DNA of 61,793 nucleotides, the filler included. It is 7 parts of 7 records of this genome, joined end to end, with 100 filler letters (N's around TTAATTAATTAA, not from the genome) between each part and the next. Parts side by side here need not be neighbours in the genome. Positions count along the whole stretch, not along the records: positions 45,656 to 55,550 come from SRR31156797_7027; 6 more parts are not named here. One strand, 5' to 3'. Both the position numbers and the translations under genes were made by a program. How positions within the stretch are numbered: position 1 is the stretch's first letter; each line of letters begins with the position of its first letter. A model generated the notes under the pieces. The model made no database searches and was not told the DNA's origin. It worked only from the letters and a program-made list of their open reading frames with translations. Shown here one piece after another: positions 1-61,793 of this stretch.

Positions 1-138
1 AACATGAAATGTTAACGAATAAGTAAAGCGGTAAAGAACAAAGTAGCTGTGATTCATTTCTATTGAAATGGAATAAACTAAAAGCGGTTATGTGTAAAAC
101 ACATATTTAACAATATGTACATTATACAAGGAGAACTA

Positions 139-1221
139 ATGCAAAGAAAATCCAAAGTTACAATGTTTCAGACTGTACTGCTGTTACTAATTATGACATA
201 TTCTGCATCTATGAGGATAGTTCCAAAATTTGCAGTAGACTCTGCTAAGCAGGCAGCATGGTTATGTCCAGCAATAGGAACAGTAGGCATTGGAATAATG
301 TTATTCGTTTTATATTCTTTTTTAAAGAAGTATCCAGGTAAATCTATTCCTGATATTATATATAAAATATGCGGAAAAGTATTAGGAAAAATAATAGTCC
401 TTATATATATAATATGGTTATTAATATTATTATCTCTTTATGTACGTTATTTTGGCGAAAGACTGGTCTCCTCCATTTATTCTGGTTCTGATATGAGAAT
501 ATTCTTTGTGATACTTCTTGTGCTAGTAGCTGTTATACTGCGTAAAGATATAATTGTATTAGCGAGAATGAATAATCTTATTTTTTCATTGCTTGCTTTT
601 CAATACTTCTTTTTGATGTCACTCTTATTAATAAAAGTGGATTTGCGTTTTATTACACCTATTAGCTCAATAGATATAGTTCCAGCTATTAAAGGCTCAA
701 TGGGTTATATAGGTATTGAGGTATATATATTCTATTTCTTTATGATCAGTGATAAAATTGACACTAAAAATTTTAAAAAAAATGCAATTGGACGTACAAT
801 CTTTACAGTATCAGCATTAACACTTTTGACTATCTGCCTCTTAGGTACTTTTGGACATCAAACGATGCAAAAGCTTCCATTCCCTCTCTTAATGGCTGTA
901 AAGAACATATCCAAGGTTGGTAATTTTTCTGGTCTGGATTCCTTGTTTATCTCATTCTGGGTTATGGCTGACTTTATAACTGTATGTTTATTTTCTTATA
1001 TTATATTAAACTTAATGAAGTCATTATTTAATCTATATGATTATACTCATCTCTTAAGCATTTTGATGATTTTTACTTTTGTCCTATCTCAATTCTTATC
1101 TGTAAATGTGTTTGAACTTCAGAGCTTTTCTTCAAAAGTAGGTATACAGACCAATGTTGCAACTGGACTCTTATTCCCTGTTTTATTGTACATCATAGGA
1201 AAAATAAGAAGAAAATTATAG
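139..1221 (+). CDS. GerAB/ArcD/ProY-family spore germination permease (B subunit), copy 1
   Basis: About 10 hydrophobic segments; motifs AKQAAWLCP, KKYPGKSI, LARMN, GLDSLFISFW typical of GerAB; AAGGAG precedes ATG 139, so the start was moved from 115. Confidence 0.85.
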   Translation: MQRKSKVTMFQTVLLLLIMTYSASMRIVPKFAVDSAKQAAWLCPAIGTVGIGIMLFVLYSFLKKYPGKSIPDIIYKICGKVLGKIIVLIYIIWLLILLSLYVRYFGERLVSSIYSGSDMRIFFVILLVLVAVILRKDIIVLARMNNLIFSLLAFQYFFLMSLLLIKVDLRFITPISSIDIVPAIKGSMGYIGIEVYIFYFFMISDKIDTKNFKKNAIGRTIFTVSALTLLTICLLGTFGHQTMQKLPFPLLMAVKNISKVGNFSGLDSLFISFWVMADFITVCLFSYIILNLMKSLFNLYDYTHLLSILMIFTFVLSQFLSVNVFELQSFSSKVGIQTNVATGLLFPVLLYIIGKIRRKL

Positions 1222-1546
1222 ATTAGCACCGGTTACTTTGCATAAGCAAGATGACTTTTAGTTTTAATCTAAGAAATTAAATATAGCCTTATTATTAAGT
1301 ATTACTTGAATATAATTACTATATTTACCAATAATAAATTAAGAGTGGAAGAAAAGAAGTTAAAAAAGTGATTTTTATACTGTATTAAACTATACACTAA
1401 TGTTGATAATAACTGGTATTTTACTCAATATAAGAATAAGCAAGTAAATAAATATATAATCTGAATAATTCTAATGCTGACAATAAATACAGAGTAATTA
1501 TTAATACTTTAACCATTGACTACTAAATGATACCACAAGGAGATTT

Positions 1547-2632
1547 ATGCAAAAAAAAGGCAAAATCACAATGTTTCAGACTGTATTATTATTATTGATA
1601 ATGACATACTCTGCTACTATGAGATTAGTAACTAAGTTTTCTGTGTACTATGCCAAACAGGCAGCCTGGCTATGCTCTATTGTAAGTATAGTATGTATTA
1701 GTATAATATATTACATAATATATGTTTTTGTAAATAAATACCCAGGTAAATCTATTCCTTATATCATTTACAAAATATGTGGAAGAGTAATAGGTAAAAT
1801 AATAATTTTTATATATATTATTTGGATATTAATATTATTATCTATATACGTTCGTTACGTTGGTGAAAGATTGGTTTCTTCTATATATACTAGTTCAAAT
1901 ATTGACATATTTTTTATAATTTTTCTTGGTTTAATAGCTATTGTTTTGCGTAAAGATATAGTTATTTTAGCACGAATGAATACTGTTCTTTGCGTTCTTC
2001 TTTTAATTCATTTTTTCTTTTTACAGTCACTTTTAAGTAACAATATTAATATTGATCTTTTTACACCTATTAGTTCACTAGACATAGTTCCTATTATAAA
2101 AGGTTCATTCGCTTTTGTAGGTATAGAAATATACGTCTTCTATTTCTTTATGACCAGTGATAAAATCATTATCAATAATGATTACAAAAAGAATATCATT
2201 GGTCGTTCAATCTTTACTACAACGGCAACATCACTTATGATTATGACCCTTTTAGGGACTTTTGGATATCAAGCATTGTTAAAAACTCCTTTCCCTCTGC
2301 TAATAGCAATAAAAAATATATCACAAGTTGGTGGATATTCTGGGCTTGATGCCTTATTTCTCTCATTTTGGATTATGGCTGATTTTATTACCTTAAGTTC
2401 TTTTACCTATATCTTACTAAATCTAATTAAATCATTTTTCAATCTAAATGATTACACCAGTATCTTAAGTATTCTTATGGTTTTTATTTTTATTTTATCA
2501 CAATTTCTAGCTATAGATTTATTTCAACTTCAGACCTTTTCTCTGAGTGTTACTATACCAACTAACATAGCAACTGGATTATTGCTCCCCATTATGATAT
2601 TTTTCATTGGTAAAGTCACAAGAAAATTATAA
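1547..2632 (+). CDS. GerAB-family spore germination permease, copy 2 (tandem paralog)
   Basis: Colinear with copy 1 (TMFQTVLLLLIMTYSA, KYPGKSIP, GERLVSSIY, FWIMADFIT); AAGGAG ribosome-binding site. Confidence 0.85.
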   Translation: MQKKGKITMFQTVLLLLIMTYSATMRLVTKFSVYYAKQAAWLCSIVSIVCISIIYYIIYVFVNKYPGKSIPYIIYKICGRVIGKIIIFIYIIWILILLSIYVRYVGERLVSSIYTSSNIDIFFIIFLGLIAIVLRKDIVILARMNTVLCVLLLIHFFFLQSLLSNNINIDLFTPISSLDIVPIIKGSFAFVGIEIYVFYFFMTSDKIIINNDYKKNIIGRSIFTTTATSLMIMTLLGTFGYQALLKTPFPLLIAIKNISQVGGYSGLDALFLSFWIMADFITLSSFTYILLNLIKSFFNLNDYTSILSILMVFIFILSQFLAIDLFQLQTFSLSVTIPTNIATGLLLPIMIFFIGKVTRKL

Positions 2633-2885
2633 TACCGAAACTGTTATATTTTCAACAAAAAATAACGATGATTTTATCTAAATAATATATAAAATTATTT
2701 ATCATAAATAAGTGTTTATTAAATATTATTACTATATTTACCAATAATAAATAATAATTAAATTATAGTTTTTCAAGGTACATATAGGTAATTATGCTAA
2801 CTCTAGAATATCACTGATATGTGATACTCAATGTTAAAAAAGCAATAATATTAACGTATCCAAATATGGATAAGCTCTGATATGA

Positions 2886-3194
2886 TTGAGGATAGACGGT
2901 AAAATTGCTATGACTGGCGAAATCTCACTTCGTGGAATTGTGATGCCAATCGGTGGTCTGAAGGAGAAACTTATTGCTGCACAAAGATCAGGTATCAAAA
3001 AGGTACTAATACCTATTGATAATGAAATTGATTTGAAAGATGTGCCTGATGAAATAATTGATGAATTAGAAATAATTCCAGTAGAAACTATAGAAGAAGT
3101 AATAAGTGAAATTCTAAACATTAAGCTTCCAAAGAATCATGTTGTTTCTTGGGCTAATCAAGATGACAAGGGTACATACTTCTTACCTAACTAA
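2886..3194 (+). pseudogene. lon: Lon protease C-terminal remnant
   Basis: AMTGEISLRGIVMPIGGLKEKLIAAQRSG is the end of the Lon S16 proteolytic domain; the catalytic-Ser motif (PKDGPSAG), AAA+ and N domains are absent and upstream DNA is AT-rich non-coding. Confidence 0.75.
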
Positions 3195-3547
3195 ATTAGG
3201 GTATGATTCTATAAGACCTACCAGTATACCTATAAAATACGAAGAGCAAGACAATTGTTCTTCGTGCTTTTTTAATTGTATAATTCACCATATATTACCA
3301 CTATTTTATTCTAAGAACGATAGTAAGTATTAGAGAAAAAGGTTATAATAATCCCATAGCGAAATTTACAAACGTCAATTATGGAGCTTTTATAAAATGA
3401 AAGCGAAACTGCAGCTAGAAAATGAAATGCATAGCGATGGTGTGGCTAGTCACTGGTTTACTTAATAATATAGTGACTAGGCATACATTAGCGGATATAT
3501 GTAATACAGTCAATTTCTAGCTGTGTACATAATACAAGGAGAAAATA

Positions 3548-4450
3548 ATGAGCAAAATATCAATTTCAATAATCCTTAGTGTTTTATTAATACTTACCGG
3601 TTGTAGCAGCGTTAGTATGAATGATAACAGTGAGATTGAGAATACATCAATAGATTCAAGCGAAACACAACAATCAGAAACTATTGAATCTGAATCCATA
3701 GAATCTAATAACTTATCAATAAAAGATTACATTACTGCGCATGGAATATATATAGGTTTGATTGATAATAATAGCTTTGAAGTAATAGTAGATGACGTAC
3801 CAATGGCATTTCGTCATCCTAACAGTCCAAAGTTTATTGAAAAGAATGGCATAACAGAGAATTCAAATGTAGAGATTGTATATTATGTAAATAAAGACGG
3901 TCAGAACATAGTAAAGTCAATCTCCCCCTATTGTGATGAATTAAAAGTATCTGATTACTTTCCTATCACACCAAATGTATTTAAGGAATATGAAGGTACC
4001 GGAATCGAGTATGCATCATATACATCACTAGTTGAATATACATCCGGTAATCAAATGCAGATAAAAACTAATAATGGTGGTACTATAACTGTAGAAGTAT
4101 ATACAGTTACTGATGAAGAAGCAGTCAAAGTTTTTCAGCAGTCTGAAGTCTATGACGATGATAATTATATTGGCAATGTCAATATGAATGATATTATTTT
4201 GAAGGCTCCGTTAGAAGTAGGTACATGCTGGACTAGTAATAATTCACAGTACGAAATAACTGCTGTAGGCAAAGAAATATCCACACCATATTCTATGTTT
4301 AATGCAATAGAAGTTACTAGATCAACAGAGTATTCTACTATATATGACTATTATGTAAAGGATATTGGTCACGTAAAAAGTGTATTTATTGATAATGAAA
4401 GTCAGTATGAAATAACCAGTTCTTTGCTGTCAATGACTGTAGTAGAATAA
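3548..4450 (+). CDS. Lipoprotein of unknown function
   Basis: Lipobox LTGC after a hydrophobic signal; Ser/Glu-rich linker; AAGGAG RBS; C-terminal half (DYFP...YEGTGIEYASY...NNGGT...ILKAPLEVG) resembles clostridial lipoproteins from memory only. Confidence 0.8.
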   Translation: MSKISISIILSVLLILTGCSSVSMNDNSEIENTSIDSSETQQSETIESESIESNNLSIKDYITAHGIYIGLIDNNSFEVIVDDVPMAFRHPNSPKFIEKNGITENSNVEIVYYVNKDGQNIVKSISPYCDELKVSDYFPITPNVFKEYEGTGIEYASYTSLVEYTSGNQMQIKTNNGGTITVEVYTVTDEEAVKVFQQSEVYDDDNYIGNVNMNDIILKAPLEVGTCWTSNNSQYEITAVGKEISTPYSMFNAIEVTRSTEYSTIYDYYVKDIGHVKSVFIDNESQYEITSSLLSMTVVE

Positions 4451-4451
4451 A

Positions 4452-5528
4452 CTATCCAGCACTAATAATTTCTAAATTCTTCTGTAGGCGTTCATCATCA
4501 GGTGACATTTCAAGAGCAGTTTTTGCAAACTCTAGTGACTTTTCTTTTAGTCCGATATAATAACATGCAAGTGCCCCTAAATCGTACAGAGTGTAATCCC
4601 AGCACCAAGCATCATTAATATATGTTCCTCTGTGTTTGATTTTAAGGGCATCATTAACCATATGATGAATACCAATCCAGTCTTTTTCATCATACATTAA
4701 TTTTGCCATTTCAACATAAGGTTCCCTCAGGTCAGGAGTCTCTGCTATTGCTTTATAAAGCCAAATCTTAGCTTGTTTTATATCATCTTTAGCCTTATAC
4801 CCTCTTGCAATAAACCTCATTGATGCACTTCTTTCAGGTGTCCAAGTGGAATTCGGCATTTCAATATGCTTTTTTAACGCACTAATACACTCATCCCATT
4901 TTTGGGCAAACATATACTCCCTGCCAAGATAGTGATAATTTCTAGGATCATCTGGTTTTTCTTCAACAGCCAATTCCAACAAATCAAGATAATAACTCCT
5001 GCTCTTACTGTTATCTGGATAGTGTTCTAATCTAACTTCAGGACACCAAACGATTTTTTCTGTCCCCTGCCCTACGTATCTCAAACATTCATGAACTGGA
5101 TTAACCCATTGATAATCATGTCTTGTATGTATTCTATCATAATAAAAAGTAACACCTGGTGTACCATCTTCACAAAAGCTCCATGTATAGTGATATTTAC
5201 ATCTAGTTGTTTCATCTTTCCAGATATTTTCCAAGTTTTTCCTCCACCCTTTCTGAAAAACTTCATCAATATCTGTACTAACGCATATATCAGCGTCTTC
5301 AGGCACATAACTTAAGGCAATATTTCTAGCTTTATCAAATCTCCACGGATTAATGATTTCTGTGTGAACTATTGCTCCTCTTTCATTAAGTTTTTTAACA
5401 GTCTCATCAGTTGAACCTGTATCAGTTACAACCAACATATCAGCTTCACTCATGGAATCCACCCATCTGTCAACAAACTGTTCTTCATCTTTGCAAACAG
5501 AGTATACACAAACCTTTAAATTTTTCAT
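4452..5528 (-). CDS. GT2-family glycosyltransferase with C-terminal TPRs
   Basis: VCVYSVCKDEE, DTGSTD, FDKARN, DIDE (DxD), VHE, then TPR-like helices (YHYLGREY, REPYVEMA). Confidence 0.9.
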   Translation of the reverse strand: MKNLKVCVYSVCKDEEQFVDRWVDSMSEADMLVVTDTGSTDETVKKLNERGAIVHTEIINPWRFDKARNIALSYVPEDADICVSTDIDEVFQKGWRKNLENIWKDETTRCKYHYTWSFCEDGTPGVTFYYDRIHTRHDYQWVNPVHECLRYVGQGTEKIVWCPEVRLEHYPDNSKSRSYYLDLLELAVEEKPDDPRNYHYLGREYMFAQKWDECISALKKHIEMPNSTWTPERSASMRFIARGYKAKDDIKQAKIWLYKAIAETPDLREPYVEMAKLMYDEKDWIGIHHMVNDALKIKHRGTYINDAWCWDYTLYDLGALACYYIGLKEKSLEFAKTALEMSPDDERLQKNLEIISAG

Positions 5529-6623
5529 CTATATACTCTCCCCTAGTTTTTCCTCTATAAACCTAAGATTGCTTCTTAACCTTTCATCATCAGGACACAT
5601 TTCGATTGCCTTATTTGCAAACTCAAGAGCTTTTTGATAGTTTTCAATCCAGTAACATGCGATAGACCCTATATCATAAATAGTCGAATTCCAGCAGAAA
5701 TCTTCAACCATATATGACACCTGTTTTTCCTCAATCGTTAATGCCTGCTCAACCATTGAATATGCAAGCATCCAATCTTTTAAGACATATCCCAATTGAG
5801 CCATTTCTACATACGGTTCACGAATTGTTGGGCATTCTGCTATAGCTCTATACAGGCACTTTTTGGCTTCTTCTAAATTGCCTTTATTCTTATATGACCT
5901 TGCAATAAATCTCATTGCAGCACATCGCTGTTCATCCCACTTAGCATTTTTTAGAGCTAAATACTCCTCCAAAGTCTTGATGCACTCATCAAACTTAGAA
6001 TAAAACATATACTCTCTTCCAAGCCAAAACACTGTGTTAGGATCTAAAGGATTTTCTTTCTTTGAAAGCTCCAACAATCCTAAATACTGCCCTCTAGATT
6101 TTGTTTTATCTGGATAATGATTTAGCTGAATATTTGCATCCTGAGCAAATACCTCCCTTTTTTCTCCAAAATATTTTACAGTCTCGTGAACCGGGTTTAC
6201 CCATCTATATCCATGTCGACTGTGGATTTTGTCATACAAATAGGTAACGCCTCTAGTGCCATCGTCTCTAAAATTCCAAGTGTACATGTATCTTAATCTC
6301 GTAATTTCGCTAGTCCATGCTTCCTCAATCTTCTCTCTCCATCCCTCTTCAAAGACTTCATCCATATCCGTACAAACACAAATATCCACATCTTCTGGGA
6401 TAAAGCAAAGTGAGATGTTTCTCGCAGTGTCAAATCTCCATGGTCTAATAGTGATTTCAAATACGTCAGCGTTGAGAGCCTTTAATCTTTCTACTGTAGC
6501 ATCAGTTGACCCTGTGTCACAGACAACAATTTTGTCTGCCTCTTTCATAGAGTCTACCCATCTTTCCACAAACTGTTCTTCATTTTTACATATTGTATAT
6601 ACACAAATCTTATATTTACTCAT
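5529..6623 (-). CDS. GT2-family glycosyltransferase with C-terminal TPRs (paralog)
   Basis: ICVYTICKNEE, DTGSTD, FDTARN, DMDE, VHE; start overlaps the upstream stop (ATGA); abuts the next gene. Confidence 0.9.
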   Translation of the reverse strand: MSKYKICVYTICKNEEQFVERWVDSMKEADKIVVCDTGSTDATVERLKALNADVFEITIRPWRFDTARNISLCFIPEDVDICVCTDMDEVFEEGWREKIEEAWTSEITRLRYMYTWNFRDDGTRGVTYLYDKIHSRHGYRWVNPVHETVKYFGEKREVFAQDANIQLNHYPDKTKSRGQYLGLLELSKKENPLDPNTVFWLGREYMFYSKFDECIKTLEEYLALKNAKWDEQRCAAMRFIARSYKNKGNLEEAKKCLYRAIAECPTIREPYVEMAQLGYVLKDWMLAYSMVEQALTIEEKQVSYMVEDFCWNSTIYDIGSIACYWIENYQKALEFANKAIEMCPDDERLRSNLRFIEEKLGESI

Positions 6624-8167
6624 ATACTTAATTCCTTTTTAGCAAGTTCACTAACTTTTTCGAGCATATCATCAAAATTTTTCCCCCAACTATGAGGATT
6701 ATAGTGATAGTCTGTTATTGGAGTTTTTATTTTCTTTGCTTCATTTAGTGCTGCAAGAGCCTCAGCATTCTTGCCAAGCTGATGTAAATAAGCTGCCTTT
6801 TCGTAATATGGCTCTCTCCTATTTGGATGATATAACACATAATTATTTAGGCAAAAAAGAGCTAAGTCTGATTTTTTCTGAAATCTATAAACACTGAATT
6901 TCTGTTTATATAAAAATGACTTATCAGCATTATCATTTTCAAGTGCAGTATCTAACGCTTTTATAGCATCATCGCATCTGCCTACAGACAAATATTCTCC
7001 AGCCAAAAAGCTCCATGTCTTCCACACATCTGGTCTTTCTCTAGCCGATTGTTCCAGTAAATGCAAATAGGACGACCGGGGTTTCGTTGTATCCGGCTCA
7101 TGATATATCCAGAAATCATCTATCCAGCAGATTCTTTCGTCTTCCTTATACTCCAATATCTCATGAACTGGCAGCTTCCATAAATAACCATGTCTTACAT
7201 GAATCCTATCATGCCAATGAGCTGAAAAATTTTCAGCTGACCAAATTGTTTTAAACTTATGATAATACCTTGTAAACTTTATATCCCATTTTGCATCAAG
7301 AACTTCTCTCCAATGCTCCATAAAGTATTCATCTATGTCCAAGGAAATACATAAATCAATGTCTTTATCAATTAAGGACATTGCAACATTCCTTGAGTCA
7401 TCAAACCTCCAAGGCGAAACATGGATTTTATAATTTTTCAAATTAACTTCTGGATTGTCTTTTAGAAATTTATCAATAATATTATTAGTTTCATCTGTTG
7501 ACCCAGTATCACAAAGAATTATTTCATCTGCCTCTTTTATGGATTCTAGGCACTTTAGTATAAACTTTTCCTCGTTTTTATATATCCCATAAACTGCGTA
7601 TGTTGGTTTATTTATTTCTTGAACATCTTGCTCAGAATAAATTTTTTCATTATAACCAATGTACACACCTATCTCATTCTCAACATAAGATAAAGCTATA
7701 TTATCAAAAGTGGAAAGAACCTCTTCATTGCTCCAATCATCCTTCACGTGTTCTTCAAAAGGATTATTCATATATTCTTTCTGTTCATACTTTATAATAG
7801 GAATACTTATTAGAACGAACTCGCTATTCAAAAGCATCTTATTATAGACTTCTATAGCTTCTTCTTTAGTCATGTGTTCTAGAATATCTCCTAGAATTGT
7901 TATGCCATATGTTTGCTGTGGTTTAAATGTCCTGACATCTTCATTAATTGTGATGTCGTATTTATCATATAATTTATATAATTGAATATATGGTTCCCAA
8001 ATTTCAACACCTGTAAAAGTTGCATTTGGCAGTAATGGACGCAGTGTGGTGCAGTAGTTGCCTGCTCCTGGTCCAATATCCAATATTGTTTTGTTTTTAC
8101 AGTATTCAAATAGCTTTCTGATTATTCTTGTGGAAAATTGCTTTCCAGAAGATGAACTAAAAGGCAT
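6620..8167 (-). CDS. Class I SAM methyltransferase fused to GT2 glycosyltransferase and TPRs
   Basis: N-terminal ILDIGPGAG motif I, GVEI, GDILEH; then YKNEE, DTGSTD, DIDE, VHE, TPRs. GGAGG precedes ATG 8167. Confidence 0.85.
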   Translation of the reverse strand: MPFSSSSGKQFSTRIIRKLFEYCKNKTILDIGPGAGNYCTTLRPLLPNATFTGVEIWEPYIQLYKLYDKYDITINEDVRTFKPQQTYGITILGDILEHMTKEEAIEVYNKMLLNSEFVLISIPIIKYEQKEYMNNPFEEHVKDDWSNEEVLSTFDNIALSYVENEIGVYIGYNEKIYSEQDVQEINKPTYAVYGIYKNEEKFILKCLESIKEADEIILCDTGSTDETNNIIDKFLKDNPEVNLKNYKIHVSPWRFDDSRNVAMSLIDKDIDLCISLDIDEYFMEHWREVLDAKWDIKFTRYYHKFKTIWSAENFSAHWHDRIHVRHGYLWKLPVHEILEYKEDERICWIDDFWIYHEPDTTKPRSSYLHLLEQSARERPDVWKTWSFLAGEYLSVGRCDDAIKALDTALENDNADKSFLYKQKFSVYRFQKKSDLALFCLNNYVLYHPNRREPYYEKAAYLHQLGKNAEALAALNEAKKIKTPITDYHYNPHSWGKNFDDMLEKVSELAKKELSI

Positions 8168-8219
8168 ACTTACCTCCAATATTTTGTCTATATAATTTCT
8201 ATGAAATGAATACGAAAAA

Positions 8220-8246
8220 TAGACCCAGCAATAGTGCTAGGTCTAG
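8220..8246 (-). terminator. Rho-independent terminator after the collagen-like gene
   Basis: Minus strand TAGACCTAGCA-CTAT-TGCTGGGTCTA followed by TTTTT. Confidence 0.65.
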
Positions 8247-8259
8247 TTCGTTAAATATA

Positions 8260-8964
8260 CTAGACGTTATATCTAACTGAAGCTGAACTTAGATAGATAC
8301 TATCTTCATAGTTACCTGCTCCAAGAACTATTCTGTCAAATGAGAAGAATGCCCAATCACGAGGACTTGCAATACTATCATCTATAGTGAAAGTAAATAC
8401 ATAATGTCGTGCACTTGCTCTGCCGGCTGTACCTGTAGGTTCACTAACTGCTCGAATATCAGATGGTACGGCTGTTAGATATTGAGTACTTGCAGTACCT
8501 TGACCCCATTCTTCACCATCTGCTCTGAAGTCAGCTCTTAGACGTAATTGTACATCTCCATCGGCACTACCTGCATTTTCCAATAAAACATGAGCTTCTA
8601 CAGTCATATCATTAGCAGTATTGTATGAGTTTGGTACTTTGAATACAATATTTACGATTTCCATTTGAGCCTCTGGGCTTAATGGCATTTCCCAACCTAC
8701 AAATTTACCACCTCTTGCTGCGGGGTTAGGTGGTGCCACTGCAGAATCATATGCATCAAACTCTTCTCCAGTTACAGGAACATAGATTGTATCTCCGCCG
8801 ACTGAATTCATAGTCTTATACATATCAACAACAGTAAATACAAGTTCTACTTCATCAATAGGACCAGTAGGTCCAGTTGCTCCTGTTGGACCTGTTGCTC
8901 CTGCTGTACCGTCTGCTCCCGTTGGTCCTGTTGGGCCTGTTGCTCCTGCTGCGCCGTCTGCTCC
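8260..8964 (-). CDS. Collagen-like (BclA-type) protein, 5' truncated at contig end
   Basis: Frame stays open upstream of the ORF-track start: GADGAAGATGPTGPTGADGTAGATGPTGATGPTGP-IDEVELVFTVVDM then a ~190-aa globular domain. Confidence 0.85.
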   Translation of the reverse strand, partial: GADGAAGATGPTGPTGADGTAGATGPTGATGPTGPIDEVELVFTVVDMYKTMNSVGGDTIYVPVTGEEFDAYDSAVAPPNPAARGGKFVGWEMPLSPEAQMEIVNIVFKVPNSYNTANDMTVEAHVLLENAGSADGDVQLRLRADFRADGEEWGQGTASTQYLTAVPSDIRAVSEPTGTAGRASARHYVFTFTIDDSIASPRDWAFFSFDRIVLGAGNYEDSIYLSSASVRYNV

Positions 8965-8965
8965 C

Positions 8966-9065
8966 NNNNNNNNNNNNNNNNNNNNNNNNNNNNNNNNNNN
9001 NNNNNNNNNTTAATTAATTAANNNNNNNNNNNNNNNNNNNNNNNNNNNNNNNNNNNNNNNNNNNN
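8966..9065. other. Artificial contig spacer (N44-TTAATTAATTAA-N44)
   Basis: Identical spacer at 22072-22171, 28099-28198, 37420-37519, 45556-45655 and 55551-55650; stops in all frames; composition changes across the joins. Confidence 0.98.
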
Positions 9066-10223
9066 AACTGGTCATTAATGACTGATACAGGTGTTAACCT
9101 ACTTTCTCCGGGCAAAGTTCCGGGTAAAAACTTAATGTTCTTAAGTTTCCTTGTAAATGCAATTAGTGCTGTGTATCACAATGCGGATTTATTGCGTAGC
9201 TCTATTGTTTCAGCAGGCAACCAACATCGCCTTGGAGCCAATGAAGCGCCGCCAGCTATTATTTCGGTATTTATTGGACAAGAGTTGACTCGCATTTTGA
9301 ACCAAATTGCTGATAGTCCTGAAAAAGATCTTTCAGACGAAACAGCAGCCAAAATTCAATTGAACATAGCCAATATTCCAGAACTATTATTGGACAATAC
9401 AGACCGCAACCGTACTTCGCCATTTGCATTTACCGGTAATCGTTTTGAGTTCCGTGCGGTGGGTTCCTCATCGAATTGTGCATCACCAATGATTGTACTA
9501 AACACAGCCATGGCTGATCAATTGGAGAAATTTTACAAAAAATTATCCGACCAAATGAAAAACGGTCAGGCATTTGATAAAACGTTAATTTCATTACTTC
9601 GTGATGAGATTCAAACCTCAAAAACAATTCTTTTCGAAGGTGATGGATATAGCGACGACTGGGTAAAAGAAGCTGAAGGAAGAGGTTTATCAAATATTCG
9701 ATCGGTGTCTAAAGCACTTAAAAGTTTTGTGCATAAAGATTCTGAAGAACTATTTAGTAAGCATAACGTGTTCACACCAAAAGAACTAGAAGCGCGATAT
9801 GAAATTAGTTTAGACATGTTCATAAAGCAAATGCAGATTGAATCGCGCGTATTAGGTGATCTGGCCATTAATCACGTAGTGCCCACAGCGATCAATTACC
9901 AAAACATATTGATTGACAATGTAAAAGGATTAAAAGAAATATTAGAAGGCAAAGATTATCGCGAAATGTCGCAGCCACATATTGATTCCATTAAAAAGAT
10001 ATCAGGTCATGTGAAAAGTATCCGTGAAATGGTTTCAACCATGGTTGATGCCCGCAAAGCAGCTAACGATGCAGATGATATAGTTAAAAGTGCAGCCATT
10101 TATGATGAGAAAGTGCAGATATGGTTCGATGAAATTCGTTACCACATTGATAAGCTTGAACTGATATGTGACGACAACATGTGGCCATTGCCAAAATACA
10201 GAGAACTATTATTTATTAGGTAA
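9066..10223 (+). CDS. glnA: Glutamine synthetase type III, C-terminal part (5' truncated)
   Basis: HRLGANEAPPAIIS, DRNRTSPFAFTGNRFEFRAVGSS, WPLPKYRELLF are GSIII motifs. Confidence 0.95.
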   Translation, partial: NWSLMTDTGVNLLSPGKVPGKNLMFLSFLVNAISAVYHNADLLRSSIVSAGNQHRLGANEAPPAIISVFIGQELTRILNQIADSPEKDLSDETAAKIQLNIANIPELLLDNTDRNRTSPFAFTGNRFEFRAVGSSSNCASPMIVLNTAMADQLEKFYKKLSDQMKNGQAFDKTLISLLRDEIQTSKTILFEGDGYSDDWVKEAEGRGLSNIRSVSKALKSFVHKDSEELFSKHNVFTPKELEARYEISLDMFIKQMQIESRVLGDLAINHVVPTAINYQNILIDNVKGLKEILEGKDYREMSQPHIDSIKKISGHVKSIREMVSTMVDARKAANDADDIVKSAAIYDEKVQIWFDEIRYHIDKLELICDDNMWPLPKYRELLFIR

Positions 10224-10238
10224 ATAAATTTAGTGTAT

Positions 10239-10274
10239 AAGTAGAAGGGCTGCCAGATTTTGGCAGCCCTTTGT
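10239..10274. terminator. Hairpin terminator, copy 1 of a duplicated 36-bp element
   Basis: AAGGGCTGCCA-GATTT-TGGCAGCCCTT then TGT; near-identical copy at 10544-10579. Confidence 0.7.
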
Positions 10275-10295
10275 CATGCAAACCATATTTACTGC

Positions 10296-10434
10296 GCTGC
10301 CGCGCGATTATATCGCGTGGCTTTGGTTCAAGTTTAGTTGAACTTAAAAAAACAATCTTTAAAAAAGTTAAACTAGAACTCTATCGAAATAACTAGAAAC
10401 TATGTATACCCACGCGATACAATCGCGCGGTAGC
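10296..10434. repeat. Inverted pair of REP-like palindromes
   Basis: GCTGCCGCGCGATTATATCGCGTGG (10296-10320) and CCACGCGATACAATCGCGCGGTAGC (10410-10434) are reverse complements with 2 mismatches; each is internally palindromic. Confidence 0.7.
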
Positions 10435-10543
10435 CGAGGAGGTATAGATTTTAATGTCTGTTGGGTACGGATTGAAACCGATCCGCCAGCTGGTGGAGAG
10501 CTCAGCGAAGCTAAATCTGAGCTTTGAGGATTAGTATTAGGTA

Positions 10544-10579
10544 AAGTAGAAGGGCTGCCAAAATTTGGCAGCCCTTTGT
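10544..10579. terminator. Hairpin terminator, copy 2 (downstream of yebC)
   Basis: AAGGGCTGCCAAAATTTGGCAGCCCTTTGT. Confidence 0.7.
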
Positions 10580-10601
10580 TATATAAAAGCCCTGGTGTTA
10601 C

Positions 10602-11312
10602 TTAGGCTATATTCGTAAATACATTTTGTACGTCATCGTCTTCTTCCAACTTATCAAGCATTTTTTCAATCTCTTCTAATTGCTCTTCAGTATACTCTGT
10701 TGGGTCATTAGCGATGCGCTGTAAGTTTGCTTTTTTTATTTCAATACCTTTATCTTCGATGGCTTTCGAAAGGTCTCCAAATACGGTATAATCGCCGTAC
10801 ACGTACACCATCTCTTCATGCATTTCTATTGATTCAAGCCCTGCGTCAATTAATTCTAGTTCAAGCTCTTCCGGATCGATCTCGTCAGTTTTTTCAAATT
10901 CGATTACAGCTTTGCGACTGAACAGAAACTCCAATGAACCATTAGGCACCATTGAACCACCTGCCTTGTTGAAATATGATTTCACATTAGCCACGGTACG
11001 CATGTTATTATCGGTCATGCACTCCACAAAAACCAATACACCATGAGGCCCTTTTCCTTCAAAGTTTACTTCAATGTAAGCATCAGCATCTTTACCTTCG
11101 GCACGCTTAATAGCATTATCGATATTATCCTTAGGCATATTTTGCGCCTTGGCATTCTGTATTGCTGTTCTCAATTTAGGGTTCATTTCCGGGTCAGAAC
11201 CACCATCTTTAGCTGCAACAGTAATAGCTTTAGCTAATTTGGGAAATACCTTAGACATCTTGTCCCAACGTTTCTCTTTTGCCGCACGGCGATATTCAAA
11301 TGCTCTACCCAT
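10602..11312 (-). CDS. yebC: YebC/PmpR family protein
   Basis: MGRAFEYRR Bacteroidota-type start, [44 protein letters not shown]. Confidence 0.95.
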
Positions 11313-11568
11313 TTTATTATGATTTAAATTAATTGAAAATTTGAGATCGCTAAATTACTGATTTTTTGAAGAAAAATGAAGTTGTTTTTAAGTAAACAAG
11401 TTGAAGCATAGTCTCGGTGTGCGTTTATATTAGATTGTATCGCAGTTTTTTTTCTTAACTTTAGTTTTTTAATCACACAAGCTGAGACTTTTTAACCAGA
11501 GTTTTTTACTTTTCATATTAAATCCCAACATTTACCGTTAATTATCAACGATACCTTATTTTTGCGAT

Positions 11569-14500
11569 ATGCGTAGGCAGTTATTACTCATAATACTTTT
11601 CATGCTATGGGCAGTGCTGGGATTTTCTCAGTACAAAAACCTGCGCATCAAAAAAGTTGCCGTAAGCGACACAATGCAAATCGATTCCACGCAAATCATT
11701 AAAGGAAGCCTGTTTTTGCGTGCTGAAAATGGAATTATTTCAGATAATGATTATCAATTTGATTATGAAAAAGGCATTTTATCTTTTAAAAACAAACCTG
11801 GGTTTGATTCTATTACAGTTGTTTATCGCATTCTGAACCCAGCACTTACAGAACCCTACTTTCATAAAAGCACCCAACTACTCATAACCAATAAGCGTTT
11901 CGAAATTCCAAAAGATCCTAATCGCAGACGTACACTTTTCGAAGACTCCGATATTAATAGATCAGGTAGTATATCACGGGGTTTTACTGTGGGAAACAAT
12001 CAGGATGTTACCATGAGCTCCAGCCTAAACCTTCAACTTTCGGGTAAACTTACAAACAACCTGAATGTGGTAGCTTCCATTACAGACAACAATATTCCGG
12101 TTCAACCTGAAGGAAATACACAACAGCTCCAGGAGTTCGATAAGATTTTTATTCGTGTCTATAATGAAAAAGTAAATCTAACGCTGGGAGACTACTTTTT
12201 AGATCGTCCTACCGGAACATTTCTGAATGTGAATAAAAAATTACAGGGTATTCAGGTTGAAAATCGTGTTGAACTAGGAAAAAAAGAGAAAAAAGGTGAA
12301 AAAGCTAAGTTCAAAAATACGGTTTCCGGAGCTGTTTCAAAGGGAAAGTATTATCGACAAAAATTAGAACCCATTGAAGGTAATCAAGGTCCTTATAAAT
12401 TACGTGGAGCAAATAATGAAAGATTTATTATCATTATCGCCGGATCAGAGCGGGTAATTATTGATGGGCAAGAAAAAAAACGTGGACAACAATACGATTA
12501 CACCATTGATTACAATAGCGCTGAGATTTCTTTCAATCCCTCAGTTCCCATTAACTCCGACATGCGAATTTATGTGGAGTATGAATACACCGATAAAAAC
12601 TACACCCGTTTTCTGGCTGCTGAATATGCTGAAATTCAACACAAAAACACACGCTTCTGGTTTAACGTAATTACAGAAAGCGACAGTAAAAATCAGCCCA
12701 TTGATCAAGAGTTGGATCAGTCAGAAATTGATGTATTGGAAAGTATTGGTGATGATATTGATAATGCAGTTGTACCAAACATTACGGAACAAGATTTTAA
12801 TGAAGATATTACGTTGTATGCCAAAGCCGACACACTAGTTGGAACAATAACTTACGAATACTACTATTATTCAAACAATCCTGATTCGGCTAAATACCGC
12901 CTTGGGTTTTCGCTTGTTGGCGAAGGCAATGGAAATTACATTCAATCAGAAGCACTAACCAATGGGCGAACATATGAATGGATTGCCCCGATCAATGGCA
13001 CACCTCAGGGAAATTATGAACCGGTTGTATTACTTGCCGCTCCACAATCAAAACAAATGGTCACAATTGGAAGTGAAATTCTGCACGGACAAGGCAGCTT
13101 CAGCCGGGTAGAGTTTGCCTGGTCACATTACGATATGAATACTTTTTCATCGCTGGATGCAAACGATGATAATGGTATGGCAGTTAATTATGAAGGTTCA
13201 CACAGATTGGTGGGTGACTCAGCCCGGAACCTAAAATTACTAAGCAATTACCAGTTTGTGCACAGTAATTTCTCACCATTTGAACGCTTCCGTGCAGCAG
13301 AATTTGAAAGAGATTGGAACATCACTAATTTAAATATTGAAACAAATCAGCATGTGGGGGGATTATTTCTCAATTATCAGCAAAGTCGAAAAATTGACAT
13401 CGGTATAGGAGGAAAAACTTTTATAGCCCCAAATAATTTCCAGGGTTTCAAAGGAGAGTCAAACTACACAATAAACTATAAGTTTTTCAATCTGAAAGGA
13501 AATGCCAGTTATCTAAAAGCATTGTCAGACAGCCTTGAAAGTGATTTTCTGAGAAGTAAATCAGCCCTTGGTATTCCATTTTGGAAGTTAGAAGCCGGAA
13601 TTAGATATGATCTGGAAGTAAACACATTCAAAGATGACGAAAATACACTTTACGCAACCTCCTATCAATATTTTCAGCATGAAGCATATGTAAAAAACAA
13701 CAAAATTGAGGGCGTTGAAGCAGAATTAACCGCCATTTATCGTATTGATCATAAAACCTGGCAACAAAAAATGACACCTGAAAAAGAGCGCAGAGGGATT
13801 TCACTGACAACAGCTATCAATAAAAACAAAAAAAGCACCTGGCGACTGATAGCCAATTATAGACAAGTCAAGATTTTAAATGACTCCTTAATTCAAAACG
13901 AATTACCAGACCAACACGTAAGCGGGCGGATTGAAAACCGGAGCATTTTCTTCAAAGGAATCATTCGCTCAAGCACCTTTTACGAAGTAAGTACCGGATT
14001 GGAAAGCAAAAAAGAATACGCCTACCTTGAAGTGGAACTGGGGCAGGGAAATTATGTGTGGATTGATCGTAATGAAAATGGTATTAAGGAACTCAACGAA
14101 TTTGAAATCGCACAAATCGCATCTGAAGGAAATCATATTAGAATTTACATTCCAACAGACGAATACATTTCTGTTTATTCCAATCAGTTTAAGCAAACAC
14201 TAAGTATTAATTTCAGAAAATGGTCTGTGAGCAAAAAGAAATGGCAAAAACTAGCTTCCCGCTTTTCTGATCAATTCTCATATTCGGTAAGTCGTAAAGT
14301 CACCAACGATAATTTCATAACCTACGCTAATCCATTTGGCACTGCAAAAGAGGATACCTCACTGGTTTCCACCACCAGCTCATTTCGGAATATGTTCAGC
14401 TTTAATCGTACCAATCCGGTATTTGGAGCTGATCTAATTTTAAATCAGTCACTGAGTAAAAACCTATTAACCAATGGGTTTGAAGGTCGTGATCTAAAAA

Positions 14501-15012
14501 CAATAGAGTTGCAAACTCGCTGGAACATTACGAAAAGTCTGACTTTAATCAATAAAGGTTCAATTAGTGACAAATCAAAAACCACAGAATATTTTGCAGC
14601 CAACAATTACCTCATCAGAAATTACAAAAGTGAAAACACCTTCCGCATTCAACCGGATGTAAAATACCGGTTTGAAATCACTTACAAATATGATGATAAG
14701 CAAAACACCAAAGGAGATGAGAATGCCATTCACCACGACGGTGGAATTACCTTTCAATATGCTGCAGCGCAGAAAAGCAGCCTAAATAGCTCTTTTCATT
14801 ATATCGAAGTAAAATATAACGGAACAGGGAATAACTCATTAACCTATGAGCTTTTAAATGGGTTGCAGCAAGGAACGAATTATACCTGGGAATTAGGTTG
14901 GAACAAACAGTTATCTAAACATTTCCAAATGAGCATTCAATATAATGGTCGGGCAGGCGATGATACTAATACCATTCATATTGCCAGCATGCGGGTAAGG
15001 GCGATGTTCTAA
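11569..15012 (+). CDS. Large Bacteroidota outer-membrane protein of unknown function
   Basis: Signal peptide; GSISRGFTVGNNQD, NIPVQPEGNTQQLQEFDKIFI, EGNQGPYKL; amphipathic beta-strand C-terminus ending in F. Confidence 0.7.
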   Translation: MRRQLLLIILFMLWAVLGFSQYKNLRIKKVAVSDTMQIDSTQIIKGSLFLRAENGIISDNDYQFDYEKGILSFKNKPGFDSITVVYRILNPALTEPYFHKSTQLLITNKRFEIPKDPNRRRTLFEDSDINRSGSISRGFTVGNNQDVTMSSSLNLQLSGKLTNNLNVVASITDNNIPVQPEGNTQQLQEFDKIFIRVYNEKVNLTLGDYFLDRPTGTFLNVNKKLQGIQVENRVELGKKEKKGEKAKFKNTVSGAVSKGKYYRQKLEPIEGNQGPYKLRGANNERFIIIIAGSERVIIDGQEKKRGQQYDYTIDYNSAEISFNPSVPINSDMRIYVEYEYTDKNYTRFLAAEYAEIQHKNTRFWFNVITESDSKNQPIDQELDQSEIDVLESIGDDIDNAVVPNITEQDFNEDITLYAKADTLVGTITYEYYYYSNNPDSAKYRLGFSLVGEGNGNYIQSEALTNGRTYEWIAPINGTPQGNYEPVVLLAAPQSKQMVTIGSEILHGQGSFSRVEFAWSHYDMNTFSSLDANDDNGMAVNYEGSHRLVGDSARNLKLLSNYQFVHSNFSPFERFRAAEFERDWNITNLNIETNQHVGGLFLNYQQSRKIDIGIGGKTFIAPNNFQGFKGESNYTINYKFFNLKGNASYLKALSDSLESDFLRSKSALGIPFWKLEAGIRYDLEVNTFKDDENTLYATSYQYFQHEAYVKNNKIEGVEAELTAIYRIDHKTWQQKMTPEKERRGISLTTAINKNKKSTWRLIANYRQVKILNDSLIQNELPDQHVSGRIENRSIFFKGIIRSSTFYEVSTGLESKKEYAYLEVELGQGNYVWIDRNENGIKELNEFEIAQIASEGNHIRIYIPTDEYISVYSNQFKQTLSINFRKWSVSKKKWQKLASRFSDQFSYSVSRKVTNDNFITYANPFGTAKEDTSLVSTTSSFRNMFSFNRTNPVFGADLILNQSLSKNLLTNGFEGRDLKTIELQTRWNITKSLTLINKGSISDKSKTTEYFAANNYLIRNYKSENTFRIQPDVKYRFEITYKYDDKQNTKGDENAIHHDGGITFQYAAAQKSSLNSSFHYIEVKYNGTGNNSLTYELLNGLQQGTNYTWELGWNKQLSKHFQMSIQYNGRAGDDTNTIHIASMRVRAMF

Positions 15013-15110
15013 TACAGATCACAAATTCCAGCATACAAATTCCAAAATCCAAAATAAATAGGTAACCTTTCCGCTTGTAGAAAATACGCTTCTTTTGTTT
15101 TCCTTAAAAA

Positions 15111-15144
15111 CAAATCCCAACTACCTTTTGGCAATTGGGATTTG
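15111..15144. terminator. Hairpin between convergent genes
   Basis: CAAATCCCAA...TTGGGATTTG inverted repeat. Confidence 0.55.
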
Positions 15145-15170
15145 GAATCTGTTATTAGTTTATTACAATT

Positions 15171-18100
15171 TTATTGCTTTATAATCTTAGTTTGAAGTAC
15201 TTTACTACCACTTGAAAACTGTAGAATGTATAATCCATTTGCCTGATCAGTTATATCTACAACTTCTGTTGCATTAATAGCGCTTTGATAAATCAATTTA
15301 CCAGTGCTATTAAAAATTGTTAAAGTCGTTTCATTCTCAACAGACACATTAAATACCCCATTTGATGGGTTTGGATATACTCTGATACCAGACTGTAATA
15401 ATTCATCAATAGAAACAGCAGTAACAGTAATTACTTCACTGTACTCTGCATCTTCGCAGTAATTTCTTGAGGCCGCTAACGTAACTGTGTAAACTCCTTC
15501 TTCAGCATACATGTAAACAGGTTCCATTTCGTTAGAAGTTCCTTCACCATCTCCAAAATCCCATGAATAAGAAGTAGCATTTTCACACAGGTTAACAGTA
15601 CTCAATTCCAAACTGTCACTATTACATGTAAACATTGCATAAGGAGGATCAACCACCTCAATTTCAACCACATTAGAAGTAACAGGATCTAATCCGGCAG
15701 AAGTTACCTCAGCTTTAAAGAATGCTGTTTCAGAAAGCATTTCTGTTTCGAAACTACTTTGGTTTGCTTCAGCTACAGCTGACCAGTTTTCACCATCGTT
15801 GGAGCTATGCCACTGAATTTCGTCACCAATCCAATTTGAAATAGTAATTGTAGTAGTTCCCTCTCCACATATTACAGGTGGTTCTGCGTATGCAAATCCA
15901 GCATAAACAGATGGCATTACATTCAATGAATAATCTTCCACTTCACCATAACTTGAATTTCCACAAGGCTCCAATGATCCTGAATATATAAGTCTAACTC
16001 TCATTGTCACCAAGCCAATATGTGCATCAGCAGGTACAGTAACAGTAGCTACTCCATCAGGCTCGCTATATGCCACCTCAATATATTCTCCTTCATCTTC
16101 AAAATCTCCATCATAGTTCCAATCAATCCAACAACCCATTTGATCACTGTCCCAGTGCTCTCCATTGGTTATTGTAAGTGCATATGATGAATCTGGAGTT
16201 ACGTCAGTTGACATATCGGTATAATCAGTATAGCTAGAGGCTTCAGATGTATTATCGATATCACCAATTTGAACTCGCTGAATGTATTCATCAGTTGTAT
16301 TATCACTTCCGGCTTCGCAATATTCAGGAACAAATCCGATCACAACTTCTTTTGTATCAGTTGCTTCATACTGGTTATCTTCTCCGGCAGTCACATTTAA
16401 TATGATATCAGCAGGAGTTCCATCTGGTGCTGATCCGGCTGCAGTAACATTAAAGGTCAACGTTGTACTTTCACCTGCAGAAAGAATCTCAGGATTAGTA
16501 TTATCAGCATTAATTGTTAAATATTGACTGGTTGTAGAAATTATACCAGCTAAATTAGTTACATCTGCTAAACCCACATTCTCAACTTCAATCAAAATAT
16601 CAGCCGTTTCTGCCGGATCAAGAATTCCGTCTGCATTACCCATATCGTTAATTGATAGTTCTCCAATGGCCAATTCAGGTGCATTTACAATAAATGAATG
16701 CGTTGATTCATATACCTCTTTTGAAGCATCTGTAATTTGCACATCAAATTGAATTCTATAACCATCTTCAATGTTGTTTTTTAACGACATTGTAAAACTC
16801 TCATCTGTAATTGATATCTCTTCAGGATCAAGGTCAAGTACTGCTACATCAGTAGCATTTATCAAGCTCAATACCATTGTATCAGTAGTTGTCATAGACA
16901 CAGTAATGTCTTCAGAAACATCCACACCTACATTTTTCACTGTGAGGTCAATATCGAAAGTCTCACCAAATTCTACAACACCATTATTTTCATCTTCAAT
17001 TGTAAAACCTGATATTACATCATAAGGTCCTTCAGGTGCAATAACCATTACCTCTTTGGTATAACGGAAGTAATTTTGTTTTGTAACAGTTACTAAAAGT
17101 TGTGTTCCAGGGTTAGGTAATTCAGTTAATGTCAATGTTGATTGACCACCTGTCCCAATACCTGTTCCAATAATTATTGTTTGCTGCAAAGTATTGTCAT
17201 AATACGTAACTGCAATATGCGCACCCTCATCGGCTGTAATGTTCATAGTCAAATTTCCAAACACATGAGCATCAGCAGTAGTAACTGCTAAATTTTGAGG
17301 AACCTCAGTATACACATTCAAATAAGCATCACCGTGGTGGTGGAAAAGCCTGTATGTAATCTGCTTACTTTCAGTATTGTATGGCCAAGACGATTGATAT
17401 AAGAATATTTTACCGGCTACATTGCCAAATGCTGGATAAATAAAATCAACAGGGAATTCAGTTGTTTCATCCGGCATAAACTCAGGCCAGAAGTTATCGT
17501 ACAATCCCCACACATAGGCATCGTTCACAAAAGAATAAGATACTTCTGTGGCGGCAATAAGACCTAAAGCACCACTATTTTCTCCGTTATATGTATATCG
17601 GTGCAATGCTTCTGTAAAAGTTGGATCATCTTCTGGATTATGAAAAGCTCCGGTTTGACAGTTAATGGAAAATATAAATGGTAATTTATTATCGATATTT
17701 GTTAAAGAACTAATATTTGCATTGGTGAAATCCGGCTCACCCCAACCAGTATACATACCATGGTCACGGTGTTGAAGCATAAATGCTCCGGAATTAATCG
17801 CATCAGAAACATCAGCAGCAGAGCCGCCTGTCCATCCACCTAATTCACCAGGAGTAGCAGGAATATAACCTAAACCTTCTGGTCCAAAATAATCAATTAC
17901 AGTTGAGGTGTTTGTAGCTGTTGACCAGGGATCAACACTTGGATCACCTTCATAAACAGCATTGATACGCACTGTACTTTTTCCTAACTCATTGGTCCAA
18001 AAACCACCAATAGCCTCAGAGCAAATCTGGAACCAACGTTCTGTTTGCCATCCTAAAGCTGTAATTGGATTGTTATAGAAATAAGCATCAGTTGGTGGAT

Positions 18101-19238
18101 TCAATTCATAGTCCATAAATTTAGAAACCATCACATTTAACTGAGCTTCATCTTCAGCAGCAATACGCGCAGTAGCAATGTCTGGTAAATCATCACCATC
18201 AACGTCTGCATATTGATTATCTGAAGCATAATCAGATGAAACCACCCATGATGGATGCTCAAAAAGCTGAGAAGTAATACCATCATCACCGGTGCTATAG
18301 TCTGCCAAGAATAAAATAGCATCAACCGGATTACTCCAATTGTTGTATGCATTGTCAATCCATGTCTCGATAGCAGAAACAGTATTTCCTCCGATATCAG
18401 TTGTGGTTTTAACCATTGTAGAAATACCTTGTTTTCTTCTGAATTCAGCTATTTCATTGGCCTTATTGATAAATACCTCATCATCAATCGTGATAATTAC
18501 ATAATCTGCCTCATCATCTTTAGCGCGATTTTCAAATTTAATTTCGCTCAACTGTGGTAATGAGTTATAGTTAACTAAACTTGAGCTCAACATTGATTCC
18601 CATGTTGCACTTCTATACTTTGGATCACCAAACTGGCCATTTCCACCGTCAAAAGTAACCTCCATTCTAACATCACGGTAAACTTTTAAAACTTTAGTAA
18701 CCGGGTTGTACTGGAAAGGCGTTATACCTAACGTTACGAAATCAACTCCGCGAATCTTTCCCGGTTTAGATAACTGAAAAGGATCGGCAGGATAAAATCT
18801 GTCTTGTGAGTACACTTTTTGGTCTTTTTCATACACCAATGGTTTCTCATCAGTATCTACCGGAATAACAGGTGAAGGTGCAATTTCTACATTAGTGTAA
18901 GTTTCAACTCTGTAGTCTGTAACCATTAAATGAGCCTTTGCACCTTGTGGTATTGCAATCATATGGCCATTTCCTGGCAAGTTTGGTTTACCGGCATCAT
19001 TGGGTAAAAGTACACCCGGCATGATAACCGACTTCATTTCATCCCCTTTTATAATTTGAGATTTATACGTAAATTCCTGAACCGAGTAACTAAGTTCAAG
19101 AGCATCAGATTTTTGAGAGGTTACAGTAAGACCCTGCTTTCCCCAATTGTCCGAATAATTAACTTTTTGCGCTTGTAAGCTAAACGCAGCAATAGCTATC
19201 CCTAACACAAGAGATAATTTTTTAGTAAAATAGTTCAT
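15171..19238 (-). CDS. C25 (gingipain-like) cysteine peptidase with propeptide, GEVED, PKD and T9SS sorting domain
   Basis: Propeptide (GKPNLP, PFQYNPV), catalytic QHRDHG and INCQTG, WIDWNYDGDF...GEVEDY, YSWDFGDG, VYPNPSNG...GLYIL...KIIKQ. Confidence 0.9.
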   Translation of the reverse strand: MNYFTKKLSLVLGIAIAAFSLQAQKVNYSDNWGKQGLTVTSQKSDALELSYSVQEFTYKSQIIKGDEMKSVIMPGVLLPNDAGKPNLPGNGHMIAIPQGAKAHLMVTDYRVETYTNVEIAPSPVIPVDTDEKPLVYEKDQKVYSQDRFYPADPFQLSKPGKIRGVDFVTLGITPFQYNPVTKVLKVYRDVRMEVTFDGGNGQFGDPKYRSATWESMLSSSLVNYNSLPQLSEIKFENRAKDDEADYVIITIDDEVFINKANEIAEFRRKQGISTMVKTTTDIGGNTVSAIETWIDNAYNNWSNPVDAILFLADYSTGDDGITSQLFEHPSWVVSSDYASDNQYADVDGDDLPDIATARIAAEDEAQLNVMVSKFMDYELNPPTDAYFYNNPITALGWQTERWFQICSEAIGGFWTNELGKSTVRINAVYEGDPSVDPWSTATNTSTVIDYFGPEGLGYIPATPGELGGWTGGSAADVSDAINSGAFMLQHRDHGMYTGWGEPDFTNANISSLTNIDNKLPFIFSINCQTGAFHNPEDDPTFTEALHRYTYNGENSGALGLIAATEVSYSFVNDAYVWGLYDNFWPEFMPDETTEFPVDFIYPAFGNVAGKIFLYQSSWPYNTESKQITYRLFHHHGDAYLNVYTEVPQNLAVTTADAHVFGNLTMNITADEGAHIAVTYYDNTLQQTIIIGTGIGTGGQSTLTLTELPNPGTQLLVTVTKQNYFRYTKEVMVIAPEGPYDVISGFTIEDENNGVVEFGETFDIDLTVKNVGVDVSEDITVSMTTTDTMVLSLINATDVAVLDLDPEEISITDESFTMSLKNNIEDGYRIQFDVQITDASKEVYESTHSFIVNAPELAIGELSINDMGNADGILDPAETADILIEVENVGLADVTNLAGIISTTSQYLTINADNTNPEILSAGESTTLTFNVTAAGSAPDGTPADIILNVTAGEDNQYEATDTKEVVIGFVPEYCEAGSDNTTDEYIQRVQIGDIDNTSEASSYTDYTDMSTDVTPDSSYALTITNGEHWDSDQMGCWIDWNYDGDFEDEGEYIEVAYSEPDGVATVTVPADAHIGLVTMRVRLIYSGSLEPCGNSSYGEVEDYSLNVMPSVYAGFAYAEPPVICGEGTTTITISNWIGDEIQWHSSNDGENWSAVAEANQSSFETEMLSETAFFKAEVTSAGLDPVTSNVVEIEVVDPPYAMFTCNSDSLELSTVNLCENATSYSWDFGDGEGTSNEMEPVYMYAEEGVYTVTLAASRNYCEDAEYSEVITVTAVSIDELLQSGIRVYPNPSNGVFNVSVENETTLTIFNSTGKLIYQSAINATEVVDITDQANGLYILQFSSGSKVLQTKIIKQ

Positions 19239-19516
19239 GATTTAAATTTTGATTAGCGGAATCATAACGTTTTCTTGTCGTAAAGATATCATTAATAGTG
19301 AAAACTGAAAATGTTTACCTTCTGTTTTTAAAAAAATTAGTCATAGATAAATTCTGAAAATCCTCTATCAATGGTCTACTAAAATATACATTATAAGATT
19401 TTTTCGACCGTTTAAACAATAACAACAACCGTTCATACTTTTCTTTACAATTTCATAGTGAGTGAAAATAGAAATATATATTTTTGCGCCCTTTAATAAT
19501 TCAAAAATAATATGTT

Positions 19517-20563
19517 ATGAAAATGAAAATGAGAATAGCAGGCTTGCTTTTGTTTAGCTTTGTTGCAAGTTTAAGCTATAGTCAAAGATTAGAAGGAGAA
19601 AGAGTTACTATTACCTACAAACAGTATCCATCACATCCAATACCTGAAAGATACGATACTTACAGACTTGGCTGTAGATATGATGACAAGTATCGTGAAA
19701 TGATAAATGATGCTCATAGTAGATTTAGCATAAAGGGGTTTAGTAAAGTTAAAGATATTAAGGAGTCTACTAATTTTATGAAATTAATTATTAGCTTATA
19801 CAGAATTGAGACTAAAAACAAAAAAATAAGCTCTATATCAAAGAAGATGAGTGATGGAAATATGAAAACACAGTATATTGGGGAGGAGACAATTGTTATT
19901 AAGGCAGGTGTTGAAATACGTGGCTATAATTCAAAAGGGGAGTTTGAAACTTTTGTGAATGACGATGCTACAAATTCAAAAAAAATTAAAACAAAGGGGA
20001 GCTATACAACCAAGGCTGTTGCTGAAAAAGAATTGGCAAAGTTAAGAAAAAAAGCGACTGACTTATTGATTAAGAGCTTCTATAACAATGGATTGGCAAA
20101 AGAAATAACTTCAATGATAAGCTTTACAGAGCAAATGAAAATGACAAAATTCTTTACTGTAAAAAAATTCAAGAAATTTGATTATGCTGATTTTGATGAA
20201 GCTCAAAAGATCGCTATATCAGCAATGAATGTCTTAAGCTCTGATATCACAAACTTAGAAGGTTATAAAAAAGCCATTCAACCAGCCATTGATATTTGGA
20301 ATAAGGCATTGGAAGAATCAGATTTAAATACAAAGAAAACTCGGGTAAACGATAAAGTAACTTGTGCAACTTATCTAAATATTGCAAAAGCAAATTTTAT
20401 AATGCAAGAGTACGAAACTGCTCTTGATTATATTACCAAGTGTAAAGAAATTGATAAAAATTTTAAAGGAATAGATTATCTTAAAAAGGATGTTGAAAGA
20501 AATCTTAAGTTAAAAAATAATTATATAGAAAAGAATAAAGAGCCTGAATATCAGGCAAAATAG
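19517..20563 (+). CDS. Secreted Lys-rich hypothetical protein with C-terminal TPR-like helices
   Basis: Signal peptide ending SYS-Q; YLNIAKANFIMQEYETALDY; TAnnTTTG-type promoter element near 19479-19486. Confidence 0.7.
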   Translation: MKMKMRIAGLLLFSFVASLSYSQRLEGERVTITYKQYPSHPIPERYDTYRLGCRYDDKYREMINDAHSRFSIKGFSKVKDIKESTNFMKLIISLYRIETKNKKISSISKKMSDGNMKTQYIGEETIVIKAGVEIRGYNSKGEFETFVNDDATNSKKIKTKGSYTTKAVAEKELAKLRKKATDLLIKSFYNNGLAKEITSMISFTEQMKMTKFFTVKKFKKFDYADFDEAQKIAISAMNVLSSDITNLEGYKKAIQPAIDIWNKALEESDLNTKKTRVNDKVTCATYLNIAKANFIMQEYETALDYITKCKEIDKNFKGIDYLKKDVERNLKLKNNYIEKNKEPEYQAK

Positions 20564-20578
20564 ATTTATTAGAATAAC

Positions 20579-20630
20579 AGGCTTAATTTATTGTTTACAA
20601 GTTAATTTTTATAAACAATGAATTAAGCCT
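20579..20630. terminator. Long AT-rich inverted repeat
   Basis: AGGCTTAATTTATTGTTTA...TAAACAATGAATTAAGCCT. Confidence 0.5.
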
Positions 20631-20658
20631 TATTTTGTGCATAAATTTAATATGCACT

Positions 20659-21987
20659 ATGCAGTGGACACAACTTCTCAACGCCAACCGATTTAAACAG
20701 GAAACCAAAAATCTTAACCCTGTTGAAATACGTTCTCAGTTTCAGCGCGATTATGACCGTATCATTTTCGCCCCCGCATTCAGGCGTTTGCAAAATAAAA
20801 CACAGGTTTTTCCTTTACCGGGATCCGTTTATGTGCATAACAGATTGACTCACAGTCTTGAGGTAGCAAGCGTTGGCCGATCACTGGGTCGAAAAGTAGC
20901 CAACTACCTGATGAGTGTTGAGCAAAACATCCCCATTCAATTACTGGAAGAAATCCCAACAATTGTATCTACTGCATGTCTTTGCCATGATATGGGCAAC
21001 CCACCATTCGGTCATTCTGGTGAAGATGCCCTTTCAAAATATTTCAGAGAAGGTGGTGGACAAAAACTCAAAAATGAATTTTCTGAACAACAATGGCTTG
21101 ATTTATCATACTTTGAGGGAAATGCCAATGCGCTCCGACTTATGACCCATCAATTCAAAGGTCGCAGAGCGGGTGGGTTTGTAAATACCTACGCTACATT
21201 AGCATCCATCATCAAATATCCTTATGCATCAACCCATACCAATGGAGCAAAATATGGGTATTTTGAGTCAGAAAAAGCTTCGTTTGATGAAATTATTAAG
21301 CAAACAGGCTTAATACAGCAAAAAGATGGCACTTTTGCACGCCATCCGCTAGTATTTTTAGTTGAGGCTGCCGACGATATTTCATACGTGTTAATGGATA
21401 TGGAAGACGCCCATCGCCTAAAGATTTTATCATTTGAGGAAATACTTACTTATCTCTCACCATTCTATGAAGAAGATGAGCAACTACACGCAAAATTCAA
21501 CCAGGTAAAACAAGAAGTTACGGATAAAAATGAGCTAATCGCCTTTTTAAGGGCTTCAATTATTAATAAACTCGTCAATGCCTGCGCTGATGTTTTCGTA
21601 AGCAATTATAATGATATTATGAATGGAACATTTACCGACGCCCTCTACAAACAGATGCCCGATCACTTGATGCAAAATATGAAGGACTGCAAAACAATGA
21701 GTGTAAAGCGCATTTACAATCACAGATCTGTAATTAAAATTCAACTGGCCGGCTATCATGTGCTGGGAACACTTCTGGAAGAGTTCATGAACGCCATTCA
21801 AAATCCTCAGGAATCATATAGTCAGCAACTCATCTCACTCATCCCGAAACAGTTTGATGTACTAAATGGATCGCTCTATGAAAAAACACGTAGTGTATTA
21901 GATTTCATAAGCGGAATGACAGATATTTACGCAGTTCAATTATTCAGAGACATTCGGGGTATTGACTTTGAACAATGGCCGGTGTAA
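20659..21987 (+). CDS. dgt: dGTP triphosphohydrolase (HD domain)
   Basis: RDYDRIIF, RRLQNKTQVF, HNRLTHSLEV, CHDMGNPPFGHSGE, EAADDISY, DFISGMTD. Confidence 0.95.
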   Translation: MQWTQLLNANRFKQETKNLNPVEIRSQFQRDYDRIIFAPAFRRLQNKTQVFPLPGSVYVHNRLTHSLEVASVGRSLGRKVANYLMSVEQNIPIQLLEEIPTIVSTACLCHDMGNPPFGHSGEDALSKYFREGGGQKLKNEFSEQQWLDLSYFEGNANALRLMTHQFKGRRAGGFVNTYATLASIIKYPYASTHTNGAKYGYFESEKASFDEIIKQTGLIQQKDGTFARHPLVFLVEAADDISYVLMDMEDAHRLKILSFEEILTYLSPFYEEDEQLHAKFNQVKQEVTDKNELIAFLRASIINKLVNACADVFVSNYNDIMNGTFTDALYKQMPDHLMQNMKDCKTMSVKRIYNHRSVIKIQLAGYHVLGTLLEEFMNAIQNPQESYSQQLISLIPKQFDVLNGSLYEKTRSVLDFISGMTDIYAVQLFRDIRGIDFEQWPV

Positions 21988-22171
21988 GTATGAGTATTGA
22001 GTCCCGAAAAACTCAAATTTACAATTTGAATTGTTTTTCGTGGATGCTCGAAAAATTATAAAAATCAGAGANNNNNNNNNNNNNNNNNNNNNNNNNNNNN
22101 NNNNNNNNNNNNNNNTTAATTAATTAANNNNNNNNNNNNNNNNNNNNNNNNNNNNNNNNNNNNNNNNNNNN

Positions 22172-22272
22172 TCCCATTTGCCAGACAGATGGTCGCCGGT
22201 TTTTCGCTGGGCGATTATAATTCGGCCATCCTTTACCAATATGGCCGCGGTGACCTTTATGATCTCTTTCAT
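22172..22272 (-). CDS. MutT/NudG-like NUDIX hydrolase, N-terminal fragment (runs off contig)
   Basis: MKEIIKVTAAILVKDGRIIIAQRKTGDHLSGKW matches the MutT N-terminus leading into WEFPGG. Confidence 0.75.
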
Positions 22273-22422
22273 TGTGGGATCCCACTTTTTTTTCAAGAAC
22301 GGTATGTTGATGGATATCCCCCGGCCCACCAAATGTCAACGACAACCAACCCCTTGACACCAATAGGAATCTTTGCAAACGTATACCCGTCCGATCCTTT
22401 AAACAAAGCTCCGAGAATTCCA

Positions 22423-22659
22423 ATGAATAAATTTCAGGCAATGGCACAGATAATGGCGATTTTATGTAAAGATGGCCGTCTTAAAAAAGGAAGCCAGAAA
22501 TACAAGACAGCCCGAAAGCTGATCGCAACAAAGATCGATATAATGGGGCCAGAAGCTGCTTATTCTAAAGCCAAATGGAATAAACATGAGCTGTTCGTAG
22601 AGATTGAAGAGTTACATACGGCTGAGAGGGCAGGAAAAATTTTCAGCTCTTATGTATAA
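22423..22659 (+). CDS. Small hypothetical protein (about 78 aa)
   Basis: 3' half of ORF 22189-22659 (MNKFQAMAQIMAILCKDGRL...) reads as protein; the 5' half overlaps the NUDIX gene. Confidence 0.5.
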   Translation: MNKFQAMAQIMAILCKDGRLKKGSQKYKTARKLIATKIDIMGPEAAYSKAKWNKHELFVEIEELHTAERAGKIFSSYV

Positions 22660-23019
22660 GGGTTGCTTTGAATGATTTCAAATCAACGACATGTGGATGT
22701 CTGGAATCGGGGCTGACTTGCACCGTGTTGGTGATCGTCCAAGGGCCTGTCAAGGTGAAATGGCGGTCCAGCGTGTCGTTGCGAAGTAAAATCGATCTCA
22801 GAACATTTACAGTTTTATCAACCGTATGCGAAACGCAATTCTCTGCCTTTACCAAAAAGGAATGGATGCTCATTGTGTGAAAACCAGCTGCCGATACATT
22901 AAAACAGGCCATGATAACATTCTCGACGTGGATTTGTTATCAGGAAGCAGATGTTATCAAAGATGCTATCAGGAAAGAAAAAAAGGACTTAGGTAAGCTG
23001 CCTAAACCTTTTATTTTAT

Positions 23020-23095
23020 TGGTGCCCCTGGCAAGAATCGAACTTGCGGCACATGGATTAGGAATCCATCGCTCTATCCACTGAGCTACAGGGGC
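23020..23095 (-). tRNA. tRNA-Arg (anticodon CCT)
   Basis: GCCCCTG-TAGCTCAGTGGATAGAGC-G-ATGGA-TTCCTAA-TCCAT-GTGCC-GCAAGTTCGATTCTTGC-CAGGGGC-ACCA: 76 nt, full cloverleaf, encoded CCA. Confidence 0.97.
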
Positions 23096-23411
23096 TAAAT
23101 CATTTTATTCTATCGGTCCGAAGAGGGATCTCTGTCTCTATTTACTTCTAATCAATGAATAATCTTCATATTTGCATTCTCAAGCCTGAATAATTATCTA
23201 TCATAAATATAGGGCTTTTTAGGTTAATCTTTGCATCAATGCAAGCTTTTTCCAAATCAAGTGCCAACTATGAACTTATTATCTGTTATGTTATCGTAAT
23301 AAGAAAGAATTCTTGATTTGTACCGGATCGGTGAACAGTGGTATATTTTACATAGGATTGAAATGTCTTCAATCTTAAACGATAAACCTACTTTTTCGTC
23401 GGAGGCTAAAC

Positions 23412-24125
23412 ATGATTCGTTTTGCGTGTATGCTGAGCATTGCAATGATTCTGAACGCTTGTGGTACGTTGACAGCCCCGGAGCCCAATCCGGTTCTGGT
23501 CAATGAAATCGACGCTTACTTTAGTAATGCAAAAAATATAACGTACAAGGACTCTGGTCCGTTTACCCTACCCAAACCCTACAAAGTCGGTCAATATGTG
23601 GTGACAGGAATGACCTCCCCGACGGAAAAAAGCGTTTCTAAAACCTCCATCGTCGGAAAAGAGCAGGGTGGATGGATTCTTGAAATCCACTCCTTAACAC
23701 CGACGGAAGAGGGCATCAGCCAACTGCTGATTGTCGGCCTGGAGACCGTTGCGGAGACCGGATCTATGGACGACATCGATATCCTCTGGATAAAAATGAA
23801 AAATAACGATAACCCCGTGCAGAAAGTGGATGGCGTAATGCTTTCCGTGGTGAAAACGTTTATTCAGTCTTCCATCTCCGATTTGGTCGTCCGGACACAA
23901 TCCTCCATCGTCGATGGTGGCAACGTAAAAACCCTTGCAGGAACTTTCATGGGGACGACCAAAGGACGCGGGGAAGTCTCCTTTCTTGGGAAAAAATATG
24001 CGTCGGACTCATGGATGCATCCGGCGGTACCGATAAATGGTTTGGTAAAATCGGTTACTGTTGAAGACGAGCAGACCATCGAAGTGCTCGATTTCGGATA
24101 TTCAGGAGCAAAAAGAAGTTTTTAA
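23412..24125 (+). CDS. Lipoprotein of unknown function
   Basis: GGAGG RBS; lipobox LNAC; beta-rich body. Confidence 0.8.
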   Translation: MIRFACMLSIAMILNACGTLTAPEPNPVLVNEIDAYFSNAKNITYKDSGPFTLPKPYKVGQYVVTGMTSPTEKSVSKTSIVGKEQGGWILEIHSLTPTEEGISQLLIVGLETVAETGSMDDIDILWIKMKNNDNPVQKVDGVMLSVVKTFIQSSISDLVVRTQSSIVDGGNVKTLAGTFMGTTKGRGEVSFLGKKYASDSWMHPAVPINGLVKSVTVEDEQTIEVLDFGYSGAKRSF

Positions 24126-24137
24126 GGAAAATACAGC

Positions 24138-25436
24138 ATGGGCCGGGTTCTCTTTTTATACTGTATGATCAGTTGGGTCGTTTTTGGTGGGGTTAATGCT
24201 GTTTATGCTGAAACCACAGCTGTTATCGCCAACCATGGCGATGATGAAATACTACGAATTTTCACCGATGACGAAGATCTGGATACGATAAGTGTATCCG
24301 GTCACCCCTATGGCGTTGCCGTTACTCCTGACGGCGTTCAGGCTTTGGTGACCCTTGAGGATGAAAACCAACTGGCCTTCGTGAATATGAATGATTTTTT
24401 TGAAACTCCGCTTCTCTTGTCGGTTGGCGAGTCTCCTCGAGGCGTTGCCGTAGATCCGACAGGTGTGTTTGCCTATGTGGGCAATTTTGAGGATGATACG
24501 GTATCCGAAATCCGGATGTCCGGGCAAACGGTGATCGGCACTTATGAGGTGGGAGACGGGCCTATGGGGGTGGTGGCACTATACGACGAAGAGGAAGAGA
24601 GCCCGGTTATCTATATCGCCAATCACCTTGAGGACAGTATAAGTGTTATCGACGACGAAAAGAAGATGACCTTGATCACTGTAGGGGACGGCCCGACAGG
24701 ATTGGCGATCTCGCCCGATGAAAAGTATCTCTACGCTGCTGTCATGAATGATAACAAGCTTTCAATTATTGATACCGCCGACAACGAAATCGTCGATACC
24801 GTATCGGTGGGAGAGGATCCATGGGGCGTTGCCGTTGGTGGAAAAGGGGATTATGTCTATGTGACCAATCGTGGGGATGATACGGTTACGGTTGTTTCCG
24901 CAGCGGATTTCTCTGTTGTTCGCACTTTCAGTGTTGGCAGTACCCCCAGCGGCGTTGCTGCTCCACGGAACGGGAATTTTGCCTATGTGGTCAGCCACGT
25001 TGAAGGGGCGATCAACAAAATAGATATGGATGACAACACGGTGACGGAGATTGCAGAAGATACGCTTACCGATGCCTTTTGTTTGGGATCCTTCATCGGA
25101 GGTGCGCCACCGAATGCACCCAGCAGTCTTGCATTAGAGACCGAAAAGGGTAACAGTATCGACTTGAGTTGGTCCGACAACAGTGATGATGAAGATGGTT
25201 TCAAGATAGAAAGAAGCAAAGAAGACGAAGAAAGGTATACCCAAATAGCCATTGTAAAACCGGACACCACGACCTACCAGGACCGTGGATTGGACAGTGA
25301 GACCGTTTATTTTTATCGAATCCGGTCTTATAATGAAGCTGCGGATTCTGATTTTGGGACATCCACCAGTCTTGAAACGTTGCCGTATTCCGGTTCAGTT
25401 TGGTGTTTCATCCATACAATGGTCGATGACCAATGA
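24138..25436 (+). CDS. YVTN/YncE beta-propeller with FN3 domain and CFI-type C-terminus
   Basis: Repeats such as PYGVAVTPDG, PRGVAVDPTG, YVYVTNRGDDTVTVV; FN3 (PNAPSSL...LSWSDNSDDEDGFKIERS...YRIRSYN); ends SGSVWCFIHTMVDDQ. Confidence 0.85.
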   Translation: MGRVLFLYCMISWVVFGGVNAVYAETTAVIANHGDDEILRIFTDDEDLDTISVSGHPYGVAVTPDGVQALVTLEDENQLAFVNMNDFFETPLLLSVGESPRGVAVDPTGVFAYVGNFEDDTVSEIRMSGQTVIGTYEVGDGPMGVVALYDEEEESPVIYIANHLEDSISVIDDEKKMTLITVGDGPTGLAISPDEKYLYAAVMNDNKLSIIDTADNEIVDTVSVGEDPWGVAVGGKGDYVYVTNRGDDTVTVVSAADFSVVRTFSVGSTPSGVAAPRNGNFAYVVSHVEGAINKIDMDDNTVTEIAEDTLTDAFCLGSFIGGAPPNAPSSLALETEKGNSIDLSWSDNSDDEDGFKIERSKEDEERYTQIAIVKPDTTTYQDRGLDSETVYFYRIRSYNEAADSDFGTSTSLETLPYSGSVWCFIHTMVDDQ

Positions 25437-25460
25437 TTGTTAGAACGGCCCGGTGTAACT

Positions 25461-28098
25461 ATGAAATTGGTTCGATCTAAACTCCTTGCAGCGTTTGCTG
25501 TCATCGTTGTTTCCTCGATGCACCTTATTGCCTGTGGCAATGGTAACGATTCCGGTTCGACTGCCGGTGGCGCCTACACCCTCAGCGGGACAATTTCAAC
25601 GCCCGGATTCTACGCGGTAGACAATGATGTGAACGATCCCAATGCCTCCTTCATCCCCAACGACTCTTTTACCGATGCCCAACAATTGTATTTTCCCGTC
25701 ACCCTGGCGGGATACGTGAATTTTTCGGGCCAGGGGGAGGAGGGGCGCAGTTATTCAAGGGGTGATCCCCGGGATTTTTATCGCATTGAATTATCTGAAG
25801 GGGACTCGATTGTTTTACATATCGCAGCTGCCCACACTACGGATTTGGATCTGTTTCTCTATCGTGCGGATACGTTTGCCTTGGTGGATGCGTCGATCGG
25901 CACGGGAAGCAATGAATCGCTTCGAATTTCGGACGATAGCGAGTTTATCATCGAAGTTAGAGCGGTCAGTACCAGCCTACCCCCTTCAGGTGCATCCAAT
26001 TACAACCTCATTGTCGGCGATACGTTCGCTGAACCTGATTCTTCCAGCTACCGGTTGAGCCATGATTTCATTCCAGGAGAAGTGATCCTGCGTTATAATG
26101 ACGATACGGTCGTTTCCCCATCAGCAAGATCTTTGCAGATGGCGGATGAGATGTTTGAAATGCAACACCTGCGCGGTATTCGCGATCGTGAAATGCTCTT
26201 GTCATTTGCTGCTGGGGCAGGTGCGCACTCCGTGCTCAACGCTTTGAATGCCCAAGCCTCTTCCCGGGGCCTTACGCTGTCAAACGTCGTCTCTGATGAT
26301 ATGCAATACAAGCTTGATACGCTCAGGGTGATTAAAGCGTTACAAAAAAGGAATGATGTGAAGGCGGTCTCTCCGAATTTCATCCGGCGGTCCTGCACAG
26401 TTCCCGATGACAGCTATTTTCCTCTTCAATGGCACTACAACCAGATTTACCTTCCGAAAGCCTGGGAAACCGTAAAGGGAAACGGAGATGTTGTCGTAGC
26501 GGTTGTGGATACGGGTGTTCTTTTCGGGCATCCGGATCTTGGCCCCCGGTTGACAACAACCGGATACGACTTTGTCAGCTCTGTGGAGATGGAAGGTAAC
26601 GAACTTGATGAGGAAAGAGGTGGTATCGATCCAAATCCCGAAGATCCCGGAGATGAATCCACCGGGGGCTCTTCTTTCCACGGAACGCATGTGGCGGGAA
26701 CGATATCGGCCGCAACCGATAACCAAATTGGCGTTGCGGGTGTTGGTTGGAATTCAGCACGAATCATGCCGGTTCGGGCATTAGGGCTCGGTGGATGGGG
26801 AACGAGCTATGATATTTTGCAAGCGGTTCGTTATGCAGCAGGCTTGCCCAATGACTCGGGGACCGTTCCAGAAAAAACGGCTGATATCATTAATTTGAGT
26901 GTTGGCGGGGAGGGGTTTTGGTCTGATGCCCAAGAGGTATACGAGGAAATAAGCCAACGTGGAATTATCGTCGTTGCAGCCGCCGGAAATGCGAGCAGTG
27001 ACGAAAAAAGCTATCCCGCGGCATACGAGGGGGTCATTTCAGTAAGCGCGGTGGATTATGCATCGCAAATCGCTTACTATTCCAACTATGGGGAGACCAT
27101 CGATGTCGCTGCACCGGGTGGCGACAACTCTGCCGATTTGAACTCGGATGGCCATCCCGATGGGGTTTTGAGTACCGTCGGTGACGATACGTCGGGCAGT
27201 GTAGTAATGGGATATGGCTTCAGTCACGGCACTTCCATGGCGGTTCCACATGTCGTCGGTGTCGTGGCATTGATGAAGACGGTCTGGCCCCAAATGGTTT
27301 ACTCCGACTTTGACAATTTGCTTCGCAGCGGACAACTTACAGCGGATTTAGGAACTTCCGGAAAAGATGCGTATTTTGGTTATGGCCTGATCAATGCACA
27401 AAAAGCGGTTCTGGCTGCGCAAACAGGGGTTTTGCCAACCGCCATGATCGTGAACCCGCCAAGCATGAATTTTGGAAGTGCTCTCTCTACGATGACCCTG
27501 TTGGTCGAAAAGTCAGGAGATGAGGATGCTGAATTTTCGGTAACCTCTATTGAGGGAGATGCTGACTGGATGCAGGTTGCACCTCTCCAGGTCGATGCTT
27601 TCGGGGTCGGTTCCTATACCGTCTCAGTTGACCGAACAGGTCTTTTGGAAGGCAGTTATAGCGGAACGATAGAAATTATTTCTTCCGCCAACACTGTAAT
27701 CGTTCCTGTCAGTTTGCGGACCGTCCAGTTGGGACGGACGGTAAGTGCAGGTTATCACTATGTTCTATTGCTTGACCCGCTGACCTATGATCACTTGGCG
27801 CAAACGGAGGCAAGGTTGGAAGACGGCCTATACCACTTCAATTTTTCAGGTATTGAAAAGGGGGAGTATCTGCTGTTTGCGGGAAGTGATATGGACAACG
27901 ATTATGTGGTCGGTGATTTGGGGAATGCCATCGGCGCCTATTTAAGCACGGATCAACCGGTTCCCATAGAGGTTGAGCGAGACTATTTTAATTTGGAGTT
28001 TAAAACCGAATTCAATATCCACCTTATTGACATCAATGCTTTGGAGAGCGGGCAAAATGCCGAAGTTTCCCGAATTGTTGGCAAAGAGAGGGTGAAAA
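25461..28098 (+). CDS. S8 subtilisin-family serine protease, lipoprotein (3' truncated)
   Basis: Lipobox LIAC; triad VVDTG, FHGTHVAG, GTSMAVPHV; oxyanion AAGN; PPC-like N-terminal domain. Confidence 0.93.
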
Positions 28099-28423
28099 NN
28101 NNNNNNNNNNNNNNNNNNNNNNNNNNNNNNNNNNNNNNNNNNTTAATTAATTAANNNNNNNNNNNNNNNNNNNNNNNNNNNNNNNNNNNNNNNNNNNNCC
28201 CCTGTGGGCGCCCGTGTTCCTGACAGTACTTATGGCGTCGCTATAAATCAAGTTAAGCTTTTTATCATTGGGATAATTGAACAATATGTAATTTTCATCT
28301 TGCCAATATTTATGTAAAATCGGATAACAATAGCTGAAATAATTTTGACACAGGATTTGAAAACGCAGCCTTAAAGAAAAAAGATAGTGTTTTCCTATCC
28401 CTTAATGCGGAAGGCATGTAACT

Positions 28424-29539
28424 ATGACTCAAGCCTTGGATAAAATAACCATAAAAGGCTTCAAGTCGATCAGGAATCTCGAAGATTTTGAATTGACGGA
28501 GTTGAACGTTCTCATTGGCGGCAATGGAGCTGGAAAAAGTAACTTCATTGATTTTTTTCGACTCCTCTGGGCCATGATGGAATTGTCTCTGCCGGATTTG
28601 GAAAAATCAAGTCTTCAGGCTTATATCGCCGACGGTGGAGGGAGCGACGATTTCCTTTTTAACGGGCCGAGAATAACTAGTCAAATTGAATCGGAGTTGA
28701 TTTTTGGTAAAAACGGATACCGTTTCAAATTAACTCCAACAACGGACGAAACATTCCTGATCAATGAAGAAGCAACATGCTATGCCTCTGGTTGGTATTA
28801 TTTAGGGAGCGGACACACTCGTCCTAAACTTCTTAAAGAAAAAAACAAGCCTGGATATAGCGGAGGCCCAAGCGTAGCGACTTATGTTTACGATGGAATT
28901 TCTTCATGGAGAGTCTACCATTTTCACGATACCAGCAAATTTTCTCCCATGCGCCGGTCCGGAATAGCTTATGATAAAGCGTATTTAAGGTTTGACGCCG
29001 CTAATATCGCACCTTTACTGCGAAATATATACAGAATAGATAAAAACGCTTATGACCAGATTTTGGATGTAATACGTTTGGCCGCCCCGTTTTTTGATGA
29101 CTTTATTTGGGACTTGGATGATACGGAAAAAGTAAGGCTTTACTGGCGGCAGAAGGGATCTGATTATCCTCTCAAGCCAAGCCACCTGTCGGACGGGACG
29201 ATTCGCTTTATCTGCCTGGCTACAGCCTTGTTGCAGCCCAACCCTCCGTCTACAATCATAATTGATGAGCCCGAATTGGGTTTACATCCTTATGCTATTG
29301 AAGTTTTAGCGGAACTGGTTAAAGTCGCTTCCAAAAAAACTCAATTGATCCTGTCCACTCAGTCGGCGCCCCTGGTCGATTGTTTCGAACCTGAAGATGT
29401 AGTTGTGGTTAATAGAGAAAAAGGGGCCTCTGTTTTTTGTCGTCTAAATAGTGAAGAGCTTTCCTCATGGCTCGAAGATTATTCATTGGGCGACCTCTGG
29501 CGAAAAAATATCGTCAACGGGGGCCCGGTTCATGAATAG
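28424..29539 (+). CDS. Soluble ABC-type (AAA_21-like) ATPase
   Basis: IKGFKSI, Walker A GGNGAGKS, signature LSDGT, Walker B IIIDEPELGLHP, STQS; no transmembrane segments. Confidence 0.9.
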   Translation: MTQALDKITIKGFKSIRNLEDFELTELNVLIGGNGAGKSNFIDFFRLLWAMMELSLPDLEKSSLQAYIADGGGSDDFLFNGPRITSQIESELIFGKNGYRFKLTPTTDETFLINEEATCYASGWYYLGSGHTRPKLLKEKNKPGYSGGPSVATYVYDGISSWRVYHFHDTSKFSPMRRSGIAYDKAYLRFDAANIAPLLRNIYRIDKNAYDQILDVIRLAAPFFDDFIWDLDDTEKVRLYWRQKGSDYPLKPSHLSDGTIRFICLATALLQPNPPSTIIIDEPELGLHPYAIEVLAELVKVASKKTQLILSTQSAPLVDCFEPEDVVVVNREKGASVFCRLNSEELSSWLEDYSLGDLWRKNIVNGGPVHE

Positions 29540-30242
29540 CATTAATGTCTATGTTGTAGTGGAAGGGCAAACAGAGCAGACATTTATCAGAGACGTGCTC
29601 GGTCCGGAAATGTCCTCTAAGGGGATATACTTGCACCCAGCATTAATCGGGACGCCTGGCCATAAGGGCGGCGACATCCGTTTTGAAAGGGCCGAAAGAG
29701 ATATAGGATTATTTCTCAAGCAGCGAAACCACACCTATGTGTCGACCATGTTCGACTATTTTCGCATAAACGAGGCTTGGCCCGGGAAAAGCGACGTTCA
29801 ACATCAAATCAAAAACGGCGCCGCCTTTGCCGCATCTCAAAAAGCCGAGATTCTTGAAACTGAAACTCTTAAAAGAATATCCGAAATTTATTTAAAACAA
29901 AATGCGAACAGCCGCTTTATTCCATACATATCCATGCACGAATTCGAAGCGCTGCTTTACAGTGACGCCGATATTCTCGCGGATAAGCTAAAAATAGATA
30001 TTAAGCCTGTCCGAAGCCTGCTCGATCAGTTTAAATCTCCTGAGGAAATTAATGACGATCCCGACGGAGCTCCATCTAAAAGGCTTGAAAAGTTAAAAAA
30101 CGGATACATGAAAGTCCCCATGGGTAAGGCTGTTGCCGAGGCGATCGGGATTCAAGCCATGCGAGAGCAGTGCAATCATTTTGACGAATGGTTGACAAAA
30201 TTGGAAGGCCTTCGAGATAGGGCCGACAGTTTAGCGCGGTAA
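29532..30242 (+). CDS. DUF4276-family (TOPRIM-like) protein
   Basis: VYVVVEGQTEQTF, TMFDY, PYISMHEFEALL, PEEIND...PSKRL, CNHFDEWL; ATG 29532 overlaps the ATPase end by 8 nt. Confidence 0.85.
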   Translation: MNSINVYVVVEGQTEQTFIRDVLGPEMSSKGIYLHPALIGTPGHKGGDIRFERAERDIGLFLKQRNHTYVSTMFDYFRINEAWPGKSDVQHQIKNGAAFAASQKAEILETETLKRISEIYLKQNANSRFIPYISMHEFEALLYSDADILADKLKIDIKPVRSLLDQFKSPEEINDDPDGAPSKRLEKLKNGYMKVPMGKAVAEAIGIQAMREQCNHFDEWLTKLEGLRDRADSLAR

Positions 30243-30347
30243 AAAAGCTGCTAACAGCAAGGAATAGGGAGCAATGGCGGGGTGAGGACAAGGCGGTCGG
30301 AATTGCCGCTAAACACCGTTGAATTACCGCCCCATTAACTCGCGCAC

Positions 30348-30376
30348 TTGACAAAGCAGCATTATCCTTATATAAC
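30348..30376 (+). promoter_or_regulatory. Sigma70-type promoter for the decarboxylase cluster
   Basis: TTGACA-17 nt-TATAAC. Confidence 0.6.
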
Positions 30377-30535
30377 CTGATGCTTAATCTACTGGTAACG
30401 TGAACAAAACCCAATAATTCGTAAAAAAAGGAACTATCATTCTTTTACTTGCCGGGTTTATGTTCATCCGGTAAAGTAAAAAAGCCTTGCCGTCACGCGG
30501 CGGGCGGAAAAACAGTTGTTTAGGGAGGAAAGCCA

Positions 30536-30748
30536 GTGGCGGAAATAACTGCACCTATGAGCGGAAAAATGTGGAAGATTCTTGTTAATGTCGGGGACAG
30601 CGTAGGCGAAGACGACGAAGTCGCCATCCTCGAAGCCATGAAAATGGAAATTCCTGTCGTATCGCCTGAAGACGGCGCCATCAAGGAGATCAAAGTCAAG
30701 GAAGGCGATCCCGTAGAAGCTGAAGCAGTAATTATGGTTCTGGAGTAG
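30536..30748 (+). CDS. Biotin carboxyl-carrier protein (single domain)
   Basis: ITAPMSGK...VGDSV...LEAMKME; GGGAGG RBS with GTG start. Confidence 0.92.
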   Translation: MAEITAPMSGKMWKILVNVGDSVGEDDEVAILEAMKMEIPVVSPEDGAIKEIKVKEGDPVEAEAVIMVLE

Positions 30749-30883
30749 TCCTGAAACGGATCCCTTTCGGGAACCCGTTTGACGGCAGTGCCTGAGACCA
30801 ATCTTAACGGATGTCTCAGGCGCATGTTTTTTATCGGGGGAGCCGCAAGGCTCCCGACTAGACAATGAGGTGTCAGCCCTGTT

Positions 30884-31441
30884 ATGAAGCGTTTTATTCT
30901 GTTATTTATTTGTGCGGCTATGATGCTTCCCGCCGTTGTCCTGGCGGATGAAGTCAAAATACCTGCCGCGGCTGACCGGTTTTGCCAAAAGTATTTCCCG
31001 ATGATTGACCAGGGCAAGTTTGATGACAGTTACGCTCTCGCCGCGACCGGACTTGATCAGAAAAAAAGCGGATTCGTCGGTATGGTCTCTGAGCGGGAAC
31101 CCATGGGAGAACTTAAATCCCGTAAAATATCCGAGGTAAAAACCGTCCAGTCATTCGCCGACCTGCCTGAAGGCGAATATTTGATGCTGGTTTATAATAC
31201 CGAGTTTAGTGAACAACCCGAAACCAGGGAAATCGTTGTTCTACTCAAGGGAGAGGACGGCGAATTCGGCTTGGCCGGGTACAAATTAGAATACGACCGT
31301 TGGCCGGAAGCCATTAAGATCATTGGCAACGGCATTTTTTTGGTTTTTATGATTATGTCTCTGCTGGCTTTTATTACCTGGGCAATAGGCCGCATAGTGC
31401 AAGCAGCGGAAAAGAAAAAAGCAGCACAGGAGAAAGGTTAA
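30884..31441 (+). CDS. Exported DUF4019-like domain fused to an OadG/MmdD-like membrane anchor
   Basis: Signal peptide; LPEGEYLMLVYNTEFS...EIVVLLKGEDGEFGLAGY resembles DUF4019; C-terminal GIFLVFMIMSLLAF helix resembles OadG; directly upstream of the beta subunit. Confidence 0.65.
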   Translation: MKRFILLFICAAMMLPAVVLADEVKIPAAADRFCQKYFPMIDQGKFDDSYALAATGLDQKKSGFVGMVSEREPMGELKSRKISEVKTVQSFADLPEGEYLMLVYNTEFSEQPETREIVVLLKGEDGEFGLAGYKLEYDRWPEAIKIIGNGIFLVFMIMSLLAFITWAIGRIVQAAEKKKAAQEKG

Positions 31442-31447
31442 CCTCTT

Positions 31448-32587
31448 ATGTTCGGCATCAAAATGGGTTTTGCTTACCTTACGCCCGGACAGGCCGTCAT
31501 TATCCTGGTCGGTCTGGGATTCATATATCTGGCAATTAAAAAAGAATGGGAACCTTACGAGCTGCTGCCCATCGGGGCGGGCATGGTGTTGGCCAACCTG
31601 CCCTTGACGGGCCTGACCACGCAGCCGTCGCCCGAACTGGCGCCTGGCATGGCCGGGGTGTTTGGAATTATCCTGAAATACGGTCTATATACCTGGACAA
31701 TTCTGCCCCAGTTTATTTTCTTCGGTATAGGCGCCCTAACCGACTTCGGACCGCTGATCGCCAACCCAAGGGCGTTTTTGCTTGGCGCCGCGGCCCAGAT
31801 AGGCATCTATTCATCATTCGCCGGCGCCATATGGCTCGGTTTCACAATCAAGGAGGCCTGCTCCATCGGCATTGTCGGCGGCGCGGATGGGCCGACAACA
31901 ATATATACAACGGGCCTGCTGGCCCCGGATATCATGGGTATAACAGCCACGGCCGCATATTCCTACATGGCCATGGTGGCTATTATTCAGCCTCCGATCA
32001 TCCGGGCGCTCCTTTCCAAAAAGGAACGGCAGATTCAAATGAAACCCATGCTGCGCAGCGTTTCCAAAACGGAAAAAATCCTGTTCCCCATTTACGCATC
32101 CATCCTCATTATCCTCATCATCCCCAAAAGCGCGCCCCTCGTCGGCATGCTCTTCCTCGGAAACCTGTTCAGGGAAAGCGGCGTGGTTCAGAGACTTAGC
32201 GATACCGCCCAGAACGAACTCATCAATATTATCACCATATTCCTGATGCTTGGCATCGGCGCTTCAATGCCCGCCGAAAAAGTGCTCCACGGCCGGACCT
32301 TGATGGTTCTTATTCTCGGCCTGGCAGCCTTCGCGGTCGGCACCGCCGGTGGAGTTCTCGTCGGCAAGATATTCTCCTGGCTTTCCAAAGAGCCTTTCAA
32401 CCCCATGCTTGGAGCGGCCGGCGTCTCCGCCGTGCCCATGAGCGCCAGAATTGTTCATCATCTGGGCCACCAGGAAAACAAAAAGAACTACCTGCTCATG
32501 CACGCCATGGGAGCCAATGTGGCTGGAGTTATTGGTTCGGCCGTTGCGGGTGGATTTTTCCTGTCTTACTTTGACAAACTGTTCTGA
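31448..32587 (+). CDS. oadB: Na+-translocating carboxybiotin decarboxylase beta subunit
   Basis: EPYELLPIGAG, GALTDFGPLIANP, IGIVGGADGPT, AYSYMA, GAAGVSAVPMSAR, HAMGANVAGVIGSA. Confidence 0.93.
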   Translation: MFGIKMGFAYLTPGQAVIILVGLGFIYLAIKKEWEPYELLPIGAGMVLANLPLTGLTTQPSPELAPGMAGVFGIILKYGLYTWTILPQFIFFGIGALTDFGPLIANPRAFLLGAAAQIGIYSSFAGAIWLGFTIKEACSIGIVGGADGPTTIYTTGLLAPDIMGITATAAYSYMAMVAIIQPPIIRALLSKKERQIQMKPMLRSVSKTEKILFPIYASILIILIIPKSAPLVGMLFLGNLFRESGVVQRLSDTAQNELINIITIFLMLGIGASMPAEKVLHGRTLMVLILGLAAFAVGTAGGVLVGKIFSWLSKEPFNPMLGAAGVSAVPMSARIVHHLGHQENKKNYLLMHAMGANVAGVIGSAVAGGFFLSYFDKLF

Positions 32588-32888
32588 TCAGCGTCCGCCT
32601 GTAAGCAACGCTTACGGGTGGGCGGTATAAAAAGGGGGGCTGCGGTCCCCCTGCCCCAAATATAAATCAACAACAATTAAGATGTGTTATAATGGCTGTA
32701 GGCCTTGATGGCCTACAATGGTGAAAAACAAATTGATTAGGCGTCCAAAAAAAGTGCTTGTTTCCTTCTTGGAGTTTATGTACTCTGAATCCGCGCCATG
32801 GCCTCTTTCATGAAAATAAGGCCCCGACCGGGCAAGGCTTGCGGCGCCGTCTAAACTTCTTTTTATTGACATTATGGGAGCTGATTTT

Positions 32889-34445
32889 ATGGCCAACGAA
32901 GAAAAATATGATGAGCTGGATCGACGCAACGCCGAAGCCCTTTTGGGCGGAGGCCAGGACAGAATTGACGCTCAACATAAAAAGGGCAAACTTACCGCCC
33001 GTGAGCGCATCGAATTGTTCCTCGACGATGGAACCTTTGAGGAGTTCGACCGCTTTGTAGTCCACCGGTGTACGGAATTCGGCATGGACAAAAAGAAATT
33101 TCCCGGCGACGGCGTGGTTACCGGGTACGGCCTGGTGGATGGGCGTCTTGTTTACGTCTTTTCCCAGGATTTCACTGTCTTCGGCGGGTCGCTGAGCGGC
33201 GCCTTCGGACAGAAAATATGCAAAATAATGGACCTGGCCGTCCAAAACGGCGCGCCCCTTATAGGCCTGAATGATTCAGGCGGCGCCCGTATTCAGGAAG
33301 GCGTCGAATCCCTGGGCGCTTATGGCGAGATCTTCAGGCGCAACGTCCTCACCTCGGGAGTGGTCCCCCAAATATCGGTTATCATGGGCCCCTGCGCCGG
33401 CGGCGCGGTCTATTCTCCCGCAATTACCGATTTTACCGTCATGGTGGATAAATCTTCCCACATGTTTATCACCGGCCCCCAGGTAATCAAAACCGTGACC
33501 GGCGAAGACGTGGACCAGGAATCCCTTGGCGGGGCTCTCCGGCATAACTCAACCAGCGGCGTGGCCCATTTCATGGCCAAAAACGACGAAGACGCCCTTA
33601 AAACCGTCCGCGAGCTGCTTTCATTCCTGCCCTCCAGCAACCGCGACGAACCGCGCCGCATCAGAAAATATCATGATATCGACCGCGCCGATATGAACCT
33701 CAGAGACATCATCCCGGAAAATCCCAAAAAACCCTACAACATGAAAGAAATAATAAAAACCGTCCTGGATGATAATTATTTCTTTGAATCCCATAAAAAA
33801 TACGCGCAGAACATGATTACCGGCTTCGGGCGCCTGGCCGGCTTGTCCGTCGGCATCGTCGCCAATAATCCCCGTTTCCTGGCCGGATGCCTCGATATAG
33901 ACGCATCAATGAAATGCGCCCGCTTTGTCAGGTTCTGCGATGCATTTAATATTCCACTGGTCACCTTTGTGGACGTACCCGGATACCTCCCCGGAGTCGC
34001 CCAGGAACACGGCGGCATCATCAAACATGGCGCCAAGATAATATACGCCTATTGTGAAGCCACAGTGCCCAAAGTGACCGTTATCACCCGCAAGGCCTAC
34101 GGCGGAGCGTACGACGTTATGTCCAGCAAGCACCATGGCGGCGACATTAACTTCGCCTATCCCACAGCCGAAATCGCGGTCATGGGCCCCGACGGCGCAG
34201 CCAATATCGTTTTTAGAAAAGAACTGGAAAACGCCGCACCCGAAGACAAGGAAAAGGTCCGCGCGGAACTGGTCGAACAATACAGAAATAACATTGCCAC
34301 ACCCTACAAAGCCGCGGAACTCGGGTATATCGATGAAATCATCAAGCCCGAACAAACCCGAATCAAACTCATCAAGGCGCTGAGGTCGTTAAGGCGTAAA
34401 CAGGAGATTCATCCTCCACGCAAACACGGCAATATACCTCTCTAA
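32889..34445 (+). CDS. mmdA: Methylmalonyl/propionyl-CoA carboxyltransferase (decarboxylase alpha subunit)
   Basis: [62 protein letters not shown]. Confidence 0.9.
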
Positions 34446-34464
34446 ATCCTAATGATGTCGGGAT

Positions 34465-34498
34465 AAAAAAAGCGGCCGGAACAATCACCGGCCGCTCT
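34465..34498. terminator. Hairpin after the carboxyltransferase
   Basis: A7-GCGGCCGG-AACAATCA-CCGGCCGC-TCT. Confidence 0.55.
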
Positions 34499-34714
34499 GC
34501 TATTTCATCGGGGCGATAGACGCCCCCATGTTCAGGGATAATAACAGGCGCAACAAAAATTGCATGTAAAAAAATGCTCAAAATTAAGAACAAAATTTGC
34601 TATGAAAAAATAATCCCTGAATTGGACGTAATCGCGTCCCGGCCGGCGACGCCGAACGAGCCCGGATCAGGCAATGCAAATTCTTGATCGGGATTAAACG
34701 TTAAGTGAAATTTA

Positions 34715-36901
34715 ATGGAGCAGATGTCAGATATGTCCAGCAATGAAAAATCACAAAAAATGGAAGAAACCTGTCTGGAATCTGGATTTTTTTCGGAATT
34801 TCCAACGCCTGACTACGATGAATGGAAAGAGGCCGCTGTTGCCAGCCTGAAAGGCGCGCCTTTTGAAAAAAAGGTGTTTACCAAAACCTATGAAGAAATA
34901 GAGCTGCAGCCCATTTATCGGCGGGAAGACGTCCAGAACCTGCCCCATCAGGGCTCGCTGCCGGGCTTCCCCCCCTATGTCCGGGGAACCGAGCCCGCCG
35001 GGTTCATATTCAAACCATGGGGCATCTCCCAGGAGCTTTCCTGCTCCACTCCTGAAGAATTTAACGCGGTTGCTCTCAATGACCTGAAAAAAGGCCAAAC
35101 CGCCCTTAATATCGTGCTTGACCAACCTACGAAGCTGGGCCTTGATCCCGACCAGGCCGAGGCCGGCCAGGTCGGGTATAAGGGAGTTTCCATGTCCAGC
35201 CTGGCTGATATGAAGACAGCCCTGGACGGCGTCGACCTTTCCGCAACGCCGCTTTTCGTGGAAACCGGACCGACGGCCGTCCCTTTTGCCGCTCTGGCCG
35301 CCGCTCTCGCCGACAGTCGCGGGGAAAGCCCTTCCAACCTCAAAGGGTGCATCGGCGCCGACCCCCTGGGCGAACTGGCCCTTAATGGAACATTACCCAT
35401 TGATCTGTCAACCTCGTACGATTCCATGGCCGCCCTGGGGCAATGGGCCGCCCAAAACGCGCCCGACCTGAAAACCATTCTAATCAGCGGCCGGCCCTAC
35501 CACGACGCCGGAGGCAGCGCCGTCCAGGAACTGGGCTACGCCCTGGCATCCGGAGTTGAATACATTCGCGCCCTTTTGGATCGCGGCCTGGGCATAGACG
35601 AAATAGCCGGGCAGATGATTTTTTCATTTTCCATCGGCTCTAACTTTTTTATGGAAATAGCCAAGCTGAGAGCAGCCAGAATCCTCTGGACCACAGTGAT
35701 CGAAGCTTTCGGCGGCAATGAACAAAGCCAAAAAATGCTTATCCATGGACGGACTTCCGCATACACCAAGACCGCATACGACCCCTACGTAAACATGCTC
35801 CGCAACACTACCGAAGCTTTTGCCGGGGCCATGGGCGGCGTAAACAGCATGCATATCAGCCTGTTTGACGAACCGGTCAGGACGCCGGATGAATTTTCCC
35901 GCCGTGTGTCGCGTAACGTACAGATAATACTTCAAAAGGAATGCCATTTCACCCATCCGGTCGATCCGGCCGGCGGTTCCTGGTACCTCGAAGTCCTGAC
36001 CGACCAGGTCGCTCAAAAAGCATGGGCCCTGTTCCAGGATGTCGAAAAAAACGGGGGCATGTTCAATGCCCTGACCGGCGGCGAACCCCAAAAGTCCGTC
36101 GCTTCCACCGCCGCTAAAAAAGAAGCCGCCCTGAACACTCGCAAGGACTCCCTGATAGGCACGAACAAGTATCCCAACCTTCAGGAAGCGCCTCTGCAAG
36201 ACAGGGAAATTGACTACCAGGCCTTGTATAAAACCCGCGTGGATGAATCAGCCAAATTCAAAAACGCCAGGCAGGATTCAGCTTCCTGGAACGGTTTCTC
36301 CGATTCCAAACCTTCAGCCTCTTCCTTTGCCGCAGCAATCCGGGCCGCCCTGGCGGGCGCCGCGATCGGCGAACTGGCCGGAGCCATGAAATCCGGCGCC
36401 GAGCTCCCGCAAGCGGCAAAGCTCAACATTCGACGCGCATCTGAAAGTTATGAAAGCCTGAGGAAAAACGCGGAAAAAATACTGGAAACCACAGGTAAAA
36501 GTATAAAAGTCTTCCTGGCCAATATGGGGCCCATTCCCCAGCATAAGGCCAGGGCCGATTTTACTATCGGCTTCTTTGAAGTCGGAGGCTTTGAAGTAAT
36601 TAACAACGCCGGATTCGAATCTGTTGAAGACGCGGCCAAGGCGGCCCTGGATTCCGAAGCCCCCATAGTGGTCATTTGTTCAACGGATAAAACTTATCCC
36701 GAACTTGTGCCTCCCCTGGTAAAATTAATCAAGGAAAGCAAACCCGACGTGACCGTGATCCTGGCCGGAAAGCCCGCCGCCGATCACGAAGCCGCATACC
36801 TGGAAGCCGGACTTGACGATTCGATTCATATTCGGGCCAATTGTTATGAAATGCTGGATCGCTTTCAAAAGAAGATCGGGCTGTCGGAAGGGAGTGAATA
36901 A
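34715..36901 (+). CDS. mutA: Methylmalonyl-CoA mutase small (non-catalytic) subunit
   Basis: [50 protein letters not shown]12 domain lacks DxHxxG; followed by the large subunit. Confidence 0.88.
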
Positions 36902-36903
36902 AA

Positions 36904-37419
36904 ATGGCTAAATCTCCTGATTTTTCCAATATACCTTACACAAGGAAGTATGAACCCGCCGACCCGGCCACATGGAAAAAAATGCTTGATGACGCTGCCG
37001 GAAAGGCCATTGAAACCGAAAGAATGACCAATGAGCAGATCCAAATAAAGCCTCTGTATACTGAAAACGATACGGCGGGCATGGAACACCTGGGCTTTAC
37101 GGCCGGTATTCCGCCTTATCTCCGCGGGCCCTACCCGACCATGTACGTAACCAGACCCTGGACCGTGCGTCAGTATGCCGGCTTTTCAACCGCGGAAGAA
37201 AGCAACGCCTTTTACCGCCGCAACCTGGCAGCCGGTCAAAAAGGCCTTTCCATTGCCTTCGACCTGGCCACTCACCGGGGTTATGATTCGGATCATCAGC
37301 GGGTTGTCGGAGATGTCGGCAAGGCCGGCGTGGCCGTGGACTCCATCCTGGACATGAAAATACTCTTTGACAAAATTCCCCTGGATAAAATGTCCGTCTC
37401 CATGACCATGAACGGCGCC
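36904..37419 (+). CDS. mutB: Methylmalonyl-CoA mutase large subunit (3' truncated)
   Basis: [57 protein letters not shown]. Confidence 0.95.
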
Positions 37420-37519
37420 NNNNNNNNNNNNNNNNNNNNNNNNNNNNNNNNNNNNNNNNNNNNTTAATTAATTAANNNNNNNNNNNNNNNNNNNNNNNNN
37501 NNNNNNNNNNNNNNNNNNN

Positions 37520-37735
37520 ATGGATATCATGATGCCTGAAATGGATGGCTATGAAGCCATGCAACTTATCAGGCAAAAGCCGAAATACAAGAAGTTGCCC
37601 ATAATTGCGCTTACAGCAAAAGCCATGCAGGGCGACCGTGATAAATGCATCGAAGCCGGGGCGAGCGATTATCTCACCAAACCGGTGGATACCGAAAAAT
37701 TGATTTCATTACTCAGGGTATGGCTGTATCAGTAA
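37520..37735 (+). CDS. C-terminal receiver domain, probably of a hybrid histidine kinase (5' truncated)
   Basis: [36 protein letters not shown]. Confidence 0.9.
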
Positions 37736-38574
37736 ATAACGATAAGGAACTTCTCAAAGAAAATGAGAACATAGAGATTGAACTGTTTCTGCAGGCCATC
37801 TATATGAAATTTGGTTATGATTTCCGTAATTACGGCAAAGCCCATATCAAGCGTCGAGTGCGGCACAGGCTTACGGTGTCGGAATTTGATAACGTGAGCG
37901 AGCTCATCCATAAAATGCTTTACGATCCGGTATTTTACCAGGAAGTTTTGCAGGATCTGTCAATAACTGTAACTGAAATGTTTCGCGATCCCGGTTTTTA
38001 TCTGGCCGTGCGAAAAGAGGTGGTCCCCCTGCTGAAGACTTATCCATTTATAAAGATCTGGCATGCCGGTTGTGCCACCGGCGAGGAAGTGTATTCGATG
38101 GCTATCCTTTTAAAAGAAGAAGGCCTGTTGAAACGATCTCAGATTTACGCTACCGATTTCAACCAGATGGCGCTGCAAAAAGCACGTAACGGAATTTATC
38201 CCGTTGAGCGCATTAAGGAATATACCCAGAACTATCAAAAGTCAGGCGGCAGGGCTTCATTTTCTGATTATTACAATGCCAGATATGAATCTGTGATCCT
38301 GAATGAATCGTTGAAAGAAAACATTGTATTTGCCGATCATAACCTGGTTACGGATGGCGTATTTGGCGAGATGAACCTGGTGATATGCCGTAATGTGATG
38401 ATCTATTTCGATAAGGATTTGCAGAATAAGGTGATCAAATTGTTTTACGACAGTCTGGTAGCCGGCGGATTCATGTGTTTGGGAAGTAAAGAAAGCTTGC
38501 GGTTTGCCGATTACTCACCCAAATTTGATATTACCACGGAGATTCAGAAAATTTACAGGAAGAAGTTTGAGTAA
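37720..38574 (+). CDS. cheR: CheR-type glutamate methyltransferase
   Basis: [44 protein letters not shown]. Confidence 0.93.
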
Positions 38575-38652
38575 GTGGGGCGCAGCGCGCAGAGCGTAGC
38601 GAATAGTACACAAAGCCAAGAAGCAATACCGCGAAGTATAACAAATGCAAGC

Positions 38653-38724
38653 AACTTAATAACCTATTAACTCAATAACTAAGTAACTTATTAACCCAAT
38701 AACCAATTAACTCAATAACCTGAT
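38653..38724. repeat. Nine degenerate tandem octamers (AACnnnnT)
   Basis: AACTTAAT AACCTATT AACTCAAT AACTAAGT AACTTATT AACCCAAT AACCAATT AACTCAAT AACCTGAT. Confidence 0.8.
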
Positions 38725-38734
38725 AAACAAAAAA

Positions 38735-39319
38735 ATGAAATATTCCGCAGTGGTCATCGGTGTTTCCGCCGGGGGCATGAATGCCCTGGGGCAGATTTTG
38801 CCTTTGCTGCCGGAAGATTTTCCCCTGCCCGTGATCGTTGTCCAGCACATCTCCCCACAATCCGACAATTACATGATCCGGCATTTCGAAAAGCTTTCAA
38901 AAATTCAGGTCAAGGAAGCCGACGAAAAAGAAGAGATCAAACCCGGAACAGCCTATTTTGCCCCACCTAATTACCATTTACTTGTTGAAGAAGATTTCAC
39001 CTTTTCGCTTTCCACCGAAGACCGGGTGAATTTTTCACGCCCCTCAATTGATGTACTCTTTGAGTCTGCAATTGATGCTTACTGCAGCAATCTGATCGGG
39101 ATAATCCTCACCGGCGCCAACAATGATGGCAGCAAAGGGCTTAAAAAAATCAAAGAATGTGGTGGCCTCACCATTGTTCAAAACCCCGGGTATGCTGAAG
39201 TTTCGGCCATGCCGGAGGCTGCCCTGCGCCTGACAAAGGTTGATCATATTTTAAAGGTTTCCGAAATAGCCGGATTTCTCATCAAACTCGTGAAGCATGA
39301 TCAAAAAAATAACCACTGA
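38735..39319 (+). CDS. cheB: CheB-type methylesterase (no receiver domain)
   Basis: IGVSAGG, VVQH, RPSIDVLFES, ILTGANNDG, MPEAA. Confidence 0.93.
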   Translation: MKYSAVVIGVSAGGMNALGQILPLLPEDFPLPVIVVQHISPQSDNYMIRHFEKLSKIQVKEADEKEEIKPGTAYFAPPNYHLLVEEDFTFSLSTEDRVNFSRPSIDVLFESAIDAYCSNLIGIILTGANNDGSKGLKKIKECGGLTIVQNPGYAEVSAMPEAALRLTKVDHILKVSEIAGFLIKLVKHDQKNNH

Positions 39320-39332
39320 AAATATATCAAAA

Positions 39333-39893
39333 ATGAAATTTACATGGATTTTGGCATTTGCATTACTGTCGCTGGCCTCTGTTGCTCAGGACAAATATGA
39401 TTACACACATTTCAATAATCTAATTGATGTGGAAGGAACAAGCTATGTTATTGCCTCTGCAAATCAGTGGGGTAAATCAGTTAGCATATCAAAAGACAGG
39501 TACCTGCTTTTTGTTGATTCCGAAACAGGAGAAACAAACAAGGTGGAATTTCCCGAGGGTTCTTATCTAGGGAAAACAGAGCAAATCAAAATTGATGAAT
39601 TGGATATCAATTTAATCGTGGTTGTAGCTCAAACTGTTGATTTGGATGGAAAGAAGGGAATAGGCTGGAATGACCCGAAACAGCTGATTATATTATCAGC
39701 TGACGGGAAAACCATGACCCAACTCACTGATGAAAGGTTATTCGTTAATACCTGGACGGTAAATAAAAAAACAGGAAATATAGTTGTTACCGGACATTTT
39801 GATAGAAACAACAATGGAAAGTACGACAAGAAAGATCAAGCTGAAATTGGAATTTACAGCCTAAAAACCCTTAATCAAATCAGTAAGTTTTAG
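39333..39893 (+). CDS. Secreted hypothetical protein
   Basis: Signal peptide MKFTWILAFALLSLASVA-Q; Asp-rich DLDGKKG and DRNNNGKYDKKD motifs. Confidence 0.7.
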   Translation: MKFTWILAFALLSLASVAQDKYDYTHFNNLIDVEGTSYVIASANQWGKSVSISKDRYLLFVDSETGETNKVEFPEGSYLGKTEQIKIDELDINLIVVVAQTVDLDGKKGIGWNDPKQLIILSADGKTMTQLTDERLFVNTWTVNKKTGNIVVTGHFDRNNNGKYDKKDQAEIGIYSLKTLNQISKF

Positions 39894-40143
39894 CAATCGC
39901 ATACTATATTCATTTTACGCATCCAAATCCCAGGGTTGATTGGATATCTTATCCCTTGTTTATCGGATCTGTTTTGCCTGAAGGTTTATGAGACTACCCG
40001 AATTCCAAATGTTGTTTTTCGGACAACATGTGTCCTGTATCGAACACTAATTTAGAATCCATGTTCTTATACGCCTTGTTTCTAGGCGATTATCTTTGGT
40101 ATGGTTTTATCATTATGCATAAAATTACCAACAAAAATATATT

Positions 40144-42897
40144 ATGAAAACATTTTACCTCTTTATCATTTTAGGTTTCCTTAGTTCACTCAACGCCATA
40201 TCTCAGCAATTTCAGCCGTTTAAATCCAACAATGCACAGCAATCCATTGGAGAAATGCAGAGGGATTTTGATGCATATTCCAGAAATCAGGATCCATTAT
40301 CCATAAAGGGCAACAAGCCGTTTCACCGCTGGATGTGGCTCAGCCAGATGCGTTACACCGAAAACCCAAGGCAAACAGAATGGGAATATTTTCAGGCTGC
40401 TCAGCAAATTAATGCCCAAAAAGCTCCTACAAAAAGTTTTTCCTTCAATTCCTGGGTGCCGGCCGGGCCCATGGACCTTGTTCCTTCCATGTCTTCCGAA
40501 CCAATTCATGACCTGGGAAGGCTGAATTGTATAGCATTTCATCCAACTGACGTAAACACGTGGTGGGTGGGAGCACCGCAGGGTGGGGTCTGGAAAACCA
40601 CAGATGGTGGCGAAAACTGGATGCCCCTGGGTGATAACCTGCCTGTGATGCGGATCAGCCACATTGAGGTAAACCAATCCAATCCGGACGAAATGTATAT
40701 CTGCCTGGGAGATTATGGATACCTGGCATTTTTTACCTATTATGTGGCACGATCAACCCATTACGGCCTTGGTATTTATAAAACAACTGATGGCGGGCAA
40801 ACATGGAATCCCACCGGACTCACCTACAATTTGGAAGAGGGCATCGAAACTTTGATGCGAAGGGTATACATCAACCCACAAAATCCCAGTGAGCTTGTGG
40901 CAGCAGGCGTTTCAGGGATATATAAATCCTATGATGCCGGCGATACCTGGGAGACTGTGGAAAATATATTTGTTTGGGATTTTGAAATGGACCCATCTGA
41001 CAGCCAAACGATTTATGCTACATCGTGGGAGTTTATGAATGGTGAAACAGGAATTTTGAAATCCACCGATTTTGGAGAAACCTGGCAAATGCTGAATTCC
41101 GGAATACCGGGAACAAATTCTGTATTGAGAATCGAAGTTGCTGTTGCACCTTCAGATCCGAATTATGTGTATGCCGCCTGTGGCGGCCTGGATGATGCCT
41201 TTTATGCTTTTTACCGTTCGACAGATGCCGGAGAAACGTGGACGCAAACTGCCGACAGCAGCCAGGTTAATATTTTTGGGCAACACAATGGTGACCCCAG
41301 CAACAAGCTGGCCCAATCAAGCTACGACCTTTGGGTGCTGGTAGATGAAGACAACCCTGAATTGGTCTACACCGGTGCCATGAACATTTGGGGATCGGCA
41401 GATGGTGGTGAAAACTGGGATATTTGTTCTTATGGATTTGATTATTTTGGAGAAAGTATTCATTTCGATCATCATGATGTGCGCAAAAATCCTTTGGATA
41501 ACAAACTCTATTTCTGTTGCGATGGCGGACTTTTTAGGACTGAAGAGCTGGTAATGGGCAACATTCAGCAATTTGACTCATGCTGGTCGGGGAACTATTT
41601 GTATCCGGAATGTTATCAATTTGAAACGCAGTGGGAAAACCTGAGTGCCGGTTTGGTAATTACGGAGTTTTACCGTTTGGGATTAAGCAGGAACAACCCG
41701 GGCTATGTGATTGCCGGAAGCCAGGACAACTGTGTGTTTTACAAAAATGATAGCGACGACTGGGTTAATCTCACGCAGGGTGACGGTATGGAGTGTATGC
41801 TACACCCGGATGACCCCCTAATTTTGTATGCCTCCAATCAGTTTGGTGTGATGTACCGATCAGAAAATGGTGGGCAAAATATGTCCACCACCCCAATTAC
41901 CTACCCGATTCTTGTTGCCGAAGGTGCCGGCGTTTGGGTAACACCTTTCCAGATGGTGCAGGAAACTCCTGAAACTTTGTTTACCGGTTTTCGAAATGTT
42001 TGGCGTTCGGTGAATAGCGGAACAAATTGGGTTAAAATTTCAGACTTCAATAATATGCCCGGTCAAACGCAACCCAAACCTGTCTGGGATATTGGTCTTT
42101 GCCCAAGTGATCCGGATGTTATGTATGTCAGCAAACAACCGTGGCCGGCCGCATCAATCGGCTTTCCGGGGGAACTCTGGAAAACTACTGATGGTGGCAA
42201 CAACTGGCAATACCTGAGCACCAGTATGTTTTCAAACCTGAACAATTATATCAATGATATTGCGGTTTCTGCTAATCCTGATCAGGTGTATATTGTAGCT
42301 ACCGGGTTTCAGGCGGGCCACAAGGTTTTTAAAAGTTTGGATGGTGGCGAAAGCTGGGAAAATATTTCAGGCAGTATCCCAAACGTAGCAGTAACAAGCA
42401 TCGTCCATCAGGAGGAAACATCATTAAACGATCTGTATGTTGGAACGGATATCGGTGTATTTTATCGCAATGATAATATGAACGACTGGGAACTTTTCAG
42501 TGATAATTTACCCAATGTTATCGTGAATGAACTTGAGATCGATCACACCGACAGCAAGCTGTATGCAGCAACTTATGGCCGTGGAATTTGGTTTGCCGAC
42601 CTGATGAACCCGGTTACCGGGATCAACGAAAGTGCCTGGATGGAACATCTGGATGTAACACTTTCACCCAACCCATGCAACGATTATTTCAGAATGAGCA
42701 TTAACTCAGCTATTGCCGGCAAAATTCAGGTTGAGGTTATTGATATTTTGGGAAATATTCAGCAAACCAGAATGATTGAGCACGGATTTACTTCTAAGGA
42801 TTTCATCATGGAAACCACAAACCTTCCATCTGGACTATACTTTGTAAGGCTGTCGTCAGGCAATCAGTCTAAGGTGTGCCGCCTCGTAAAAAAATAG
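40144..42897 (+). CDS. BNR/Asp-box (VPS10-like) beta-propeller protein with T9SS C-terminal domain
   Basis: Many [KR][ST]xDGGxxW repeats; LYAATYGRGIW; LSPNP...LPSGLYFV...RLVKK. Confidence 0.88.
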   Translation: MKTFYLFIILGFLSSLNAISQQFQPFKSNNAQQSIGEMQRDFDAYSRNQDPLSIKGNKPFHRWMWLSQMRYTENPRQTEWEYFQAAQQINAQKAPTKSFSFNSWVPAGPMDLVPSMSSEPIHDLGRLNCIAFHPTDVNTWWVGAPQGGVWKTTDGGENWMPLGDNLPVMRISHIEVNQSNPDEMYICLGDYGYLAFFTYYVARSTHYGLGIYKTTDGGQTWNPTGLTYNLEEGIETLMRRVYINPQNPSELVAAGVSGIYKSYDAGDTWETVENIFVWDFEMDPSDSQTIYATSWEFMNGETGILKSTDFGETWQMLNSGIPGTNSVLRIEVAVAPSDPNYVYAACGGLDDAFYAFYRSTDAGETWTQTADSSQVNIFGQHNGDPSNKLAQSSYDLWVLVDEDNPELVYTGAMNIWGSADGGENWDICSYGFDYFGESIHFDHHDVRKNPLDNKLYFCCDGGLFRTEELVMGNIQQFDSCWSGNYLYPECYQFETQWENLSAGLVITEFYRLGLSRNNPGYVIAGSQDNCVFYKNDSDDWVNLTQGDGMECMLHPDDPLILYASNQFGVMYRSENGGQNMSTTPITYPILVAEGAGVWVTPFQMVQETPETLFTGFRNVWRSVNSGTNWVKISDFNNMPGQTQPKPVWDIGLCPSDPDVMYVSKQPWPAASIGFPGELWKTTDGGNNWQYLSTSMFSNLNNYINDIAVSANPDQVYIVATGFQAGHKVFKSLDGGESWENISGSIPNVAVTSIVHQEETSLNDLYVGTDIGVFYRNDNMNDWELFSDNLPNVIVNELEIDHTDSKLYAATYGRGIWFADLMNPVTGINESAWMEHLDVTLSPNPCNDYFRMSINSAIAGKIQVEVIDILGNIQQTRMIEHGFTSKDFIMETTNLPSGLYFVRLSSGNQSKVCRLVKK

Positions 42898-42906
42898 CAA
42901 AAAGAA

Positions 42907-42933
42907 AGCCCGCTGTTGCTTAAGCAGCGGGCT
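42907..42933. terminator. Hairpin terminator between convergent genes
   Basis: AGCCCGCTG-TTGCTTAAG-CAGCGGGCT preceded by an A-rich tract. Confidence 0.7.
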
Positions 42934-42963
42934 AAATGGAGGTTTTATGAAAACATAAAAATT

Positions 42964-43488
42964 TTACAAGTTCGCTTCAGCAATTAACTGTTTTACCCAT
43001 TTTTCGATACGTTGATCCGTTAATTCATACTGATGGTCATGGTCCAACGCAAGGCCCAAAAATTTATTATCCTCTACAGAGTCGCTGCCGGTAAACTCAT
43101 AGCCATCCGTTGGCCATCGCCCCACGAGTTTAGCTTTGTTCTTATCAAATTCATCCTTGATGATTTTCATGCCATCAACAAAATGATCAGGATACAAAAT
43201 TTGATCGCCCAGGCCAAAAATAGCTACAGGCTTATTTTTCATGGTAGCCACATCAAATTTGTTAAAAAAATCGAACCAAAGGTTGTTTTTACTTGCTTTT
43301 TCCCAATGGTCAGCACCAACGGTTGACCCGCCAATAATGATCAGGTCATAATCAGCCAGGTTGTACTGATCCACTTTTTTGATGGTATCCATATCAATGC
43401 TGCCATCCGGAAACCGGCTTTTAATTTTCTTCGCGCAGATATCAACATTTCCTTTTACCGGCCAGTAAAACAGTGCGGTTTTTTTCAT
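42964..43488 (-). CDS. fldA: Long-chain flavodoxin
   Basis: VAIFGLGDQILYPDHFVDGM, VGRWPTDGYEF, FLGLALD...LTDQRIEKWV. Confidence 0.9.
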   Translation of the reverse strand: MKKTALFYWPVKGNVDICAKKIKSRFPDGSIDMDTIKKVDQYNLADYDLIIIGGSTVGADHWEKASKNNLWFDFFNKFDVATMKNKPVAIFGLGDQILYPDHFVDGMKIIKDEFDKNKAKLVGRWPTDGYEFTGSDSVEDNKFLGLALDHDHQYELTDQRIEKWVKQLIAEANL

Positions 43489-43596
43489 ATGCTCAAGCTT
43501 TTAAAATGGTTTCTGGTTCATGTATTGAAGTTGCAAAATTAAGATTATTCATTGTCGGAAATCTGTAATACCCACATTTTTAACACTTTTTTCTCG

Positions 43597-44604
43597 TTAC
43601 TTATGCTCACGCAAAAAAATGCCTGAGGTATGCTCAATTGCCTTATCCACTCCAATGAACCCGTAGTTAAGCGTCTCTCTGATTTTCGAATTGTCGTAAT
43701 AAAATTGGTGAAACGCTGACCGGGCAATTTCTTTGGTGAGGGTTGGGGTCCGGCCAAATATTCGGAGGAAATGTTCACCAATCCATCCCACCTCACCCAT
43801 CCAGGGGTATAGTTTAATGCGTGGTGGTTTTTTCCCCAACTCTTTTGCAATGGATTTGATGATATCCTCAAACGACCAGTTTTCGGCAGAAACAATGTAA
43901 CGCTGTCCTGTAATTTCTGAATCCATGAGCTTTACCATCACGCCGGCAACATCCCGCACATCCACATATCCTCCTATGCCGTTGGTATAGGCCGGAACTC
44001 CATTCCAGATGGTGGAAAACAACCGGGTACTACCGCTCTTCCAATCGCCGGGCCCAATGATAATGGAAGGATTGATCACAACCGCATTAAGGCCTTCTTC
44101 ATGGCCTCGCCAAACTTCGCGTTCAGCAGCGTATTTGCTCACTGCATAAATGGAGTTTTGCCGTGAGGTTTTCCAGAAATGATTTTCGGTGATGGTTTCG
44201 CCCTGCTGGGTTTTGCCAAGCGCTGATACCGAGCTTACGTGGCAGAGTTTCTTCACCCCGGCTTCCAGGGCAGCATTCACGAGATTGGCGGTTCCGTTCT
44301 GATTTACCCGCAGCAGTGAATGACTGTCGCGCTTGTCGAATGATACTTTTCCAGCACAGTGATAAACCTTATCCACACCATCGAGTGCTGATTCAAGCGA
44401 AAAGATATTCATCATATCGCCCTTTACCCAGGTAATGTTATTCAAGAGTGGTTCAGGGTCTTTCTCGTACCAGGAAAACACCTTTTTGATTTTTTGGATG
44501 CTTGCATCAGCACGCACCAGTACCTTTGACTTATTACCTGACTTTGTAAGTTTAAGCAACAAATGCGATCCAACCAATCCCGATCCACCGGTAACCAATA
44601 TCAT
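43597..44604 (-). CDS. NAD-dependent epimerase/dehydratase (extended SDR)
   Basis: ILVTGGSGLVG, HVSSVSA, YAVSK (YxxxK), VDVRDVA. Confidence 0.92.
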   Translation of the reverse strand: MILVTGGSGLVGSHLLLKLTKSGNKSKVLVRADASIQKIKKVFSWYEKDPEPLLNNITWVKGDMMNIFSLESALDGVDKVYHCAGKVSFDKRDSHSLLRVNQNGTANLVNAALEAGVKKLCHVSSVSALGKTQQGETITENHFWKTSRQNSIYAVSKYAAEREVWRGHEEGLNAVVINPSIIIGPGDWKSGSTRLFSTIWNGVPAYTNGIGGYVDVRDVAGVMVKLMDSEITGQRYIVSAENWSFEDIIKSIAKELGKKPPRIKLYPWMGEVGWIGEHFLRIFGRTPTLTKEIARSAFHQFYYDNSKIRETLNYGFIGVDKAIEHTSGIFLREHK

Positions 44605-44922
44605 TTTACAAAAGTAGTTGTTTAAGGATTATGTAAAAACGAATGTGAAAGTAATAGCAGGGTTTCTTAGCTCATGCACAGTCATTGATGGCCACTTATT
44701 GTTGTTGAACATCCTTCTAATCTTGGTGAAGTACAAGTCAGGTAAAAATAAAAATTAGCCATTCTCCGATTTCATCTCTTGGTTCGAAGGTTTTGCTGCT
44801 GGGTGAGGGAGCGTTATGTCGTACATTACTCGTTCTTCACTTTCCACGTTTCCAATATGGGTTGCTTGATGTACTTCATCTATCTGGATTCAGTTTTACA
44901 GAGGATGAAATATTTCGTTATT

Positions 44923-44960
44923 GTACTTTTGTCTTGACACAAAAGTACCAAAAAGTCAAG
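44923..44960 (+). repeat. Hairpin with loop complementary to downstream sequence (possible pseudoknot; likely end of a dispersed repeat)
   Basis: GTACTTTTGT-CTTGAC-ACAAAAGTAC-CAAAAA-GTCAAG. Confidence 0.55.
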
Positions 44961-45368
44961 GCTGTATAAAGATTTCTTGTTTTCTACAGTTCGGACTCCA
45001 GGCGCGATACAAGCCGCGCCATCGCTCAAATCCTACGCCTGCTTCTGTATCGCTAATTCCATGAAATACGGGGTCATTCTTTTGGGAATCCTCTCTTTGA
45101 AAACTTACGAAATCTTTATGAGGCCGGTCCCGGATAAAGAGAGGGTTGCCGTCCTGCTTGCGGCAGCTAAAGAAAAATCTCAGTATGACGATGGCGGGGA
45201 TCATGGCATGGTAGCTTGTGTTTTGTTTTTAAGGCAAACTTAAAAAAGATTTATTCTTTTACAATCCCGCGCTACCCCTCGGTCCCCTAAAAGGTAAGAC
45301 CACCACATGTATTTTCTCGCCTTGCGGGTTGGCCACTCCCCCTTGAGAGGTCTGGGGGGTGCGATGGC

Positions 45369-45554
45369 CTACTCTTTTATTACTTTCTTCACTTCCAACA
45401 ATTTACCTTCTATCGAAATATAGAAAAAGTACACCCCCGCCGGGTAGCTGCTCATGTTGATTGGGTTACTGGTGTTGTTGAGCAATTTTGTTGCCAACTC
45501 GCTACCGGTAGTGGATTTGATGCTGAGCCGGGCACCGGCCTTTCCTGCCGGGAT
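45369..45554 (-). CDS. T9SS C-terminal sorting domain, end of a truncated gene (not in ORF track)
   Basis: Hand translation: ...LSIKSTTGSEL...INMSSYPAGVYFFYISIEGKLLEVKKVIKE*. Confidence 0.8.
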   Translation of the reverse strand: MPAGKAGARLSIKSTTGSELATKLLNNTSNPINMSSYPAGVYFFYISIEGKLLEVKKVIKE

Positions 45555-45655
45555 TNNNNNNNNNNNNNNNNNNNNNNNNNNNNNNNNNNNNNNNNNNNNT
45601 TAATTAATTAANNNNNNNNNNNNNNNNNNNNNNNNNNNNNNNNNNNNNNNNNNNN

Positions 45656-45673
45656 CCGGCCGACCTCGACCAG
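45656..45673 (-). promoter_or_regulatory. Putative bacterial SECIS hairpin
   Basis: mRNA CUGGUCG-AGGU-CGGCCGG begins 15 nt after the UGA; 7-bp stem with two G-U pairs and a GGU-containing loop. Confidence 0.7.
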
Positions 45674-45868
45674 TTTCGGTGAGATAATTCACATGGCACA
45701 GTCATTTGTGGGAAAGGTCTTATCCAATTGGGACATCATGCCGCCAATGGAGCTGGTTCTTTCCACAAGGTAGACGTAATATCCGGAATTGGCCATGTCC
45801 AGCGCAGCCTGCATGCCGGTAATGCCACCGCCCACAACCAGGACGGAACCGAGTTTTTCTGTCGACAT
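45656..45868 (-). CDS. hdrA: Heterodisulfide reductase HdrA-like flavoprotein N-terminus with in-frame TGA (predicted selenocysteine); 3' truncated; not in ORF track
   Basis: [59 protein letters not shown](TGA)[14 protein letters not shown] at 45689-45691. Confidence 0.92.
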
Positions 45869-45871
45869 AAA

Positions 45872-46747
45872 CTACTCCTGCGTTATAAAAGAGGTGACAT
45901 TCCCTATGGCCACCCGGTTTTTTTCAAGACCCAATTTCTTCTCGTCCACACCCATGCAAAATCCCAGCAGCTGGGCATAGAGTATGGAGGGGAGGGCGCC
46001 GCCGGTCGCACCATTGCCTGCCATCATGTTCTGAACCTGGTCAAACTGAAGCTGGCAGTAGGGGCAGGCGGTGCACAGGAAATCGGCCCCCGACTCACGG
46101 CCACTGTCCAGTTTCTTCCGGGTCAGATCCATGGAAATTTGGTCATTTACGCCCATTAAAGGTGCACCGCAACAATTGAGCTTTTCGCTCCAGTCCACGC
46201 TTTTTGCACCCGTCGCTTTTACCAGTTCGTCAAAGAGGGTCGGTGCCACCGGATCATCGAACTGGGTTACCTTACTGGGACGTAAGGCATGACACCCATA
46301 ATGGGTCGCGATTTTGAGATCTTTCATTTTTCTGGAGATCTTCTTTTTGAGATCAACAATTCCCACATCGTGGTACAAAACCGAAAGCATATGCTTGACC
46401 TCTACCCGGCCCTGATACGATAGATCTCTCGGTTTTAACAGATCGTTGATTTCCCGGCGCAGGGTCTCTTGCCGGCCAAGGATGTATTGGGCCTCTTTCA
46501 GGGTGCCGTAACAGCATTTGCACAGGGCCATAATGTTGACACCGTCACGTTCAGCCAGGGCGAGGTTACCGGCCGCGGAGAGAAGATAGGCCTTCCGGTC
46601 AACGTTTCTCAGCGGGTAGCCGCAACAGGTGAAATCGCGGTAATCGATTAACCCCACACCCAGACGGGACATGACCGCACGGGAGGCGGTTTCATATTGT
46701 TCAAGTCGGGCAGGAATATTGCAGCCCAGAAAAAAAGCGTATTTCAT
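45872..46747 (-). CDS. hdrB: HdrB-like protein (two CCG domains)
   Basis: FFLGCNIP, TCCG, LCKCC, HYGCH, NCCG, ACPYCQLQFD. Confidence 0.92.
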   Translation of the reverse strand: MKYAFFLGCNIPARLEQYETASRAVMSRLGVGLIDYRDFTCCGYPLRNVDRKAYLLSAAGNLALAERDGVNIMALCKCCYGTLKEAQYILGRQETLRREINDLLKPRDLSYQGRVEVKHMLSVLYHDVGIVDLKKKISRKMKDLKIATHYGCHALRPSKVTQFDDPVAPTLFDELVKATGAKSVDWSEKLNCCGAPLMGVNDQISMDLTRKKLDSGRESGADFLCTACPYCQLQFDQVQNMMAGNGATGGALPSILYAQLLGFCMGVDEKKLGLEKNRVAIGNVTSFITQE

Positions 46748-46799
46748 TGGTTCCCCTCAATAATGTCTCGCTTTTCGAAAAGCGCAGTGCGCAAAGGTC

Positions 46800-48554
46800 T
46801 TATGCGGCGACCCCCTGTCGGGGATCCTTGATGGCGATATTCTTCAGCTGGTAAAGGATATCCGTTACCTCCACCAGCTGTGGGCAGTGCTCCTGGCACT
46901 GGTAACATGTCACACAATCCCAGATCATGTTGGCGCCACAGGCCATATCCGTGAGGCCAAGGCCTAAGCTGCACATGATCTGGTGGGGCAGCAGACCCAG
47001 TGTTTCTTCAGGTTTTTCAGAGACAGCCACCACCGGACAAACGGTGGTGCAGTTCTGGCAACTGAAACAGGCTCTAAAGGTTTCAGCGTCGTAAGGGAGC
47101 ACGGCCCGGGATTTGGTATCGCCGTTAAAGCTCAGTGAATCGGTCTCCGCGGCAACGGGCCACCCCTTTAGAACCTCATGCCTGGCCATTTCAAGGGGCT
47201 TTGCATAATCATCCGGCGTCAAATTGGGTTGATTCAACCCGCGCACAAAAGAAAACCCGGACAGCATGAGGGTTTCACCTTTGGTGCCGCTCCCAATGAG
47301 GCCTTCCCTCACATTGAGCCACAGATCTCTTAAATTGATGCCCGAAGGGCACACCACGGTGCATCGATCACAATTGGTGCAGATATAGACGCCTTCCTGG
47401 AGGGCTTGACGTTCCGACGGGGAAAGGGATTTCTTTGCTGCCAGTTTTCTAATGGATTGCAACTTTTCCGACGGCAGGATGCAGTCGTTTCCAGTGGCAT
47501 CAAATGCGGGGGATGACGAACACCTGAGACTGCAGGTGCCGCAATGGGTACAGGCATCCAGTTCCAGCATTTGGCGGGTCAGGATATTGGCGGGGTGAGA
47601 ACGCTTTTTATCCATGACCGCATTGGCCATGAGGCTCAAAGGCGTTGTGATAATATGGAACATTTTGCTGAAGGGGAGGTAGGCCAACCCGATGAAGCAG
47701 GCCAGGATATGGATGACCCAGAGGAAATAGGTGGCTTCGGTATCATCAAGATACCGGGCCATGGGCCGCATCCCCTTTGAAAGGTTCACGCTGATAAACG
47801 CCCATGCCGGAACCGCATGGCAACTCTGGCAGCTCATTTCATGGAGTTCCCGCCCCTGGGTCAGCAGCTCCATTTCAAAAGGGCCTGCCACTTTAGGCGA
47901 GACCACCCCGAATTCTTCAACCCAGAAGGCTTCAAGTGCCCTCAACTCTTCTTCATCGTCCGTATCCGCATACTCTTCCACCATGCGCTGAAACTCGTTG
48001 TGGCTGATGATCTTGGCCCCTTCCAGAAAAAACCCGGTGACCATGATGACGGCTACAATCCAGACGGCATAGACGTCCATGGCGTTGGTGCGCAACCGCG
48101 GAACTTTTAGAACGCGCCGACGGTAAATGGCAATGGCCACACCTGCAAAAACCATTAAACCGAAGAGATTCCTCAAGAAAAGATAGGGATGGGCCGTGGA
48201 CGCATACTCCTCGAAAAGAAAATGGCCGGTTCCATCACCGTCAGCAAAAGCATGAATAAACAGCAGCGCCATAAACCCCACAAAGATCAGCATATGCATG
48301 ACCCAGCGCAGGGCGTCTTCCTTGAGGATTCGCCGCTGGAGGATGACATCCAGAATCAGGACCTTTATGAGATCCACAATCCGGGCGCTGAAAATGACGC
48401 CCAGTGTCCCTTTTAGGACTTGGGAAATTCGTTGTCCCGTCGAATAGGGAAGCTCCGGTCCGGTAATCTGTCCCGAAACCCAGGTGTAAAATTTGTAGCC
48501 GAATCCGACAATAAAAATTAACAAAGACCCGTACAGCAGCAGATCAAAAAACAT
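46800..48554 (-). CDS. NarI/HdrE-like cytochrome b plus CxxCH loop plus two HdrC-like 2x[4Fe-4S] domains
   Basis: Transmembrane helices with His pairs (WVMHMLIF...FIHAF; VIHILAC...SKMFHII); CQSCH; CTHCGTCSLRC, CTNCDRCTVVCP, CFSCQNCTTVCP, CVTCYQCQEHCP. Confidence 0.88.
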   Translation of the reverse strand: MFFDLLLYGSLLIFIVGFGYKFYTWVSGQITGPELPYSTGQRISQVLKGTLGVIFSARIVDLIKVLILDVILQRRILKEDALRWVMHMLIFVGFMALLFIHAFADGDGTGHFLFEEYASTAHPYLFLRNLFGLMVFAGVAIAIYRRRVLKVPRLRTNAMDVYAVWIVAVIMVTGFFLEGAKIISHNEFQRMVEEYADTDDEEELRALEAFWVEEFGVVSPKVAGPFEMELLTQGRELHEMSCQSCHAVPAWAFISVNLSKGMRPMARYLDDTEATYFLWVIHILACFIGLAYLPFSKMFHIITTPLSLMANAVMDKKRSHPANILTRQMLELDACTHCGTCSLRCSSSPAFDATGNDCILPSEKLQSIRKLAAKKSLSPSERQALQEGVYICTNCDRCTVVCPSGINLRDLWLNVREGLIGSGTKGETLMLSGFSFVRGLNQPNLTPDDYAKPLEMARHEVLKGWPVAAETDSLSFNGDTKSRAVLPYDAETFRACFSCQNCTTVCPVVAVSEKPEETLGLLPHQIMCSLGLGLTDMACGANMIWDCVTCYQCQEHCPQLVEVTDILYQLKNIAIKDPRQGVAA

Positions 48555-48939
48555 GAACCTATTCCTCACTTACTCCACACAAATAAAAGCGGCAAATCCG
48601 AATACCTCTTCGGTCGGCCTTGTCAGTGTGCCAAAAGAGCCTGACGCGATTTCCCAAAAAACCTTACCACGTAAAGGCTCGATCTATATAGGCGCCGGGG
48701 TTTTGTCAAGAGAAATTTTTCACGAAACCGCATCAGAATGACGCTCCTGCGGTACTTAAGCCCATTTTAACCCGGTCCTCCTAAAGTGAAAACCGGAAGA
48801 ACATTTTGTACTTATATGGCTTGATGGGAACAATTGCCAAGGGCAAACATGGGAGTTGAAAAAAAGATCGTCAATTGGTAAAAAGATCCACATCATCAAA
48901 AGTGAATTGACAAAACCTTTATTTTAAGGAGTTTCCGGT

Positions 48940-50676
48940 TTGGGCTGTGCCATCACATTACAGAATGCAATCAAGGGTTACACATTTGACCAGGATAAAA
49001 TTGTTTCACCTGAGGAGACCGTTAAGCGTTTCAAGAACAGGCTCAAAACAGTGAACCTGGATATCCTGGAAGAAACCGTTCGAATCGACAACGGCAGACT
49101 GGACATCCCCGTCTATTTCAGTGTCTGCGGGCGCGATGCCCTTGAAATCATCGGAACCAAGAAACAGATGGGGAAAGGCGGAACCCCCAGCCAGTCGGAG
49201 GCCAGTGCGGTCATGGAGCTGGCGGAGCGGTTCAGTTTTTTCAGTTTCTGGAAAGACCCCAAAAATTTTCGTCTGGATACCTACAAAAACGTGAAGAATG
49301 AGGCTTTGCCCTTTGAGACCATCGCCAAATCCGTACACGATGAGTCCGGTGAACTGGACAGGGCCCGGGAAATATTTGAAGACCTCCCCCTCAAATGGGC
49401 TCTTGGCTGCAATATGACCAAGAACCGGGAAATCCTGATCCCTTTTGACTGGTTTTTTGCCATTAATGAATTCAACGGACCGTCAGCCGGCAACTGTGTT
49501 GAGGAAGCCCTGAGCCAGGGGATCTGTGAATTGGTGGAACGGCATACGTCCTCCATTGTCAGCCGGGAGAAGGTGAACGTGCCGGCCATTGATCTCGATA
49601 CGGTGACCGATGCCCTGACACGTGAATTGATCGGGAAATTTAAAAATGCGGGAATCGAACTCTTTGCGTCGGATTTTTCTCTGAACATGGGCATTCCCTC
49701 CGTGGGGGTCCTGGCCTATGATCCCACCACATTCCCTCTAAAAAGCGAAATTGTCTGGACCGCCGGCACCACGCCCGACCCCCAGAAATCTTTGAGCCGG
49801 GCCCTCACCGAGGTGGCCCAGCTGGCCGGTGATTTCAATTCCGGGAGCAACTATGTGGCCAGCGGTTTACCCAAATTCCGGGATCTCGCTGAAGCCCGTT
49901 TCATCCTGAATCCGGAAACCACCATTCCCATTAAAAGCCTGCCGAACCTGGGCAACGACAACATCAGGGTGGAGGTGGAAAACTGCATGGGGGCTCTGAA
50001 CGCCAGGGACATGGAGGTGTTTGCCGTTGATGTGATGCACCCCCACCTTCAAATTCCGGCCTTTTATACCATTATTCCGGGCGCCCATTTCAGGGAGAGA
50101 GCCGTGGGGACCAGTGTGGGTATGTTTTGTGCCAAACTGATTGCCGAGTCTGACAACATCTTATGGCGTATTGACCGATTGACCCGAATGGATCGGTTGC
50201 TGCCCCATAAATATTACATTCAGTTTTTTCTGGGCTTGGCGCATATTTCCCTGCAGAACCCCCAAAAGGGTATTGAATTTCTTGAAGAGGCGCTGAAACT
50301 GGGTCCCAAACGGGAGGATATGCCGAGCATTTACTCCTATATGGGGATCTGCCTGCGGGATATGGAACAGTACCGGAAAGCCATTATCGTGCTCGAAAAA
50401 GGGGCTGAGATCGACAGTGAACGGACGGATATTCACAATCTCATGGGATTCTGTTATTTCAAGCTGAAAGAACATAAAAAAGCCATTGAGGCATTTCACA
50501 GGGTTCTGGAGCTGAACCCCGCATCCGCCATCGATTACGCCAATATTGCGTCCAATTACAGGGACATGGGAAACAGGGACATGGCCATCCGGTTCTATAA
50601 ATTTGCCTTGGAACTGGATGAGTCCATTGATTTTGCCAGGGACAATTTAAGAAAGCTGGAAGGGGAACAGGATTGA
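48940..50676 (+). CDS. YcaO-family protein with C-terminal TPRs
   Basis: MGKGGT...SAVMELAER, NGPSAGN...QGICELVERH, RALTEVAQ; four TPR-like repeats; AAGGAG RBS with TTG start. Confidence 0.9.
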   Translation: MGCAITLQNAIKGYTFDQDKIVSPEETVKRFKNRLKTVNLDILEETVRIDNGRLDIPVYFSVCGRDALEIIGTKKQMGKGGTPSQSEASAVMELAERFSFFSFWKDPKNFRLDTYKNVKNEALPFETIAKSVHDESGELDRAREIFEDLPLKWALGCNMTKNREILIPFDWFFAINEFNGPSAGNCVEEALSQGICELVERHTSSIVSREKVNVPAIDLDTVTDALTRELIGKFKNAGIELFASDFSLNMGIPSVGVLAYDPTTFPLKSEIVWTAGTTPDPQKSLSRALTEVAQLAGDFNSGSNYVASGLPKFRDLAEARFILNPETTIPIKSLPNLGNDNIRVEVENCMGALNARDMEVFAVDVMHPHLQIPAFYTIIPGAHFRERAVGTSVGMFCAKLIAESDNILWRIDRLTRMDRLLPHKYYIQFFLGLAHISLQNPQKGIEFLEEALKLGPKREDMPSIYSYMGICLRDMEQYRKAIIVLEKGAEIDSERTDIHNLMGFCYFKLKEHKKAIEAFHRVLELNPASAIDYANIASNYRDMGNRDMAIRFYKFALELDESIDFARDNLRKLEGEQD

Positions 50677-50730
50677 GGGACAATTCCTGTCCCATTTTCT
50701 TGAAAATTGCATCACAAAAAGAGGAAACAC

Positions 50731-51687
50731 ATGATCGAGGTTAATCATCTTACCAAATTTTTTGGAGACAAACTGGCGGTGGACGATATTTCCTTTACCG
50801 TGGAACGGGGCGAAGTGCTGGGATTTTTGGGACCCAATGCCGCGGGAAAGTCAACCACCATGCGCATGATTACCGGTTTTCTCCCCCCCTCCTCGGGGAC
50901 CGCCGCCATCGGGGGGTACGACGTCATCAAAAATTCCCTTCAGGCACGGAAAAAAATCGGGTACCTTCCCGAGAATGCACCGGCCTACCCGGATATGACC
51001 GTTACGGGTTTTCTGGAATTTATCGCCGGTATCAGGGGTTTTTCCGGGGCTTCCAAGAAAGCAAGAATCGAAGATACCCTTGCCCGCTGTTTTTTGACGG
51101 AAGTTCGATTTCAACCCATCAGTACCCTGAGCAAGGGATTTAAACAACGGGTCTGTTTTGCCCAGAGCATTATACACGATCCTGAATATCTCATCATGGA
51201 CGAACCGACCGACGGCCTGGATCCCAATCAGAAACACGAAGTGCGGGTCATGATTCGGGAAATGGCCCGGGATAAAACCATCATCCTTTCAACCCATATC
51301 CTGGAAGAGGTGGAGGCGTTGTGCTCAAGGGCCATCATCATTGCACGGGGCAGAGTTGTGGCGGATGATACCCCATCCGGACTGAAGGCCGAATCATCGC
51401 TCCATGGGGCTGTCCGTTTTACCATTTCTAAGGCCAACGGCAATGATCCCCTTGTTCACTTGAAGGGTATGCCCGAAGTTGAAAGGATGGTTGTGGTCTC
51501 TGAAAATGAATCCCAAACGACCCTTCGCGCTTTTCCAAAAGATCCGGTCCGCCCCCTTGCCAATGAAATCATGGGGCGTCTCGTCAAAAATGGTTTCACC
51601 ATCCATGAATTTCAAGTGGAAAGCGGCCGTCTGGATGAAGTCTTTCGAACGGTCACGAACGCCCATGCCGCGGAGGTGAAAAAATGA
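50731..51687 (+). CDS. ABC transporter ATP-binding protein (GldA-like)
   Basis: GPNAAGKST, LSKGFKQR, IMDEPTDGLDP, STH. Confidence 0.93.
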   Translation: MIEVNHLTKFFGDKLAVDDISFTVERGEVLGFLGPNAAGKSTTMRMITGFLPPSSGTAAIGGYDVIKNSLQARKKIGYLPENAPAYPDMTVTGFLEFIAGIRGFSGASKKARIEDTLARCFLTEVRFQPISTLSKGFKQRVCFAQSIIHDPEYLIMDEPTDGLDPNQKHEVRVMIREMARDKTIILSTHILEEVEALCSRAIIIARGRVVADDTPSGLKAESSLHGAVRFTISKANGNDPLVHLKGMPEVERMVVVSENESQTTLRAFPKDPVRPLANEIMGRLVKNGFTIHEFQVESGRLDEVFRTVTNAHAAEVKK

Positions 51688-52430
51688 GCGATTTTTTGAG
51701 AAACACGGCATGCATTTTAAAACGGGAGTTTACCGGGTATTTCGGAAGCCCGGTGGCATATGTCTTTATTGTTATTTTTCTGCTTCTGAGCGGTTTTTTT
51801 ACCTTTTCCCTCAGCAATTTTTATGAAATGGGCCAGGCGGATTTACGCGCTTTTTTTGAATGGCATCCCTGGATCTTTCTCTTCCTGATCCCCGCGGTGG
51901 CCATGCGGCTTTGGTCCGAGGAGCGACGGACCGGCACCATTGAACTGATCCTGACCCTGCCGGTGACCCTGCCCCAGGTGATCCTGGGGAAATTTCTGGC
52001 GGCCTGGCTGTTCATCGGTGTTGCCCTGGCGTTGACTTTCCCCATGGTATTGACCGTGAGCTATCTGGGGGATCCCGATCTGGGTGCCATTTTCTGCGCT
52101 TACTGCGGCAGCTTCTTCATGGCGGGTGCCTACCTGAGCGTGGGCAACATGACGTCGGCCCTGACCCGGAACCAGGTTGTCAGTTTCATCCTTTCCGTGG
52201 TCATCTGCCTCTTCCTGGTGCTGGCCGGATGGCCCCCCATTACGAACATTTTGTCGGGCTGGGCCCCCATATGGCTGGTGGATGTGGTATCCGGCTTCAG
52301 TTTTATGCCCCATTTCGCTTCCATGGAGCGGGGCGTCATCGATTTAAGAGACCTCTGCTATTATTTTTCGGTTATCTTTTTCATGCTCTTTGCCAACGGT
52401 GTGGTGCTTCAAAGCCGCAGGGCATCCTGA
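51684..52430 (+). CDS. ABC-2 permease (GldF-like)
   Basis: SPVAYVFI, MRLWSEERRTGTIELILTLP, GKFLA, RGVIDLRD. Confidence 0.9.
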   Translation: MSDFLRNTACILKREFTGYFGSPVAYVFIVIFLLLSGFFTFSLSNFYEMGQADLRAFFEWHPWIFLFLIPAVAMRLWSEERRTGTIELILTLPVTLPQVILGKFLAAWLFIGVALALTFPMVLTVSYLGDPDLGAIFCAYCGSFFMAGAYLSVGNMTSALTRNQVVSFILSVVICLFLVLAGWPPITNILSGWAPIWLVDVVSGFSFMPHFASMERGVIDLRDLCYYFSVIFFMLFANGVVLQSRRAS

Positions 52431-52449
52431 AAGACAAGGAGGATTTCCT

Positions 52450-54354
52450 TTGAAAAAAAGACAAAATACAGTTTTCAAGAAGGCCCTTCTTTCCGTAACG
52501 GGGCTGATGGTACTGTTTCTGATTCTGGTCCTGGTGAACATCATGGCCTCCTACGCCAATGTGCGCTGGGATGCCACCGAAGACAAAAGTTACTCCCTTT
52601 CCCAAGGGACCCGTTCCATCCTCGGTTCCATGACCCAGCCGGTGATCGTGAAATTTTTTTATTCCCAAAGCAATCCCGATATTTCGGCCAATATCAAGCT
52701 CTACGCGCGACGCGTGAAAGATTTCCTGACGGAATATGAACGGGAGAGCAACGGTATGATCAAACTGGAGATGATCGACCCCCGGCCGGATTCCGACGAA
52801 GAGGAATGGGCGCAGAAATACGGTCTTCAACCGGTCCAGGCACCCGGAGGAGAACCCATCACCTGTGGGCTGGTCTTTACGGCGGCGGACCAGGAGGAAA
52901 CCGTTGACTGGCTCGATCCATCCAAGGAACAGCTGCTGGAATATGATATTACGAGCATTATTCAAGGATTACAGAATCCGGAAAAGAAGACCGTGGGGAT
53001 TATCACATCCTTGCCGATTTTCGGATCGGGCGCCAGGGCGCCCCGGCCCGGTCAGCCTCCCACTCCCCAATGGATATTCGTAACGGAGTTGAAAAAAATC
53101 TATGACATACAACAAATCAAGCCGACCGTCCGTTTGATTGATCCGGCTCTCGACCTGCTCATGGTGGTATTTCCCAAAAACATGAACCCCCAATTGGAGT
53201 ACGCCATTGATCAGTACGTGCTTTCCGGCGGAAATGCCCTGGTTTTTGTGGATCCCCTGTGCGTATCTTACCGGTCCGGGAGACAGCAGGATTTCATGCG
53301 GTCGTCCGGAAGCGCCCTGGACCAGGTTTTCAAAGCATGGGGCGTGCGCATGGATTCCGCAAAGGCCATCGCGGATTACGGTCAGCCCACCCAGGTCCGC
53401 ACATCCAATACCACCACCGAGGAGAATCCCCTGATGATTTCCGCCAGGGGTGAGGCGTTTAATCGGGAAGATGTGGTTACCGCAGGGCTTGAGAGCATGC
53501 TCTTCCCGGTGGCCGGCGCCATTGTGCGAGATGGGGATAAAGGCACTGCCATTAAAGATTATTCATTTGAGACCTTGGTGGATTCCAGTGAGGACGCGGC
53601 ATTGGTGGATGCTTTCAAGGCGTTTTTGGGTGCCGATGCGGTGAAAAAAGACTTTGTTCCGGCAAAAAAGCGATTTAATGTGATTGTTCGCCTGCAGGGG
53701 ACCTTTAAGACCGCATTTCCGGATGGGCCCCCGAAACCGGAAAGTTCGGATATTCCCCCCGTGGATGAAACGAAATATCCGCAACTGAAGGAAGGGACGA
53801 AATCGTCCACCCTGGTGATTGTGTCCGATGCGGATATGCTGGCGGATAATTTTTATGTCCAGCGCCGCAATATTTTCGGACTTAACGTTTCGGAGATGTT
53901 TAACGACAACCTGAATTTTCTCTCCAATACCTCCGAGATCCTCACCGGGAGTGATGAACTCATAGGTCTCAGGTCCCGGGGGAAAATCGAACGGCCCTTT
54001 ACGGCGGTGCTCGAACTGAAAAAGCGTGCCAAAGCCCAGTGGCTGGGCAAGGAAAAGGAGTTGGTGCAACAAATTGAGCAAACCAACCAAAAACTGCAGC
54101 AACTGGAGAGCGAAAAAGACACATCCCAAAAAATGATTATCAGCCCCCAACAGGAAGCTGAAATTGCCAGGTTCAAGGAACAGAAACAGCAGATCAGCCG
54201 GGAGCTGAAACAGGTTCGAAAAAACCTGCGTGCGGAGATTGAAACCCTGGGGGCCACCCTTAAAGGGGTCAATATATTCCTGATGCCCTTGCTGGTCAGC
54301 ATCGTGGGTATCTGTTTTGCCGTTTATAGACAAAGGAAATTGAGGAGAACATGA
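52450..54354 (+). CDS. GldG-like ABC auxiliary component
   Basis: RWDATEDKSYSLS, LEYDIT, IDQYVLSGGNALVFVDP, C-terminal coiled coil and TM helix; GGAGG RBS before TTG 52450. Confidence 0.85.
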   Translation: MKKRQNTVFKKALLSVTGLMVLFLILVLVNIMASYANVRWDATEDKSYSLSQGTRSILGSMTQPVIVKFFYSQSNPDISANIKLYARRVKDFLTEYERESNGMIKLEMIDPRPDSDEEEWAQKYGLQPVQAPGGEPITCGLVFTAADQEETVDWLDPSKEQLLEYDITSIIQGLQNPEKKTVGIITSLPIFGSGARAPRPGQPPTPQWIFVTELKKIYDIQQIKPTVRLIDPALDLLMVVFPKNMNPQLEYAIDQYVLSGGNALVFVDPLCVSYRSGRQQDFMRSSGSALDQVFKAWGVRMDSAKAIADYGQPTQVRTSNTTTEENPLMISARGEAFNREDVVTAGLESMLFPVAGAIVRDGDKGTAIKDYSFETLVDSSEDAALVDAFKAFLGADAVKKDFVPAKKRFNVIVRLQGTFKTAFPDGPPKPESSDIPPVDETKYPQLKEGTKSSTLVIVSDADMLADNFYVQRRNIFGLNVSEMFNDNLNFLSNTSEILTGSDELIGLRSRGKIERPFTAVLELKKRAKAQWLGKEKELVQQIEQTNQKLQQLESEKDTSQKMIISPQQEAEIARFKEQKQQISRELKQVRKNLRAEIETLGATLKGVNIFLMPLLVSIVGICFAVYRQRKLRRT

Positions 54355-55475
54355 ACAAGAGGACTCTATTCATTTTACTGGTTGTTCTGGCGGTTCTGGC
54401 GGGAGTGGGAAGATCCATTTTTATGGATCGGCCCGATGATTCGGTTCGCAATGATGCCATGGGGACGGTGATCTTCAAGAGACTTCCGGCCAATGAGATT
54501 TCATCCATTTCCATGGATCGGCCCGATGATTCGGTCATGCTGGTGAAAGAAAAAGGCGTCTGGATCGTGCAAAACCGTTTTGGCTACCCTGCGGATTTTT
54601 CCAAAATCACCGACCTCATTCGAAAGCTGAAAAAGACCAAGGTGGGCCGAAATTTTCCGGCCTCCGAGTCGGTTTCAAAACGCCTTTCGCTGATTCCTCC
54701 CACGGATAAGGGCGCCGCCCGGGAGGATAAAGCCACTCGAATTCAAATGAAAGACAAGGGCGAAACCGTTATGGTCGATATCCTTCTGGGCAACACACGG
54801 AAAAGAGGAGAGAAGGGCGTGCCCGATTCCCAGTTTGTCATGCTGGCCGGTGGCACGGATATTTATCTGGTGGACCAGATTTTTTCTCCCTTTGACACCG
54901 CCGCCCCCTCATGGCTCCAAAAGAATCCCATCAAAGTAATCCGAGAAGATATTCAAAAAATTGCCTGTGTGGGACCTGATGGCACCGTGCGCTACAGTTT
55001 TGAGCGCGCCCAGGGGAAAGATTTTGCACTGGTCAGTCCGCCCACAAAGGGGACTGTTAAACAATCGGATTTAAACCGGCTTGCCGGTGCGTTGGCCGGG
55101 CTTGAGATTGAAGACGTGGCGGACCCTTCGAGTCCCCCTGAGTCCCTTGCAACCGGTATTTCACCCCGTCTTGATTTTACTCTTTTTGACGGTATCACCT
55201 ACCATGTTTATCCCGGGATTACCTGTTCACCGGGCATTCCCTGCTATGTGCGGATTCAGGTGGATTACAAGCGCCCGACTGCCGGAACGGCATCAGGGGG
55301 AGACGCATCGAAAGACAAGGAAAGTACCGAAGACAAAAGCGATGGCGCATTGGTGGCAAAAGCCAAGGAAATGAACGGCCGTCTGGCCCCATGGTTTTTT
55401 GTCGTTCCCCAACGGCAGCATCAGGCTTTCTTCACCACCCTGGGTGAAATGTTGGAAGACAAAACTAAGAAATAG
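54351..55475 (+). CDS. DUF4340-like membrane-anchored protein
   Basis: N-terminal TM helix; W...GYPAD motif; usual fourth gene of Gld-like ABC operons; ATGA overlap. Confidence 0.75.
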   Translation: MNKRTLFILLVVLAVLAGVGRSIFMDRPDDSVRNDAMGTVIFKRLPANEISSISMDRPDDSVMLVKEKGVWIVQNRFGYPADFSKITDLIRKLKKTKVGRNFPASESVSKRLSLIPPTDKGAAREDKATRIQMKDKGETVMVDILLGNTRKRGEKGVPDSQFVMLAGGTDIYLVDQIFSPFDTAAPSWLQKNPIKVIREDIQKIACVGPDGTVRYSFERAQGKDFALVSPPTKGTVKQSDLNRLAGALAGLEIEDVADPSSPPESLATGISPRLDFTLFDGITYHVYPGITCSPGIPCYVRIQVDYKRPTAGTASGGDASKDKESTEDKSDGALVAKAKEMNGRLAPWFFVVPQRQHQAFFTTLGEMLEDKTKK

Positions 55476-55718
55476 CGCGCTGAAAAATTCAGATGGATTG
55501 GTAGAAGTTTTTCGGATTAAAGGGTGCAGGGGACAGTTGTCAGGGGGCAGNNNNNNNNNNNNNNNNNNNNNNNNNNNNNNNNNNNNNNNNNNNNTTAATT
55601 AATTAANNNNNNNNNNNNNNNNNNNNNNNNNNNNNNNNNNNNNNNNNNNNTGAATCTTTTTTGAATTAAAAAATATATAATTCATTTTGACTTAGAAAAA
55701 CAATTGAGGTGATAAAGA

Positions 55719-56777
55719 TTGGATAAAATTAACAGAGAGTTTTTAATTGATTTATTAAAAACTCCATCTCCATCAGGAATGATTAAGGAGATACAACTTA
55801 AATGGATGGATTATACAAAAGAGTTCGCTGATGAAATTAAAACTGACATGATAGGAAACGTATATGCAGTTTTAAACCCTGAAGCAGAATTTAAGCTAAT
55901 GTTAGCAGCTCATTGTGATGAGATCGCATTAATGGTAAGTAGAATATCAGATGATGGTTATATCTATTTTTCTAAAGTGGGAGGAATCTCTCATAAAATA
56001 GCTTATGGAATGAAAGCGGAAGTATTAGGTTATAACGGTGATAAAATAACTGGAGTATTTGGAGCAAATGCTATTCACCACGGAGGAATAAATGATAAAG
56101 CTGAATTTTCTGATCTGTTTTTAGATTGTGGCTTCAAAGATAAAGAAGAAGCTGAGAAATATATTAAAGTGGGAGATTTAGCTGTATTTAAAACAGAACC
56201 TGAATTTTTATTTAATGATAGATTAACTTCAAGAGCTCTAGATGATAAAACAGGTATATTTATAATAGCTGAAGTCCTAAAAAAATTATCAAAAGAAAAT
56301 CTGGATATCTGTGTGTGTGCAGTAAGTAACGTAAATGAGGAAACTAATCATTTTGGTAGTTATTATGCAGGGGCACAGTTTAAACCTGACGCTGCAATTG
56401 CATGTGATGTTACCTTTGCAACAGATTACCCGGGAGTATCGAAAGAAAAACATGGTGATGTAAAATTAGGAGGCGGACCGGTATTAGCTAAAGGTTCTCC
56501 TATAAACTATAAATTAAATGCTTTGATGGAAAAAGAAGCTGAAAGTATGGAGATGAATCTTCAATATGAGTTAACTCCCGGTAAAACCGGAACAGATGCT
56601 GATATGATAGCCATTACGGGAAAAGGTGTACCGACAGCTCTTGTTTCGCTGCCTATTAGATATATGCACTATCCTATAGAGACTTGTGCAATGAAAGATA
56701 TTGAGGATCAAATAGAGCTAATGTATCAAACAATTAAAAAAATGACAAAAGATGTTAGTTTAAATCCATTAGATTAA
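55719..56777 (+). CDS. M42-family metallo-aminopeptidase
   Basis: TPSPSG, AAHCDEI, SRALDDK, NEE, GTDAD, PIRYMHYPIE. Confidence 0.9.
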   Translation: MDKINREFLIDLLKTPSPSGMIKEIQLKWMDYTKEFADEIKTDMIGNVYAVLNPEAEFKLMLAAHCDEIALMVSRISDDGYIYFSKVGGISHKIAYGMKAEVLGYNGDKITGVFGANAIHHGGINDKAEFSDLFLDCGFKDKEEAEKYIKVGDLAVFKTEPEFLFNDRLTSRALDDKTGIFIIAEVLKKLSKENLDICVCAVSNVNEETNHFGSYYAGAQFKPDAAIACDVTFATDYPGVSKEKHGDVKLGGGPVLAKGSPINYKLNALMEKEAESMEMNLQYELTPGKTGTDADMIAITGKGVPTALVSLPIRYMHYPIETCAMKDIEDQIELMYQTIKKMTKDVSLNPLD

Positions 56778-56792
56778 AAAAATTATATAAGC

Positions 56793-56823
56793 AAAAAAGG
56801 AAGCTGTTCAGGCTTCCTTTTTT
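56793..56823 (+). terminator. Rho-independent terminator
   Basis: AAAAAAGGAAGC-TGTTCAG-GCTTCCTTTTTT. Confidence 0.8.
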
Positions 56824-57182
56824 GGGGATGTTCACAGAATGTTCTATTATATTAGTAATATTAACAGCTTTTTTAGAAATTATAAAATTAATTTATAATT
56901 TGGATATATATAGACTTTTCGGGATATGTTTGTGATGTAAAATTTTCATACAAAGCGAACGAATATCGGAGAAATGTCCAATAAAAAGTTATACTTTTGG
57001 CCGAAAAACTTTCTAAATATACAACAACAGTATATACTTTTTACATGAATTTTGCAAGTAAAATATGAAAAAAGATTAAATGCTTGCTATTTGTGTAAAA
57101 AATGATTTATACTGTATAAGATGTCGTTCGAATGAGAAGACCCTATAAAATTTTTATGAAAAGTGAGCGGAGGAATAAAGAT

Positions 57183-58250
57183 ATGGCAAAATTAAATAAA
57201 TTTTTAAATGAAAACAATTTAGACGGAATACTTATAAGTGATAAGTTCAGTTTAAGATACTTTACCGGATTTACCGGTTCAACTGGAATAGCTTTAGCAT
57301 TAAAAGAAAAAAAATTCTTTTTTACTGATTTTAGATATATGGAACAGGCGGATCAGGAAGTAAAACCAAATGGTTTTGAAATAATCAAAGTTGAAAGAAA
57401 CGCAGTAGATAAAGTAGTAGAATTTATTAATAATGCAGATTGTAAAACACTTGGTATAGAGGATAAAACTCTGACAGTTGCTGTGTATAATTCATATAAA
57501 GAGAAGCTGCAAGAAGTAGAATTTAAGACACTTGGAGAAAACTTAGTTAAACTTAGAATGGCAAAAACTGAAGCTGAGCTTGAACTAATGAGAAAAGCAG
57601 CTGATATTGCAGATAAAGCATTTGCAGAGATACTTCCTATGATCAAAGAGGGAGTTAGTGAAAAAGAGCTGGCTGATGAACTGGAATATAGAATGAAAAA
57701 ATTAGGTGCAGAGGGAGCTTCATTTACAACTATTGTTGCATCTAACTATAGATCTGCAATGCCTCACGGTGTTGCAAGTGAGAAAAAAATAGATAAAAAC
57801 GGATTCGTTAAATTTGATTTTGGTGCTTATTATAAAGGTTATGCATCTGATATGACTAGAACAGTATTCTATGGTGATGATATTAGTGACAAGCATCTAG
57901 ATATATATAATACAGTTTTGGAAGCTCAAAAAAGAGCTGTTGCAGCAGTAAAAGCAGGTATAGTTGCAAAAACAGTAGATAAAGTAGCAAGAGATTATAT
58001 AACAGAAAAAGGTTATGGAGAAAATTTTGGTCACGGAACTGGCCATGGTCTGGGACTTGAAGTACATGAGTATCCATTTGTAAATACCAGAGATGAAACT
58101 GTACTTGAAGAGGGAATGGTAATAACTATTGAACCTGGAATCTATATAGAAGGATTCGGAGGAGTTAGAATCGAAGATGATGTTGTAGTAAAAGAAGGCG
58201 GATATGAGATTCTAAATAAAACTTCTAAAGAGTTAATTATTTTGAAATAA
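57183..58250 (+). CDS. Xaa-Pro aminopeptidase/dipeptidase (M24B)
   Basis: PHG, DFGA...YASDMTRT, HGTGHGLGLEVHE, TIEPGIY, GVRIEDD; GGAGG RBS before ATG 57183. Confidence 0.93.
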   Translation: MAKLNKFLNENNLDGILISDKFSLRYFTGFTGSTGIALALKEKKFFFTDFRYMEQADQEVKPNGFEIIKVERNAVDKVVEFINNADCKTLGIEDKTLTVAVYNSYKEKLQEVEFKTLGENLVKLRMAKTEAELELMRKAADIADKAFAEILPMIKEGVSEKELADELEYRMKKLGAEGASFTTIVASNYRSAMPHGVASEKKIDKNGFVKFDFGAYYKGYASDMTRTVFYGDDISDKHLDIYNTVLEAQKRAVAAVKAGIVAKTVDKVARDYITEKGYGENFGHGTGHGLGLEVHEYPFVNTRDETVLEEGMVITIEPGIYIEGFGGVRIEDDVVVKEGGYEILNKTSKELIILK

Positions 58251-58307
58251 ATAGAAAATAAAATATCAGCAGAAATAAATGAATAATAAAAAACAGAAAT
58301 TTTCCTA

Positions 58308-58356
58308 TTGACAAAATTAAAAATATCAAGTACACTTTTATTGCAACCGGGTGCAT
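58308..58356 (+). promoter_or_regulatory. Sigma70 promoter with adjacent LacI-type operator
   Basis: TTGACA-17-TACACT (58308-58336) then TTGCAACCGGGTGCAT (58341-58356). Confidence 0.75.
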
Positions 58357-58398
58357 GAGTTGCATTTGAACGTTGTGTACAAGATGGGAGCGCTTTAA

Positions 58399-59439
58399 AT
58401 GAAAGTTACAATTAGAGATATAGCAAAAATAGCCGGAGTTAGTCATTCAACTGTTTCTAGGAGTTTGAATGATAGTGACTTAATATCAGCGAAAACAAAA
58501 GAGAAAATACAAAAGATAGCTGATGAAATGGGTTTTGAGTTTAATAATAACGCCAGAAGTCTGAGTACTAATAAAACAGGAACTATCGGAGTAGTTTTTC
58601 CTGAAGGTTTTGAGAATGATGAAATTGCATCTTTCTTTGCATCTTTTGCAAAAACTATTCGTAGATACCTTGAGAAATACTCATACGATATTATTTTGGA
58701 ATTTCCAATTAACTATTTTACAGATGAAAATAATATAAAAAAACTTATCCAAAAAAGAAAAGTTGATGGTTTATTGATAGCTTCTTCACATATGACTCAT
58801 GAAGAGTGGGAGTATGTAGATGAATCGGATATTCCGGTAGTATTTCTGCATCTAAAGCCTGAATTTGAAAATAATAAAATTGATTTCGTCTGTACAGATC
58901 ATTTTAAAGGCGGTTATTTAGCCGGGGAACACTTAGTTAAAAATAATCATAAAGATATTTTAACGATAACTTTTAAGAAAACTGATTATCAACATAATGA
59001 GTTTGTTCAACGAACTAATGGTTTCAAACAAGCTCTTGAAGATAATAATATAAAATTTTCAGAAGAGAATATTCTTAGGACAGATATTGTATTTGAAGAT
59101 GCTTATGAATTAGCTAAAAAAAATATAGACAAAATTCGTAACTATACAGCAATATTTGCTCAAACAGACTTGATGGCTTTGGGAACGATAAAAGCCTTAA
59201 ATGAAAACGGAATAAAAGTACCAGAGGATATCTCGATTATAGGTTATGATGATCTGGAATTTTTAGAATATCTTCCGACTAGATTAACAACTATTCATCA
59301 ACCAAAAGAGGAACTGTCAAACTATGCTTGTGAGAGATTAATAAACAAAATAAATAAAAGTATAAATGATAAAGTGTATCATGAATTTGTAGAACCAAAA
59401 TTAATTCTAAGAGACACAGTGAAAAAGATTAATAAATAA
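58399..59439 (+). CDS. LacI-family transcriptional regulator
   Basis: VTIRDIAKIAGVSHSTVSRSLN, ARSL, VPEDISIIGYDD, LTTIHQP. Confidence 0.96.
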   Translation: MKVTIRDIAKIAGVSHSTVSRSLNDSDLISAKTKEKIQKIADEMGFEFNNNARSLSTNKTGTIGVVFPEGFENDEIASFFASFAKTIRRYLEKYSYDIILEFPINYFTDENNIKKLIQKRKVDGLLIASSHMTHEEWEYVDESDIPVVFLHLKPEFENNKIDFVCTDHFKGGYLAGEHLVKNNHKDILTITFKKTDYQHNEFVQRTNGFKQALEDNNIKFSEENILRTDIVFEDAYELAKKNIDKIRNYTAIFAQTDLMALGTIKALNENGIKVPEDISIIGYDDLEFLEYLPTRLTTIHQPKEELSNYACERLINKINKSINDKVYHEFVEPKLILRDTVKKINK

Positions 59440-59447
59440 TCTTTTTC

Positions 59448-59540
59448 TTTTGCAAGTTTATGCACCCGATTGCATAAACTTGCAAAAAAGTTGAAATTTT
59501 AAAAGTATATTTTAATAGAACTTAATGCACCCGTGTGCAA
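59448..59540 (+). promoter_or_regulatory. Two LacI-type operators upstream of the GH13 gene, the first inside a 17-bp-arm inverted repeat
   Basis: ATGCACCCGATTGCAT (59460-59475) and ATGCACCCGTGTGCAA (59525-59540) match the reverse complement of the 58341 site. Confidence 0.75.
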
Positions 59541-59572
59541 AATTACTTAATTATACAAGGAGGCAAATAATA

Positions 59573-61255
59573 ATGGAAAGACAATGGTGGAAAGAAGGGG
59601 TTGTATATCAAATTTACCCTAGAAGTTTTAAAGATAGTACTGGTAGCGGTGTAGGTGATTGTAGAGGAATTATTGAGAAACTAGATTATTTAAAAGAATT
59701 AGGAGTTAATATTATTTGGCTAAATCCTGTGTATAAATCTCCAAATGATGATAATGGTTATGACATTAGTGATTATCAGGATATCATGGCTGAGTTTGGA
59801 ACTATGCAGGATTGGGAAGAACTATTAGAGGGACTTCATAAAAGAGGAATTAAATTACTGATGGATTTAGTGGTAAATCATTCATCAGATGAGCATCAAT
59901 GGTTTGTTGAATCAAAAAAATCAAAAGATAATGAGTACAGAGATTATTATATTTGGGAAGATCCTAAATATGATGAAGAGGGGAACAGAGTAGAGCCAAA
60001 TAACTGGAATTCTGTTTTCAGTGGTCCGGCATGGAAATATGATGAGACAACTGATCAGTATTATCTTCATATTTTCTCGAAAAAGCAACCAGATCTTAAC
60101 TGGGAAAATCCAAAATTAAGACAAGAGATTTATGACATGATGAACTGGTGGTTTGATAAAGGTGTAGACGGATTTAGAATGGATGTAATAAACATGATAT
60201 CTAAATATCCGGGCTTACCTGATTATAGAGATGACATTCCTTGGGAAGAGAATAAAACATTTATGAACGGACCGAGATTACATGAATTCCTAAAAGAGTT
60301 AAACAAAGAGGCTCTAGCAGGAAGAGATGTAATGACTGTTGGAGAATGTTTCGGAGTTAGTTTGGAGCAGGGACAGGATTTAGTTGGGAAAGATAGAAAA
60401 GAATTAGATATGATATTTCAAATGGACCATGTTTCACTTGGTGAAGGAAGCGGAGGAAAATGGGATGTTGTTGATTGGAAATTAAGTGATTTCAAAAAGA
60501 TTATTAGCAAATGGGATAAGGCATTAGCTGAAGCTAATGGTTGGGGAAGTCAGTTTTTGATGAATCATGATCAACCCAGATCAATATCTAAATTTGCAAA
60601 TGATAAAGAGTATAGAGTGGAAAGTGCTAAGATGCTGGCTACTTTCGTATTAACACTAAAAGGAACACCATATATCTACCAAGGTGAAGAGATAGGAATG
60701 ACAAATATCAAGATAGATGACATCAATGATTATAGAGATTTGGAGATACTGAATCATTTCAAAGAAGCAACAGCAAGAGGTGAAAGTTATGAGAAACTGA
60801 TGAAAGCTTATAACTACAAAGGAAGAGATAACTCAAGAACTCCAATGCAGTGGACTAGTGAAGAAAATGCCGGATTTACAAGTGGAACACCTTGGTTAAA
60901 AGTTAATCCGAATCATACTGAAATAAATGTTGAGAAGGCTCTAGAAGATAAAGATTCTATCTTCTATTATTTTAAAGATATGATTCAGTTTAGAAAAGAT
61001 AATTTAGACTTGGTTTATGGAGCATACGAACCTGTAATGGAAGAAAGTGAAGAGGTATTTGCTTATTTCAGAGCCGGTGAAGAGAATGAATTTTTTATTG
61101 CACTTAATTTTACTGAGAACTCTGTAGAATTAGAAGATTTAGATAGAATAAAGGCAAAAAAATGGGAATTAGTTAAATCAAACTATTCACTTGAAACAGA
61201 TGAGTTAGTAAATGCTTTGAAACCATATGAAGCAGTTGTATATAAGAAAAAATAA
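59573..61255 (+). CDS. malL: GH13 oligo-1,6-/alpha-glucosidase
   Basis: YQIYPRSF, DLVVNH, QPDLN, GFRMDVI, TVGE, NHD; AAGGAGG RBS. Confidence 0.9.
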   Translation: MERQWWKEGVVYQIYPRSFKDSTGSGVGDCRGIIEKLDYLKELGVNIIWLNPVYKSPNDDNGYDISDYQDIMAEFGTMQDWEELLEGLHKRGIKLLMDLVVNHSSDEHQWFVESKKSKDNEYRDYYIWEDPKYDEEGNRVEPNNWNSVFSGPAWKYDETTDQYYLHIFSKKQPDLNWENPKLRQEIYDMMNWWFDKGVDGFRMDVINMISKYPGLPDYRDDIPWEENKTFMNGPRLHEFLKELNKEALAGRDVMTVGECFGVSLEQGQDLVGKDRKELDMIFQMDHVSLGEGSGGKWDVVDWKLSDFKKIISKWDKALAEANGWGSQFLMNHDQPRSISKFANDKEYRVESAKMLATFVLTLKGTPYIYQGEEIGMTNIKIDDINDYRDLEILNHFKEATARGESYEKLMKAYNYKGRDNSRTPMQWTSEENAGFTSGTPWLKVNPNHTEINVEKALEDKDSIFYYFKDMIQFRKDNLDLVYGAYEPVMEESEEVFAYFRAGEENEFFIALNFTENSVELEDLDRIKAKKWELVKSNYSLETDELVNALKPYEAVVYKKK

Positions 61256-61464
61256 AAAAATGCTTAAGTGAAATATAAATAGAGAAAAGGGGTTGAAGTT
61301 TAACTCCTTTTTTTTGAAAACTTAAAAATATTTTTGCTCTGAAATTCTAATAATTACGTATGTTTTGACAAAGTAGTGTATTATTTTAGAATAAAGTGCT
61401 TGAAAAAAATAGAGAATTGCAGTATACTTTACTTACTTGAATAAGTCTATATTTTTTTACGCAT

Positions 61465-61484
61465 CCTTGAAACCGGTTTCAAGG
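61465..61484. promoter_or_regulatory. Perfect 20-bp palindrome resembling a LacI-family operator
   Basis: CCTTGAAACCGGTTTCAAGG upstream of the transaldolase gene. Confidence 0.55.
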
Positions 61485-61672
61485 GGCGTGAAATAAAAAT
61501 AAATTAAAAAAATTTATATGAGAATTAATTAAGTATGATGAAAATATAATAAATTTACGGGAAATAACGTTAATATAATAATCGTTAAACCGTCGATGAT
61601 TGAAAAATAAATCTTTTTTCAATCGATTATATTGACGTTATACCTTTAAAAAAATTTATATGAGGTGAAGTA

Positions 61673-61793
61673 ATGAAAATATTTATCGACACAGCTAACG
61701 TAGCAGATATCAAAAAAGCAAATGACATGGGAGTTATTTGTGGAGTAACAACTAATCCATCTTTAATTGCAAAAGAAGGAAGAGACTTCAAAG
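61673..61793 (+). CDS. Transaldolase / fructose-6-phosphate aldolase family, N-terminus (truncated)
   Basis: [49 protein letters not shown]. Confidence 0.92.

Follow-up and report, generated by a model that had tools for sequence, protein, structure and literature searches.

On balance, a membrane protein encoded in the DNA analyzed here probably belongs to a conserved Hdr-type complex with three genes, as its membrane subunit and as a transmembrane wire that would exchange electrons between periplasmic cytochromes c and/or menaquinone on one side and cytoplasmic HdrB–HdrA on the other. Its gene, hereafter the anchor gene (46800–48569; delineated by ORF, Pfam and NCBIfam analysis), joins in one chain a cytochrome b of NarI/EtfD fold, a loop with a CxxCH motif that is predicted to be periplasmic, and two 4Fe-4S dicluster domains. 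The window (the whole stretch of DNA analyzed, 61,793 nucleotides) is a chain of contigs separated by spacers of 44 N, 12 letters and 44 N. The contig under study spans positions 45656–55550 (9.9 kb), and all features described below lie on its minus strand. The design appears to be widespread in sulfate-reducer-type bacteria and apparently has never been studied; a full-text literature search found no published description of an Hdr anchor with a haem-c loop.

The gene order on the minus strand is the anchor gene, then hdrB, then the start of a selenocysteine-encoding hdrA. Two starts with a shared end at 46800 are available for the anchor gene, a GTG at 48569 (589 aa) and an ATG at 48554 (584 aa). 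The ATG, with a ribosome-binding site (GAGGAA) upstream, is the likelier start and coincides with the end coordinate given in the first-pass annotation; residue numbers throughout are those of the 589-aa frame. Pfam detects Nitrate_red_gam (PF02665; 36.9 bits against a cut-off of 22.9) at residues 96–188 only, together with two 4Fe-4S dicluster domains. The hdrB gene (45872–46747) encodes 291 residues with two CCG domains (PF02754, twice; full-length alignment to 5ODC_B). The hdrA gene (45656–45868) is recognized by sequence and domain search, and has a full-length counterpart in a related locus (L007). The contig end truncates it after 71 codons, at the start of the FAD-binding Rossmann fold, so the window shows only the first FAD-binding stretch of HdrA. 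The first-pass annotation had described a four-histidine cytochrome b, an acidic loop of ~90 aa with CQSCH, and four CxxCxxCxxxC motifs, followed by hdrB and Sec-hdrA. All of these are found in place, hdrA as a 71-codon stub with an in-frame TGA. Database entries for homologues of the anchor are at present named "nitrate reductase gamma", "4Fe-4S dicluster protein" or "hypothetical", names that conceal the haem-c feature of the family.

The membrane domain (residues 1–310; 47640–48569) is predicted to comprise five helices in a NarI fold. An AF2 model of residues 1–330 (pLDDT 93.7, pTM 0.90) superimposes, according to VIA, on EtfD (9OJN_A; Z 14.3, rmsd 4.4, 243 aligned) and on NarI (1Q16_C; Z 11.8), and Foldseek returns both with a probability of 1.00 (E 3.6e-4 for 9OJN). 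Tested for membership of the NarI family, the protein passes the PF02665 cut-off and has the five-helix fold, with two histidines on TM2 and two on TM5. On the periplasmic side, His106 of TM2 (48252–48254) and His287 of TM5 (47709–47711) are the predicted ligands of a distal haem b; on the cytoplasmic side, His92 of TM2 (48294–48296) and His305 of TM5 (47655–47657) are those of a proximal one. All four are unchanged in 60/60 sequences of our first alignment (A1). In the second alignment (A2; 79 sequences, identity down to 28%) H106 and H305 are invariant, and H92 and H287 nearly so. The assignment of H92 and H305 as the proximal pair is made by analogy with NarI topology, and the spacing of the two TM5 histidines (18 residues) equals that of H187 and H205 in NarI. 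Two histidine pairs in a five-helix domain provide the capacity for two b haems.

None of the solved structures compared contains the insertion found between TM4 and TM5 of the anchor (residues 187–279; 47733–48011), and EtfD 9OJN is without such a loop. The insertion is 93 residues long, strongly acidic and modeled as four short helices at a pLDDT of 95–98. It is predicted to face the periplasm, on the charge pattern, the lack of any hydrophobic segment within it and the NarI/EMO topology. The mean net charges over 60 sequences are +4.9 for loop 1 and +4.3 for loop 3, against –2.1 for loop 2 and –11.7 for loop 4, and the top 19-residue KD value within the insertion is 0.88 in the same 60 sequences. 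SaEMO, a homologue of solved structure, has its N-terminus and TM2–3 loop in the periplasm and its C-terminus in the cytoplasm, as stated in the available text of the preprint (10.64898/2026.08.18.745454). The CxxCH motif is thereby placed outside, where the first-pass annotation had put it, and the conservation of motif and distal ligand on which that proposal depended is also borne out by the counts that follow.

The CQSCH sequence (C247, C250 and H251; 47817–47831) is, from its codons and its conservation, the predicted site of covalent haem-c attachment, and Met196 (47982–47984) is the candidate sixth (distal) ligand. Exactly one CxxCH is present in 120/120 anchor homologues among the matches listed, and CxxCH at the aligned position accompanies Met196 in 119/119 rows, again among the matches listed. 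Representatives of 50%-identity clusters that span the loop have CxxCH in 98 cases out of 100 and Met196 in all 100; by locus, the motif is found in 76/79. Conservation at this level exceeds what chance would give. Only seven columns of A2 are invariant across its 79 sequences (L102, H106, M196, W216, C250, H251 and H305). His243 is variable (histidine in 66/100 representatives), which makes Met196 the likelier sixth ligand. The near-universal presence of CxxCH together with Met196 points to a His/Met haem c, and we infer from sequence that the insertion holds one c-type haem, covalently attached. Cytochrome c maturation genes (PF01578) score above the cut-off in 3/3 operon-bearing genomes (those of loci L007, L008 and L047). 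A Pfam search of the insertion matches none of the known cytochrome c families, and an Atlas search with the loop returns the anchor protein's own family alone. At two loci (L017 and L018) the insertion is cleanly missing from an otherwise similar operon, which indicates that the complex can do without haem c.

Behind the membrane domain follow two 2x[4Fe-4S] domains, taken to be cytoplasmic since they need contact with HdrB and HdrA, which carry no signal sequences. The first (residues 333–415; 47325–47573) is of the SdhB/HdrD-N-terminal type (Fer4_8 at 336–411) and has weak matches to the HmcF, DsrK, TmcB and GlpC models in their N-terminal regions. The second (residues 494–582; 46824–47090) is HdrC-like: its profile matches solved HdrC chains (E 1.2e-14, 8RVU_c), and it corresponds to positions 13–94 of the qmoC model and 2–78 of the HdrC model. 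Each domain has two CxxCxxCxxxC motifs, C340–C350 (340/343/346/350) and C397–C407 (397/400/403/407) in the first, C501–C511 (501/504/507/511) and C552–C562 (552/555/558/562) in the second; 16/16 of these cysteines are invariant in A1. The anchor was rejected as a true HdrC, for which a stand-alone subunit of ~190 aa is expected (58.3 bits against 160 for TIGR03290, 22.9 against 350 for NF041779). Given domain homology at E 1.2e-14 despite equivalog scores below cut-off, the protein is HdrC-like as a domain and is not an HdrC. No curated family model reaches its own cut-off as an equivalog on the anchor protein, with qmoC, TmcC, DsrK, HmcF and HdrC all far below; these scores, and the loop-less EtfD 9OJN, agree with the earlier view that the system is uncharacterized.

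Judged by sequence, the hdrB product is an HdrB-family protein with both non-cubane-cluster cysteine sets, an assignment that does not imply CoB–CoM activity. It aligns end to end with a solved HdrB (5ODC_B, E 4.5e-62) with ten of ten cluster cysteines matched, and scores 253.6 bits on TIGR03288 (cut-off 345). In HdrA the in-frame TGA (45689–45691), read as selenocysteine from the codon and from comparison with homologues, is residue 60 within a CAM-U-I motif. Thirty of 120 HdrA homologues are called at full length and have cysteine at this position; the gene calls of the remaining 90 begin 2 to 46 residues beyond it. The full-length counterpart at L007 (12687–15707, 1007 aa) forms a double module and has two FAD sites. 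It matches the HdrA2 model (954 bits, cut-off 1100) in three stretches from model position 141, and residues 9–71 of the window HdrA likewise match this model only from position 141 onward. By these sequence comparisons the HdrA is nonstandard, in relatives a double HdrA of ~1007 aa without the usual N-terminal domain. The Sec-flavoprotein proposed earlier is thus present as a Sec-HdrA, but it is not the standard one.

Of 8000 sequences scored, 2909 are homologues of the anchor at E<=1e-3. A relative is encoded in 350 of 364 matched stretches in GTDB species genomes, and 50%-identity clusters with the CxxCH motif number at least 98. The hosts are Desulfobacterota, with two loci from assemblies labeled Spirochaetota/Leptospirales. 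Most of 79 loci examined have the three-gene operon, with hdrB next to the anchor in 74. Of these loci, 38 have hdrA as a contiguous double module and 19 have it split, while in 8 a contig end cuts it. The split marks a sister form, and 15 of these 19 loci have NuoE/F/G-N-like genes within it, which ties the family to NADH. Two loci (L012, L026) have hdrB with no hdrA after it, and two others (L037, L061) have nothing Hdr-like within 10 kb downstream of the anchor. The haem-c module is also found fused to CCG domains, in an HdrF/EtfD-like manner, and in shorter proteins; as far as sequence tells, it is not peculiar to the window-type operon. The mvhD, fdh or flx genes that the first-pass annotation suggested looking for do not follow the operon at L007, the relative examined; the sister operon has NuoE/F/G-like genes instead. 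Nor does a dsrC or cytochrome c3 gene stand beside the L007 operon. No donor or acceptor gene was seen flanking the window-type operon, and for this reason bifurcation and its substrates are proposed by analogy.

In the mechanism that we propose, a His/Met c haem in the insertion, attached by the cytochrome c maturation system of the cell, would sit above the distal b haem. Electrons would cross the membrane along haem c, distal haem b, proximal haem b, four [4Fe-4S] clusters and HdrB/HdrA, so that the wire would join c-type cytochromes of the periplasm, the menaquinone pool, or both, to the cytoplasmic flavoprotein. By analogy, the membrane branch would most likely be the high-potential leg of flavin-based bifurcation or confurcation, with ferredoxin as probable low-potential partner, plus NADH in the NuoEF-bearing sister operons. 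HdrB could relay electrons in the manner of the EtfD/EMO CCG domain, or could reduce a protein disulfide such as DsrC. The single-chain wire suggested earlier fits the topology, the conservation and the fold, while its covalent haem and its bifurcation stay at the level of prediction and its flavoprotein has turned out to be nonstandard. More tentatively, and with rather more doubt than assurance, the tri-haem (two b, one c), four-cluster chain could feed electrons from periplasmic cytochromes c, possibly derived from extracellular or interspecies transfer, directly into bifurcation by the double HdrA, which would amount to periplasm-coupled bifurcation; separately, the haem-c NarI module would be a general and so far unrecognized anchor of HdrABC-like, HdrF/EtfD-like and stand-alone forms across Desulfobacterota. 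Anaerobic bioenergetics has long lacked an account of how the many HdrA-type flavoenzymes of sulfate reducers and syntrophs are linked with the membrane and with cytochromes of the periplasm, and the anchor family is a concrete and widespread candidate for this link. If the NarI-type cytochrome b does carry one covalent His/Met haem, this would add a new cofactor arrangement to the NarI/HdrE/EtfD family, beside the recently reported twin haem of EMO, and would give a handle on whether cytochrome c or quinone can drive bifurcation at the membrane.

The nearest solved fold, EtfD 9OJN, suggests a simpler reading that we consider somewhat unlikely: a plain quinone-linked oxidoreductase that does not bifurcate, in the manner of EtfD/EMO or Qmo. 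Menaquinone at the distal haem site would exchange electrons with a donor in the cytoplasm (ferredoxin, or NADH via HdrA/NuoEF), perhaps in a proton-motive redox loop, and haem c would be an extra relay or a lid on the quinone site. EMO performs ETF:methylmenaquinone transfer with the same NarI-, HdrC- and HdrB-type parts and without bifurcation, according to the available text of its preprint (10.64898/2026.08.18.745454), and both the loop-less members (L017, L018) and the fusion of the haem-c module to CCG domains in an EtfD/HdrF-like layout are consistent with such an enzyme. A double HdrA with two FADs, however, is a hallmark of bifurcating Hdr and superfluous for simple quinone reduction, and a periplasmic CxxCH with Met that is nearly universal is hard to square with a lid. 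The hosts (Desulfobacterota) and the retention of all ten disulfide-reducing-site cysteines in HdrB would also suit a compact conduit for sulfate respiration similar to Tmc/Hmc, in which hydrogenase or formate dehydrogenase would reduce periplasmic cytochrome c3, and electrons would pass from it through haem c and HdrB to the DsrC disulfide or trisulfide, with HdrA only adding or removing a second electron stream. Its parts are similar in kind to those of Tmc (periplasmic haem c, NarI-type cytochrome b, cytoplasmic CCG protein), weak matches link the first Fe-S domain to the N-terminal parts of the TmcB, HmcF and DsrK models, and a HotSeep-1 complex of HdrA with a haem-c/CCG protein has been proposed, in the available text of PMC10553843, to carry electrons from cytochromes c to DsrC. 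We nevertheless regard this conduit as unlikely: the TmcC, TmcB, HmcF and DsrK models reach 21–28 bits against cut-offs of 240–750, the L007 operon has no adjoining dsrC or cytochrome c3 gene, and two loci come from Spirochaetota/Leptospirales-labeled assemblies.

The remaining alternative concerns the motif itself, which might bind no haem c at all and provide a structural disulfide, a site for another metal, or a histidine ligand for a non-covalent extra haem like the stacked "twin haem" of SaEMO. The haem-c assignment is read from CxxCH plus Met, the loop is unlike known cytochrome c families in Pfam and Atlas, and SaEMO, as far as the available preprint text goes, shows that the distal site of a NarI-type anchor can accommodate one haem more than expected (10.64898/2026.08.18.745454). 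This alternative is quite unlikely in our view, as the whole five-residue pattern, beyond the two cysteines, is kept in 98/100 representatives with an invariant Met, the site is predicted to lie in the periplasm, where haem lyases act, and the host genomes (3/3) encode cytochrome c maturation proteins (PF01578).

EtfD/EMO (the "HdrF" type of Desulfobacterium autotrophicum) resembles the anchor in having an N-terminal five-helix cytochrome b of NarI fold and then an HdrC-like dicluster domain in one chain. EtfD/EMO has its own HdrB-like CCG domain fused and EtfAB as partner, whereas the anchor has a separate hdrB gene, a second dicluster domain and a double-HdrA partner; some relatives of the anchor, like EtfD, do include CCG domains in the chain. 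The structural match to EtfD 9OJN leaves out the 93-residue TM4–5 insertion. In the available text of the EMO preprint the haems are of b type only, a stacked twin haem in SaEMO and a single haem in MsEMO; its main text contains "cxxch" and "covalent" zero times each and makes no mention of a c haem (10.64898/2026.08.18.745454). The anchor was rejected as an EtfD/EMO/HdrF proper, its chain being without a CCG domain (Pfam) and its contig without etf or glp genes. QmoC also fuses an HdrC-like Fe-S domain to a membrane cytochrome b and works with HdrA-type flavoproteins, but in the opposite domain order: the Fe-S part is N-terminal in the qmoC model, as stated in the first-pass annotation, and C-terminal in the anchor. 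As a QmoC (NF038018) the anchor scores 76.2 bits against 300, through the Fe-S part alone (model positions 13–94). Qmo has no HdrB, whereas the window operon has one; Qmo is not known to carry haem c, and no apr genes lie beside the window operon.

Soluble bifurcating HdrABC and FlxABCD–HdrABC share with the window complex an HdrB that can be aligned over its full length with all cluster cysteines, the HdrC-like domain (C-terminal in the anchor), and the FAD site and Sec/Cys motif of HdrA. The window complex differs in its membrane anchor, in an HdrA that lacks the N-terminal domain and in relatives is doubled, and in having no adjoining MvhD, Flx or Fdh genes. The BamDE(F)GHI part of class II benzoyl-CoA reductase comprises, beside a subunit resembling HdrBC, a large HdrA-like selenoprotein and subunits akin to NuoEFG. 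By this general description, the basis of the comparison, its parts list is that of the NuoEF-bearing sister operons; the window operon differs in lacking a BamB/C-type catalytic subunit and in a layout that is not membrane-free. BamE is named as a selenoprotein in the available excerpt of PMC5109826. For a sulfate reducer, HotSeep-1, the available text of Murali et al. 2023 (PMC10553843) proposes that HdrA and a haem-c/CCG protein link periplasmic-type c haems to an HdrA/CCG module. That protein, set beside the anchor by its description, has haems c and CCG in one chain, and the same text makes no mention of a fusion to a NarI-type cytochrome b.

TmcABCD, HmcABCDEF and DsrMKJOP combine, as the window complex would, periplasmic haem c, a NarI-type membrane cytochrome b and, in the cytoplasm, a protein with CCG domains. 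The anchor was rejected as TmcC, TmcB, HmcF or DsrK (21.1, 21.7, 28 and 23.1 bits against cut-offs of 240, 735, 750 and 400, respectively). In the Tmc, Hmc and Dsr complexes the haems c have multihaem subunits of their own, and the CCG part is an HdrD-like protein. The window complex plausibly works like these transmembrane complexes, with the difference that its anchor would carry a single haem c in the cytochrome b's own loop, and that an HdrA flavoprotein is added.

The anchor, hdrB and hdrA are three closely packed genes on the minus strand of the contig at 45656-55550. The anchor ORF (48569..46800) reads 589 aa from a GTG, and residues are numbered here from 48569; the ATG at 48554, with GAGGAA upstream, gives 584 aa and is the more probable start. 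The subunit has a mass of ~65 kDa. It is followed by hdrB (46747..45872) and by hdrA, which starts at 45868, carries a TGA in frame at 45689-45691 and is ended by the contig edge after 71 codons. In the probable source run the contig, of 9898 bases, stops at this very point. Up to 23 other contigs of that run (count at 45722; seven of them among the pieces listed) have the first ~95 bases of hdrA (45656-45750) in common with it, at ~85-90% identity. As these contigs share this first part of hdrA alone, the break at this gene probably stems from the presence of many hdrA paralogues or strains. The spacers of the window (8966-9065, 22072-22171, 28099-28198, 37420-37519, 45556-45655 and 55551-55650) have the pattern 44N+12+44N. 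The G+C content runs from ~28% to 53% across the seven contigs, and an origin of all pieces from a single organism may be doubtful.

Pfam scores the anchor at 36.9 bits for a NarI-type domain, above the cut-off of 22.9, and also recognizes two dicluster domains. The histidines H92, H106, H287 and H305 are invariant in 60 anchor sequences, as are all sixteen cysteines of the four CxxCxxCxxxC motifs. Together with CQSCH, hdrB and the Sec-hdrA, these are the elements that the first-pass annotation had named, and all are present. The model of the N-terminal domain (residues 1-330, pLDDT 93.7) shows the NarI/EtfD fold; it matches the EtfD chain 9OJN_A with Z 14.3 and rmsd 4.4 over 243 aligned residues, and the NarI chain 1Q16_C with Z 11.8. 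Since the full-length model is poor over the Fe-S half (pLDDT 63.7), structural results are taken from the N-terminal model only.

The topology can be read from several features. Loops 1 and 3 carry net charges of +4.9 and +4.3, against -2.1 and -11.7 for loops 2 and 4, and the 93-residue loop between TM4 and TM5 contains no hydrophobic segments. The Fe-S domains must contact HdrB and HdrA, both of which are without signal; TM5 therefore runs inward and the TM4-5 loop lies outside. In the solved homologue SaEMO, according to the available part of the preprint (10.64898/2026.08.18.745454), the chain begins in the periplasm, where its TM2-3 loop also lies, and ends in the cytoplasm. We place the CxxCH loop, and with it any haem, in the periplasm with high confidence.

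CQSCH (47817-47831, minus strand) occupies residues 247-251. Exactly one CxxCH is found in each of the 120 homologues listed. When the 118 of them exceeding 500 aa were aligned to the query (the two below that length were left out), every one of the 119 rows had C247, C250, H251 and M196, and 117 had H243. Residues 1-330 were also scanned against 1.84 billion cluster representatives, giving 730 matches at E<=0.001. Among the best 150 of these, 100 span residues 190-290, the other 50 being fragments or matches not spanning the loop, which were left uncounted; the loop-spanning representatives among the matches listed have CxxCH at the aligned place in 98/100, Met196 in 100/100 and His243 in 66/100. 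Across 79 aligned sequences, with identities as low as 28%, only the columns of L102, H106, M196, W216, C250, H251 and H305 are invariant. Conservation on this scale rules out a motif arising by chance or artefact. Because CxxCH and Met196 are so conserved, His251 and Met196 are, judged from sequence, the likely ligands of a haem c.

The loop behaves as a module. Two ~500-aa anchors without CxxCH, from Desulfobacterium sp. N47 (L017, 9998-11512) and from a Desulfatitalea MAG (L018, 9998-11506), cleanly lack it, TM4 being joined to TM5, and stand in the same operon with hdrB and a double hdrA. Three proteins of 711-716 aa (P0128, P0143 and P0200) combine a CxxCH-bearing NarI module with Fer4_8 and two CCG domains; these HdrF/EtfD-like enzymes would also bear a periplasmic haem c. 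A 684-aa protein (P0203) has the loop-bearing membrane domain with dicluster domains, and several proteins of 310-383 aa, some of them possibly fragments, consist of the loop-bearing membrane part only.

HdrB can be aligned over its full length to 5ODC_B, a solved HdrB (E 4.5e-62), and the ten cluster cysteines fall in register. HdrB and an HdrC-like domain make a textbook pair. The TGA of hdrA sits within a CAM-x-I motif. Among 120 homologues of a full-length HdrA counterpart, the 30 that are called full-length have Cys at the TGA position; in the remaining 90 the called protein begins only 2 to 46 residues beyond it, as would be expected of gene callers halted by a Sec codon. In L007, a related locus with a full-length double hdrA, the hairpin 18 nt after the TGA is no better as a SECIS element than shuffled sequence (z 0.19), which leaves the alternation of Cys and Sec as the basis of the Sec reading. 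At 1007 aa, the product of the L007 gene holds two FAD-binding modules as well as ferredoxin domains, and its residue 60 is Sec. Its match to the HdrA2 model begins only at position 141, so that the usual N-terminal domain is missing. Downstream of the gene lie unrelated ones for a GNAT, a TPR protein and a Liv-type transporter.

Relatives of the anchor are encoded in 350 of the 364 stretches matched in GTDB species genomes; 80 of the 350 were kept, giving 79 distinct loci. These are labelled Desulfobacterales, Desulfatiglandales, Desulfarculia and similar; Spirochaetota/Leptospirales assemblies supplied two of them. L009, 79% identical, belongs to strain NaphS2, which can be cultivated. Of the 79 loci, 76 have CxxCH, the exceptions being the loop-less L017 and L018 and the partial L037. 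An hdrB lies within 600 bp downstream of the anchor in 74 loci; of the other five, three run out of sequence within 195 bp, and in L037 and L061 no hdrB appears over 10 kb. A contiguous hdrA of ~1005 aa follows hdrB in 38 loci, an odd form in one, a gene cut by the contig end in eight, and an N-terminal hdrA fragment and then a gap in 19. No hdrA follows hdrB in the last eight, six of which leave at most 215 bp of room, and L012 and L026 2.7-3.8 kb.

The fragment-and-gap loci include a sister form of the operon, exemplified by L043 (12696-18836). Here hdrA is split within its inserted ferredoxin domain: a Sec-containing head of 131 aa is followed by NuoE-like and NuoF-like genes and then by a NuoG N-terminal domain fused to the HdrA remainder. 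Of the 19 split loci, 15 (L043, L013, L032, L034, L046, L047, L049, L054, L055, L058, L060, L063, L069, L071 and L079) have such NuoE/F/G-N genes in the gap, which ties the family to NAD(H). The ~2-kb gap between hdrA head and body gave no NuoE/F-like match in L014, L015, L016 and L040. The sister form resembles an hdrA gene that has taken up an NADH-dehydrogenase module.

Divergent from the operon, on the plus strand, is a gene (48940-50676) for a YcaO domain with C-terminal TPR repeats. It holds the same place in eight of the nine closest loci (L001-L003 and L005-L009), at 83-88% identity, and is absent there in more distant loci. Four further plus-strand genes (50707-55475) form an ABC-transporter set: an ABC ATPase, an ABC-2 permease, a GldG-like ABC_transp_aux/DUF7088 protein and a DUF4340 protein. 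In L007 an inserted gene for a 446-aa AAA_21 ATPase (7679-9019) separates the YcaO gene from the operon. Among NCBIfam models this ATPase comes closest to a methylation-associated defence ATPase, scoring 85 bits where the cut-off is 420.

Short contigs from relatives, 85-95% identical to the operon, occur in metatranscriptomes (three runs, two studies); one, of 293 bases over 47791-48083, covers the codons of CxxCH and Met196. The presence of such contigs in RNA libraries is no proof of transcription.

Our analysis establishes the parts of this complex, their order across the membrane and their conservation. The first-pass annotation had gone further, proposing a single-chain wire from a periplasmic haem c through b haems and quinone to Fe-S clusters, HdrB and a Sec-flavoprotein. 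That idea is consistent with every test made; its cofactor and function we infer from sequence. Covalent binding of a haem at CxxCH is probable, and cytochrome c maturation proteins are encoded in all three related genomes examined that carry the operon. Pfam finds no cytochrome c domain in the loop, and an Atlas similarity search with the loop returned its own family only (scores <=0.83). That the CxxCH binds no haem c is improbable. With the haem in place, a single His/Met c haem in the periplasmic cap would lie over the distal b haem (H106/H287), and electrons would reach HdrB and the double HdrA by way of the proximal b haem (H92/H305) and four [4Fe-4S] clusters. Flavin-based bifurcation or confurcation would have its high-potential leg in the membrane branch (cytochrome c and/or menaquinone), the other partner being ferredoxin, or NADH where NuoEF occurs. 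HdrB may be an electron relay, as in EMO, or the reductant of a disulfide such as DsrC. Bifurcation by the complex is put forward tentatively, at somewhat less than even chances.

Comparison with known systems bears on what else the complex might be. EtfD/EMO (HdrF in PMC2702500) is nearest to the anchor in fold; unlike the anchor it has, in the parts of the sources available, a fused CCG domain, an EtfAB or GlpAB partner and b haems only. In QmoC the domain order is reversed, and the anchor scores 76 bits on the QmoC model, whose cut-off is 300. The complex might alternatively be a plain quinone-linked oxidoreductase of the EMO or Qmo kind, a minority reading. Less likely again is a compact Tmc-like conduit to DsrC, a partner that HdrB might serve; the anchor falls far under the cut-offs of the HdrC, TmcC/B, HmcF and DsrK models. 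There is presumably also a likeness to Bam (class II benzoyl-CoA reductase part). Source annotations of anchor relatives read 'hypothetical', '4Fe-4S dicluster domain-containing' or 'nitrate reductase gamma'. Full-text literature (main texts) gave no description of the subunit or operon, though an earlier mention may exist, and neither is described in the available parts of PMC2702500, PMC10553843, PMC5109826, PMC6129605, PMC13343851, PMC4046663, PMC4137172 and 10.64898/2026.08.18.745454. Murali et al. 2023 (PMC10553843), in the part available, propose a cytochrome c-to-HdrA/CCG complex of different layout in HotSeep-1. The anchor family gives a sharp and cheaply tested experimental prediction, and its operon belongs, as a widespread and unnamed member, among the membrane-bound Hdr-like complexes.

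Follow-up and report, generated by a model that had tools for sequence, protein, structure and literature searches.

The truncated hdrA gene and its surroundings

The stretch of DNA analysed here (the window) comprises 61,793 bases and consists of seven contigs joined by six artificial spacers. The gene of interest, a truncated member of the hdrA family, occupies the far left end of the sixth contig (positions 45656-55550, 9.9 kb; SRR31156797_7027), where it is encoded on the minus strand and stops at 45656 because the contig stops there. The features at this locus are as follows:

45656..45868, minus strand: 5' fragment of a predicted fused double-HdrA selenoprotein gene, 71 of ~1006 codons (translation; PDB HdrA matches; identity to the start of the gene at related locus L001)
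45866..45868, minus strand: ATG start, 3 nt past the TAG stop of the hdrB-like gene (start shared by 17 full-length orthologues)
45875..45879, minus strand: AGGAG, a Shine-Dalgarno-like element 6 nt before the ATG (read from the sequence; putative function)
45698..45700, minus strand: codon 57, TGT (Cys), first Cys of CxxU, aligned with Cys194 of 5odc_A (translation and structure alignment)
45689..45691, minus strand: codon 60, TGA, predicted to be read as Sec, aligned with Cys197 of 5odc_A and with position 197 of 9sfi_A (alignment and orthologues)
45656..45673, minus strand: bacterial SECIS-type hairpin, with the 5' arm at 45673-45667, the loop AGGU at 45666-45663 and the 3' arm at 45662-45656, lying over codons 66-71 (LVEVGR)
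45872..46747, minus strand: hdrB-like gene of the same operon, 291 aa, two CCG domains (Pfam CCG, 2e-25; TIGR03288, 253.6 bits, below the 345.15 cut-off)
46800..48569, minus strand: membrane Fe-S protein, 589 aa, first gene of the cluster, HdrC/QmoC-like (NarI-like match; same gene order at related locus L008)
45556..45655, no strand: artificial contig spacer N44-TTAATTAATTAA-N44, adjoining the cut end of the gene
8966-9065, 22072-22171, 28099-28198, 37420-37519 and 55551-55650, no strand: the other five spacers, likewise N44-TTAATTAATTAA-N44

A sequence-only reading of this DNA had placed an unannotated open reading frame 3 nt after the hdrB stop, and this position is borne out on the minus strand by the ATG at 45868 and the TAG of the hdrB-like ORF at 45872-45874. 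Under translation table 11 the frame yields a 59-aa ORF (45689..45868, minus strand), and with TGA read as U it comprises 71 codons (45656-45868). The HdrA-like sequence that the same reading had described past the TGA is present; however, in the window it extends over only 11 codons (33 nt) before the contig ends, and the final base of the hairpin is the final base of the contig. A tblastn search with the L001 protein found no remainder of hdrA elsewhere in the window and returned only the 71-aa fragment, together with a weak self-similar match of the FAD motif of module 2 at the same place. Over its 71 residues the fragment shares 97.2% identity with the beginning of the L001 gene product (1006 aa), and the 36 nt from the TGA onward are identical in the window, L001 and L002. 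Two independent assemblies break within 33 nt past the Sec codon, namely the window contig (at 45656) and CAZPQA010000022.1 (L003, 7060-7070), the latter 8 nt after the TGA. As a matter of speculation, assemblies may tend to break repeatedly at the near-invariant stretch of motif plus hairpin that hdrA paralogues have in common.

In the 589-aa product of the gene that opens the cluster, some six hydrophobic segments precede four CxxCxxCxxxC motifs, and there are weak matches to QmoC and HdrC. The order of the three genes (membrane Fe-S protein, hdrB-like, double hdrA) recurs at L008, which lies on the 8.16-Mb Desulfatiglandales chromosome OY759599.1; at that locus no mvhD/vhuD or hydrogenase subunit genes were found around hdrA. 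Since hdrA comes after the genes for a membrane Fe-S protein and an HdrB-like protein, the cluster suggests a membrane-anchored Hdr-like electron-transfer complex of a Desulfatiglandales/Desulfobacteraceae-like bacterium. Divergently from the hdr cluster, on the plus strand (48940-55475), the contig encodes a YcaO-TPR protein (578 aa), an ABC ATPase, an ABC-2 permease, an ABC_transp_aux/DUF7088 protein and a DUF4340 protein; a YcaO gene is also found beside the cluster at L008, with an AAA_21 ATPase gene in between.

The G+C contents of contigs 1 to 7 are, in order, 0.32, 0.37, 0.48, 0.50, 0.43, 0.52 and 0.31. Contig 1 encodes spore-germination permeases, and contigs 2 and 5 encode proteins with type-IX-secretion (T9SS) sorting domains. 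Because the G+C content differs so widely (0.31-0.52) and the gene content is mixed, one common organism for all contigs cannot be assumed, and the other six contigs probably derive from another organism or several. On contig 2, a 1355-aa peptidase of family C25 (gingipain-type) with propeptide, GEVED, PKD and T9SS sorting domains is encoded at 15171-19238 (minus strand), which indicates a Bacteroidota-like origin of this contig. On contig 4, the plus-strand run at 31448-37419 includes genes for an oxaloacetate-decarboxylase beta subunit, a carboxyltransferase and two methylmalonyl-CoA mutases, the second of which is cut by the contig end; this run looks like a methylmalonyl-CoA pathway cluster.

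Related loci and the fused double HdrA

The window fragment aligns without gaps to five PDB HdrA chains (E-values from 1e-24 to 5e-19) and matches Pfam FAD_oxidored (2.8e-10). Its FAD-binding GxGxxG fold is followed by the DKTFPTxDCxxC/U motif, which places it in the HdrA family. The window covers residues 1-71 only; the composition of the complete protein was deduced from the orthologue at L008, in which all HdrA domains are present, spread over two fused modules, and align with 5odc_A as follows:

L008 protein 9-370, 5odc_A 146-501: FAD domain with inserted ferredoxin domain
L008 protein 456-625, 5odc_A 4-173: N-terminal cluster domain and second FAD motif
L008 protein 858-1004, 5odc_A 499-647: C-terminal ferredoxin domain

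Module 1 of the relatives thus carries the FAD domain, the inserted ferredoxin and the CxxU site and lacks the N-terminal domain, and the DKTFPTxDCxxC motif is absent from the second FAD module of the L008 protein. From this split of domains, and from the restriction of the motif to module 1, we conclude that the protein is a fused double HdrA in which the Cys197-type residue and the N-terminal domain lie on opposite halves. The orthologue (P0002) scores below both NCBIfam equivalog cut-offs (953.7 bits against 1100 for HdrA2, and 761.2 against 1400 for HdrA), and is therefore a member of the HdrA family but no equivalog of the subunit in the CoB-CoM enzyme. The name HdrA given to the gene in the sequence-only reading accordingly holds at the level of the family, but the product is a fused double HdrA of roughly 1006 aa, neither a plain HdrA nor an HdrL. 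We considered HdrL as an identity and rejected it, the second half of the protein aligning to HdrA and no mvhD being located downstream at L008.

Relatives of the locus were collected by scanning the HdrB-like protein against one genome per species, which gave 80 loci. The best of them (HdrB-like proteins 86-92% identical) come from MAGs titled Desulfobacteraceae, Desulfatiglandales or Deltaproteobacteria and from strain NaphS2 (L027), whose hdrB is 88% identical along the 110 residues present up to its contig end; a literature search on NaphS2 and selenoproteins returned nothing relevant. At 20 of the 22 best-scoring loci hdrA directly follows hdrB and has a TGA at the same codon, and the fetched stretches of the other two (L015 and L019) contain no hdrA. 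Across the 80 loci 58 motif sites were recovered: 31 with TGA, 26 with TGC or TGT, and one regular-expression mis-hit at L035, whose true site is also TGA. Of the Cys sites, 24 belong to Bathyarchaeia MAGs, one to a Dehalococcoidia MAG and one to an Acidobacteriota MAG. On the minus strand of L035, near 225-323, a ten-residue coding stretch occurs twice in tandem just before the TGA; this repeat is a genuine duplication of 30 nt or else arose in assembly.

Seventeen of the genes are full-length (1006-1012 aa), and each of them contains exactly one in-frame TGA, beyond which ~946 codons stay open. When residues 1-300 of the L008 protein were used as a database query, 119 of the 120 matches listed were full-length proteins of ~1000 aa with Cys at the site and unchanged sequence context around it, up to 79% identical to the query; names given at the source include 'heterodisulfide reductase subunit A' and 'CoB--CoM heterodisulfide reductase iron-sulfur subunit A family protein'. 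The sole exception among those listed is a 930-aa call, 92% identical, that begins after the TGA. Thus, the alternation of Cys and TGA codons among homologues, which had been proposed as a check on the Sec reading, was found, and a degraded downstream frame, named beforehand as a finding that would speak against that reading, was looked for and is not what the 17 orthologues show: their frame is open and conserved.

Four loci depart from this pattern. At L010, L011 and L014, three long-read MAG loci in which hdrA starts at about 6880, the frame is lost 160-450 codons past the Sec codon, and at L022 (7054-7260) the gene ends, in different sequence, at codon 128. A second Sec codon in these four genes was considered and rejected, as there is no HdrA resemblance beyond the early stops; for the same reason, the stops are ascribed to frameshifts or to a different gene end. 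The loss of frame at L010, L011 and L014 looks like the result of indel errors or decay.

The SECIS-type hairpin and the reading of the TGA

The hairpin CUGGUCG-AGGU-CGGCCGG, which the sequence-only reading had described 15 nt after the TGA, is present and has a 7-bp stem. Of the folds open to the 36 nt available in the window, it has the lowest energy (-9.6 kcal/mol); dinucleotide shuffles fold equally well or better in 37 of 200 cases (z = -0.84). Because the fold by itself is within chance, the significance of the hairpin rests on comparison with the related loci. To obtain synonymous entropy, we aligned the 17 full-length genes by codon and calculated normalised values for 458 seven-codon windows. 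Codons 65-71 (KLVEVGR) have an entropy of 0.0, the lowest of all 458 (gene mean 0.69), and synonymous variation is free in the flanking codons, both the four before KLVEVGR and those after it. The 18-mer of the hairpin, CTGGTCGAGGTCGRCCGG, is present in 29 loci, always as a single copy, and has a single match in the window as well (none in 100 shuffles); in the set of 60-nt sequences it begins 15 nt past the TGA in 26 of 26 distinct carriers. Its sole variation is a G to A change in four of 28 distinct sequences, which converts a U.G pair into U-A and Gly into Asp.

A hairpin with GGU in the loop was found in all 28 distinct TGA-type sequences and in only one of the 26 Cys-type sequences, with mean fold energies of -10.5 and -3.5 kcal/mol, respectively; the Cys-type set, of which 24 of 26 sites belong to Bathyarchaeia MAGs, is mostly archaeal and is thus neither an independent nor a closely matched control. 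Together with the minimum of synonymous entropy, this comparison shows conservation in excess of what the protein requires. Within the aligned set, none of the seven hairpin pairs displays a two-sided compensatory change. RNAalifold applied to 60 nt gave only the 7-bp helix, with no lower SECIS stem or longer structure, and a scan of L008 (6880-7400) found no match to the Rfam SECIS families at E-values up to 10, the only hit being a chance lncRNA match. At L055 and L064 (7059-7118 in each), which come from an uncultured-bacterium MAG and a Candidatus Aminicenantes MAG, the TGA is kept and a different 7-bp hairpin, GGAUGUC-GGUC-GACAUCC, is located a few nucleotides further on; we take these as cases in which the SECIS was replaced or diverged and the Sec codon stayed.

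The bacterial SECIS model, as given in the legend to Fig. 2 of PMC13188914, has a loop of 3-9 nt, an upper stem of 4-16 bp, a G in the first two loop positions, a distance of 16-37 nt between the UGA and the loop, and a minimum free energy of -7.5 kcal/mol or lower. The window element agrees with that legend in every respect: its loop is 4 nt long and starts with AG and then G, its stem has 7 bp, its distance to the UGA is 22 nt and its fold energy is -9.6 kcal/mol. By analogy with the general bacterial mechanism, SelB loaded with Sec-tRNA(Sec) would be brought by the hairpin to a ribosome that has paused at the UGA. The window itself contains no tRNA-Sec (only a tRNA-Arg was found), and Pfam searches of its 47 ORFs gave no match to SelA, SelB or SelD; this says little, since the contig is 9.9 kb long and the other contigs are probably from other organisms.

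Three other explanations of the TGA were weighed. If it were a true stop, the locus would hold a pseudogene or a gene for a 59-aa peptide only, in keeping with the ORF obtained under table 11 and with the output of gene callers: of the 120 proteins listed in a database search for sequences of the fragment's length, 46 are 59-aa stubs ending directly before the TGA. However, a TGA recurs at the same codon in 31 of the 58 motif sites, at loci whose HdrB proteins are as little as 35% and as much as 92% identical, and a dead gene would keep neither the ~946 open and conserved codons seen in 17 genes nor a hairpin with zero variation, and so termination at this codon is very improbable. A sequencing or assembly error that turned TGC or TGT into TGA at a low-quality contig end might be suspected from the position of the codon, 33 nt from that end. 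The exact match of the 36 nt from the TGA onward to L001 and L002, the same TGA in independent assemblies and the identical 59-aa stub recorded on 107 contigs make such an error extremely improbable.

It could also be supposed that the UGA is read as an amino acid other than Sec, by a reassigned code or by near-cognate read-through, as the frame is open under any code in which TGA is a sense codon. Reassignment is contradicted by the use of TGA as the terminator of the same gene in most orthologues and of four of the seven other ORFs on the contig, two of them in ATGA start/stop overlaps and none with an internal TGA. Moreover, the site aligns with Cys (in 119 of the 120 matches listed) and never with Trp or Gly, and the hairpin that fits the SECIS model is kept where the TGA is present (28/28 against 1/26), all of which leaves this explanation with a very low probability. 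We therefore return to the reading proposed from the sequence alone, in which the UGA stands at the position of a conserved Cys of HdrA and is decoded as Sec with the help of a downstream SECIS; this reading is supported by the Cys/TGA alternation, the 17 orthologues, the synonymous conservation and the fit to the bacterial SECIS model. On this comparative evidence, codon 60 of the truncated hdrA-family gene is very probably decoded as Sec, with the 18-nt hairpin as a bacterial SECIS, and the gene almost certainly belongs to the HdrA-type redox flavoprotein genes with a Sec-UGA, from a sulfate-reducer-like bacterium.

The sequence-only reading had also predicted that pipelines would call the gene truncated. 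The 59-aa stubs in the databases bear this out; however, the gene is also truly cut, by the contig end after 71 codons. Standard gene callers split the family into a 59-aa stub and a remainder of roughly 900 aa, and the orthologue group is abundant in public MAGs and usually mis-called. As a consequence of this splitting, reconstructions of energy metabolism from MAGs of sulfate reducers undercount both intact Hdr-like complexes and selenium dependence. The near-invariant 18-nt hairpin offers a handy marker for such genes in metagenomes. The main significance of the locus is thus one of annotation; in biological terms, it is a further case of Sec at the canonical site of HdrA.

Predicted role of the Sec residue and comparison with known HdrA systems

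The complete protein, known from the relatives, would be a fusion of two HdrA modules of roughly 1006 aa that acts as its own heterodimer, with Sec60 as the equivalent of Cys197/Sec197 in methanogen HdrA. Sec at position ~200 is described as the 'canonical' HdrA site (PMC4989117). Two published readings of this residue bear on its role. In a crystal structure, Cys197 coordinates the N-terminal [4Fe-4S] cluster of the partner HdrA protomer, and in tandem or fused HdrAs Cys197 and the N-terminal domain lie on complementary halves (PMC9012536). In HdrA of Methanococcus maripaludis (9SFI), continuous cryo-EM density from Cys to Sec197 (U197) was read as a selenosulfide, and the same 2026 structure paper calls the role of Sec197 unresolved (PMC13518236). 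Sec60 would most likely serve the [4Fe-4S] cluster of the N-terminal-type domain of module 2, either as a selenolate ligand or through a selenosulfide relay with Cys57. Sec as an Fe-S ligand, as the sequence-only reading had it, is therefore plausible as one of the two published readings.

The alternative, in which Sec60 does not ligate a cluster but pairs reversibly with Cys57 in a selenosulfide, passing electrons between FAD and an Fe-S cluster, draws on the M. maripaludis density (PMC13518236) and on the CxxU spacing preserved in the window fragment; set against it are the ligation of the partner's N-terminal [4Fe-4S] cluster by Cys197 (PMC9012536) and the same complementarity of the Cys197 position and the N-terminal domain in the orthologues. 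We regard a relay as possible but less likely than not. A more specific proposal, which we offer as a rather unlikely one, is that the cluster encodes an uncharacterised membrane-anchored, quinone-linked flavin-based bifurcating or confurcating complex of Desulfatiglandales-type sulfate reducers, in which the selenolate of module 1 would ligate the [4Fe-4S] cluster of module 2 within one chain. If so, the fusion, in which Sec and the N-terminal domain each occur once, would be better suited than the symmetric methanogen dimer to deciding between ligand and relay.

HdrA has been described as a bacterial selenoprotein family since 2006, with 16 genes, seven of them in Syntrophobacter fumaroxidans, and with mention of hdrA-hdrA fusions (PMC1794560); since Sec-containing HdrA proteins of Deltaproteobacteria have been in print for that long, the window gene belongs to a known kind of selenoprotein gene. 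The deltaproteobacterial proteins (Syntrophobacter fumaroxidans, Syntrophus aciditrophicus and Desulfotalea psychrophila; PMC1794560) are from the same phylum and include fusions of two hdrA genes. Desulfobacterium autotrophicum, for which Sec-containing HdrA1, HdrA2, HdrL1 and HdrL3 are reported (PMC2702500), is of the same phylum too, and its HdrA1 and HdrA2 are likewise bacterial HdrA selenoproteins. The operons described for these organisms have the order glpC-hdrA-frhD-frhG-frhA, or hdrA followed by mvhD (PMC1794560, PMC2702500), whereas the order here is membrane Fe-S protein, hdrB-like, double hdrA. HdrL of D. autotrophicum is likewise a large HdrA-derived selenoprotein of a sulfate reducer; however, it joins heterodisulfide reductase to glutamate synthase, has an NADH site and is followed by mvhD (PMC2702500), and in the present protein the second half is HdrA.

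The product of the first gene of the cluster resembles QmoC, HdrE plus HdrC, and DsrMK-type modules in combining a NarI-like membrane domain with HdrC-like [4Fe-4S] motifs, but its scores are far below the family cut-offs (qmoC, 76.2 bits against 300), it has four cluster motifs, and a separate HdrB-like protein is encoded next to it.

Sec-HdrA of Methanococcales (M. maripaludis, 9SFI/9T1S) belongs to the same family and has Sec at the same residue: codon 60 aligns without gaps to position 197, and the DKTFPTxDCxxU motif is shared. The methanococcal protein has ~660 aa and an N-terminal domain of its own, whereas the present one starts 8 residues before the FAD motif and has a fused second module. 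For archaea, PMC13188914 and PMC4989117 place the SECIS within the 3' end of the gene or adjacent to it; here the hairpin lies within the coding sequence, 15 nt past the UGA. A further difference from Methanococcales is the lack of vhuD/mvhD after the gene at L008. Parallels in module content are the fused double HdrA of MetFV-HdrABC-MvhD from Moorella thermoacetica and HdrA3/HdrA4 of ANME (PMC9012536), which likewise have two modules per chain, one Cys197 position and one N-terminal domain. In the ANME fusions the N-terminal domain is in the first module and Cys197 in the second (PMC9012536); in the double HdrA described here this order is reversed, and the residue is predicted to be Sec.
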